Shown here piece by piece: positions 1 to 24,000 of a stretch of 24,000 bases of DNA (positions within the stretch are counted from its first letter, which is position 1; each line of letters begins with the position of its first letter). This DNA comes from Anaerosoma tenue (GTDB taxonomy: Bacteria > Actinomycetota > Coriobacteriia > Anaerosomatales > Anaerosomataceae). The notes below the pieces were generated by a model, which saw only the letters and a list, made by a program, of their open reading frames with translations, did not search any database and was not told the DNA's origin. Location: NCBI RefSeq assembly GCF_023161965.1, contig NZ_JALNTY010000002.1, positions 188,552 through 212,551 of the forward strand, read 5' to 3'. A program made the position numbers and the translations under genes.

Positions 1-899
1 ACGCCCTTGGAACGGATGAGTCGCACCACCTGCTCGATCTTGGTGAGGAGCGCGTCGGGAGCGTCGTCGAAGAGCATGTGCGCTTCGTCGAAGAAGAACA
101 CCAGCTTGGGCTTGGGGAGGTCCCCCGCCTCGGGCAGCCGCTCGAAGAGCTCCGAGAGCAGCCACAGCAGCATCGTGGAGTAGAGGCGCGGCGAGCTCAT
201 CAGCCGGTCGGCGGCGAGGATGTTCACGATGCCCTTGCCGTTGCTGTCGGTCTGGATGAAGTCGAAGAGGTCGAGCGCAGGCTCACCGAAGAAGCGGTCA
301 CCGCCCTGCTCCTCGAGCGTGAGCAGCGCGCGCTGGATGGCGCCCACGCTCGCCGGGGAGATGTTGCCGTACGTGGTGCCGATCTCGCGGGCGTTGTCGG
401 CAACGTACTTGAGCATCGCCCGCAGGTCCTTGATGTCGAGCAGCAACAGACCGTTCTCGTCGGCCACGCGGAAGGTGACGGTGAGCACGGCCTCCTGGAT
501 GTCGTTCAGGTTGAGCATCCTGCCGAGGAGCAGCGGCCCCACCTCGGAGACGGTCGTGCGCACGGGGTGTCCCTGCTCGCCGAAGACGTCCCAGAACGTC
601 ACCGGGGAGCCGTGGAAGCCCCAGGTGTCGGTGAGTCCGAGCAGTTCGAGACGCTCGGTCACCTTCTTGTGGTCGCCGCCCGCCTGCGAGATGCCCGAGA
701 GGTCGCCCTTCATGTCGGCGGCGAACACCGGCACGCCGATCGACGAGAACGACTCGGCGAGCACCTGAAGGGTCACCGTCTTACCCGTGCCGGTGGCCCC
801 GGCCACAAGACCGTGCCGGTTGGCCATCGCGGGGAGCAGGCGGACCTCCTCATCGGCGGTGTTCTTGCCGAGGAGCAATCCGGGTAGCGGCTCAGACAT
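1..899 (-). CDS. HerA-like helicase / DUF853 (YjgR-type) P-loop ATPase, N-terminal ~299 codons; the 3' end lies beyond position 1
   Basis: Not in the ORF track because it runs off the window. Hand translation of the minus strand from ATG (complement of 897..899) gives [69 protein letters not shown]...[23 protein letters not shown]. It carries Walker A GATGTGKT and Walker B-like [18 protein letters not shown] (complement of 906..913) sits 6 nt upstream. The plus-strand ORF 78..887 is its antisense shadow. Confidence 0.85.
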
Positions 900-1038
900 G
901 CGGGACCCCTTTCGGATCGGGCGCGGACGCACAGCGCCGGCGCAACAGCGTCCATTCGTCAGTATCCCCCATGGGAGCGACAGGCGCACATCACCGCCCA
1001 TCAGGGCCGCTCAGACCGGGTGCGGAGGACCCATACGC

Positions 1039-1044
1039 TATAAT
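1039..1044 (+). promoter_or_regulatory. Perfect TATAAT -10 hexamer, candidate ablA promoter (would give a ~200-nt leader)
   Basis: cgcTATAATcgagagg lies in the 357-bp divergent intergenic region. There is no convincing -35 (ccgggt at 1016..1021). It stands out only because AT hexamers are rare in this GC-rich DNA. Confidence 0.3.
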
Positions 1045-1189
1045 CGAGAGGTCCGGAACGCGACCCGCGCTACCCAGGCGCTCGAATACCCGAGCGCAGG
1101 AACGGTGTCGTCGGAGCCCCCTTGCGGCCTTCCGCACCGTCCCCCTGACCAGGCTTCGCCGCGCGACATGCCGACCCACTCTGCAGCAC

Positions 1190-1223
1190 ACGCGTAGCGC
1201 GCGCACACTGCGCGAGGACGCGT
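1190..1223 (+). promoter_or_regulatory. Composite GC-rich hairpin in the putative ablA leader, 17 nt upstream of the SD
   Basis: ACGCGT-ag-cg-CGCGCA-cac-TGCGCG-agg-ACGCGT: outer 6-bp and inner 6-bp complementary arms. A second 7-bp hairpin GCGCTCG-aatacc-CGAGCGC lies at 1078..1097. SD AGGAGG is at 1241..1246. Confidence 0.3.
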
Positions 1224-1256
1224 CAGCCAACGATCAACACAGGAGGCTCTATCGAT

Positions 1257-2567
1257 ATGCGCCCATCAGACACACAGCTCTCAACAGCCGGATCGAGCAC
1301 GCGGGAGAACGACCCTCAGTGGCAAGACTGGCGCTGGCAGCTGCGTGCCTCGATAACGACGCTCGAAGAGGTGGAGGAGTACCTCGGCCATCGGTTCGGC
1401 TCTGCCGAGCGCACCCTGCTCGAGCAGACGCTTGAGCGGTTCCCCCTCTCGATAACCCCCTATTACCTGTCTCTCGTGGACAAGGACGACTACAAGAACG
1501 ACCCCGTCTTCAAGCAGGCGTTCCCCTCTCCCGACGAGCTGATCATCCAGGACTGCGACATGGCTGATCCACTTGCCGAGGACACCGACAGCCCCGTGCC
1601 CCTGATCACGCATCGCTATCCCGACCGGGTGCTCTTCAGGGTGAGCAACACGTGCTCCATGTACTGCCGTCACTGCACGCGGAAGCGCACCGTGGGTGAT
1701 ATCGACAGCATCCCCGAGCCCGACGAGATCGAAGCCGCGCTCGACTACATCCGCTCCACGCCAGCGGTGCGCGACGTGCTGCTGTCCGGCGGCGACCCGC
1801 TCATGATGAGCGACGAGCGGCTCGACGACCTCCTGAGTGCGCTCGACGACATCGAGCACGTGGAAGTGGTGCGTCTCGGCACGCGTATGCCGGCCGTGCT
1901 TCCGTATCGCATCACCGACGAGCTGTGCTCGATGCTGCGCAGGCACCAGCCGCTGTGGGTCAACACGCACTTCAACCACCCGAAGGAGTTGACGCCTGAT
2001 GCGGAAGCCGCGCTCAGCCGTCTTGCCGACGCCGGCATCCCGCTCGGGAACCAGTCGGTGCTGCTCGCGGGTGTGAACGATTGCACGCGCATCATGCGCA
2101 GGCTCGTCCAGCGTCTTGTGGCCAACCGTGTGCGCCCGTACTACCTCTACCAGTGCGACCTGTCCGAGGGCCTGTCCCACTTCCGGACGCCGGTGAGCAA
2201 GGGCATCGAGATCATCGAGAGCCTCGTGGGCCACACGAGCGGCTTTGCCGTTCCCACGTACGTGGTCGACGCCCCGCACGGCGGCGGCAAGATCCCGGTG
2301 ATGCCGAGCTACCTGATCTCATCGGCTCCCGACCGGGTGATCCTCCGCAACTACGAAGGCGTCATCTGCACCTACGTAGAGCCTGCCTCCTACGACCGGT
2401 CGCTCTGCAACTGGCGCTGTGACGACTGCGAGCGCAGCGCGCCGAGCGCGCCGGCGTCGGCCGCCTGCGGTGTTGCCGGACTCATGCGATCGAACGAGGA
2501 GATCACCTCGCTCACCCCGGGAAACACGCATCGTCTGCAGCGGCGGGACGACGACTCTGATGAGTGA
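1257..2567 (+). CDS. ablA: Lysine 2,3-aminomutase (radical SAM, PLP-dependent)
   Basis: 436-aa ORF. Radical-SAM motif [12 protein letters not shown], family signatures [28 protein letters not shown] and [15 protein letters not shown], and a C-terminal Cys cluster [16 protein letters not shown] lies 10 nt upstream. Called ablA rather than kamA because an ablB-type acetyltransferase follows and overlaps it. Confidence 0.93.
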
Positions 2568-3453
2568 CATGGCGGTCACAGCTGTGACCCCGCACGCTGA
2601 GACGCAGCTCGACCGGACGGAGCGCATCGGCGATACGGTCGTGCAGCACGGCCACCTGAGCGACCGCGTATACCTCCTCAAGACCGGGGAGAGCGCGGCG
2701 GGCGATGTGGCGCTGATGGAACGCCTGGCGGGTGAGCACGGATACTCCAAGCTGTTCGCCAAGGTGTCCGAGGACCGCGTGCAGCCCTTCCTGGTCGCCG
2801 GATTCCACGTTGAAGCGCGGGTACCCGGCGGTGCGGGAGAGCACGACCTCGTGTTCTGTTCGCGGTTCCTCTCGCGCGAGCGCGCGATCGAACGGTTCCC
2901 GGACGAGGTTGCACGAACGGCCGATGCGGCGGCACTAACGGGGGCGCTACCCCGGCCTGCGCCGGCTCCCGCCCTGCCGGCGGGTCTCCAGCGATCTTGC
3001 GTGGCCACACCGGCGGATGCGGAGGCGCTTGCCGCACTCTACGGAGACGTCTTCGCCAGCTACCCGTTCCCGATACACGACCCGCGGTTCGTGCGCGACT
3101 CGATGAGCGACGGGACCGTCTACCTGCTGATACGTGATGAGGTGTCCGACCAGATCGTCGCCGCTGCGTCGGCAGAACCCTCGGGCCATCCCCACACGTG
3201 CGAGATGACCGACTTCGCCACCGTGCCCGAGAGGCGTGGTCTCGGCCTGGCGAGCGTGCTGCTCCACGAGCTGGACGTCCACGCCGCGAACGCTGGCAAA
3301 CACGTGGCGTACACCATCGCTCGAGCAACGTCGGTGGGGATGAACAGGGTGTTCGCCCGCCAGGGCTACGCGCACGCGGGAACGCTCGTGAACAACACCA
3401 ACATCGCCGGTCGCATCGAGAGCATGCACGTCTGGTATCGGTCACTGGTCTAG
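2560..3453 (+). CDS. ablB: Beta-lysine N6-acetyltransferase (GNAT, AblB type)
   Basis: Frame of ORF 2419..3453. I place the start at ATG 2560, overlapping the ablA stop (ATGAGTGA, 8-nt overlap); ATG 2569 is an alternative. The N-terminal [21 protein letters not shown] resembles the AblB family signature. GNAT motif A is [14 protein letters not shown], followed by a C-terminal GNAT core. Confidence 0.82.
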
Positions 3454-3478
3454 CGGGCTGCCCGCGCTGCCAGACGCC

Positions 3479-3510
3479 GAAGGGGTCCGCATCGTGCCGC
3501 GGACCCCTTC
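3479..3510. terminator. Bidirectional intrinsic-type hairpin between convergent ablB and catalase
   Basis: Perfect 12-bp inverted repeat GAAGGGGTCCGC-atcgtgcc-GCGGACCCCTTC. It has no U-tract, which is common in high-GC Gram-positives. Confidence 0.55.
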
Positions 3511-3553
3511 GCGTGAGCGCATGAGGCAGACCGGCCGCCCCTGAATCCACGCG

Positions 3554-5014
3554 CTACATCTCGACGTCGCTCATGGGGATGCCGAGCGCCGCAGCGACAC
3601 CCTCGCCGTAGGCGGGGTCGGCCTTGTAGCAGTTGCCGATGTGGCGCGTCTTGATCATCTTCGGCGCATCGCCCATGTTCCGCGCGGTGTTCTCAAAGAG
3701 ACGCTGCTGCTCATCGGCGGTCATGAGCCGGAAGAGCTTGCCCGGCTGCTCGTAGTAGTTGTCGTCGTCCTCGCGGAAGTCCCAGATGTCGGCCGCGCCT
3801 TCGATGGGAAGCGGCGGGTTCTTGTACTCCGGCTGTCCCTGCCATGCGTCGTAGCTGTTGGGCTCGTAGCCGGGCGTGGACCCGTAGTTGTCGTCAACAC
3901 GCATCTGGCCGTCGCGGCTGTAGCCGTGCACGGGGCAGCGGGCGGCGTTCACCGGGATGAGGTGGTGGTTCGTGCCGAGGCGATACCGCTGCGCGTCGCC
4001 GTAGCTGAAGAGACGACCCTGCAGCATCTTGTCGGGCGAGAAGCTGATGCCCGGCACCACGTTGGCGGGGTTGAACGCGGCCTGCTCCACATCCACGAAG
4101 TAGTTCTCCGGGTTGCGGTTGAGCTCCATCACGCCCACCTCGATCAGCGGGTAATCACCGTGGTACCACACCTTCGTGAGGTCGAACGGGTTGTACGGCA
4201 TCTTGGCCGCGTCCGCCTCGGGCATGACCTGGATCTTGAGCGTCCAGCGCGGATACTCGCCGCGATCGATCGCCTCGAGCAGATCGCGCTGGTGGCTCTC
4301 ACGGTCGCTTGCCACGATATCGGCGGCCTCGGCATCGGTGAGGTACTCGATCCCCTGCTCACATACCCAGTGGAACTTCACCCACACGCGCTCGTCCTGC
4401 GCGTTGATCATGGAGAAGGTGTGGCTGCCATATCCGTTCATGTGCCGGTAGCTCTTAGGGATGCCGCGGTCGCTCATCGTGATGGTGACCTGGTGGAGCG
4501 CCTCCGGCAGCAGCGTCCAGAAGTCCCAGTTGTTCTGCGCCGAGCGGAGGTTGGAGCGCGGGTCGCGCTTCACCGCGCGGTTGAGGTCGGGGAAGTTGTG
4601 CGGGTCCCGCAGGAAGAACACGGGCGTGTTGTTGCCCACGAGGTCCCAGTTGCCTTCCTCGGTGTAGAACTTCACCGCGAAGCCACGGATATCACGCTCA
4701 GCGTCGGCCGCGCCGCGCTCGCCGGCCACCGTCGAGAAGCGCACGAAGAGGTCGGTCTTCTTGCCGACTTCCGAGAAGACCTTGGCTTTCGTGTACTGCG
4801 TGATGTCGCCTGTGACTGTGAACGTGCCGAACGCGCCCGAGCCCTTTGCGTGCATCCGGCGCTCCGGGATGACCTCACGGTCGAAGTGCGCGAGCTTCTC
4901 CAGGTACCACACGTCCTGGAGAAGCATCGGCCCGCGCGGGCCGGCGGTCATCGCGTTCTGGTTGTCCGGGACCGGGATCCCAAAGTTCGTGGTGAGCTTC
5001 TTGTGCTCGCCCAT
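3554..5014 (-). CDS. katA: Monofunctional heme catalase (small-subunit type, 486 aa)
   Basis: Frame of ORF 3554..5233. Start moved to ATG (complement of 5012..5014), preceded by SD GGAGAGGAG 7 nt upstream. Sequence [63 protein letters not shown] contains the distal His motif, and [14 protein letters not shown] the proximal Tyr motif. Confidence 0.95.
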
Positions 5015-5078
5015 GTGCACACTCCTCTCCGGCGGCCGCTCGCACCACCGGGTCTCGTCCGACATCGTCCTATGGAAG

Positions 5079-5124
5079 GTTCCTGCCCAATGCGGCCCGG
5101 GCACAGCGGCCGCTCGGCAGGAAC
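5079..5124. promoter_or_regulatory. Interrupted 15-bp inverted repeat in the catalase / speE-like divergent intergenic region (candidate operator or RNA structure)
   Basis: GTTCCTGCC(5079..5087)-caat-GCGGCC-cgggcacagc-GGCCGC-tc-GGCAGGAAC(5116..5124). In addition, the 11-bp direct repeat GCGGCCGCTCG occurs at 5032..5042 and 5106..5116. Confidence 0.3.
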
Positions 5125-5192
5125 ACGCATCTGCAACGCAGAAGCCTGCATCTGGCACACTGTTCACAACCAACCCGCCGAAAGGGGCGCGT

Positions 5193-6752
5193 GTGCTCAG
5201 GTTCATCGTGTTCGGGTGCGGTGCGGCCCTCATGGGGCTCGAGATGGTGGCGGCCCGCGTGCTCGCCCCCTACCTCGGCAACTCCATCTATGTGTGGGGC
5301 GCGGTGATCTCGGTGGTGATGATCGCGCTCTCGATGGGCTACGCGCTGGGCGGTCAGCTGGCCGACCGCTTTGGCGCGGCGCGGTCGCTACCGCCCGTGA
5401 TCGCCGCAGCCGGGATCGCCACCGCAGCCGCCCCGCTGGTGGCCGAGGCGGTCCTGCCTTGGGCCGCGAACCTCGGTCCACGCCTCGGCTCGCTCGCAGC
5501 CGCCACCGCCATCTACTTCATCCCCTCGATCCTGCTCGCTATGGTCTCTCCGCTCGGTGTGCGCCTGGCCGCGCGCGAGGGCATGGCGCATCTGGGCAGG
5601 TCCACGGGCAACCTCTACGCCGTGTCCACCGGCGGCAGCATCGCGGGAACGCTCGCCACCTCGTTCTGGCTCATCCCCATGCTCTCGCTCGAGCCGCTCG
5701 TGACGTGGACCGGCATCAGTCTGCTGGCCATGGCGCTCCTGGCCCTCGCCCTGAAGCCTGAGACCATGGTGGGGACCATCTCGCCGCTCTCGGCACGCCT
5801 GGCCAAGGTCGTGGTACCCGGCACGCTGGTGCTGGCGGTCGCGGGCGTTGCGCTCTCGGGCATGGTGCTGCTGCGCTACTCGGAGATCCCCGAGATGAAC
5901 GAGCACGGCGAGACGGTCCTCTTCCAGGCCGACACGCAGTACCACCGGATCACGGTGACCGAGGGCGACGGGGCGCGGCACCTGCGCTTCGACCGCTCGC
6001 ACCAAAGCGCGATCTCGCTCGAAGACCCGTTCGAGAGCCGCATCCGGTATCCCGACTACATGCACCTTGCGCTCGCGCTGCACCCCGAGCCGGAACGCGT
6101 GCTGGTGCTCGGCCTGGGCGGCGGGGCGATCACCAAGCGCTACTGGCGCGACTACCCCGGCGTGATGGTGGACTCGGTGGAGATCGACCCGGTGGTGGTG
6201 GACGTGGCGCGGGACTACTTCTCGCTGCCCGAGGACGAACGCACCCGCGTGTTCACCCAGGACGCGCGCCGGTTCGTGCAGGAGAGTGACGACGTCTACG
6301 ACATCGTGATCGTGGACGCGTACTACTCCGACTCGCTGCCGTTCCACCTCACCACCGACGAGTTCCTGCGCGAGGTAAAAGCGGTGATGGCGCCGGACGG
6401 CGTGCTCGCGTACAACGTGATATCGGCGCCGGAGGGCGAGAAGAGCGACCTGTTCCGCAGCATGTACCGGACGGCCCGGGGGGTGTGGGGCGACCTGTGG
6501 GTGTTCCCCATCGGCCTGGGCGAGGACGGCAACACCCTCGCGCTCCGCAACATCATCGTGCTTGCCACCGACGCGCCGGTTACCGAGCAGGAGCTGCGCA
6601 CGGCCATCTCCTCACGCGTGGACGGCAGGGTCACCATCAACGGGTTCGCCGAGATGGGCAACGACCTCTACACCGCGCCGGTCGCCGTGAGCGACGTGCC
6701 GTTGCTCACCGACGCCCACGCACCCACCGACTCGCTCATCAAGGTGCAGTGA
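5193..6752 (+). CDS. Fused polytopic membrane domain / spermidine-synthase-like aminopropyltransferase (519 aa)
   Basis: Frame of ORF 4761..6752. Start placed at GTG 5193, 5 nt after SD GAAAGGGG (5180..5187); the upstream extension is antisense to catalase. The N-terminal ~200 aa are hydrophobic helices ([21 protein letters not shown]..., [17 protein letters not shown]...). The C-terminal class I SAM fold has [28 protein letters not shown] and YDIVIVDAY. Confidence 0.85.
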
Positions 6753-6758
6753 CGGCGG

Positions 6759-7586
6759 CTACCCCACCGGCTTGCGCGCCGTGAGCGTGAAGGTGAGCGG
6801 GAGCTCCGGCATGTCGTCGGGCAGGCCGAAGAGGCCGTCCTCGCGCTCCACCATCCCCGGCGTGTACTGCCACGCGATGAGCGGGAACTCGCGCACCTCC
6901 TCGATCACGAGCCCGGCGCGCACGAGCGAGCCGATGATCTCCTCGAAGGTGTGCTGCCACGAGTGCGACGTGCCGACGACCTCATCGATAGGCGCCGCAT
7001 AGCTGCCGCGCTCCTCCCACTCGAGCGCGTCGCGGCCGAAGTACGAGTACTTGATGCGGAGCTCGGGATCCTCGGCCTCATCGTCGAAGATCCACAGGGT
7101 GGGGTGCATCTCGGCGATCTTGAACACGCCGCCGGGCGCGAGACGGCTGGCGATCGTCCGCGCCCACGGCTCGAGATCCGGCAGCCACGAGATCACGCCC
7201 CACGAGGTGAAGACCAGGTCGAAGGCGTTCTCCGGGAGCTCGGCCGGCGGCTCGAGCACGTTGCCCTCGATGAAGGTGGCCGGGATGCCCGAACGTGCCG
7301 AGAGGTCGCGCGCCGCCTCGACCGCCGCCGACGAGAAGTCGAGCCCGGTGGCCTCCGCGCCGAGGCGCACCAGCCGGAGCGTGTCCATGCCGAAGTGACA
7401 CTGCAGGTGGAGCGCCCGCTGACCGGAGAGGTCATCGCCAACGAGGCCCGAGACGATCGAGTCGTACGGGCTCGAGTCGGGATCGGCGATGAAGCCCTCG
7501 ACGTCGTAGAAGTCCGAAGGGACGTGCAGCGCCGTCCATCGCTGCCAGATGGCGTGGTTGGCGGCGATGCGGGAAGCGGTGTCCAT
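6759..7586 (-). CDS. Class I SAM-dependent methyltransferase (275 aa), substrate unknown
   Basis: Full ORF. SAM motif I-like ALHLQCHFGMDTLRLVRLGAEATGLDFS, then FDLVFTSWGVISWL and APGGVF. SD GAAAGG lies 7 nt upstream of ATG (complement of 7584..7586). Confidence 0.85.
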   Translation of the reverse strand: MDTASRIAANHAIWQRWTALHVPSDFYDVEGFIADPDSSPYDSIVSGLVGDDLSGQRALHLQCHFGMDTLRLVRLGAEATGLDFSSAAVEAARDLSARSGIPATFIEGNVLEPPAELPENAFDLVFTSWGVISWLPDLEPWARTIASRLAPGGVFKIAEMHPTLWIFDDEAEDPELRIKYSYFGRDALEWEERGSYAAPIDEVVGTSHSWQHTFEEIIGSLVRAGLVIEEVREFPLIAWQYTPGMVEREDGLFGLPDDMPELPLTFTLTARKPVG

Positions 7587-7678
7587 GGCGGGGCCTTTCG
7601 GGAGAACGATGACGGGTCGATTATGGCCGAACCCCCTCAGCGCGCACCACTCGACCTGAAGTAGACTCGGATTGATGG

Positions 7679-7707
7679 TTGATCCTTGTCATGAGGATCG
7701 GCTACAC
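7679..7707 (+). promoter_or_regulatory. Candidate sigma-70-type promoter of the methyltransferase gene with an embedded GATC-containing inverted repeat
   Basis: TTGATC (7679..7684), 17 nt, TACACT (7702..7707). The inverted repeat GATCCT(7681..7686)-N7-AGGATC(7694..7699) spans the -35 and spacer. Confidence 0.35.
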
Positions 7708-7744
7708 TCTGAACATACGTTCGATACCGACGGGAAGCGTGTCA

Positions 7745-9055
7745 ATGTCATCTGAACCGCAGTTCAGGGTAGCCGAGTTGTTCGCGGGCGTCGGTGGCTT
7801 CCGCCTCGGCCTGGAGAAGTCGGGGTGGGAAGTCGTCTGGAGCAACCAGTGGGAGCCATCGACGAAGACGCAGCATGCGTCTGACTGCTATGCGAGGCAC
7901 TTCGGTGATGAGGGCCATGTGTGCGACGACATCGCCGAGGTGGTCAAGGGCTCCCAGAACAGCGAAATACCGAACATCGAGCTGCTCGTTGGCGGCTTCC
8001 CTTGTCAGGACTACTCCGTGGCGAAGCCCCTCTCCATGGCCACGGGCATCCAGGGCAAGAAGGGCGTCCTCTGGTGGTCCATTTACGACATGCTCGAGTT
8101 GAAGAGGCCCCCGTTCGTCTTGCTCGAGAACGTGGATCGCCTGCTGAAATCGCCGGCCACCCAGCGCGGACGCGACTTCGCGATCATCCTCTCGTGCCTG
8201 GCGCAACTTGGATACGTTGCAGAATGGCGTGTCGTGAACGCAGCCGACTACGGGTTCCCTCAGCGTCGCCGTCGCGTCTTCTTGTACGCCCACAAGCTCG
8301 ACTACTGCGGATTCCAGTGGCACCCGATCCGCCGCCTCTACAGGGACGGCGTCATGGCCAAGGCTCTTCCGGTCAAGGCGCCAAGCGGCAAACGGCTCGA
8401 GACCTTATCCGCTCCCGAAGCCGACATCCAGCTGGATGCGAACCCGTATGTGGTGAGCGAGACGTTCGGCACTGGCCTCCGTGTCTCACCCTTCGAGAAC
8501 GCCGGTGTGATGATCGAGGGAAGCGTGTGGACCGAGCGGGTGGAACCCAGCTACCGGGGTAAGCGTCACACCCTCGGCCAGGTCGTGGCCAAGACCGATC
8601 ATGTTCCCGAGAGCTTCTACATCGCGCCTGAACGGGTCGAGACATGGGAGTACCTGAAGGGTCCCAAGCGCGAACCCCGTACAGACAAGGTCACCGGACA
8701 TCAGTACTACTACTCCGAAGGTGGGATGTCGTTCCCCGACTCGCTGGACCTACCCTCACGCACGATCCTCACAGGCGAAGGTGGCACTTCAGCCTCCCGC
8801 TTCAAGCATGTGATCCTCGACCCGAAGAACGGGCGGCTACGGAGACTGGTCCCTGAGGAGCTCGAGGAGCTGAACGGCTTCCCGAGGGGTTGGACCGATA
8901 CGGGCATGAGCGACGGGAAGCGTGCATTCATGATGGGGAACGCTCTCGTGGTAGGTGTCGTTGAGCGCATCGGCAAACGGATCATGGATGAGGCCAAGGA
9001 GTGCCTGGACGAGAAGGCGAAGCAGCGTGCCAAGCAAGTTGGGACCGATACCTGA
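7745..9055 (+). CDS. dcm: DNA (cytosine-5)-methyltransferase, M.Sau3AI-like (436 aa)
   Basis: Frame of ORF 7679..9055. Start at ATG 7745, with GGGAAG 7 nt upstream. C5-MTase motifs: I FAGVGGF, IV GGFPCQDYS, VI LLENVDRLL, VIII QRRRRVFLY, X MGNALVVGV. A long variable target-recognition region lies between motifs VIII and IX. Confidence 0.93.
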   Translation: MSSEPQFRVAELFAGVGGFRLGLEKSGWEVVWSNQWEPSTKTQHASDCYARHFGDEGHVCDDIAEVVKGSQNSEIPNIELLVGGFPCQDYSVAKPLSMATGIQGKKGVLWWSIYDMLELKRPPFVLLENVDRLLKSPATQRGRDFAIILSCLAQLGYVAEWRVVNAADYGFPQRRRRVFLYAHKLDYCGFQWHPIRRLYRDGVMAKALPVKAPSGKRLETLSAPEADIQLDANPYVVSETFGTGLRVSPFENAGVMIEGSVWTERVEPSYRGKRHTLGQVVAKTDHVPESFYIAPERVETWEYLKGPKREPRTDKVTGHQYYYSEGGMSFPDSLDLPSRTILTGEGGTSASRFKHVILDPKNGRLRRLVPEELEELNGFPRGWTDTGMSDGKRAFMMGNALVVGVVERIGKRIMDEAKECLDEKAKQRAKQVGTDT

Positions 9056-9083
9056 GCCGACTTCAGCAGCTGTCACGAGGTCG

Positions 9084-9461
9084 ATGAAGGGGAATCGCGG
9101 GCGTGATACCAGGCCCGAGGTAGAGCTTCGGCGCCTACTGCGCGAGGCGGGATTCCCCGGCTACCGGCTCCACTGGAAGAAGGCTCCCGGCCACCCGGAC
9201 ATCGCCTACCCTGGCCGCAAGGTCGCGATCTTCGTGAACGGCTGCTTCTGGCACCGTTGTCCACACTGCAAGCCGCCACTTCCGAAGTCACACGTCGATT
9301 ACTGGCAGAAGAAGTTCGACCTGAACGTGGAACGGGACGCCCGCAAGACAGCGGAGCTGGAGGGTGCGGGATGGACGGTGGTCACGGTATGGGAGTGCCA
9401 GCTGCAGCAGGAGCCGCGCTCGGTCATAGCACGACTCTCAAGGATCCTGGACCCCTCTTAG
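9084..9461 (+). CDS. vsr: Very-short-patch repair endonuclease (Vsr)
   Basis: Frame of ORF 8955..9461. Sequence: MKGNRGRDTRPEVELRRLLREAGFPGYRLHWKKAPGHPDIAYPGRKVAIFVNGCFWHRCPHC...GWTVVTVWEC. The start is uncertain. In-frame TTG 9039 (17-nt overlap with dcm) would add ...AAVTRS, and the RS preceding M matches the usual Vsr N-terminal RSxxM pattern. Confidence 0.88.
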   Translation: MKGNRGRDTRPEVELRRLLREAGFPGYRLHWKKAPGHPDIAYPGRKVAIFVNGCFWHRCPHCKPPLPKSHVDYWQKKFDLNVERDARKTAELEGAGWTVVTVWECQLQQEPRSVIARLSRILDPS

Positions 9462-10822
9462 GAGTCTCTGTTCGTGACGAGCTGCCGCGCCATGTAGCGC
9501 TGGTTCAACCAGAAGGAACGACGCACCGCACGCCCTCCAGAAGGCGTTGGGAGGGTATCCTGGGCGTTCCTGCCGTGGGGCCGTACATGACACATCTCCT
9601 CGTCTGCTGATCTCGGAAGATAGTCCAACTTGTCCTCTCGGATGAGGTCCACGGTGGCCTCGAAGCACTCCCGGGCATGTGTGTCGACGTCTCTAATGGG
9701 CGGCGTCCAGAACTGGGTTCTCAGCAGGCGGGGTACACCATCCGCGCCCAACTGATAGATGACGAAGAAGAACCTTCGTGTGAGATTCTCTCGGAGATCC
9801 GAGTCCTCCCAGTTCTGACCGATCAGGTCGAGGTAGCTGAACGCCTTGAAGGACACGGCCTCCTTTGGCACGCTATCAGGTCTCAGCCGTATCGTCCGCA
9901 CGATGATGTCGGCCTTCTCGAACTCAGCGATCTTCCTGTCGGGCTCAACGCCGAGGATGCGTTTGGTCAGAAGATGGTAGAAGGCCTTCGCGCTACGGTT
10001 CACTCGTACATCCAACTGCTCCGCAATCTCAGGCGCCGTCATGCCGATGAACGGTCTGAAGCGTTCATGGACCACGTCCTCGAGAGTACGCCCGGACCTG
10101 AGCTCATCGGTGGAGACCGCGGACTGCATCTCCAGACTCTCCTCGATGACCGAGTTCATGTAGCTCGCCTTGAAGGAGAATGCTCTAGGCTTGGCAGGCT
10201 CGGCGGAGTGAGGCTGACTACGTCGATCGCTGCCTTTCGAACCCTTCGTGCAGGCGGCGAGGTACATCGTGTCGCCCTCGGACAACTCATGTGCTCGACC
10301 GTCACGGATCTTCGCGACGATGGCCTCCCAGTCGTCACGGATGATCTCGAGGTCCTCCTCTGGGGGCGACCAGAGCCGCGCAATCTTGAACACGTAGTCG
10401 AGCGGTGCGCGGCCCTCTTCCCAAAGGTAGATCATGAGCAGGAGAAGGTCGTTCTTCGACTTGAAGGAGCTGCTCTCCCAGTTCTCGCCGCAGACCACAT
10501 CGTAATCGATCATCTGCAGCACGAGTCGTTCCTTCGCCCGAAGCCTCTTGCCGACACGCTTCACCGGCGTCGTCTTCAGCTCGACACCGGCTTCGGTGAA
10601 GTCAGGCTCTGAGATGTTACCTGGGTTGATTCCGAAGTATCCACGCTCGACCAGGTCTCCCAGTCCACCCTTGCCGGCACCCGACTGATACGTGATCTGC
10701 TGGTCACCTGGAAGAAGGTCCCTGAGGCAGTGCCCTACGAGGCGCTTCGCATATGCCTCGATCGAAGCAGGGTCCGACGGGTCGTAGTCCCGCTGGTGCG
10801 CGACCATTGCTCTCCTTCTCAT
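9458..10822 (-). CDS. Type II restriction endonuclease, Sau3AI / MutH family (454 aa; GATC specificity predicted by family)
   Basis: Frame of ORF 9458..11314. Start moved to ATG (complement of 10820..10822), with SD GAGGGGA 6 nt upstream. MutH-type catalytic region EPDFTEAGVELKTTP...KERLVLQMIDY. Strong collinear similarity to Sau3AI as I recall that sequence: DWEAIVAKIRDGRAHELSEGDTMYLAACTKGS, PRAFSFKASYMNSVI, MCHVRPHGRN, RRSFWLNQRYM. The upstream 164 codons of the track ORF are antisense to yegP. Confidence 0.9.
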   Translation of the reverse strand: MRRRAMVAHQRDYDPSDPASIEAYAKRLVGHCLRDLLPGDQQITYQSGAGKGGLGDLVERGYFGINPGNISEPDFTEAGVELKTTPVKRVGKRLRAKERLVLQMIDYDVVCGENWESSSFKSKNDLLLLMIYLWEEGRAPLDYVFKIARLWSPPEEDLEIIRDDWEAIVAKIRDGRAHELSEGDTMYLAACTKGSKGSDRRSQPHSAEPAKPRAFSFKASYMNSVIEESLEMQSAVSTDELRSGRTLEDVVHERFRPFIGMTAPEIAEQLDVRVNRSAKAFYHLLTKRILGVEPDRKIAEFEKADIIVRTIRLRPDSVPKEAVSFKAFSYLDLIGQNWEDSDLRENLTRRFFFVIYQLGADGVPRLLRTQFWTPPIRDVDTHARECFEATVDLIREDKLDYLPRSADEEMCHVRPHGRNAQDTLPTPSGGRAVRRSFWLNQRYMARQLVTNRDS

Positions 10823-10942
10823 CGTGGTCCCCTCAACGAACCACACGCGTCGAAGATGCGCAAATCGCAACTGACACAGGAGCCCGCCCCCCCCTCCCTT
10901 CGGGTACGTACCTGACATAGCCCTCTCCCGAAAGGAGCCGTC

Positions 10943-11284
10943 ATGCCAGGCAAGTTCGTCCTTGCGCTCGCCAAGAACGGCGAGTTCACCTTCAACCTCA
11001 AGGCAGGCAACAGCCAGACGATTCTCACCAGCGAGACCTACAAGGCGAAGAAGAGCGCACTCAACGGCATCGAGTCGGTGCGCACCAACGGCGTGATGGA
11101 CGAGCACTTCGAGCGCCGGGTCGCCAAGGACGGTCGTCCGTACTTCGTGCTCAAGGCCAGCAACGGCCAAGAGATCGGCCGCAGCCAGATGTACGCTTCG
11201 AGCGCTACCATGGAGAAGGGCATCGCCTCGGTGAAGAACAACGCGCAGAACGCCGTGGTGGAGGACACCACCGTAGAAGCGTAG
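10943..11284 (+). CDS. yegP: YegP / DUF1508 (UPF0339) tandem-domain protein (113 aa)
   Basis: Two repeats of the DUF1508 signature: FTFNLKAGNSQTILTSETYKAKKSALNGIESVRTNG and YFVLKASNGQEIGRSQMYASSATMEKGIASVKNN. SD AAAGGAG (10931..10937) lies 5 nt upstream. Confidence 0.9.
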   Translation: MPGKFVLALAKNGEFTFNLKAGNSQTILTSETYKAKKSALNGIESVRTNGVMDEHFERRVAKDGRPYFVLKASNGQEIGRSQMYASSATMEKGIASVKNNAQNAVVEDTTVEA

Positions 11285-11352
11285 GGACGCGTTGCATCTG
11301 CATACGGCGCGCATGACCCGCCTGACACGTCCGCGCCCGCGAGAGGACCGCT

Positions 11353-12369
11353 GTGAGCCTACGCCTGCTTGAGTTCGTGGTCCGGCCAGACCGGGTCGAA
11401 GACATCACCGCGCTGCTCGAGGACAAGAACATCCACCATATGTGGGTGACCGAGTCGAACGACTCGTCCGCGGCCGTCAGGATCCTGCTCGATGCGGAGG
11501 CCGTCGAGGAGATCACGGATCTGCTGGCCGACCGCATGGGTCGCGATGAGGATCACCGCATGGTGCTGGTCGCCGTAGAGGCAACGGTACCGCGCATCGA
11601 AGAGCCGCCCGAGGAAGAGGCCGAAGAAGAGTCGGCCGAAGAGAAGGAGAAGCGCGCCCTCCGGATCAGCCGCGAGGAACTCTACGAAGACCTCAAGTCG
11701 GGCACCCGGCTCACCCCGTCGTACGCAGCGATGGTGGCGCTCTCCACGGTGGTGGCGGCTGTGGGCCTCGTGAGCGGTGATGTGGCGATAATCATCGGCG
11801 CCATGGTCATCGCCCCGCTCCTCGGTCCCACGATGGCGCTGGCGTTCGCCAACACGCTGGGCGACACCGCGCTCACCAAGGGTGCCTTGAAGACGATGGC
11901 GGTGGCGTTCGCCATCGCGGCGGCGATCTCGCTCGCGCTCGGCGTGATACTCGATGTGGACCCCGCAGCGCCGGAGATCGCCTCGCGCATCGGCGCCGGG
12001 TTCGGCAACATCGCGCTCGCGCTCGCGGCGGGCGCGGCAGGCTCGCTGGCGTTCACCACCGGCGTGCCCGCAGCGCTGGTAGGCGTGATGGTTGCGGTGG
12101 CGCTGCTCCCGCCGCTCACCGCCGCGGGTCTCCTGGCGGGTGACGGCCATCTCCAGCAGTCGCTCGGCGCACTCTTGCTCCTGGTGACCAACGTCGCCTC
12201 GATCAGCATCGCGGCGATGGCCACGTTCGCGATACAGCGCGTGCGGCCCCGTACCTGGTGGGAGGCCGAGCAGGCCACCAAGGCGCGCAGGACCGCGATC
12301 ATCGCCTGGGCGATCACGCTGGCGATCCTCGCCGCGATCATCGCGTTCGGGCAGGTTTCGGCGGTCTAG
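11353..12369 (+). CDS. DUF389 / TIGR00341-family membrane protein (338 aa)
   Basis: GTG start, with GAGAGGA at 11341..11347. Soluble N-terminal ~70 aa, Glu-rich linker EEPPEEEAEEESAEEKEK, then a hydrophobic domain with DVAIIIGAMVIAPLLGPTMALAFA and VMVAVALLPPLTAAG, typical of DUF389. Confidence 0.85.
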   Translation: MSLRLLEFVVRPDRVEDITALLEDKNIHHMWVTESNDSSAAVRILLDAEAVEEITDLLADRMGRDEDHRMVLVAVEATVPRIEEPPEEEAEEESAEEKEKRALRISREELYEDLKSGTRLTPSYAAMVALSTVVAAVGLVSGDVAIIIGAMVIAPLLGPTMALAFANTLGDTALTKGALKTMAVAFAIAAAISLALGVILDVDPAAPEIASRIGAGFGNIALALAAGAAGSLAFTTGVPAALVGVMVAVALLPPLTAAGLLAGDGHLQQSLGALLLLVTNVASISIAAMATFAIQRVRPRTWWEAEQATKARRTAIIAWAITLAILAAIIAFGQVSAV

Positions 12370-12387
12370 CGGCGGAGGGGTGCGGCC

Positions 12388-12843
12388 GTGACTTCTGCGC
12401 AGCGGAACGGGGACCTGCGAGCCTGGCTTGCACGGCTCGCCGTGGGCGCGGTCTTCGCCGTGAACGTACAGAGCGCGGTGGTGTTCCTCGCGTATCCCGG
12501 GCGCTACGCTCCCGGATTCGAACTCGCGGGAGTGGCGGGCGAGGCGGCCGTGCGAGGCCTTGGCGTCGCCTTCCTGATGTGGAACGCCACCTATCCCCTT
12601 GTGATCTGGCGTCCGCGGAGGCACCGCACGCTCTTTGGCGTCGTGCTCGCACAGCAGGCGATCGGCCTCCTCGGCGAATCGTGGATCCGGGCGACGCTGC
12701 CATCGGGACACGCCACGCTCGCCGCCGGGATCGAGCGATTCATCCTCTTTGATGCCATCGGACTTCTTGTGATGCTCGCCACATTCATCGCCCTCGGCGG
12801 TGATTCAAGCCAGGCGGATGGGGATACCATCAAGGAAAGCTAA
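12388..12843 (+). CDS. Hypothetical 4-TM membrane protein (151 aa); I recognise no family
   Basis: GTG start 7 nt after SD GGAGGGG (12374..12380), 18 nt after the DUF389 stop. Four hydrophobic segments: LARLAVGAVFAVNVQSAVVFLAY, AAVRGLGVAFLMWNATYPLVIW, TLFGVVLAQQAIGLLGESWI, FILFDAIGLLVMLATFIALGG. Coding status rests on SD, spacing and operon context only. Confidence 0.7.
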   Translation: MTSAQRNGDLRAWLARLAVGAVFAVNVQSAVVFLAYPGRYAPGFELAGVAGEAAVRGLGVAFLMWNATYPLVIWRPRRHRTLFGVVLAQQAIGLLGESWIRATLPSGHATLAAGIERFILFDAIGLLVMLATFIALGGDSSQADGDTIKES

Positions 12844-12865
12844 GCCTGCGACGGAAGGGGTGCAC

Positions 12866-13624
12866 GTGGACAGTGATTCCCGCTTCAAAAGGCTTCGGAT
12901 CTACAACATCGTGATGGGGTTGTTCCACCTGGGTCAGGGCGCGGCCATCATGGCGCTTGCCGAGCCGTACGCCATCCAGGTGACGGCATCGTGGTTGAGC
13001 GTGCGCCCGGGTCCCGGCGTGTACAGCCCGCCGCAGGAGTACTTCCAGTTCGACCTCGGTATGGGGGTGGCGCTCTTCCTGTTCTTCTCGGCGCTGGCGC
13101 ACTTCGTGATCGCCGGTCCGGCGTACGCCAAGTACGTCGAAGGCCTGAAGAACAACCACAACTACTACCGCTGGATCGAGTACGCGTTCAGCTCGTCGCT
13201 GATGGTCATCCTCATCGCATCGCTGGTGGGCATCACCGACATCGCGGCGCTCACCGCGATCTTCGGCGTGAACGCGTCGATGATCCTTTTCGGCTGGCTG
13301 ATGGAGAAGTACGAGCAGCCCGGCAAGCCCGACTGGACGGCGTTCATCTTCGGCTGCATCGCGGGAATCTTCCCGTGGATCGCTATCGCCGACTACCTGT
13401 GGGGCCCCGGCGCAAGCGACATGACCCCCACGTTCGTGTACTGGATCTTCGTGTCGATGTTCGTGTTCTTCAACAGCTTCGCGGTGAACCAGGTGTTGCA
13501 GTACAAGCAGGTGGCCAAGTGGAAGGACTACCTCTTCGGCGAGGCCACGTACGTGTTCCTGAGCCTCACCGCCAAGTCGCTCCTGGCCTGGCTCGTGTTC
13601 GCTAACGTGCTCATCCCGCAGTAG
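12866..13624 (+). CDS. Heliorhodopsin (252 aa)
   Basis: Frame of ORF 12800..13624. Start placed at GTG 12866, 5 nt after GGAAGGGG (12853..12860); GTG 12860 is possible. Full-length collinear match to the heliorhodopsin family: GLFHLGQ, ALAHFVI, YRWIEYAFSSSLMVILIA (counterion Glu, codon 13178..13180), FGVNASMILFGWLMEKY, FGCIAGIFPWI, FFNSFAVNQVLQYK, LSLTAKSLLAW (retinal Lys, codon 13574..13576). Confidence 0.93.
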   Translation: MDSDSRFKRLRIYNIVMGLFHLGQGAAIMALAEPYAIQVTASWLSVRPGPGVYSPPQEYFQFDLGMGVALFLFFSALAHFVIAGPAYAKYVEGLKNNHNYYRWIEYAFSSSLMVILIASLVGITDIAALTAIFGVNASMILFGWLMEKYEQPGKPDWTAFIFGCIAGIFPWIAIADYLWGPGASDMTPTFVYWIFVSMFVFFNSFAVNQVLQYKQVAKWKDYLFGEATYVFLSLTAKSLLAWLVFANVLIPQ

Positions 13625-13646
13625 AGGGACCCGATCCGTTCGCAAC

Positions 13647-13675
13647 AGGGCGTCGCGCGCCACGCGCGGCGCCCT
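13647..13675 (+). terminator. Strong GC hairpin terminating the DUF389 / 4-TM / heliorhodopsin cluster
   Basis: AGGGCGTCGCGCG-cca-CGCGCGGCGCCCT: 13-bp stem with one G-U pair and a 3-nt loop, 22 nt after the stop. No U-tract. Confidence 0.6.
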
Positions 13676-13741
13676 TGCGCGTGCCGCGAAGTGGCCGCGC
13701 CCTGGCTTCGCCACACGCCCCGCTCGTCGTACCATGGACGC

Positions 13742-14779
13742 ATGCCAGCACCCGCGCCCGACATCCGCACACTCCTCCCGCCACGCTCGGTGGTGCTCGG
13801 CCCGATGGCCGGGGTGACCGAGGCGCCGTTCCGCGGCATCTGCAAGCGCATGGGCGCCACCCTCACTTACACCGAGATGATCAGCGCCAAGGGGCTGCAC
13901 TACAACCCCGACTCCCGCGTCTCCCGTGAGCTGCTCACGTTCGATCCCGCCGAGGCGCCCTGCGGCGTGCAGCTCTTCGGCTCGGATCCCGCGATCATGG
14001 CCGACCGGGCCGCCTGGGTGTGCGCCGAGTACGGCGACGACGTGGCGCTCATCGACATCAACATGGGCTGTCCGGTCACCAAGGTGGTGAGCAACGGCGA
14101 GGGCAGCGCCCTGATGCGCACGCCGGAGCTGGCGGCCGAGATCGTGTCCCGCGTGGCTGCGGCTGTGCCGGTGCCGGTGACCGCCAAGTTCCGCGCCGGC
14201 TGGGATGCCGACGAGATCAACGCCGTGGAGTTCGCCAAGACGATGGAAGCCGCCGGCGCAGCGGCGCTGTGCGTGCACGGGCGCACACGCAAGCAGTTCT
14301 ACCAGGGCGCTGCCGACTGGGACGTGATCGCGGCCGTGAAGACCGCTGTGGACGTTCCCGTGATCGGCAGCGGCGACGTGTTCTCCGCCACGGATGCGGC
14401 GGCGATGCTGGAGCGCACCGGGGTGGACGCCGTGATGGTGGCGCGCGGCGCGCAGGGCGACCCGTGGATCTTCCGCGAGGCCCGCGCGCTCCTGGACCGC
14501 GGCGAGACCCTCCCACCGCCCACGCCGCTGGAGCGCGTGGAAATGGCGCGAGAACACGCCCGGGCGCTCGTGGCGTTCGCCGGCGAGCATGCCGTGACAC
14601 GCATGCGCAAGCACATCGGCTGGTACATCGTGGGCATGCCAGGCGCGCGCCACGTTCGCGAGCGTGTGAACCACGTGACCACCTCGGCAGAGCTGGATTC
14701 GCTCCTCGGGGAATATGAGGGGTATCTTCAGCACACCGGCAGCACTGACGATGCGGACACCTCACATGACGAAGCGTAA
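13742..14779 (+). CDS. dusB: tRNA-dihydrouridine synthase (DusB-like, 345 aa)
   Basis: Frame of ORF 13691..14779. Start at ATG 13742; the GTG at 13691 lies immediately after the terminator and is unlikely. Motifs: VLGPMAGVTEAPFRGI, DINMGCPVTKVV (catalytic Cys), AKFRAGW, LCVHGRTRKQ. There is no SD. A TACCAT at 13728..13733 could mean a leaderless mRNA. Confidence 0.9.
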   Translation: MPAPAPDIRTLLPPRSVVLGPMAGVTEAPFRGICKRMGATLTYTEMISAKGLHYNPDSRVSRELLTFDPAEAPCGVQLFGSDPAIMADRAAWVCAEYGDDVALIDINMGCPVTKVVSNGEGSALMRTPELAAEIVSRVAAAVPVPVTAKFRAGWDADEINAVEFAKTMEAAGAAALCVHGRTRKQFYQGAADWDVIAAVKTAVDVPVIGSGDVFSATDAAAMLERTGVDAVMVARGAQGDPWIFREARALLDRGETLPPPTPLERVEMAREHARALVAFAGEHAVTRMRKHIGWYIVGMPGARHVRERVNHVTTSAELDSLLGEYEGYLQHTGSTDDADTSHDEA

Positions 14780-17399
14780 GGACCTCAGCAGCGGCATACC
14801 CGCACTCGACCGCGTCCTCGAAGGTGTGTGGGCGGGCGACAACATCGTGCTGCAGGTGGACGACATCGCCGATTTCCTGCCCTTCGCGCACCGTTACTGC
14901 GAGTACACGCGCAACGCTGGCCGCAAGCTCGTGTACTTCCGTTTCGCCGACCACGAGCCGCTCCTGCCGGAAGGCCTTCCGGCCGAGGTGCACGAGCTCG
15001 ACCCCTCGGCAGGTTTCGAGCAGTTCATCTCCGAGATCCTCACCGTGATCGACCGCAACGGCCACGACGCCGTGTACTACCTCTTCGACTCGCTCTCGGG
15101 CCTGGCGGTGGACTGGTACTCCGATCGCATGCTCGGCAACTTCTTCCGGCTCACGTGCCCCTACCTCTTCGACTACGACACCGTGGCGCTCTTCATGCTG
15201 CTGCGGAACGTGCACACGCCGCTGGCGACGCGCGCGATACACACCACCGCGCAGATCGTGCTCGATATCTTCCGGCACAAGGACGAGCTCTACATCCTGC
15301 CGCTCAAGGTATGGGAGCGGCGCTCGCCCACGATGTACATGCTGCACTCGTGGATCGGCGATGAGGTCCGGCCTGTCACCCGGAGCGTGGAGCTGGCCGA
15401 GATACGCACGTCCATGCCGCAGCCGTGGATTGACCCCAGCGTGGAATGGCGCGATCCGTGGACGAGCGCGTTCGCCGAGGCGCGCGAGGTGCAGGAGCGG
15501 CTGCGGGCGGGAGAGGCGGCGCCGGGCGAAGAGAAGGCTCATGTTCAGCGGCTGGTGCGCATGCTGCTCAGCCGCGACGAGACCGACGACGTGTTCGGCC
15601 TGTGCCTGGAGCACTTCGGGCTCGACGACCTGCTCGCAATCGGCAAGCGCATGATCGGCACCGGCCAGATCGGCGGGAAGTCGGTGGGGATGCTGCTTGC
15701 GCGGAAGATCCTCGAGCGGACGAAGCCGGATCTCGCCGGGCGCCTGGAGGTGCACGACTCGTTCTACGTAGGCTCCGACGTCTTCTACAGCTACCTCGTC
15801 CTCAACGACTGCTGGTGGGACCGCTACCGCCTCAAGGGCGCCGAGGACCTCTTCGACCGCGCGCGCGACCTGGAATCGCGCCTGCGTACCGGCGCCTTGC
15901 CGCCGGTGGTGCTCGAACAGTTCCGCGAAGTGCTCGAGTACTTCGGCCAGTCGCCGGTCATCGTGCGCTCGTCGAGCCTGCTCGAAGACGCGTACGGCAA
16001 CTCGTTCTCCGGCAAGTACGAGAGCGTTTTCTGCGGCAACCAGGGGAACCCCGAGGAGCGTCTTGCCGATTTCATCGAGGCCGTGCGCACCATCTATGCG
16101 AGCACCATGAGCGAGGAGGCGCTCTCCTACCGGCTCCACCGCGGTCTCATCCACCGCGACGAGCAGATGGCGCTTCTGGTTCAGCGCGTCTCAGGCGAGT
16201 TCCACGGCGACCTCTACTACCCCCACATCGGCGGCGTGGGTTACTCGTTCAACCCGTACGTGTGGCACAAGCGGATCGACCCCGCGCAGGGCATGCTGCG
16301 CCTCGTCTTCGGCCTGGGCACGCGCGCAGTGGACCGTCACGACGACGACTACACTCGGGTGGTGGCGCTGAACGCTCCCATGCTGCGGCCCGAGGGCTCC
16401 ACCGACGAGATCCGCACGTACAGCCAGAAGGCCGTGAACGTCATCAGCCTCGCCGAGAACGCACACGCACCGCGGAGCTTCGAGGAGGTCCTCGCCGCAT
16501 CGGGCGACCTGCCGCTTGAGATGCTCACCTCGCGCGACCTCGCGCTCGAGCAACGCGCCCGCGAAGCCGGCGTGCACAACGTCTTCTCGGAGGTCCTCAC
16601 CTTCGAAGGGCTGCTGACTCGCACGGCGTTCCCCGCCGAGATGCACGCGATGATGAGCGCCATCGCCGAGGCATACCGCCATCCCGTGGATATCGAGTTC
16701 ACGGTGAACTTCACCGACGACGGTGACTACCTGGTCAACCTGCTGCAGTGCCGGCCGTTCCACTTCGTGGGCGAGCTCACGCACCTGCCCGCGCCAGCGG
16801 ACATCCCGCCCGCCACCGTGCTGCTCAAGACCGCGGGACCGGTGATCGGCCACAGCATGGCGATCGAGGTGGACCGGGTGGTGTACGTGGTGCCCGAGGA
16901 GTACAGCGCGCTCTCCACCAACGACCGGTTCGCAACAGCGAGTCTCGTGGGCCGCGTGATGAACCAGCCCGGCGAGAAGCGGTCGATCGTGCTCGCGGGA
17001 CCGGGCCGATGGGGCACACGGATGCCGGAGCTGGGAGTGCCCGCCATGCTCTCGCAGATCAAGAACGCCACGGTGCTCTGCGAGGTGGCCGAGATGCACG
17101 CCGGCCTCAACCCCGACCTCTCGCTCGGCACGCACTTCTTCAACGATCTCGTCGACCTCGGCATCCTCTACATGGGCATCAAGCCGGGAAGCACCGGGTC
17201 GCTCCTCAACGCCGACCTCCTCCAGGGGCTCCCCAACGCCCTCGGCAGGATCATCCCCGAGGCGTCCGACAAGGGCGATCTCGTGCGCGTGATCGATGCC
17301 GAGGACCTCGACGGCCGCTCGATCTGGCTGTGGTCGGATGTGCTCGAGCAGCGCGCGATCGTCTTCGTGTCGGACCGCTGCGAGGTGCGCAGGCCGTAG
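14766..17399 (+). CDS. PEP/pyruvate-binding (PPDK_N ATP-grasp) domain protein with a degenerate RecA/KaiC-like N-terminal domain (877 aa)
   Basis: Frame of ORF 14715..17399. Start uncertain: ATG 14766 is preferred (14-nt overlap with dusB), with ATG 14751 or 14715 possible. The central region carries the PPDK_N signature VIVRSSSLLEDAYGNSFSGKYESV and HPVDIEFTVN...LLQCRPF. I see no phosphohistidine swivel motif (G-G-x-T-S-H-A-A type); the C-terminus has GPGRWGTR and SLGTHFFNDLV. Confidence 0.85.
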   Translation: MTKRKDLSSGIPALDRVLEGVWAGDNIVLQVDDIADFLPFAHRYCEYTRNAGRKLVYFRFADHEPLLPEGLPAEVHELDPSAGFEQFISEILTVIDRNGHDAVYYLFDSLSGLAVDWYSDRMLGNFFRLTCPYLFDYDTVALFMLLRNVHTPLATRAIHTTAQIVLDIFRHKDELYILPLKVWERRSPTMYMLHSWIGDEVRPVTRSVELAEIRTSMPQPWIDPSVEWRDPWTSAFAEAREVQERLRAGEAAPGEEKAHVQRLVRMLLSRDETDDVFGLCLEHFGLDDLLAIGKRMIGTGQIGGKSVGMLLARKILERTKPDLAGRLEVHDSFYVGSDVFYSYLVLNDCWWDRYRLKGAEDLFDRARDLESRLRTGALPPVVLEQFREVLEYFGQSPVIVRSSSLLEDAYGNSFSGKYESVFCGNQGNPEERLADFIEAVRTIYASTMSEEALSYRLHRGLIHRDEQMALLVQRVSGEFHGDLYYPHIGGVGYSFNPYVWHKRIDPAQGMLRLVFGLGTRAVDRHDDDYTRVVALNAPMLRPEGSTDEIRTYSQKAVNVISLAENAHAPRSFEEVLAASGDLPLEMLTSRDLALEQRAREAGVHNVFSEVLTFEGLLTRTAFPAEMHAMMSAIAEAYRHPVDIEFTVNFTDDGDYLVNLLQCRPFHFVGELTHLPAPADIPPATVLLKTAGPVIGHSMAIEVDRVVYVVPEEYSALSTNDRFATASLVGRVMNQPGEKRSIVLAGPGRWGTRMPELGVPAMLSQIKNATVLCEVAEMHAGLNPDLSLGTHFFNDLVDLGILYMGIKPGSTGSLLNADLLQGLPNALGRIIPEASDKGDLVRVIDAEDLDGRSIWLWSDVLEQRAIVFVSDRCEVRRP

Positions 17400-17402
17400 C
17401 GC

Positions 17403-18689
17403 TCAGATGTCGCTCTTCTTCATGCCGAGGGCGGCCGCCATCGCCTCGGCAGTCGCCTCCACTTGCGGCGCCGTGAGGTGGCGCGTCTCGATCACCACGT
17501 GCTTGGCGTCGAAGTCGCCCCAGTCGTCCGTGAGGATCGTGAGGCCGAGTTCGGCGGCACGATCGTAGAAGTCGGTGCCGGGGAACGGGCACGTGTAGGA
17601 GAGGTAGATGCGCGCGCCGAGCTCGTGCACCTCGGCCATGAACTCCAGGCTCTCCCGGAGCGTCTCGGGCGTGTCGTCCGGGAACGGGATCATGAAGGAG
17701 CAGACGGCGTCGATGCCGCACGCCACCGCAGCGGCGACCGCATCACGCACCTGCTGCTTCTCGATGCCCTTCACCGAGTCGAGCACGGTCTGCGAACCCG
17801 ACTCCACGCCGAACTGGATGCCGGTGCAGCCGGCCTCGGCCATCTGCCGGATGAGATCGGCGTCCACGAGGTCCACGCGTGTGGCGCAGCCCCACTCCAC
17901 CGGGTGCTCGAGCGCGCCAAGCGCCTCCAGCAGCTCGCCGATCCAGCGGCGGTTGAGCGTGAAGATGTCGTCGGTGAAGAAGACCTCGTCCACCCCGTGC
18001 TCGCGCCACAGATCGGCGATCTCGGCGGCGATGCTCTCCGGCGAACGCATGCGGCGACGCCCCTGCCAGAGCGAGGAGGCCGAGCAGAACGGACAACGGT
18101 ACGGGCAGCTCCCCGTAGCGGTGAGCACGTTCCACTTGTCGTGGTAGAAGTCCGTGGGGAACAGCCACCGCGCCGGGCGCGGCAGGTCATCGGGATGGCC
18201 GAGCTCGGCGCGCGGGTTCACGTGCGGCGCGTCGTCCTCGATGAAGCCGAGGCCCGGAACGTCGGCCAGGCTGCCCTCACCGCGGACCACGTTGCGCGCG
18301 AGCGCCACCATCGCGTCCTCGCCCGGGCCGGCCACGATGAAGTCCACCGCGTCCCGCTCGGCAAGGACCTCCTCGGGCAGGATGGTGGGATGCGCGCCGC
18401 CGATCACCACCACTGTCTCCGGCGAGCGCTCCTTGATGTGCCGCGCGATCTCGAGCGCCTGCGGGTATGTCTCGGTCATGGCCGAGATGCCCACGATGCG
18501 GGGACGATCGTTGGCCAGGATGCTGTTCACCCTCACCAGGTTCAGCCCGCTCACGTTGAAGTCGACCGCGCTCACGGAGAAGCCGTCCTCCATGAGCGCA
18601 GACGCGATGTAGGCGAGACCCAACGGAGGGCTCAGCCGTGCGTGCTCGTTCCTCTTGCGAACGGGCGCGTTGACCAGCGTCACGTCCAT
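17403..18689 (-). CDS. B12-binding-domain radical SAM enzyme (428 aa), substrate unknown
   Basis: Full ORF. N-terminal cobalamin-binding-type domain (PPLGLAYIASAL...IVGISAMT...VVVIGGAHPT) and radical SAM motif GSCPYRCPFCSAS. GGCGGGA lies ~4 nt upstream of ATG (complement of 18687..18689). Confidence 0.9.
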   Translation of the reverse strand: MDVTLVNAPVRKRNEHARLSPPLGLAYIASALMEDGFSVSAVDFNVSGLNLVRVNSILANDRPRIVGISAMTETYPQALEIARHIKERSPETVVVIGGAHPTILPEEVLAERDAVDFIVAGPGEDAMVALARNVVRGEGSLADVPGLGFIEDDAPHVNPRAELGHPDDLPRPARWLFPTDFYHDKWNVLTATGSCPYRCPFCSASSLWQGRRRMRSPESIAAEIADLWREHGVDEVFFTDDIFTLNRRWIGELLEALGALEHPVEWGCATRVDLVDADLIRQMAEAGCTGIQFGVESGSQTVLDSVKGIEKQQVRDAVAAAVACGIDAVCSFMIPFPDDTPETLRESLEFMAEVHELGARIYLSYTCPFPGTDFYDRAAELGLTILTDDWGDFDAKHVVIETRHLTAPQVEATAEAMAAALGMKKSDI

Positions 18690-18725
18690 CAGGTCCCGCC
18701 TACATCCATGCGCCTTGTGAGCGCG

Positions 18726-19166
18726 TTACTCTTCGGTCTCGGATACGGCCTCTTCGGCCCCCGCGTCCGGGTCCTTGTACGGTGCCACCTGGATCGAACG
18801 GGTCATCAGTATCTCGCGTACCCTTGGGGCCACGATACCGAACGGTTCTCCCGCGCGCATCTCCTCGGCGATGGCGTCCGCCAACTCCTCGTCCTCCAGG
18901 ACCTCCCGGACCCACGTCTGGAGCGCGCCCAGATCGATGTAGCCGATCGTCTCCTGGTTGTTGGGCCGGATCGCCTCCTCATACGTACCGATCTTGAGGA
19001 AGCTTGCCACCTGGGCCAGCGAGTAGAGCGCCACGGGGTTCGAACCGCCCATCACCGACATCTTGAGTCCGGTGATGCGCTCGTCCTGTCCGACCTCGCG
19101 GAGCAAGCGCTCCGCGAGCTCAGGCGACGGCTGTGTCAACTCACGTGCCACGGTGCGTTCCTCCAT
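18726..19166 (-). CDS. Hypothetical acidic protein (146 aa), translationally coupled to the AOR gene
   Basis: Frame of ORF 18726..19169. The minus strand reads ...TCGTGATGGAG: AOR stop TGA (19168..19166) overlaps ATG (19166..19164), and a GTG start at 19169 is also possible. Product MEERTVARELTQPSPELAERLL...DPDAGAEEAVSETEE. I recognise no family. Confidence 0.65.
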   Translation of the reverse strand: MEERTVARELTQPSPELAERLLREVGQDERITGLKMSVMGGSNPVALYSLAQVASFLKIGTYEEAIRPNNQETIGYIDLGALQTWVREVLEDEELADAIAEEMRAGEPFGIVAPRVREILMTRSIQVAPYKDPDAGAEEAVSETEE

Positions 19167-21241
19167 CACGAGCCGAGCTTGCCGGCGGCCTCGAGGTCAT
19201 CGGCCACGTGCGAAAGACCGAGCTCCTCGAGCGTGGCGCGGGTCGGCCAACCGGTGGCCGGGTCCCAACCTTCGAGGGTGTAGAACTTGGTCTTCCACTC
19301 CTCGACCTTGTCGCGGTCGAGCATGCGGCCCACGGCGCTCTCGTACACCCACTGGCCGTCCTTGTACATCGGCACCACGTACGGGACCTCGTAGGTGGTG
19401 TAGCCGGGCACAGCGCCGACCTCGTAGTTGTAGTCGGTGAAGACCTCGAGCTCGCGATCGCGGCCCTGGAGGATCCAGATGGCCCGGTCGAGGTTCCAGA
19501 TCTTGCGGCCGACCTCCATGCCCTCCTCGAACGACTGGTCGATGCCGGTGACGGCCTTGTAGAACTTGGGCTCGCCCTCGCCGGTCATGCCGCGGCCCTC
19601 GGGGCCGTACTCGTTGAAGAAGTCGCCCCACGCCCAGTCGCACAGTGCCAGTGACTGCTTGTAGTAGCGGGTGTAATGGCGGTGCCACGCCACCAGCTTG
19701 GCCATCGACTCCGAGTAGATGCCCTCGTCGCTGTAGTCCATCATCATCGGATCATTGTACGGGCTGAGCTTCTCGCCCATGATCTCCGCAAGCTGGTCTG
19801 CCGAGCAGGCCGGCTGTGCGCCGAACAGCGCCGAGATCGACGGCGCCCAGAACACGAGCGTGTTGAAGTCGTGCTCGTTGATATCACGGTCGCCCACGAG
19901 CGAGCCGTAGCCCCACTCCACCTCGGTACGGGCGTCGTAGTGCTGCACGTAGCCGTGGCACTGGAGCGGCAGGATGCCGCTCGCGGTATCCTGCTCGTAG
20001 CGTCCCCACTTCTCCGCGGCGTACGCGACGCCTTCGTGGAGCGCCTCGCCCACGTCGTAGCCGTTGGCCATCATGTCGAGGAACTGCTTGGCGAATTCGG
20101 CGGTGCCGAGCTGGTTGAAGTCGAGCGCGGTGTCGATCTCCAGACCCGGGCCGAGGATGCCCTCCTTGTGGAGGTTGTTCAGCCAGATGATCGCGCCCTC
20201 GGCCTGATAGGAGTTGATGCCGTAGCGCTGCAGCGCCTCGGTGGCGTCCAGGATGTGCTGGGTGTAGCTGCCGTGGGCCGCCTGGTCGTACACGTGGTAG
20301 AAGAAGTAGTCCACGCACGACGAGCCGTTGCTCGCGGCGCTTGCGAAGCGTGCGCGGCAGTTCTTGTGGCAGCCGAGACACCCGATCGGGGACTTCGGCT
20401 GGTCGGCAGGACCATAGCCCGCGGCGCCAGAGGCCGGGGCGCCACCGAACATCGACCCCATGCCCAGCGGCGTGTAGTCCTCGTCGAGGTGGCCCGCCAC
20501 CGCATACTCCATCGACCACAGACGTGCATCCATGAGCGCCTTGGGGTCGGCGATCTCAACGGAACCGGTGCCGAGCACGCTGATGGCCTTCAGGTTCTTG
20601 GCGCCGAACACGCCACCGAAGCCACCCTGGCCCGCGCCGTTGCCCGCGTCGTGGATGAGCGCCGCGGTCCGGCTGAGGGTCTCGCCCGCCTTGCCGATAG
20701 TGAGAACGGCCGGCCGCTGCGTGGTGCGCTCCTTGCCCAGCTCGCGCCACTCCTTTTCTTCACCGTTCTGCACGATGCGCCAGATCTCTTCCTGCGCCTC
20801 CACCGCGTCGAGGCCCCAGAGGCCCTCAGCGCTCTTGAACTCCACCTCGCCGTTGCGGATGTCGATCCACACCGGCTCGTCCGCTGCGCCTTCCACGGTG
20901 AAGCCGTCCCAGCCCGCCCACTTCATGTGACCGCAGAACCGGCCGCCGAAGTTCGAGCGGGTGAAGTACTCGATCGGGTAGCCCTGCACGCCGATTCCCT
21001 GGACCTCGGTACGCCCCGAAGCCGCCGGGACCAGAGTGCCGGAGAACGGCGACGCCATGATCGTCACGACGTTCTTGGGATCGAAGCCGGAGACGGTCTT
21101 GTCTTCGCACAGGTCCCAGAAGACCGCTGAACCCATGCCGTGCCCGCCGCCGTACTCCTGGTACTTCTCGCTATCGAGGGTCGAGACCGACTTGTTCGTC
21201 AGGTCGATCCTCAGGATCTTCCCGGTATATCCACCAGCCAT
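19166..21241 (-). CDS. Aldehyde:ferredoxin oxidoreductase (AOR) family tungsto/molybdopterin enzyme, long YdhV-like form (691 aa)
   Basis: Full ORF, with SD AGGAGG 8 nt upstream. AOR N-terminal domain: MAGGYTGKILRIDLTNKSV..., GGRFCGHMKWAGWDGFTVEGAADEPVWI, GGFGGVFGAKNLKAISVLG. [4Fe-4S] motif CLGCHKNC (CxxCxxxC). C-terminal FYTLEGWDPATGWPTRATLEELGL. No N-terminal signal peptide. Confidence 0.93.
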   Translation of the reverse strand: MAGGYTGKILRIDLTNKSVSTLDSEKYQEYGGGHGMGSAVFWDLCEDKTVSGFDPKNVVTIMASPFSGTLVPAASGRTEVQGIGVQGYPIEYFTRSNFGGRFCGHMKWAGWDGFTVEGAADEPVWIDIRNGEVEFKSAEGLWGLDAVEAQEEIWRIVQNGEEKEWRELGKERTTQRPAVLTIGKAGETLSRTAALIHDAGNGAGQGGFGGVFGAKNLKAISVLGTGSVEIADPKALMDARLWSMEYAVAGHLDEDYTPLGMGSMFGGAPASGAAGYGPADQPKSPIGCLGCHKNCRARFASAASNGSSCVDYFFYHVYDQAAHGSYTQHILDATEALQRYGINSYQAEGAIIWLNNLHKEGILGPGLEIDTALDFNQLGTAEFAKQFLDMMANGYDVGEALHEGVAYAAEKWGRYEQDTASGILPLQCHGYVQHYDARTEVEWGYGSLVGDRDINEHDFNTLVFWAPSISALFGAQPACSADQLAEIMGEKLSPYNDPMMMDYSDEGIYSESMAKLVAWHRHYTRYYKQSLALCDWAWGDFFNEYGPEGRGMTGEGEPKFYKAVTGIDQSFEEGMEVGRKIWNLDRAIWILQGRDRELEVFTDYNYEVGAVPGYTTYEVPYVVPMYKDGQWVYESAVGRMLDRDKVEEWKTKFYTLEGWDPATGWPTRATLEELGLSHVADDLEAAGKLGS

Positions 21242-21292
21242 GTGGCATTCCTCCTGGTCTGTTGGTCGTCAGGTGACTCGTACGTGGTCCTG

Positions 21293-22054
21293 CTAGTGGC
21301 CGGTCGGTGCCGGGGCCGCCGTCGCCACGGGCGCGTATGACCCGTCGTCTTCGGTCGGCAGGCCGAGAAGGGCCCATGCCACGTTGTCGTCGCGCAGGTT
21401 CACCTGGTAACCCGTATCGGTCTGCGCGGGGATGTCGCTCACAAAGCTGATCGCGCGGGTGGGGCACACGGCCACGCACGCCTGCTGGCCGCCGACGCCG
21501 CCCTCTTCGGTCATGTACGGGGTGTCCTTGCACAGGTCGCACTTCTGCGCCTTGCGCTTCTTGGGATCCCACTGGACGCGCGACGGAGTGAACGGGCACG
21601 CCTCGATGCAGCGCTCGCAGCCGATGCACTTGGCCTGATCCACCGTGCGCACGTTGCCGTTGTCGGGATCTGCGTGCATCGCGCCCGTGGGGCACGCCTC
21701 GGCGCAGTACGGGTGCGGGCACTGCCTGCACTGCTCCTGGACGACGCTGTCCTCTTCACCATACGCAGCGAAGACGTTGTTGATGACCTGGATGCGCGAG
21801 AGCGAGAGGCTCGTCTCACCGGAGTGCACGAGCGAGCAGGCGAGCATGCAGCTCGCGCAGCCGGCGCACTTGTGGGTGTCGACGACGAGGTAGCCCTCGG
21901 AAGCCGGGACCGCGAACACGCTGTCCGGCAGGAAGAAGCTCTTGACCATGAAGCCGCCCGCGAGAGCCCCGATACCTACACCGCCTGCTCCTATGAGGAA
22001 CTGCCGGCGTGAGTAGCCCTGGCCCTCGGTCGTCTTGATATCGTTGTCCGCCAT
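21293..22054 (-). CDS. Tat-signal 4x[4Fe-4S] ferredoxin-like electron-transfer subunit (DmsB/HybA/YdhX type, 253 aa)
   Basis: Frame of ORF 21293..22087. Start at ATG (complement of 22052..22054), with SD GAAAGGA 9 nt upstream. Twin-arginine motif SRRQFLIGAGGVGIGALAGG. Four Cys clusters: CAGCASCMLAC, CRQCPHPYCAEAC, CIGCERCIEAC, CDLC...CVAVC. Confidence 0.9.
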   Translation of the reverse strand: MADNDIKTTEGQGYSRRQFLIGAGGVGIGALAGGFMVKSFFLPDSVFAVPASEGYLVVDTHKCAGCASCMLACSLVHSGETSLSLSRIQVINNVFAAYGEEDSVVQEQCRQCPHPYCAEACPTGAMHADPDNGNVRTVDQAKCIGCERCIEACPFTPSRVQWDPKKRKAQKCDLCKDTPYMTEEGGVGGQQACVAVCPTRAISFVSDIPAQTDTGYQVNLRDDNVAWALLGLPTEDDGSYAPVATAAPAPTGH

Positions 22055-22089
22055 GTGGAGATGTCCTTTCAGATATCGTCCGCGCACCC

Positions 22090-22938
22090 TTACTCGGGCG
22101 CGTCTCCGGTCTTCGTGAGGCGCTTGTACCAGCCGGCGTGCTCCTTCTTGGCCTGCTCCACCGACACGTAGCCGGTGAACATGCTCTTGAGCACCGGCCA
22201 GCTCATCGGCAGGATCGCCGCGAAGAAGACGTGGGCGAGGAAGAAGGCGAGCATCGCGATGGTGGAGACGTCATGCACCAGCGTCGTGGCGCCCATGAGG
22301 CCCGCCGGCATGTCGACCACGTGCGCGAGGGCCTTCAGAAGCCCGGTCACGATGATCAGCACCGTGGAGGCCAGGGCGAGGATGTAGGCCATCTTCTCGC
22401 TCTCGAAGTACTTGTCCTCGGGCGGCATGGTGCAGCTCTTCACGCCCAGGAGGTGTCCGTAGTGGTTCTTCGTGTACTCCCAGAAGTCCTTGGTCGGCAG
22501 GTGCTCCTTGAAACGGTGCGCTGAAAGAAGTGTGTTCGCGCCGTAGTAGAAGGTGCCGAACAGGAACATCACCACGAAGACGAAGTGCAGGTTCATCATC
22601 GCCCAGGTCCACGTGCCGCTTGACACCAGACGCGGGACGAACAGGAACCCGAGCGCGATGCCGGTGACGAGCAGCATCATGGTGCCGATGCCGTGCGTCC
22701 AGTGCTCGAGGATCGCCGCGCCGTCGTGGCGCAGCACCTTGTCCCCTTCGATTCGCGGGTCCTCCCGACGGGTGAGCCCCGCCGCGAAGATGCCCACCAG
22801 CGGTGCTGCGAAGACCAGCCACCAGCCGGAGTCGAAGAGAAGCTCGGAGCCGTCGGTTGCCGCCACCTGCCAGGCGTAGACCGCTCCGACCGCGAACACC
22901 AGCGCCAGAATGACGCTTGTGAGCGCGCGTTTACTCAT
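22090..22938 (-). CDS. Membrane b-type cytochrome subunit (FdnI / Ni-Fe hydrogenase cytochrome b / YdhU-PhsC-like, 282 aa)
   Basis: Frame of ORF 22090..22974. Start moved to ATG (complement of 22936..22938), with SD GGAAGGGG 7 nt upstream. It has ~5 TM helices. Conserved-looking His residues: VLRHDGAAILEHWTHGIGTMMLLVTG, MNLHFVFVV, LVHDVSTIAMLAFFLAHVFF. Confidence 0.8.
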   Translation of the reverse strand: MSKRALTSVILALVFAVGAVYAWQVAATDGSELLFDSGWWLVFAAPLVGIFAAGLTRREDPRIEGDKVLRHDGAAILEHWTHGIGTMMLLVTGIALGFLFVPRLVSSGTWTWAMMNLHFVFVVMFLFGTFYYGANTLLSAHRFKEHLPTKDFWEYTKNHYGHLLGVKSCTMPPEDKYFESEKMAYILALASTVLIIVTGLLKALAHVVDMPAGLMGATTLVHDVSTIAMLAFFLAHVFFAAILPMSWPVLKSMFTGYVSVEQAKKEHAGWYKRLTKTGDAPE

Positions 22939-22974
22939 GCGCACACCCCTTCCCCTGATCTCGATTGCAGGCAT

Positions 22975-23060
22975 AGATGTATCTGCCGGGCCTGCTGCTC
23001 CTTACATTGACCGTCTGGCGACAGTTAGTGTCAATCTCTCAATAGTTGATAGTTGGAGGC
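22975..23060 (-). promoter_or_regulatory. AT-rich candidate promoter/operator region of the cytochrome b-FeS-AOR operon
   Basis: Locally AT-rich patch. The minus strand carries TTGACA (complement of 23029..23034). Inverted repeat ATTGAC (23006..23011) / GTCAAT (23030..23035), and tandem direct repeat ATAGTTG x2 (23042..23055). The -10 is only weak (GTCAAT at 17-nt spacing). Confidence 0.35.
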
Positions 23061-23155
23061 GCTACCACCTCTGAGCAGGGAATGTCGCCTTCGGTGGCGC
23101 GGTCACCGTGGGTCCCGGTGTCATCCCTGCGGCTGTACGGCGTCTCTCAGGCCGG

Positions 23156-24000
23156 CTACGCCAGTTTCACGAGGCCGAGCCGCGCCGCCTCCTCGCTGAC
23201 GATCGCGTCGACCCGGGCGGCGCTCAGATGCCGTGTCTCCATCACGAGATGCTTGGCGTCGTACTCACCCCAGTCGTGAGTGAGGATCGTGATGCCGAGT
23301 TCGTCCGCCTGTTCGTAGAAGGCCGTCCCCGGATAGGGCGTGGTGTACGACATGAGGATCTCAGCGCCCTCGTCGCGCAGCTGTCCGATGAACGCGAATG
23401 TCTCGCGCAGCGTCTCTTCGGTATCATCCGGGAACGGCACCATGAACGAGGCCGTGGTCTTGAGCCCCGCCGCCACCGACCACCGCACCGCGTCGAGCGC
23501 GACCTGCTTATCGATGCCCTTGACCGAGTCGAGGATGGTCTGCGACCCCGACTCCACGCCGTACTGGATGCCGGTGCAGCCATGGACGGCCATGAGGCCG
23601 ATCAGCTCCTCATCGACCTTGTCGACCCGCGTGCCGCACCCCCACTCCACGGCCCCGCCGAGCCGCTCCATCTCGCGCATCAACTCCACGACCCAATCGC
23701 GCCGGAGCGTGAAGATGTCGTCCACGAAGAAGACGAAGCTCGCGCCATAGTCGCGCACCAGCAGTCCGATCTCATCCACAACGGACTTGGGTGAGCGGGG
23801 GCGGTGACGCCCGCTCCAGATGTGCGACGCCGAGCAGAACGGACACCGGTACGGGCATCCGCCTCGGGCGGTGAGAACGTTGAACGCATCGGCATAGAAC
23901 TCAAGCGGCAGCAGGTCACGCGCGGGCAGGCTGAGGGTGTCCGGGTCGAGCAAAGCCCGTCTGGCGTTCTCGACGATCTCGCCCGTTGGCGTCTTCCACA
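23156..24000 (-). CDS. B12-binding-domain radical SAM enzyme, paralog of 17403..18689; C-terminal ~281 codons, with the 5' end beyond the window
   Basis: The track ORF 23156..23953 begins at an internal TTG. The frame stays open to position 24000 (…WKTPTGEIVENARRALLDPDTLSLPARDLL…). Radical SAM motif GGCPYRCPFCSAS. It is collinear with the other paralog to the C-terminus (GCTGIQYGVESGSQTILDSVKGI, FMVPFPDDTEETLRE, DWGEYDAKHLVMETRHL). Confidence 0.9.
   Translation of the reverse strand, partial: WKTPTGEIVENARRALLDPDTLSLPARDLLPLEFYADAFNVLTARGGCPYRCPFCSASHIWSGRHRPRSPKSVVDEIGLLVRDYGASFVFFVDDIFTLRRDWVVELMREMERLGGAVEWGCGTRVDKVDEELIGLMAVHGCTGIQYGVESGSQTILDSVKGIDKQVALDAVRWSVAAGLKTTASFMVPFPDDTEETLRETFAFIGQLRDEGAEILMSYTTPYPGTAFYEQADELGITILTHDWGEYDAKHLVMETRHLSAARVDAIVSEEAARLGLVKLA

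Follow-up and report, generated by a model that had tools for sequence, protein, structure and literature searches.

The heliorhodopsin (HeR) gene in the DNA analysed here (24,000 nucleotides, hereafter the window) appears, with a probability of roughly 75%, to encode a genuine HeR that sits in a variable slot of a conserved co-directional gene string in a Coriobacteriia-like actinobacterial lineage, and the string does not identify the partner of the HeR. Few partners of HeRs are known, and candidates are as a rule picked from the genomic context. The initial annotation had proposed that the HeR gene and the two membrane protein genes immediately upstream, encoding a DUF389 protein and a four-helix protein designated TM4, make up a light-responsive membrane module. 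Since DUF389, TM4 and HeR come and go independently in relatives, their arrangement in the window, judging from comparative sequence data, probably came about by local chance and does not represent a conserved module of this kind.

The HeR product matched PF18761 over positions 1-242 of 242 (E 6.7e-94, 314.2 bits, cutoff 26.7) and the NF038020 HeR equivalog with 319.7 bits (cutoff 100), upholding its full-length assignment to the family above both curated cutoffs. Alignment to 48C12 (6su3) equated H21, H79, E105 and K237 with H23, H80, E107 and K241, placing K237 (in SLTAKSLLAW) at the retinal Schiff base Lys position in TM7 and E105 (in YRWIEY) at the single counterion Glu position in TM3, so that the Lys, the Glu and both His are where they had been assigned. 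By these sequence features the protein is a genuine heliorhodopsin, a new orthologue that is otherwise ordinary, and its family membership suggests an inverted topology with a cytoplasmic N-terminus. By analogy with characterised HeRs, it would bind all-trans-retinal and pass through a slow photocycle, and in light it would probably modulate a partner protein via its cytoplasmic face rather than pump ions. No carotenoid or retinal gene was found among the scanned window ORFs, in keeping with the earlier statement that none is present; the scan included 78-887 and 23108-23794 (both on the plus strand), which gave no match, and took in the ORFs other than four on the minus strand (18726-19169, 21293-22087, 22090-22974 and 23156-23998). 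The counterparts of 21293-22087 and 22090-22974 in two relatives (L053/L054) are Fer4 and Ni_hydr_CYTB.

Table 1. Features of the HeR-containing gene string and its downstream anchor, in window positions.
Feature	Position	Strand	Basis
DUF1508 protein, 113 aa, two DUF1508 repeats	10943-11284	+	PF07411, E 1.5e-39
DUF389/TIGR00341 membrane protein, 338 aa	11353-12369	+	PF04087 and TIGR00341
TM4, 151-aa four-helix membrane protein, uncatalogued family	12388-12843	+	AF2 model, 653 homologues
Segment of HeR presence/absence, by comparison with the nearest relatives that lack HeR	12852-13723	.	blastn
Heliorhodopsin (HeR), 252 aa	12866-13624	+	PF18761 and NF038020 matches, alignment to 48C12
GC-rich hairpin, 13 bp, 3-nt loop, one G.U pair	13647-13675	+	fold
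Dus, tRNA-dihydrouridine synthase, downstream anchor of the slot	13742-14779	+	PF01207, E 5.5e-89

The DUF389 protein matched both PF04087 (E 5.5e-31, 107.9 bits, cutoff 23.9) and TIGR00341 (178.7 bits, cutoff 94.75) and consists of a soluble N-terminal domain, the Glu-rich linker EEPPEEEAEEESAEEKEK and a hydrophobic domain, in agreement with its earlier description. It has >5,900 homologues, some of them named Acidobacteriota, Vicinamibacterales and Longimicrobiales. A DUF1508 gene that was absent from the initial annotation lies 68 nt upstream of the DUF389 gene on the same strand, where it probably opens the co-directional string; the stretch between the two contains no stable hairpin.

TM4, which had been described as an unknown 4-TM protein, is indeed modelled with four long helices (AF2, mean pLDDT 91.4), and the model matched no PDB fold below E 0.39. 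The protein had no match in Pfam or NCBIfam even at E<=10, no consistent Pfam family emerged at E<=1 from 33 members, and a look-up of the exact window sequence found nothing on record. The invariant polar residues in alignment A1 include N26, W65-N66, T68, Q89-Q90, E97, H108 and D122. TM4 is thus a new conserved small membrane family; a relationship to DUF2177 or DUF2238, two HeR neighbours known from the literature, was rejected at the sequence level (no Pfam match).

Direct reading of the sequence upheld the ORF coordinates, the intergenic gaps of 18 nt between DUF389 and TM4 (12370-12387) and 22 nt between TM4 and HeR (12844-12865), and a separate purine-rich SD before each of the three genes (GAGAGGA, GGAGGGG and GGAAGGGG). 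The GC hairpin reported at the end of the cluster was confirmed by folding (z = -2.9 for the surrounding 81-nt region). It starts 22 nt past the HeR stop and is followed by no U-tract or T-run, which is why a canonical terminator scan did not call it. No internal hairpin or strong terminator was detected between the window genes of the string, and the window yielded no match to a sigma-70-type promoter, no Rfam family and no tRNA. Given the short gaps, the lack of an internal hairpin and the hairpin after HeR, co-transcription across the junctions 12369/12388 and 12843/12866 is plausible on sequence grounds: HeR would be read through from the DUF1508/DUF389/TM4 transcript, which would stop at the GC hairpin. 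Such co-transcription would be a by-product of the insertion of HeR into a co-directional gene string, not a sign of partnership or shared function.

Neighbourhoods were compared at 44 other HeR loci from GTDB species representatives, 35 of them with at least 1.5 kb upstream; the loci come from fragmented MAGs, and their sampling is biased towards relatives with 8-mers identical to those of the query (44-91% identity). Searches of the adjoining sequence by tblastn (E<=1) and HMM scans found DUF389 at 0/44 loci and TM4 at one (L014), and TM4 was missing within 6 kb of HeR in 34 of the 35 informative loci; the neighbourhood is therefore not conserved in other HeR-bearing genomes. The reverse comparison drew on 80 fetched metagenome loci carrying TM4, 56 of which have 1 kb or more of sequence downstream. 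Three of these 56 (L061, L062 and L069) carry an intact HeR after TM4, and two of the three belong to the window's own species. At about 27 loci, several labelled human-gut metagenome, TM4 is flanked by MazG (on the minus strand) and/or VIT1, as in the Gordonibacter reference, and in gut Eggerthellaceae, where TM4 is common, no HeR was found within 4 kb of it. DUF389 is a backbone gene without linkage to HeR: its orthologues adjoin HeR in only two of seven clade lineages, and beyond the clade DUF389 relatives are flanked by unrelated genes.

Within the Coriobacteriia-like clade the recurring gene order is spermine synthase, DUF1508, DUF389, the slot, Dus and PPDK. Catalase lies upstream of these genes both in the window and in relatives, three of which have Fur beside it. 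DUF1508 precedes DUF389 in all seven clade lineages sampled (L051, L057, L058, L059/60, L061, L063 and L141-143); as a general rule this pairing was rejected, outgroup DUF389 loci being without DUF1508. Dus is syntenic in L001, L014, L040, L051-56, L058-64 and L141/143; its ORF has an alternative start at 13691, and the 345-aa gene call in L051 favours 13742. Across relatives the slot holds a PF03458 'Gly_transporter' (GlyT), TM4, TspO, HeR, UbiA or a 98-aa reverse-strand ORF, and is sometimes empty. DUF389, TM4 and HeR occur together in the window, L051, L061 and L062; L057 has the order DUF389-GlyT-TM4-HeR, L048 GlyT-TM4-TspO-HeR-UbiA, and L063 DUF389-GlyT-TM4 followed by Dus. HeR is found without TM4 or DUF389 in L001, DUF389 alone in L058, L059/60 and L141-143, and TM4 alone with a DUF389 N-terminal remnant in L053-56; a second decayed remnant, 99 bp of HeR, is present in L074. 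Gain and loss of the three genes are thus not correlated, since all of DUF389+TM4+HeR, TM4+HeR, HeR, DUF389+TM4, DUF389 and TM4 are found in one backbone.

The HeR-less relatives L053-56 and L058 align with the window by blastn on both flanks of the HeR presence/absence segment and not across it; in its place they have about 480 bp with the 98-aa minus-strand ORF. The hairpin lies inside the segment that these relatives lack, and in L063 the conserved Dus leader begins within about 10 nt of the TM4 stop, with no hairpin. A search of the indel borders for target-site duplications or mobile-element signatures returned only short, probably chance repeats, leaving a mobile-cassette mechanism unsupported.

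These comparisons bear directly on the proposal that DUF389, TM4 and HeR are a single light-responsive membrane module in which all three proteins work together, which we consider extremely improbable. The shared strand, tight spacing, individual SDs and sole hairpin after HeR are what such a module would look like, the trio recurs in L051, L061 and L062 and, with the extra PF03458 gene, in L057, and the joint absence of HeR and most of DUF389 from L053-56, a single co-loss event, is compatible with coupling. However, DUF389 is missing from every other HeR locus sampled, its orthologues occur without HeR in five of the seven clade lineages and in outgroups, HeR is accompanied by TM4 without DUF389 in L048 and by neither in L001, and the trio loci, being of the window's species or of the same backbone, are not independent observations. 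Lacking neighbourhood conservation and showing almost every presence/absence combination within one backbone, the three-gene module is largely refuted, and DUF389 is very unlikely to be the HeR partner.

A clade-specific functional pair of TM4 and HeR, with DUF389 irrelevant and TM4 serving as transducer, chaperone or regulated target, is quite unlikely. TM4 precedes HeR, directly or with one gene between them, in three diverged lineages (TM4 about 64% identical) with rearranged flanks, namely the window type, L057 and L048/L069, where TspO is interposed. This adjacency could reflect selection rather than inertia; the TM4 family is strongly conserved, with invariant intramembrane polar residues, and regulation of membrane partners by HeRs is known, one example being the ABC transporter OmrDE (PMC11109279). 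Yet adjacency does not extend beyond shared local synteny: all positives share the DUF1508...Dus-PPDK backbone, so that the three cases, inherited in one backbone, may represent one event rather than three. TM4 also occurs without HeR in L053-56, L063/64, L074 and >50 other loci including gut Eggerthellaceae, and it is missing near nearly all informative HeRs. An NJ tree places the TM4-linked HeRs among other HeRs of at least 81% identity (81-91% to the window HeR) that occur in quite different contexts, next to DUF1295, MarR, Redoxin, Fur+KatG or DUF5996; these neighbour ORFs come from a crude GC3-based caller, which mis-called the catalase region, with Pfam confirmation for recurrent clusters only. 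TM4 is therefore a weak, clade-restricted partner candidate. It is very doubtful that TM4 is a lineage-specific HeR partner or, more broadly, that the slot (the PF03458 channel-like protein, TM4, TspO, HeR and UbiA) forms a facultative membrane island; if true, such an island would couple light sensing through retinal to tetrapyrrole sensing of the TspO type. A literature search for heliorhodopsin together with TspO found none.

Another unlikely reading is that the clade HeR serves an oxidative or light-stress response, its partners being redox and peroxide genes and not the immediate upstream neighbours. The closest HeR relatives adjoin Redoxin/AhpC-TSA (4 loci), Fur with catalase-peroxidase (3) and MarR (4), catalase-Fur belongs to the backbone of relatives, and the window has a catalase about 6 kb upstream. 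That catalase, however, is on the other strand, with an R-M island between it and the string, and as a backbone gene it is present without HeR in L141 and L143; the redox-gene association is a qualitative one.

The reading of a HeR in a variable slot accounts for the tight DUF389/TM4/HeR string, because the slot lies within a conserved housekeeping string. The case shows that a tidy-looking operon can mislead partner assignment, and the string gives no ground for assigning a light-related role to DUF389. The gains are modest: a well-defined HeR presence/absence polymorphism in close relatives and the TM4 family as a testable partner candidate. The earlier remark that no description of the association was known agrees with a literature search that found no joint mention of heliorhodopsin and DUF389; the top-ranked matches for 'DUF389' were false matches to DUF3892/DUF3893.

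Compared with known systems, the window HeR aligns over its full length with 48C12 (PDB 6su3, 6su4 and 9ljj; 250 bits to 6su3/9ljj) and with TaHeR (6is6, 206 bits). It differs from both in its host, a high-GC Coriobacteriia-like lineage with anaerobe-type neighbour genes (AFOR and radical-SAM enzymes). The DUF389 protein matches, above curated cutoffs, an uncharacterised family that occurs widely. Bulzu et al. 2021 (PMC8612252) proposed an oxidative/light-stress role for HeRs and reported glutaredoxin/COG4270, peroxidase, catalase and histidine kinases as neighbours; the Redoxin, Fur+KatG and MarR genes beside close HeR relatives and the catalase in the window resemble that picture, whereas the immediate neighbours of the window HeR are not redox proteins. 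Operons have been described for AbHeR with glutamine synthetase (PMC9529153), TfHeR with photolyase (PMC9769723) and OcHeR with the ABC transporter OmrDE (PMC11109279), and the window resembles them in having HeR downstream in a co-directional string with short gaps, the basis there for nominating partners. Ten HeR neighbour classes have been listed, namely GS, NAD+ synthetase, photolyase, MerR, TerC, ABC transporter, SDR, alpha/beta hydrolase, DUF2177 and DUF2238 (PMC11109279); neither DUF389 nor TIGR00341 was found in the supplements of that paper, and neither the window DUF389 protein (PF04087 only) nor TM4 with 32 homologues matches any of the classes. The published neighbour groups recur, whereas the pairing of HeR with DUF389/TM4 is confined to one syntenic clade.

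The open reading frames of the window agreed exactly with the positions in the initial annotation, and Pfam and NCBIfam matches confirmed the DUF389/TIGR00341 membrane protein and the full-length heliorhodopsin (HeR) named there. Residue-level alignment placed HeR H21, H79, E105 and K237 on H23, H80, E107 and K241 of the solved HeR 48C12, so the retinal Lys, the counterion Glu and both His residues had been correctly assigned. Since these key residues are all intact, HeR would, judged by its sequence, be a functional retinal photoreceptor. The gaps of 18 nt and 22 nt flanking TM4, a four-helix membrane protein, and the purine-rich Shine-Dalgarno sites were seen directly in the sequence, and the hairpin after HeR folded as described; a canonical terminator scan did not call it. 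Among the window ORFs scanned there was, as noted before, no retinal or carotenoid gene. The DUF1508 gene upstream of DUF389 had been overlooked; folding of the stretch between the two revealed no stable hairpin.

Features of the window (GC ~0.66)
Feature	Position	Strand	Evidence or remark
Lysine-2,3-aminomutase, then GNAT acetyltransferase	1257-3453		radical SAM + LAM_C
Catalase	3554-5233	-	
Lower-GC island	7679-10840		GC 0.60-0.62
Dcm-type DNA methylase	7679-9055		
Vsr very-short-patch repair endonuclease	8955-9461		
MutH/Sau3AI-like endonuclease	9458 to ~10807	-	
DUF1508	10943-11284	as DUF389	68 nt upstream of DUF389
DUF389/TIGR00341	11353-12369		PF04087, E 5.5e-31; TIGR00341, 178.7 bits (cutoff 94.75)
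TM4 (151 aa)	12388-12843		no Pfam or NCBIfam match, E<=10 included
HeR-specific segment	~12852-13723		includes the hairpin
Heliorhodopsin	12866-13624		PF18761 end-to-end, E 6.7e-94; NCBIfam HeR equivalog, 319.7 bits
Inverted-repeat arms	12935-12947; 13692-13704		13 nt, 744 nt apart
Hairpin	13647-13675		13 bp, no U-tract
Dus (tRNA-dihydrouridine synthase)	13742-14779		
PPDK_N-domain ORF (894 aa), overlap with Dus 3' end	14715-14779		65 nt
Gene group including B12-binding radical-SAM enzyme and aldehyde:ferredoxin oxidoreductase	17403-22974	-	Pfam-confirmed on window ORFs

Comparison with other loci revealed a conserved backbone in which catalase (minus strand) and spermine synthase precede DUF1508 and DUF389; a variable slot comes next, and then Dus and PPDK. 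Three relatives, L051, L141 and L143, also have Fur (minus strand) next to the catalase gene. The slot holds TM4-HeR in the window, L051 and L061; PF03458-TM4-HeR in L057, which is rearranged downstream; and PF03458-TM4-TspO-HeR-UbiA in L048, where DUF389 is absent. PF03458-TM4 alone occupies it in L063/64, with the conserved Dus leader starting 10 nt past the TM4 stop and the Dus ATG ~33 nt downstream. It contains TM4 and a 98-aa reverse-strand ORF in L053-56 (DUF389 being only an N-terminal remnant), the 98-aa ORF without TM4 in L058, and an opposite-strand methyltransferase in L141-143; in L059/60 it is empty. L001 carries HeR in the same backbone with neither TM4 nor DUF389. Every combination of DUF389, TM4 and HeR was seen except DUF389 and HeR without TM4, and the three genes were therefore gained and lost independently within one backbone, which speaks against the earlier reading of a light-responsive membrane module. 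Neither a target-site duplication nor a mobile-element signature was found at the borders of the HeR-specific segment.

The conserved, hydrophobic 98-aa ORF (L053 7191-7487 and L058 1685-1981, both minus), located in the slot held by HeR in the window, has no Pfam match and is 87.5% identical in DNA between lineages. In UBA6100-type relatives (L048 5425-7860, L069 and L074), HeR lies between an upstream gene for a tetrapyrrole-binding membrane protein, TspO/MBR, and a downstream gene for a UbiA prenyltransferase; L074 retains UbiA but only remnants of TspO and HeR. A literature search returned no co-mention of HeR with TspO.

Neighbourhoods sampled from each gene likewise failed to bear out a conserved association. 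Around HeR, 44 loci from GTDB species-representative genomes (44-91% identity to the window HeR; 35 with >=1.5 kb upstream), skewed to relatives that have exact 8-mers in common with the query, were searched by tblastn to E<=1 and by HMMs built from 120 homologues each of DUF389 and TM4; DUF389 was near none and TM4 near one (L014, UBA6100). Most comparison loci come from fragmented MAGs. The counts denote adjacency at the locus, and neighbour ORFs were delimited with a crude ORF caller. TM4-linked HeRs were scattered among differently placed ones in a neighbour-joining tree without support values.

TM4 is a real, well-conserved family by its sequences, with at least 653 homologues (clusters) and no Pfam or NCBIfam model. 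Alignment A1 of the family revealed invariant polar residues within predicted helices, the motif GLGxAFLMWNATYP and invariant Q89-Q90, E97, H108 and D122; the AF2 model (pLDDT 91) has four long helices and no significant fold match in the PDB. Among 80 metagenome loci, 56 had >=1 kb downstream, and only three of the 56 carry an intact HeR after TM4: L061 and L062, of the same species as the window, and L069, ordered TM4-TspO-HeR. L074 keeps a 99-bp HeR remnant. In ~27 loci, several labelled human-gut metagenome, MazG (minus strand) and/or VIT1 flank TM4, as in the Gordonibacter reference; Gordonibacter-like (Eggerthellaceae) loci place TM4 between MazG and the VIT1 iron-transporter gene. The remaining loci have diverse neighbours.

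DUF389 has >5,900 homologues, some matches bearing the names Coriobacteriia, Acidobacteriota, Vicinamibacterales and Longimicrobiales. DUF1508 lies directly 5' of it in 7/7 sampled lineages of the window's clade (gaps 43-68 nt; window, L051, L057-L063 and L141-L143), and not directly upstream in two outgroup loci with unrelated neighbours (L144 and L146). HeR is nearby in two of the seven, the window type and L057, and absent near DUF389 in L058, L059/60, L063, L141/142 and L143. DUF389 thus belongs to the backbone and goes with DUF1508, and the pair represents clade-level synteny of two genes without assigned function.

Just upstream of DUF1508, the lower-GC island is an inserted type II restriction-modification unit, present in L051 and L053-55 and absent in L059 and L141-143. 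The aminomutase and GNAT genes resemble ablA/ablB, the gene arrangement by which the osmolyte N-epsilon-acetyl-beta-lysine is made. The radical-SAM and aldehyde:ferredoxin oxidoreductase genes, together with the Fer4 and Ni_hydr_CYTB-type cytochrome b genes that come after them in the homologous loci L053/L054, suggest an anaerobic lifestyle for this HeR-bearing, catalase-carrying organism. The perfect inverted repeat CAGGGCGCGGCCA / TGGCCGCGCCCTG has its first arm in the 5' portion of the HeR gene and its second shortly after the hairpin; roughly 0.03 such repeats are expected by chance in the region. The PPDK_N/Dus overlap is the same in L051 and L059.

HeR is the last gene of a co-directional string. 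Transcripts that start at promoters further upstream probably run on through it and stop at the GC hairpin, a putative terminator; co-transcription would then reflect position, not partnership. Known partners of characterised HeRs include glutamine synthetase (PMC9529153), photolyase (PMC9769723) and the ABC transporter OmrDE (PMC11109279), and by analogy the window HeR most likely modulates a partner protein of its own in light. The locus does not reveal this partner. TM4 is only a weak candidate, because the three diverged lineages that keep the TM4-HeR adjacency all share one inherited locus and TM4 mostly occurs without HeR.

The claim that the DUF389/TM4/HeR juxtaposition is undescribed held up in the papers searched, as these gave no co-mentions, and it is absent from the ten HeR neighbour groups of PMC11109279 and its supplements. 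That it had gone undescribed is due to its restriction to one lineage, not to an overlooked conserved system. The closest relatives of the window HeR (81-91% identical) adjoin a divergent DUF1295 gene (8 loci), and neighbours of close relatives include MarR (4), Redoxin/AhpC-TSA (4), Fur with catalase-peroxidase (3), DUF5996 (3) and NmrA/DUF2867 (4), contexts similar to the ones that Bulzu et al. (PMC8612252) described. The window HeR adds a new member to an already known family.

Follow-up and report, generated by a model that had tools for sequence, protein, structure and literature searches.

A B12-binding radical SAM gene is conserved behind YdhV-like oxidoreductase genes in Coriobacteriia and Bacillaceae and may encode a dedicated maturase

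Tandem oxidoreductase cassettes in the Anaerosoma tenue window

The window analysed here, a 24,000-nt stretch of the Anaerosoma tenue genome, holds one full gene cassette (cassette B) and, upstream of it, the end of another cassette in tandem (cassette A), with every window feature described below on the reverse (-) strand. Cassette B opens with cytb (22090..22938), which encodes an FdnI-type di-haem cytochrome b membrane anchor (PF01292, 55.9 bits; TIGR01583, 57.8 bits, below cutoff); its start is likely MSKRAL at 22938, and the mechanical open reading frame extends to 22974. Next is FeS (WorS, 21293..22054), for a four-cluster ferredoxin-like protein matching Fer4_11 and related Pfam models as well as NrfC/HybA-like NCBIfam models, the latter all below cutoff. 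Its start is likely MADNDIK at 22054, within a mechanical reading frame that extends to 22087, and the corresponding gene call in the metagenome contig L163 is 253 aa. The 691-aa AOR subunit (WorL, 19166..21241) follows, and then p147 (18726..19169), a small acidic protein of 146-147 aa from a family without a name, whose reading frame begins in a 4-nt overlap with the AOR stop codon. The final gene, rSAM1 (17403..18689), encodes a 428-aa class-B type radical SAM protein and starts 36 nt past the small reading frame 18726-19169. The initial annotation had placed rSAM1 last in a cytochrome b-FeS-AOR-146aa string, and the reading frames, domains, common strand and 36-nt gap bear this out.

AOR is a YdhV-like catalytic W/Mo-bis-pyranopterin subunit with AFOR_N (161 bits) and AFOR_C (112 bits) domains. 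It aligns over its full length with E. coli YdhV (26% identity, E 2e-46), and among NCBIfam models it comes closest to the one for YdhV (NF007354; 212 bits, cutoff 868). The [4Fe-4S] pattern Cys288/291/295/534 is invariant in 13 sequences including YdhV; Cys309 is invariant too. Neither AOR nor rSAM has a signal peptide. FeS carries the twin-arginine signal SRRQFLIGAGG in the window, and an SRRxF Tat motif is found in 41/41 homologues. Since this signal is always present on FeS, the AOR module is predicted to be exported via Tat while rSAM remains cytoplasmic.

Cassette A contributes rSAM2 (23156..24000), the C-terminal 280 codons of a B12-rSAM paralog, whose frame (23156-23998) stays open up to the window edge and whose 5′ end lies outside the window by ~436 nt. 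A search for exact 60-mer matches in metagenome contigs that might extend the window gave 0 matches, and the contigs carrying 91% and 93% identical rSAM1 relatives (L081, L082) ended too early or were rearranged. The extension was obtained through the rSAM2 homologue P0180, which led to L163, a contig that matches 6 kb of the window at 96.4% identity and reaches 5.3 kb past it. P0180 (L163 4882-6162; 426 aa) is 98% identical to the visible part of rSAM2 and stands behind cytb, FeS, AOR and a 151-aa protein as the terminal gene of its cassette, so that counterparts of the 5′ end and upstream genes sought in the initial annotation can be read from L163. Because rSAM2 ends this separate cassette in L163, the two paralogs do not bracket one AOR operon, as had been supposed. 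Joint service of one operon by both enzymes is likewise disfavoured, as 6/6 genome-locus members of the rSAM2 clade follow an AOR of their own.

Comparison of the tandem cassettes in L163 revealed an uneven pattern of divergence. One block, which runs from the promoter region through cytb into the 5′ part of FeS, is near-identical between them (L163 429-2050 versus 6242-7869, 90.6% nucleotide identity by blastn; 21449..23076 when placed on the window through the 96.4% alignment), and cytb (282-aa call) is 100% identical. Unlike this block, AOR, p147 and rSAM have diverged, with the AOR of the upstream cassette 50% identical to that of the window. The inter-cassette spacer (22939..23155) has a lower-GC, promoter-like core: the 181 nt between rSAM2 and cytb are 60% GC and a 76-nt core is 49% GC against ~65% locally, in agreement with the AT-rich region noted earlier. 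The spacer carries the tandem heptamer CAACTAT x2 (23042-23055), then TTGACA (23029-23034), and the same ~140 nt also precede the upstream cassette in L163. A consensus scan of 17000-24000 for sigma-70 promoters and terminators returned nothing above shuffled background, and no cobalamin riboswitch or other Rfam element was found in the window.

rSAM1 matches the B12-binding domain PF02310 (91.9 bits, cutoff 32.1) and Radical_SAM PF04055 (94.8 bits). The visible part of rSAM2 matches PF04055 at 78.6 bits; its B12-binding domain would lie outside the window and is presumed from P0180, which has both domains. CPYRCPFC occurs in both proteins, and C195-x3-C199-x2-C202 is invariant across 20 homologues. 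With a CxxxCxxC core and a Rossmann-type B12-binding domain, rSAM1 and rSAM2 fit class B radical SAM enzymes and are putative users of cobalamin. By BLASTP they share 158/268 residues (59%) without gaps (E 3e-114), in an alignment that ends 2-3 residues short of both C-termini, consistent with the collinearity claimed at the outset. A recount also reproduced exactly the 39/60 identical residues counted by hand from NVLTA, and the nucleotide similarity pointed out between 17520-17600 and 23270-23350 amounts to 75% identity. Over the 804-nt collinear block the two genes are 66% identical, against an average of 28% in shifted registers.

No NCBIfam model reaches its cutoff for rSAM1, which agrees with a subfamily outside any B12-rSAM family of known function. 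The top similarities, to BchE (165.4 bits, cutoff 481), ApyD (159.6/750), HpnJ (135.9/578) and PhpK, score 118-165 bits across almost the whole protein, far below cutoffs of 481-750; AprD4 (NF033070) scores 114.6/500 and MgmA (TIGR04014) 86.3 bits against 360, and HpnR, BzaD and other named B12-rSAM models likewise stay under their cutoffs. To our knowledge, none of BchE, HpnJ, ApyD and PhpK is associated with AOR genes. The nearest PDB folds to the AF2 model of rSAM1 (pLDDT 83) are AprD4, TsrM and MgmA. AprD4 (6fd2) is the best PDB match by both sequence (E 1.6e-27) and fold (TM 0.79), and the sequence match is limited to residues 175-411, the radical SAM core and C-terminus, and excludes the B12 domain. 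Because the similarity to AprD4 spans only this core, presence of the B12 domain is no proof of cobalamin use. AprD4 is a radical SAM 1,2-diol dehydratase of apramycin biosynthesis that acts on an aminoglycoside and is encoded in an antibiotic gene cluster.

Linkage of rSAM to AOR across genomes

We examined the rSAM subfamily genes with at least 1.5 kb of upstream sequence (49 genes). In 43 of them, rSAM lies directly behind a YdhV-like AOR gene, which bears on the co-occurrence check proposed in the initial annotation. This order is found in Coriobacteriia MAGs, Bacillaceae isolates and Bacillota at 50-90% protein identity, and it is repeated in a deep branch (L108) as Tat-FeS, AOR (28% identity) and B12-rSAM (33% identity). 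rSAM thus belongs to the AOR gene string as a conserved member rather than standing next to it by chance. That the adjacency is functionally meaningless, a hitch-hiking gene or annotation artefact, is scarcely credible: four orphan copies among unrelated genes and a decayed locus (L082) with only rSAM and a 43-residue p147 remnant would fit it, but the order is kept in 43/49 across several phyla at the above identities, recurs in the independent L108 branch, and involves tightly spaced genes on one strand.

Genomes retain 2-4 diverged rSAM copies, every one of them linked to an AOR of its own, and at one locus (L023) two rSAMs come after a pair of cassettes. A strict rule of one rSAM per AOR does not hold, as L017, L037 and L052 contain cassettes without their own rSAM; some tandem cassettes there share a single copy, and L017 has two AOR-p147 pairs without one. 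An enzyme common to several cassettes is better explained as acting in trans than as a subunit. Related FeS-AOR pairs at 37-49% identity (L083, L084, L087, L090-L093) lack an rSAM, as does E. coli YdhV, which indicates that a maturase of this kind is no general requirement of the AOR fold. A contrast of rSAM-linked with rSAM-less AORs gave no convincing modification site; only G171, D198 and N201 discriminate.

Pairwise identities of rSAM and AOR are correlated (Mantel r=0.56, reached by 0/2000 permutations). Any two genes that pass down together in an operon would be expected to co-diverge in this way.

Homologues of p147 sit between AOR and rSAM, immediately upstream of the latter, in 38/43 cassettes. 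p147 has no Pfam or NCBIfam match, no Cys and no signal peptide; its AF2 model (pLDDT 78) is alpha/beta and has no PDB fold match. At E<=0.001 its family comprises 295 clusters (50% identity), of which almost all are stand-alone proteins 110-170 aa long. Conserved motifs include KMSVMGGSNP and NQETIGYID, whose residues are not kept in distant members. We considered p147 as a YdhW homologue and rejected this (hhalign probability 0.1).

A possible maturase and competing explanations

From the observed gene order, conservation, co-divergence, Tat signal and domain content, we infer a role, chemistry and target for rSAM as a dedicated cytoplasmic maturase of AOR, a reading that we hold tentatively and give somewhat less than an even chance. 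The cassette product is predicted to be an extracytoplasmic, quinone-linked oxidoreductase, anchored in the membrane by its di-haem cytochrome b, with FeS going out through Tat and taking the signal-less AOR subunit along. Before export, rSAM would use SAM-derived radical chemistry, probably C-methylation via methylcobalamin, on an amino acid of either the catalytic or the FeS subunit, or on the pterin cofactor while bound to the apo-enzyme. p147 is probably an accessory escort or chaperone, dispensable in some lineages. AOR, p147 and rSAM form the diverging part of the tandem cassettes, with promoter and cytb nearly identical.

Maturation of the complex was among the options raised initially, and linkage, compartments and paralog retention favour it. 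We count for it the 43/49 adjacency and its repeat in L108, with rSAM encoded and conserved with AOR; the lack of any alternative conserved context around orphan rSAMs; separate rSAMs (59% identical) beside 50%-identical AORs with a 100% identical cytb; the correlated rSAM and AOR identities; the sharing of one rSAM by some tandem cassettes; the absence of p147 from some cassettes that keep rSAM; and L020, in which a cassette is headed by rSAM next to the maturation gene FdhD. That a B12-rSAM can serve as dedicated maturase of a large metalloenzyme has a precedent in MgmA (QCMT), which C-methylates a glutamine of methyl-coenzyme M reductase (PMC9401015, PMC11796369). MgmA (9ccb) ranks second among PDB sequence matches to rSAM1 (E 8.7e-15, residues 95-378) and also matches its fold strongly (TM 0.68). 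Both are compact class-B enzymes (~420-450 aa) that lack a large C-terminal domain, but MgmA is archaeal and targets MCR. Against a maturase, the best structural and sequence match, AprD4, is a small-molecule enzyme, four rSAM copies are orphans, related FeS-AOR pairs do without rSAM, and AOR offers no candidate target residue. We know of no B12-rSAM modification of an AOR-family enzyme, nor of a modified residue in any AOR.

Cytoplasmic rSAM maturases of exported redox enzymes include QhpD (quinohemoprotein amine dehydrogenase) and anSME (sulfatases), and a MoaA-like 'cmo' gene lies beside aor in Pyrococcus furiosus. These share a logic with the present cassette, an rSAM gene in a redox-enzyme operon with cytoplasmic action before export or assembly; they are SPASM/twitch or MoaA-type enzymes without a B12 domain. 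A literature search on cmo in Pyrococcus found nothing.

The foremost alternative is that rSAM is a cytoplasmic pathway enzyme that methylates, rearranges or dehydrates a small-molecule substrate or product of the AOR complex in a dedicated anaerobic catabolic or respiratory pathway. The match to AprD4, a 1,2-diol dehydratase, speaks for this, as do the top NCBIfam similarities (BchE, HpnJ, PhpK and the ladderane lipid rSAM), which are small-molecule enzymes; cassette-specific rSAM paralogs co-varying with AOR paralogs also fit substrate-specific pairs. However, the AOR module has its Tat signal in 41/41 while rSAM has none, and the conserved cassette contains no transporter gene to carry a shared metabolite across the membrane. 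Nor is any other catabolic gene conserved nearby, the sole recurrent neighbour being a divergent gene without family match, and several AOR cassettes operate with a shared or absent rSAM. Because of the exported AOR module, the cytoplasmic rSAM and the transporter-less cassette, we disfavour the substrate tailoring suggested in the initial annotation and regard a pathway enzyme as unlikely, at perhaps one chance among several.

Quite improbable is that rSAM tailors a freely diffusible cofactor rather than a protein, such as a pyranopterin methylated before insertion or a modified menaquinone for cytb. One cassette (L018) adjoins MoeA-PBP, MoaE and ThiF/MoeB genes, another (L020) the FdhD gene, and cobalamin-type rSAMs methylate pterins in methanopterin biosynthesis. 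Yet a generic step needs one copy per genome, not the several diverged, AOR-tied copies retained, and cytb, with its quinone site, is kept identical between cassettes while rSAM diverges. Known menaquinone C-methyltransferases are, moreover, class C rather than class B rSAMs.

Still less probable is p147 as the rSAM substrate, whether as a small subunit that becomes modified or as a precursor of the RiPP-like kind, with the AOR link secondary. Its position immediately upstream of rSAM whenever present and its conserved motifs would suit such a role, but the cassettes of L007, L018 and L019 lack p147 and keep rSAM across an AOR-rSAM gap of 100-210 nt, so p147 is not an obligate target. It is also predicted to be a folded 147-aa protein with neither Cys nor a leader/core layout, its motif residues vary in distant family members, and two AOR-p147 pairs in L017 have no rSAM of their own.

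Relation to Class V oxidoreductases and implications

The closest described systems are the Class V tungsten-containing oxidoreductases (WOR clade 41), including E. coli YdhYVWXUT and C. somerae CsWOR41 (PMC13328260). In common with Class V, the window cassette has a YdhV-like large subunit with AFOR_N/AFOR_C domains and [4Fe-4S] cysteines, a Tat-signal poly-ferredoxin small subunit, a membrane partner and a respiratory-type outward-facing arrangement. Of the features used to delimit the class (PMC13328260), the window has the WorL domains and Cys ligands, the SRRQF motif and an adjacent PF01292 cytochrome b; its WorL is a candidate for clade 41 (26% identity to YdhV over the full length, NF007354 212/868 bits). 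Compared with E. coli ydhYVWXUT, the cassette has no detectable YdhW homologue and no YdhY or YdhT counterpart, and its FdnI-type cytb is only marginally similar to YdhU (E 0.006 over 38 residues). With neither a second ferredoxin nor a YdhT-like gene in the cassette, orthology to ydhYVWXUT does not hold. Unlike described Class V systems, it adds p147 and the B12-rSAM, and the term 'radical SAM' does not occur in the main text of PMC13328260.

Our search found no literature linking B12-rSAMs to AOR/WOR enzymes, and the initial annotation likewise knew of no such link; on tungsten, radical SAM and maturation and on OPB41 and AOR, nothing closer than general reviews or a genome paper on another subject turned up. 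We found the conserved AOR-B12-rSAM pairing in no paper.

Class V (membrane-associated, YdhV-like) enzymes make up >10% of the AOR/WOR family, with no member assigned an activity or physiological role (PMC13328260); for the single Class V enzyme tested, that paper reports no aldehyde-oxidising activity. The cassettes described here represent a distinct Class V sub-type with two extra conserved genes, for an unnamed small protein and a B12-rSAM. The sub-type is multicopy per genome in subsurface and sediment Coriobacteriia and also occurs in cultured Bacillaceae (Neobacillus niacini JJ211, Bacillus sp. FJAT-29814), which makes experimental testing possible. With more reserve, we suggest that the AOR of this sub-type may be the first AOR-family enzyme to need a radical SAM maturase, possibly for C-methylation. 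AOR-p147-rSAM may then act as the module that sets specificity in a respiratory system with several paralogs, present in environmental Coriobacteriia and some Bacilli.

Were rSAM instead a pathway enzyme, the cassette would point to an undescribed anaerobic route in which radical chemistry is coupled with W/Mo redox catalysis outside the cytoplasm. If it is a maturase, heterologous expression of AOR without rSAM would yield inactive enzyme, and this could bear on the missing aldehyde-oxidising activity reported in PMC13328260. The targets of cobalamin-dependent radical SAM chemistry would then extend past MCR and natural products to a new class.

Two tandem AOR cassettes

The minus strand of 17403–24000 carries six features, in transcription order: the radical SAM gene rSAM2 (23156 to the window edge), an open frame with a Pfam Radical_SAM match in the edge fragment; beyond a 181-nt spacer, cytochrome b (cytb, 22090–22974; Pfam Ni_hydr_CYTB); the iron-sulfur protein FeS (21293–22087; multiple 4Fe-4S domains in Pfam); the YdhV-like AOR (19166–21241; 691 aa; Pfam AFOR_N and AFOR_C); p147 (18726–19169), a 147-aa ORF without a Pfam or NCBIfam match; and rSAM1 (17403–18689; 428 aa; Pfam B12-binding and Radical_SAM). 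The 36-nt gap between p147 and rSAM1, the collinearity of the two rSAMs and a hand count of identical residues, all from the initial annotation, were reproduced. The rSAM proteins share 59% identity across a gapless stretch of 268 residues (E = 3e-114); the alignment ends 2–3 residues short of both C-termini and includes 39 identities among the 60 residues from NVLTA. The similarity reported at nucleotide level is likewise present: 17520–17600 and 23270–23350 are 75% identical, and the full 804-nt block is 66% identical, versus about 28% in shifted registers.

A protein search identified P0180, a 426-aa protein with B12-binding and Radical_SAM domains that shares 98% identity with the visible part of rSAM2. 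Its contig, L163 (ENA ERZ782921 NODE_1758, 11.4 kb), matches window positions 24000–17965 in a 6040-nt alignment with 96.4% nucleotide identity and runs 5.3 kb beyond the window end. On L163, an upstream cassette ordered cytb, FeS, AOR (688 aa), a 151-aa protein and rSAM2 is followed, after a 217-nt spacer, by a second ordered cytb, FeS, AOR (691 aa), a 146-aa protein and rSAM1. From this gene order, rSAM2 is therefore the last gene of an upstream paralogous cassette. The earlier proposal that two rSAMs bracket one operon is not borne out; each terminates its own tandem cassette.

The two cassettes differ in a gene-specific manner. Between-cassette protein identity is 100% for cytb, 61% for FeS, 50% for AOR, 29% for the small protein and 59% for rSAM; AOR, p147 and rSAM have thus diverged to 29–59%, whereas the stretch running from the promoter region through cytb into the 5′ end of FeS is near-identical. 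This stretch is a 1.63-kb block with 90.6% nucleotide identity (L163 429–2050 versus 6242–7869; window equivalent 21449–23076), in which about 140 nt belong to the promoter region and the remainder to cytb and the 5′ part of FeS. Such a pattern suggests that the module's generic part has undergone gene conversion or concerted evolution. Because the block spans the promoter region, the AT-rich region downstream of rSAM2 (spacer 60% GC overall and 49% in its core, against about 65% for the genome) is a promoter-proximal element common to both cassettes; the regulatory region first described there stands as such an element, though not as belonging to one operon alone. It contains two copies of CAACTAT followed by TTGACA. 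In another locus, L003, cytb and the FeS N-terminus are identical between tandem cassettes (228–1900 versus 6642–8300), possibly an assembly artefact, L003 being co-assembled.

Conservation of the rSAM–AOR pairing

An alignment-based scan with one genome per species yielded 79 loci, against which the window proteins were then run by tblastn. Loci with an rSAM at least 50% identical are essentially all ordered cytb, FeS, AOR, p147, rSAM, and this five-gene module is conserved. Co-occurrence with YdhV-like AOR genes, which the initial annotation had put forward for checking, is widespread: among rSAM genes at this identity for which 1.5 kb or more of upstream sequence was available, AOR lies directly upstream in 43 of 49, and p147 falls between the two in 38 of those 43. 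The six that depart from this arrangement comprise four orphans surrounded by unrelated genes (L010, L014, L050 and L053), a locus ordered FdhD, rSAM, cytb (L020), and one with two cassettes followed by two adjacent rSAMs (L023). Distant B12-binding rSAMs below 35% identity (L054–L079) had no AOR neighbour in tblastn with the window proteins. Carriers are mainly Coriobacteriia/Anaerosomatales-type MAGs, often with 2–4 cassettes each, together with Neobacillus niacini JJ211, Bacillus sp. FJAT-29814 and other Bacillota.

Pairwise identities of rSAM and its adjacent AOR are correlated (Mantel r = 0.56, reached by 0 of 2000 permutations), and genes of the rSAM2 clade (six genome-locus members) in every case sit behind an AOR clade with about 49% identity to that of the window. 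The rSAMs are paralog-specific and have diverged in step with AOR and p147, whereas promoter and cytb have been homogenised. A strict one-to-one pairing does not hold, as AOR(-p147) units without their own rSAM occur beside an rSAM-bearing cassette in L017, L037 and L052. L017 (1–11278) holds three tandem AOR-p147 units, one with FeS only and one with cytb and FeS, and a single rSAM at the far end.

Several loci show further arrangements. In a Bacillaceae MAG (L020 9203–12393; contig ending within cytb), rSAM is grouped at the cassette head with a known molybdoenzyme maturation gene, encoding an FdhD/NarQ-family sulfurtransferase. In N. niacini JJ211 (L018 552–4227), genes for a fusion of MoeA with a PBP-like (oxyanion-binding) domain, for MoaE and for a ThiF/MoeB-type protein precede the cassette at a distance of a few genes. 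L082 (1–2193), which is either a decayed or rearranged locus or a chimeric assembly, has an rSAM with 93% identity to rSAM1; only the final 43 codons of p147 lie upstream of it, with unrelated sequence beyond, and the adjoining PPDK_N gene is in fragments.

Approached from the AOR side, scanning metagenomes with an alignment of AOR sequences returned 80 diverse AOR loci (24–60% identity), only one of which, L085 (AOR 48% identical), has a complete rSAM-bearing cassette. FeS–AOR pairs at 37–49% identity (L083, L084, L087 and L090–L093) have no rSAM and no cytb match, and E. coli ydhYVWXUT has no rSAM. A deep branch, L108 (1921–6364), encodes a Tat-FeS (SRRKML), a 717-aa AOR 28% identical to that of the window and then a 459-aa B12-binding rSAM 33% identical to rSAM1 (E = 3e-52), with no p147. 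The rSAM is thus a mark of particular YdhV-like AOR sub-clades, not of the whole family.

Cassette proteins and neighbouring genes

The window AOR aligns with YdhV over its full length (26% identity, E = 2e-46) and retains the C-x2-C-x3-C...C [4Fe-4S] cysteines and the invariant Cys309. FeS carries a twin-arginine signal (SRRQFLIGAGG), and an SRRxF motif is present in all 41 FeS homologues examined; neither AOR nor rSAM has a signal peptide. Class V WORs are membrane-associated, with a Tat-bearing WorS (the FeS-type subunit) and function unknown (PMC13328260), and the cassette's Tat-FeS and FdnI-type cytochrome b fit this definition. The term "radical SAM" is absent from the main text of that paper.

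The p147 family comprises 295 clusters at 50% identity, nearly all stand-alone proteins of 110–170 aa. p147 has no similarity to YdhW, and its confident AF2 model (pLDDT 78), an alpha/beta fold, matched no PDB fold. P0388 (1520 aa) combines Ig-like domains with a type IX secretion signal domain (CHU_C); five stretches of it match the p147 profile, which could be genuine domain reuse or a spurious repeat match.

rSAM scores far under all named NCBIfam cutoffs (highest BchE, 165 versus 481). The folds nearest to its AF2 model (pLDDT 83) are AprD4 (TM 0.79), TsrM and MgmA/9ccb (TM 0.68). The sequence match to AprD4 is limited to the core and C-terminus (residues 175–411), whereas those to MgmA and TokK extend into the B12 domain.

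None of the remaining window genes is functionally tied to the cassette. An 894-aa PPDK_N-domain (PEP-utilising, ATP-grasp) protein (14715–17399, plus strand) is convergent with rSAM1, 3 nt away, and is retained in L001, L012 and L081 (82–86% identical). A lysine-2,3-aminomutase-like radical SAM (LAM_C) gene followed by a GNAT acetyltransferase (1257–3453, plus) recalls the ablAB pair for N-epsilon-acetyl-beta-lysine. A full-length catalase (3554–5233, minus; PF00199, 632 bits) lies in an otherwise anaerobe-like context, and a heliorhodopsin (12800–13624, plus; PF18761, 314 bits) in an apparently anaerobic Coriobacteriia-type genome. Dcm, a C-5 cytosine DNA methylase (7679–9055, plus), and a 618-aa protein with a MutH-type endonuclease domain (9458–11314, minus) are probably a restriction-modification pair, where local GC is lower (0.60–0.62). 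The rest of the window includes a spermidine-synthase-like protein, a methyltransferase and Dus.

Just upstream of cytb in 16 loci is a divergent gene of about 430–500 aa (L001 4206–5615, L007 4438–5868, L012 3999–5300, L037 4825–6339, all minus, and 12 others), which had no Pfam or NCBIfam match. By eye, its product looks like a Fic-like core in degenerate form, with a winged helix at the C-terminus, and it may be a cassette regulator. The window shows no such gene; there, another cassette occupies the upstream position. Small c-type cytochrome-like ORFs (CXXCH) occur near some cassettes, as in L081 (4641–4931, downstream of rSAM) and L001 (3297–3956, upstream of the cassette), with all Pfam matches at or below gathering cutoffs.

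Possible roles of the rSAM

On their signal sequences, the FeS/AOR part is Tat-exported and rSAM is cytoplasmic. We tentatively propose that rSAM may well be a dedicated cytoplasmic maturase. It would act ahead of export, on the polypeptide of AOR or FeS or on the protein-bound pterin, and p147 would serve as a non-essential escort. MgmA/QCMT, in which a compact B12-binding rSAM modifies a large metalloenzyme, provides a maturase precedent (PMC9401015, PMC11796369).

The main rival, that rSAM is a small-molecule pathway enzyme, draws on its similarity to AprD4; we consider it rather unlikely given the compartment split between rSAM and the exported AOR module and a cassette module in which no transporter gene was found. 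Generic cofactor or quinone tailoring is a poor fit to multiple diverged rSAM copies per genome and appears improbable. That p147 is the rSAM substrate is very doubtful, since cassettes without p147 exist, and adjacency of rSAM and AOR by chance is scarcely credible.

Our literature search found nothing tying YdhV/AOR/WOR enzymes to B12-type radical SAM proteins; the MoaA-like "cmo" gene that adjoins aor in Pyrococcus belongs to a different rSAM class. The system described here is an AOR complex of the Class V type together with a B12-binding rSAM, predicted to be dedicated to it, and a new small-protein family.

Follow-up and report, generated by a model that had tools for sequence, protein, structure and literature searches.

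The genes at 19166-22938 belong to a conserved, co-oriented unit encoding an AOR-family enzyme, a four-cluster FeS partner with a twin-arginine (Tat) motif and a b-type cytochrome, together with a small protein and B12-radical SAM enzymes. The catalytic subunit is a member of the AOR/WOR superfamily of the YdhV/BamB type, and by architecture the locus is a Class V WOR, its position in the 92-clade WorL tree apart. The reading that we favour, with modest confidence, is an extracytoplasmic donor:menaquinone redox-loop module of YdhV/Class V WOR type. In the window, that is, the whole stretch of 24,000 nucleotides analysed, the features are arranged as follows:

23156 to beyond 24000, minus strand: another B12-radical SAM gene, paralogous to that at 17403-18689, 5' of the cytochrome b gene
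22939-23155, minus strand: intergenic region of 217 nt, 5' of the cytochrome b gene
22090-22938, minus strand: cytochrome b gene, 282 aa; ATG start with GGGGAAGGGG just 5'
21293-22054, minus strand: FeS protein gene, 253 aa; ATG start with AAAGGA just 5'
21911-22054, minus strand: twin-arginine signal region, FeS residues 1-48, ending in ...GYSRRQFLIGAGGVGIGALAGGFMVKSFFLPDSVFA, then VPASEGY
19166-21241, minus strand: gene for the AOR-family catalytic subunit (WorL), 691 aa
20315-20317, minus strand: codon for Cys309 (translation GSSCVDY), predicted protein ligand of W or Mo
18726-19166/19169, minus strand: small protein gene, 146/147 aa; start overlaps the AOR stop codon
17403-18689, minus strand: B12-binding (class B) radical SAM gene, 428 aa; last of the co-oriented cluster

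The initial annotation described three genes, for the catalytic, FeS and cytochrome subunits, and the open reading frames of the minus strand bear this out, with gaps read from the sequence of 35 nt (cytochrome b/FeS) and 51 nt (FeS/AOR). It missed the small protein and B12-radical SAM genes downstream; the conserved unit is larger than three genes and takes in both. The second B12-radical SAM gene also belongs to it, upstream of the cytochrome b gene and running off the window, where its frame is open to the edge and the C-terminal part alone lies inside. One related locus (L084) has the same order of radical SAM, cytochrome b, FeS, AOR, small protein and radical SAM genes, with the upstream radical SAM gene at full length (425 aa). 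The small protein may start at GTG 19169 or ATG 19166, GTGATG overlapping the TGA of the AOR gene. Judged by its position only, the 217-nt region ahead of cytochrome b is likely to be a promoter or regulatory region; a sigma-70 consensus scan returned no site in it.

The catalytic subunit matches Pfam AFOR_N (E 3.4e-47; 161.2 bits against a gathering cut-off of 29.8) and AFOR_C (E 3.5e-32; 112.4 bits against 27). It is, as first proposed, a long-form AOR of 691 aa that lacks a signal peptide, since its residue 4 pairs in alignment with residue 3 of solved AORs and an N-terminus flush with theirs leaves no room for one. The [4Fe-4S] cysteines C288, C291, C295 and C534 are found without exception in a set of 17 sequences and in nearly all of a set of 94, and align with the CxxCxxxC (CYACPIGC) of the 1AOR chain. 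C309 aligns with YdhV C336 and its position is occupied by Cys in 88 of 89 AOR-family sequences (the exception, L034, has Ser), while the neighbouring residues 311-313 differ by subclade (DYF, ETS, ATV, EGL). Cys336 of YdhV is a metal ligand, in common with Cys322 of BamB, and the AOR second-shell residues are missing from the YdhV/BamB clade (PMC12096430). The enzyme thus appears to keep the active-site Cys of the YdhV/BamB type, and ligation of the metal by C309 is predicted. Glu313 of PfAOR aligns with Phe313, and PfAOR His448 could not be placed in the alignment; the N-terminal two-thirds of the profile aligns well with AORs and the part past approximately residue 430 poorly. An AF2 model (pLDDT 83, pTM 0.90) finds its best fold match in BamB 4z3w (TM 0.74/0.78), with AOR, FOR and WOR5 at 0.62-0.67.

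In phylogenetic terms the enzyme falls outside any clade of known substrate and into a family of its own; E. coli YdhV is its distant, long-branch sister and lies outside it (24-30% identity). Pairwise identity to YdhV is 26% over the full length (E 2e-46) and the score for the NCBIfam equivalog NF007354 is 212.6 bits, where the cut-off is 868; orthology with YdhV was rejected. An aldehyde-oxidising AOR sensu stricto was likewise rejected, given the Cys at the ligand position and the replacement of Glu313 by Phe313. BamB is similar in being the best structural match, in its Cys metal ligand and in the missing AOR second-shell residues, but it is cytoplasmic, within a BamB-I complex of approximately 1 MDa driven by electron bifurcation. 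A class II benzoyl-CoA reductase (BamB-I) was rejected because the window contains no bamC-I genes and the partner carries a Tat signal; an exported, quinone-linked partner, as this one would be, cannot provide the approximately -650 mV that ring reduction needs.

The four cluster motifs of the FeS protein account for all of its 16 Cys, in agreement with its earlier description as a 4x[4Fe-4S] protein with a twin-arginine motif. Its N-terminus, MADNDIKTTEGQGYSRRQFLIGAGGVGIGALAGGFMV..., presents SRRQFLIGAG followed by a hydrophobic stretch; VPASEGY is the conserved start of the mature domain, with a candidate cleavage point after VFA. Pfam Fer4_11 and related models match, the best NCBIfam matches (NrfC, HybA, DmsB) all fall under cut-off, and the best PDB sequence matches (9mqx_E, 8c0z_C, 6x6u_B) are small subunits of WOR/AOR complexes; identity to E. 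coli YdhX is 27%. These similarities point to a WorS-type 4x[4Fe-4S] electron-transfer subunit. Scored as xRRx[FLIVMAG][LIVMFAT], the twin-arginine motif recurs in 70 of the 76 FeS partners, from different phyla and domains; the six without it are mostly genes cut by contig ends, and several diderm partners add a lipobox Cys (Tat-lipoprotein variants). Such conservation argues for a functional signal, as had been suggested.

The membrane subunit is a b-type cytochrome, as annotated, with a match to Pfam PF01292 (Ni_hydr_CYTB; E 5.8e-15) and six transmembrane (TM) segments predicted from hydropathy, two N-terminal extras and a four-helix FdnI-like core. Its top NCBIfam match, formate dehydrogenase gamma, scores 57.8 bits where 115.85 are required, and it is therefore not an FdnI orthologue. 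By hhalign it aligns with E. coli FdnI at Prob 98% (E 2.9e-13, approximately 200 columns) and with YdhU at Prob 94% (E 8.5e-8). The FdnI type is defined by four haem His in TM1, TM2 and TM4, two of them in TM4 and 14 residues apart; mapping of the haem ligands, recommended at the outset, places His79, His118, His222 and His236 on FdnI His18, His57, His155 and His169, and none of the four varies among the 37 homologues. We therefore read this subunit as an FdnI-type dihaem cytochrome, closer to FdnI than to YdhU, and on our reading of the sequence its charged inter-helix loops would fit an FdnI-like, N-in topology.

The small protein is acidic (pI 4.4) and has no Pfam or NCBIfam match, no similarity to YdhW or YdhT and, from an AF2 model of pLDDT 78, no fold match in the PDB. 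A homologue follows the AOR gene in 36 of the 48 loci, in different phyla, and G41, W85, D92, L95, R123 and Q126 are invariant. It is most likely an assembly or Tat (export) chaperone, or else a third subunit. The downstream radical SAM protein matches PF02310 (B12-binding, 91.9 bits) and PF04055 (Radical_SAM, 94.8 bits) and has an invariant CPYRCPFC motif (CxxxCxxC; C195, C199 and C202); no NCBIfam model reaches cut-off, the best being BchE at 165 bits against 481. It is a class B (B12-binding) enzyme that fits no characterised subfamily model. Orthologues lie directly 3' of the small protein gene in 27 AOR loci, archaea included. Neither the radical SAM enzymes nor the small protein carries an export signal.

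The family to which this AOR belongs is large and coherent, with at least 503 loci from many bacterial phyla, uncultured ones among them, and two archaeal genera; sequences from Eggerthella MAGs fall inside it. An FeS-AOR pair is present in 47 of the 48 related loci with enough flanking DNA, a recurrence that excludes chance pairing. The cassette is conserved in Coriobacteriia, Bacillota, one Bacteroidota MAG, Halodesulfurarchaeum and Methanohalarchaeum, such that the three genes first described are syntenic in relatives as far as the archaea.

In the mechanism that we propose, a W- or Mo-bis-pyranopterin enzyme, with Cys309 on the metal and one [4Fe-4S] cluster, would be assembled in the cytoplasm, bind its 4x[4Fe-4S] partner and cross the membrane folded by means of the partner's Tat signal (hitch-hiker export). 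The pair would then dock on the FdnI-like dihaem cytochrome b at the outer face of the monoderm cell, where the complex would most likely oxidise an extracellular low-potential substrate other than an ordinary aldehyde. Five FeS clusters and then the two haems would carry electrons to menaquinone, whose reduction would take place close to the cytoplasmic face, and energy would be conserved in an Fdh-N-style redox loop. The B12-radical SAM enzymes would be cytoplasmic accessory (maturation) factors. Against this last link, two of six independently sampled radical SAM homologues (53-77% identity) lie off the cassette, the other four adjoining it, and no column of the AOR alignment splits radical SAM-linked from radical SAM-free genes, so that no particular modification site is indicated. 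The idea of an exported, quinone-coupled AOR complex, already put forward in the initial annotation, is supported by these results, export and coupling themselves being what the gene products would predict.

Fdh-N (FdnGHI) offers the closest parallel in electron path, from an exported pterin enzyme through a four-cluster FeS subunit to a cytochrome b whose two haems have the same four His as ligands, together with a C-terminal cytoplasmic helix and the Tat hitch-hiker principle. The two systems differ in fold, the catalytic subunit here being of AOR type and that of Fdh-N of MopB/DMSO-reductase type; in the place of the Tat signal, borne here by the FeS subunit and in Fdh-N by the catalytic one; and in membrane segments, the FeS subunit here lacking a C-terminal TM helix and the cytochrome b carrying two additional helices at its N-terminus.

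It is the cytochrome that suggests which way electrons flow. Cytochromes b of PF01292 type whose quinone site lies towards the cytoplasm are usually partners of enzymes that oxidise a donor (Fdh-N, hydrogenase-1), and for this reason we infer donor oxidation; PhsC of thiosulfate reductase, a reductase, is of the same family, so that the fold leaves the direction unfixed. Run in reverse, the module would be a terminal reductase, passing electrons from menaquinol through cytochrome b and the pterin site to an extracellular organic or inorganic acceptor, on the model of PhsABC and of the substrate-specific respiratory reductases of Coriobacteriia, and this we hold to be possible rather than probable. 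Tandem arrays of paralogous cassettes, two or three per genome, occur at five loci (L008, L009, L016, L018, with up to three, and L046); taken with the subclade-specific residues beside the ligand Cys, they resemble the expansions of substrate-specific terminal reductases known from Coriobacteriia, and BamB, the nearest solved relative and nearest fold, is a reductase, both points that weigh against donor oxidation. E. coli YdhU, moreover, is regarded as PhsC-like, and a DmsR-like regulator (a faint Pfam match) stands upstream of the Halodesulfurarchaeum operon, an observation cited for both directions of flow. Yet the present cytochrome is nearer FdnI than YdhU and shares the haem pattern and topology of FdnI, and outward flow from a cytoplasm-side quinone site would cost proton-motive force. 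The quinol-oxidising anchors of periplasmic reductases are mostly of other families (NrfD/PsrC/DmsC), and the sequence points to no acceptor.

That the donor might be an ordinary aldehyde, detoxified or harvested outside the cell by a classical aldehyde oxidoreductase with electrons passing to menaquinone, seems unlikely. The enzyme does have the fold and the [4Fe-4S] motif of the AOR family, and aldehyde oxidation to quinone is strongly exergonic; in addition, all characterised family members except BamB oxidise aldehydes or related compounds (PMC12096430). But aldehyde-oxidising members have no protein Cys at the metal position, the PfAOR glutamate has become Phe, and profile alignment with AORs is poor beyond the N-terminal two-thirds. 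Furthermore, CsWOR41L, the sole Class V enzyme tested, oxidised none of 46 aldehydes, a weak result as the preparation lacked the S subunit (PMC13328260). We give very little credence to a complex that faces the cytoplasm, or is held by an uncleaved signal anchor, with the twin-arginine motif as a relic and a role in a cytoplasmic pathway with the radical SAM enzymes. Export signals are absent from those enzymes and from the small protein, and a shared compartment would ease such a link, but retention of the motif across phyla and domains, with its Tat-lipoprotein variants in diderms, speaks against it, as do an FeS partner of the exported four-cluster type, an FdnI-like cytochrome that would normally take electrons at the outer face, and a class definition in which Class V enzymes are read as periplasmic (PMC13328260).

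Among known systems, the cytoplasmic, ferredoxin-linked 1AOR of P. furiosus, FOR (1B25) and WOR5 share the superfamily, the domain order and the four [4Fe-4S] Cys; they differ in length (approximately 600-625 aa), in having no protein ligand on W and in the catalytic Glu313 that is Phe313 here. The earlier comparison with the E. coli ydhYVWXUT locus, whose YdhV is a bis-Mo-MPT enzyme of unknown function, holds for three of the six genes: an AOR-like subunit of approximately 700 aa with the Cys ligand position (C336, C309 here), a four-cluster ferredoxin with a Tat signal (YdhX) and a PF01292 cytochrome b (YdhU). It does not extend to YdhY (a second ferredoxin), YdhW and YdhT, for which neither the window nor any of 77 related loci has a matching ORF, nor to the cytochrome, which is nearer FdnI; the gene order also differs, and the small protein and two B12-radical SAM genes are extra.

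The interpretation first given to the locus was essentially right, but the novelty it implied is reduced, the architecture having appeared in June 2026 under the name Class V WOR (clade 41; Putumbaka et al.), with CsWOR41 of Cetobacterium somerae as the tested example, Eggerthella among the listed genera and no member of assigned activity or known substrate (PMC13328260). Class V combines WorL with a Tat-signal polyferredoxin (WorS) and at least one further subunit, and its members are membrane-associated, presumed to be respiratory and present in Coriobacteriia; the locus described here has the WorS with its Tat motif and, 35 nt upstream, the co-oriented six-TM cytochrome b. Three differences separate them: the main text of that paper does not use the term 'radical SAM' (PMC13328260), whereas two such genes are present here; the small protein bears no relation to the 'W' protein of YdhW type; and the present family extends to archaea and to many uncultured phyla.

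The cytochrome b, iron-sulfur (FeS) and AOR genes lie head to tail on the minus strand from 22938 to 19166, with intergenic gaps of 35 and 51 nt, and when open reading frames, domains, gaps and motifs were re-derived from the sequence, every detail of the three-gene observation in the initial annotation proved correct. Together with a small orphan protein and B12-binding radical SAM genes they form a unit, here called the cassette, of which relatives carry full or partial versions:

23156 to window edge, minus strand: upstream radical SAM gene, paralogous to the downstream one, 217 nt upstream of cytochrome b
22090-22938, minus strand: cytochrome b, 282 aa, ATG at 22938 preceded by GGGGAAGGGG (Pfam PF01292, E 5.8e-15)
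21293-22054, minus strand: FeS protein, 253 aa, ATG at 22054 preceded by AAAGGA (Fer4_11 and related models)
19166-21241, minus strand: AOR-family protein, 691 aa (Pfam AFOR_N, E 3.4e-47; AFOR_C, E 3.5e-32)
18726-19166/19169, minus strand: acidic small protein, 146/147 aa, its start (GTGATG) overlapping the AOR stop codon
17403-18689, minus strand: downstream B12-binding radical SAM gene, 428 aa, starting 36 nt after the small protein

An alternative ATG for cytochrome b lies at 22974. A reading of the upstream radical SAM gene as a truncated pseudogene was rejected, its frame simply being open to the window edge. A promoter and terminator scan of 17000-24000 returned nothing above chance.

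The earlier interpretation was right, and the locus belongs to a recently described class rather than representing a new kind of system. Class V, the YdhV-type class of tungsten-containing oxidoreductases (WORs), combines WorL with a WorS bearing a Tat signal and/or transmembrane domain, plus other subunits (PMC13328260). Class V enzymes associate with the membrane, are presumed to act in respiration and represent approximately 10% of the WOR family; their hosts are Enterobacteria, Coriobacteriia (Eggerthella, Gordonibacter, Slackia), Clostridia, Fusobacteria and Desulfobacterota (Putumbaka et al., Front Microbiol, June 2026; PMC13328260). The window locus has the subunits that define Class V, an assignment made on gene content. 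The proposed likeness to the E. coli ydh locus stands as to type, but not as to orthology or full gene content: YdhY, YdhW and YdhT of E. coli are all absent here, and the AOR was rejected as a YdhV orthologue because it shares only 26% identity with that protein (full length, E 2e-46) and scores 212.6 bits on the NCBI YdhV equivalog model, far below the cut-off of 868. In a neighbour-joining tree the AOR family is monophyletic and includes the Eggerthella sequences, with YdhV as a long-branch sister at 24-30% identity. What is new is how large and coherent the branch is, together with its FdnI-type anchor, its orphan small protein and a conserved B12-radical SAM partner; the term 'radical SAM' is absent from the main text of PMC13328260.

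As had been noted, the AOR has no signal peptide, since the conserved N-domain begins at the start of the protein, with residue 4 opposite residue 3 of solved AORs. Its four [4Fe-4S] cysteines are invariant in homologue alignments, and Cys309 (codon 20317-20315), which aligns with YdhV Cys336, is kept throughout the 89 AOR-family sequences checked with a single exception. Cys336 is a metal ligand common only to the YdhV and BamB clades; the second-shell residues that aldehyde-oxidising AORs have are missing from both (PMC12096430). An AlphaFold model (pLDDT 83, pTM 0.90) finds its best fold match in BamB (TM 0.74/0.78), compared with 0.62-0.67 for AOR, FOR and WOR5. Residues 311-313, beside the putative ligand, vary by subclade (DYF, ETS, ATV, EGL), a difference that suggests a diversified substrate pocket.

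All 16 cysteines of the FeS protein fall in four cluster motifs, and the protein begins MADNDIKTTEGQGYSRRQFLIGAGGVGIGALAGGFMVKSFFLPDSVFA. Among solved structures, small subunits of WOR/AOR complexes (9mqx_E, 8c0z_C, 6x6u_B) are closest to it in sequence, which makes it a WorS to which a Tat signal has been added. The twin-arginine motif reported for it is kept in 70 of 76 homologues, the exceptions being mostly genes cut by contig ends. Several diderm FeS proteins combine a Tat signal with a lipobox cysteine; in four related loci (L050, L058, L063 and L074) the FeS gene upstream of AOR encodes a twin-arginine motif and a lipobox-like Cys, e.g. ...GLGACGKS, and this sequence pattern suggests Tat-exported lipoproteins that replace the cytochrome b anchor.

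Cytochrome b has six predicted helices. Four of its histidines (His79, His118, His222 and His236) are invariant in 37/37 homologues and fall on His18, His57, His155 and His169 of E. coli FdnI. The profile comparison with FdnI (probability 98%, E 2.9e-13, approximately 200 columns) also aligns the C-terminal cytoplasmic helix of FdnI, and is stronger than that with YdhU (94%, E 8.5e-8). Read directly from the sequence, the charged inter-helix loops agree with an N-in orientation as in FdnI.

More than 100 AOR homologues were found at 53-88% identity, all of approximately 690 aa, and a scan limited to one genome per species returned at least 503 loci. The best 80 of these are 46-91% identical, and their sources are Coriobacteriia/Anaerosomatales (the closest among the matches listed, at 91%), Bacillota, Anaerolineae, Dehalococcoidia, Desulfobacterota, Acidobacteriota, Planctomycetota, Bacteroidota, Gemmatimonadota and Eggerthella, with Halodesulfurarchaeum and Methanohalarchaeum among the archaea. 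Iterated profile searches over all open reading frames of the AOR loci revealed a nested gene content.

Gene content of the 48 AOR loci with enough flanking DNA
FeS gene present: 47/48
Small protein present: 36/48
Cytochrome b and radical SAM: 14/48
Cytochrome b only: 12/48
Neither cytochrome b nor radical SAM: 22/48
Radical SAM without cytochrome b: 0/48

The association of cytochrome b with radical SAM is significant by Fisher's exact test (p = 2e-5) but confounded by phylogeny. Synteny of the trio holds in relatives, the FeS gene being nearly universal. Cytochrome b is missing from diderm lineages and accompanies the pair in monoderm bacteria, archaea and a single Bacteroidota MAG. The full layout (radical SAM, cytochrome b, FeS, AOR, small protein, radical SAM) recurs in a metagenome locus, L084. 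Neither the window nor seven annotated relatives contain conserved flanking regulators, tungstate/molybdate transport, Moco synthesis or Tat genes, and with no other conserved neighbour the cassette behaves as a self-contained, transferable unit. Five related loci (L008, L009, L016, L018, L046) carry tandem arrays of two or three cassettes. In L018 (337-10464), and likewise in the other four and L170, arrays of two or three complete FeS-AOR-small protein cassettes end in a single radical SAM gene; paralogues within an array come from different subclades and differ in the residues beside the ligand Cys.

Two further observations concern flanking genes. Within one diderm subclade (Desulfobacterota, Planctomycetota), secreted alpha/beta-hydrolases and acetoacetate-decarboxylase-family proteins with signal or lipoprotein sequences are encoded next to the FeS-AOR pair (L073 6361-7218 and 10110-11093; L062 2274-3254 and 3309-4127; L051 3914-4930; L047 2703-3911; L038 10107-11027), a possible clue that the substrate in that subclade is an ester or beta-keto compound. 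In Halodesulfurarchaeum formicicum (L002/L003, 8541-9161) an HTH_10 regulator with a faint DmsR_N match precedes the cassette, a hint that its regulation resembles that of DMSO respiration genes in haloarchaea. A literature search on the Halodesulfurarchaeum enzyme or on ydhW/X/U function yielded nothing useful.

The small protein is a real, conserved orphan family. It matches nothing in Pfam or NCBIfam, its relatives across phyla share 20-40% pairwise identity with it, and G41, W85, D92, L95, R123 and Q126 are invariant. It lacks an export signal, and its AlphaFold model (pLDDT 78) found no match in a PDB fold search. Homology to YdhW or YdhT was rejected (BLASTP nothing; hhalign probability <1% with two different profiles). 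Because it is present even in loci without cytochrome b and radical SAM, a role as dedicated assembly/export chaperone or third subunit fits.

The downstream radical SAM protein has a B12 domain and a CxxxCxxC motif; no characterised subfamily model reaches its cut-off with it (top models BchE, ApyD and HpnJ), and its best matches among PDB sequences are AprD4 and 9ccb. In 27 AOR loci, three archaeal genomes among them, an orthologue comes directly after the small protein. Among six homologues at 53-77% identity found independently of AOR, four adjoin the cassette (L084, L085, L170, L171) and two do not (L168, L169), L168 coming from the same assembly as a cassette without radical SAM, L166; homologues at or below 41% identity lie elsewhere in the genome. 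The degenerate patterns of a metagenome scan with the radical SAM profile proved generic: of 80 loci, 75 held unrelated B12-radical SAM genes (27-35% identity). A modification-site signature was sought in the AOR alignment, but no column tells the 27 radical SAM-linked genes from the 41 without radical SAM. On two Bacillota-like contigs (L169 7001-9547, L170 7001-9550) the cassette-type radical SAM gene is followed both times by the same 410-aa Peptidase_S41-like gene, whether or not an AOR cassette adjoins.

The locus encodes an AOR-fold enzyme conserving the Cys position, a four-cluster partner with a Tat signal and an FdnI-like dihaem cytochrome b, in tight conserved synteny. The coherence of the branch (45-91% identity across phyla and domains), the kept Cys ligand and Tat signal, and the FdnI-like cytochrome b in monoderms and archaea point to extracellular redox chemistry tied to the quinone pool, a chemistry that is probably not aldehyde oxidation. 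The folded AOR-FeS pair would be exported by the hitch-hiker route, dock on cytochrome b at the outer face and exchange electrons with menaquinone. Cytochromes b of the FdnI type have their quinone site at the cytoplasmic side and, as in the redox loops of Fdh-N and hydrogenase-1, normally work with enzymes that oxidise a donor; for this reason we lean towards a donor:menaquinone oxidoreductase. The reverse direction, a PhsABC-like terminal reductase, is less probable on that account yet a serious rival, favoured by the paralogue arrays, the pocket variation beside the ligand Cys and the BamB affinity of the model. A cytoplasmic complex is very unlikely given the retained export signal. Classical aldehyde oxidation is itself unlikely; Phe313 of the window AOR stands opposite the catalytic Glu313 of PfAOR in a profile alignment, and none of the 46 aldehydes tried was oxidised by CsWOR41L, which binds W preferentially (YdhV of E. 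coli favours Mo; PMC13328260). More speculatively, this may be a horizontally mobile cassette of five to six genes (cytochrome b, Tat-FeS, Cys-ligated pterin enzyme, small protein, one or two radical SAM), whose radical SAM proteins might modify the enzyme, pterin or cytochrome b before export, in a new respiratory activity common to Coriobacteriia, Bacillota and halophilic archaea.

The function of YdhV-type enzymes is an open question in the field, although they make up about one-tenth of the WOR family and have gut Coriobacteriia among their hosts. The window locus sits in a very large environmental branch of Class V, and because its cassette is compact and also present in sequenced H. formicicum and Eggerthella, the question can be approached by experiment, and the conserved B12-radical SAM partner gives a concrete new lead on maturation.

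Convergent with the cassette is an 894-aa protein with only a PPDK_N (ATP-grasp-like) domain (14715-17399, plus strand), which adjoins it in L001 and L007, the two closest relatives, but is not its neighbour in more distant loci, and is therefore probably unrelated. Elsewhere in the window, a probable restriction-modification/repair island spans 7679-11314:

7679-9055, plus strand: C5 cytosine DNA methylase
8955-9461, plus strand: Vsr mismatch endonuclease
9458-11314, minus strand: 618-aa MutH-domain protein

Its G+C is the lowest in the window (0.60-0.62 versus approximately 0.66), which suggests horizontal acquisition. A lysine 2,3-aminomutase (radical SAM + LAM_C) followed by a GNAT acetyltransferase (1257-3453, plus strand) is the gene pair expected for synthesis of the compatible solute N-epsilon-acetyl-beta-lysine. 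A full-length haem catalase (3554-5233, minus strand; Pfam E 5e-190) occurs among genes that otherwise point to an anaerobic lifestyle, and a heliorhodopsin gene (12800-13624, plus strand; PF18761, E 9e-94) is flanked by a DUF389 membrane protein (11353-12369) and a dihydrouridine synthase (13691-14779); the genome that carries it resembles that of an anaerobic member of the Coriobacteriia.
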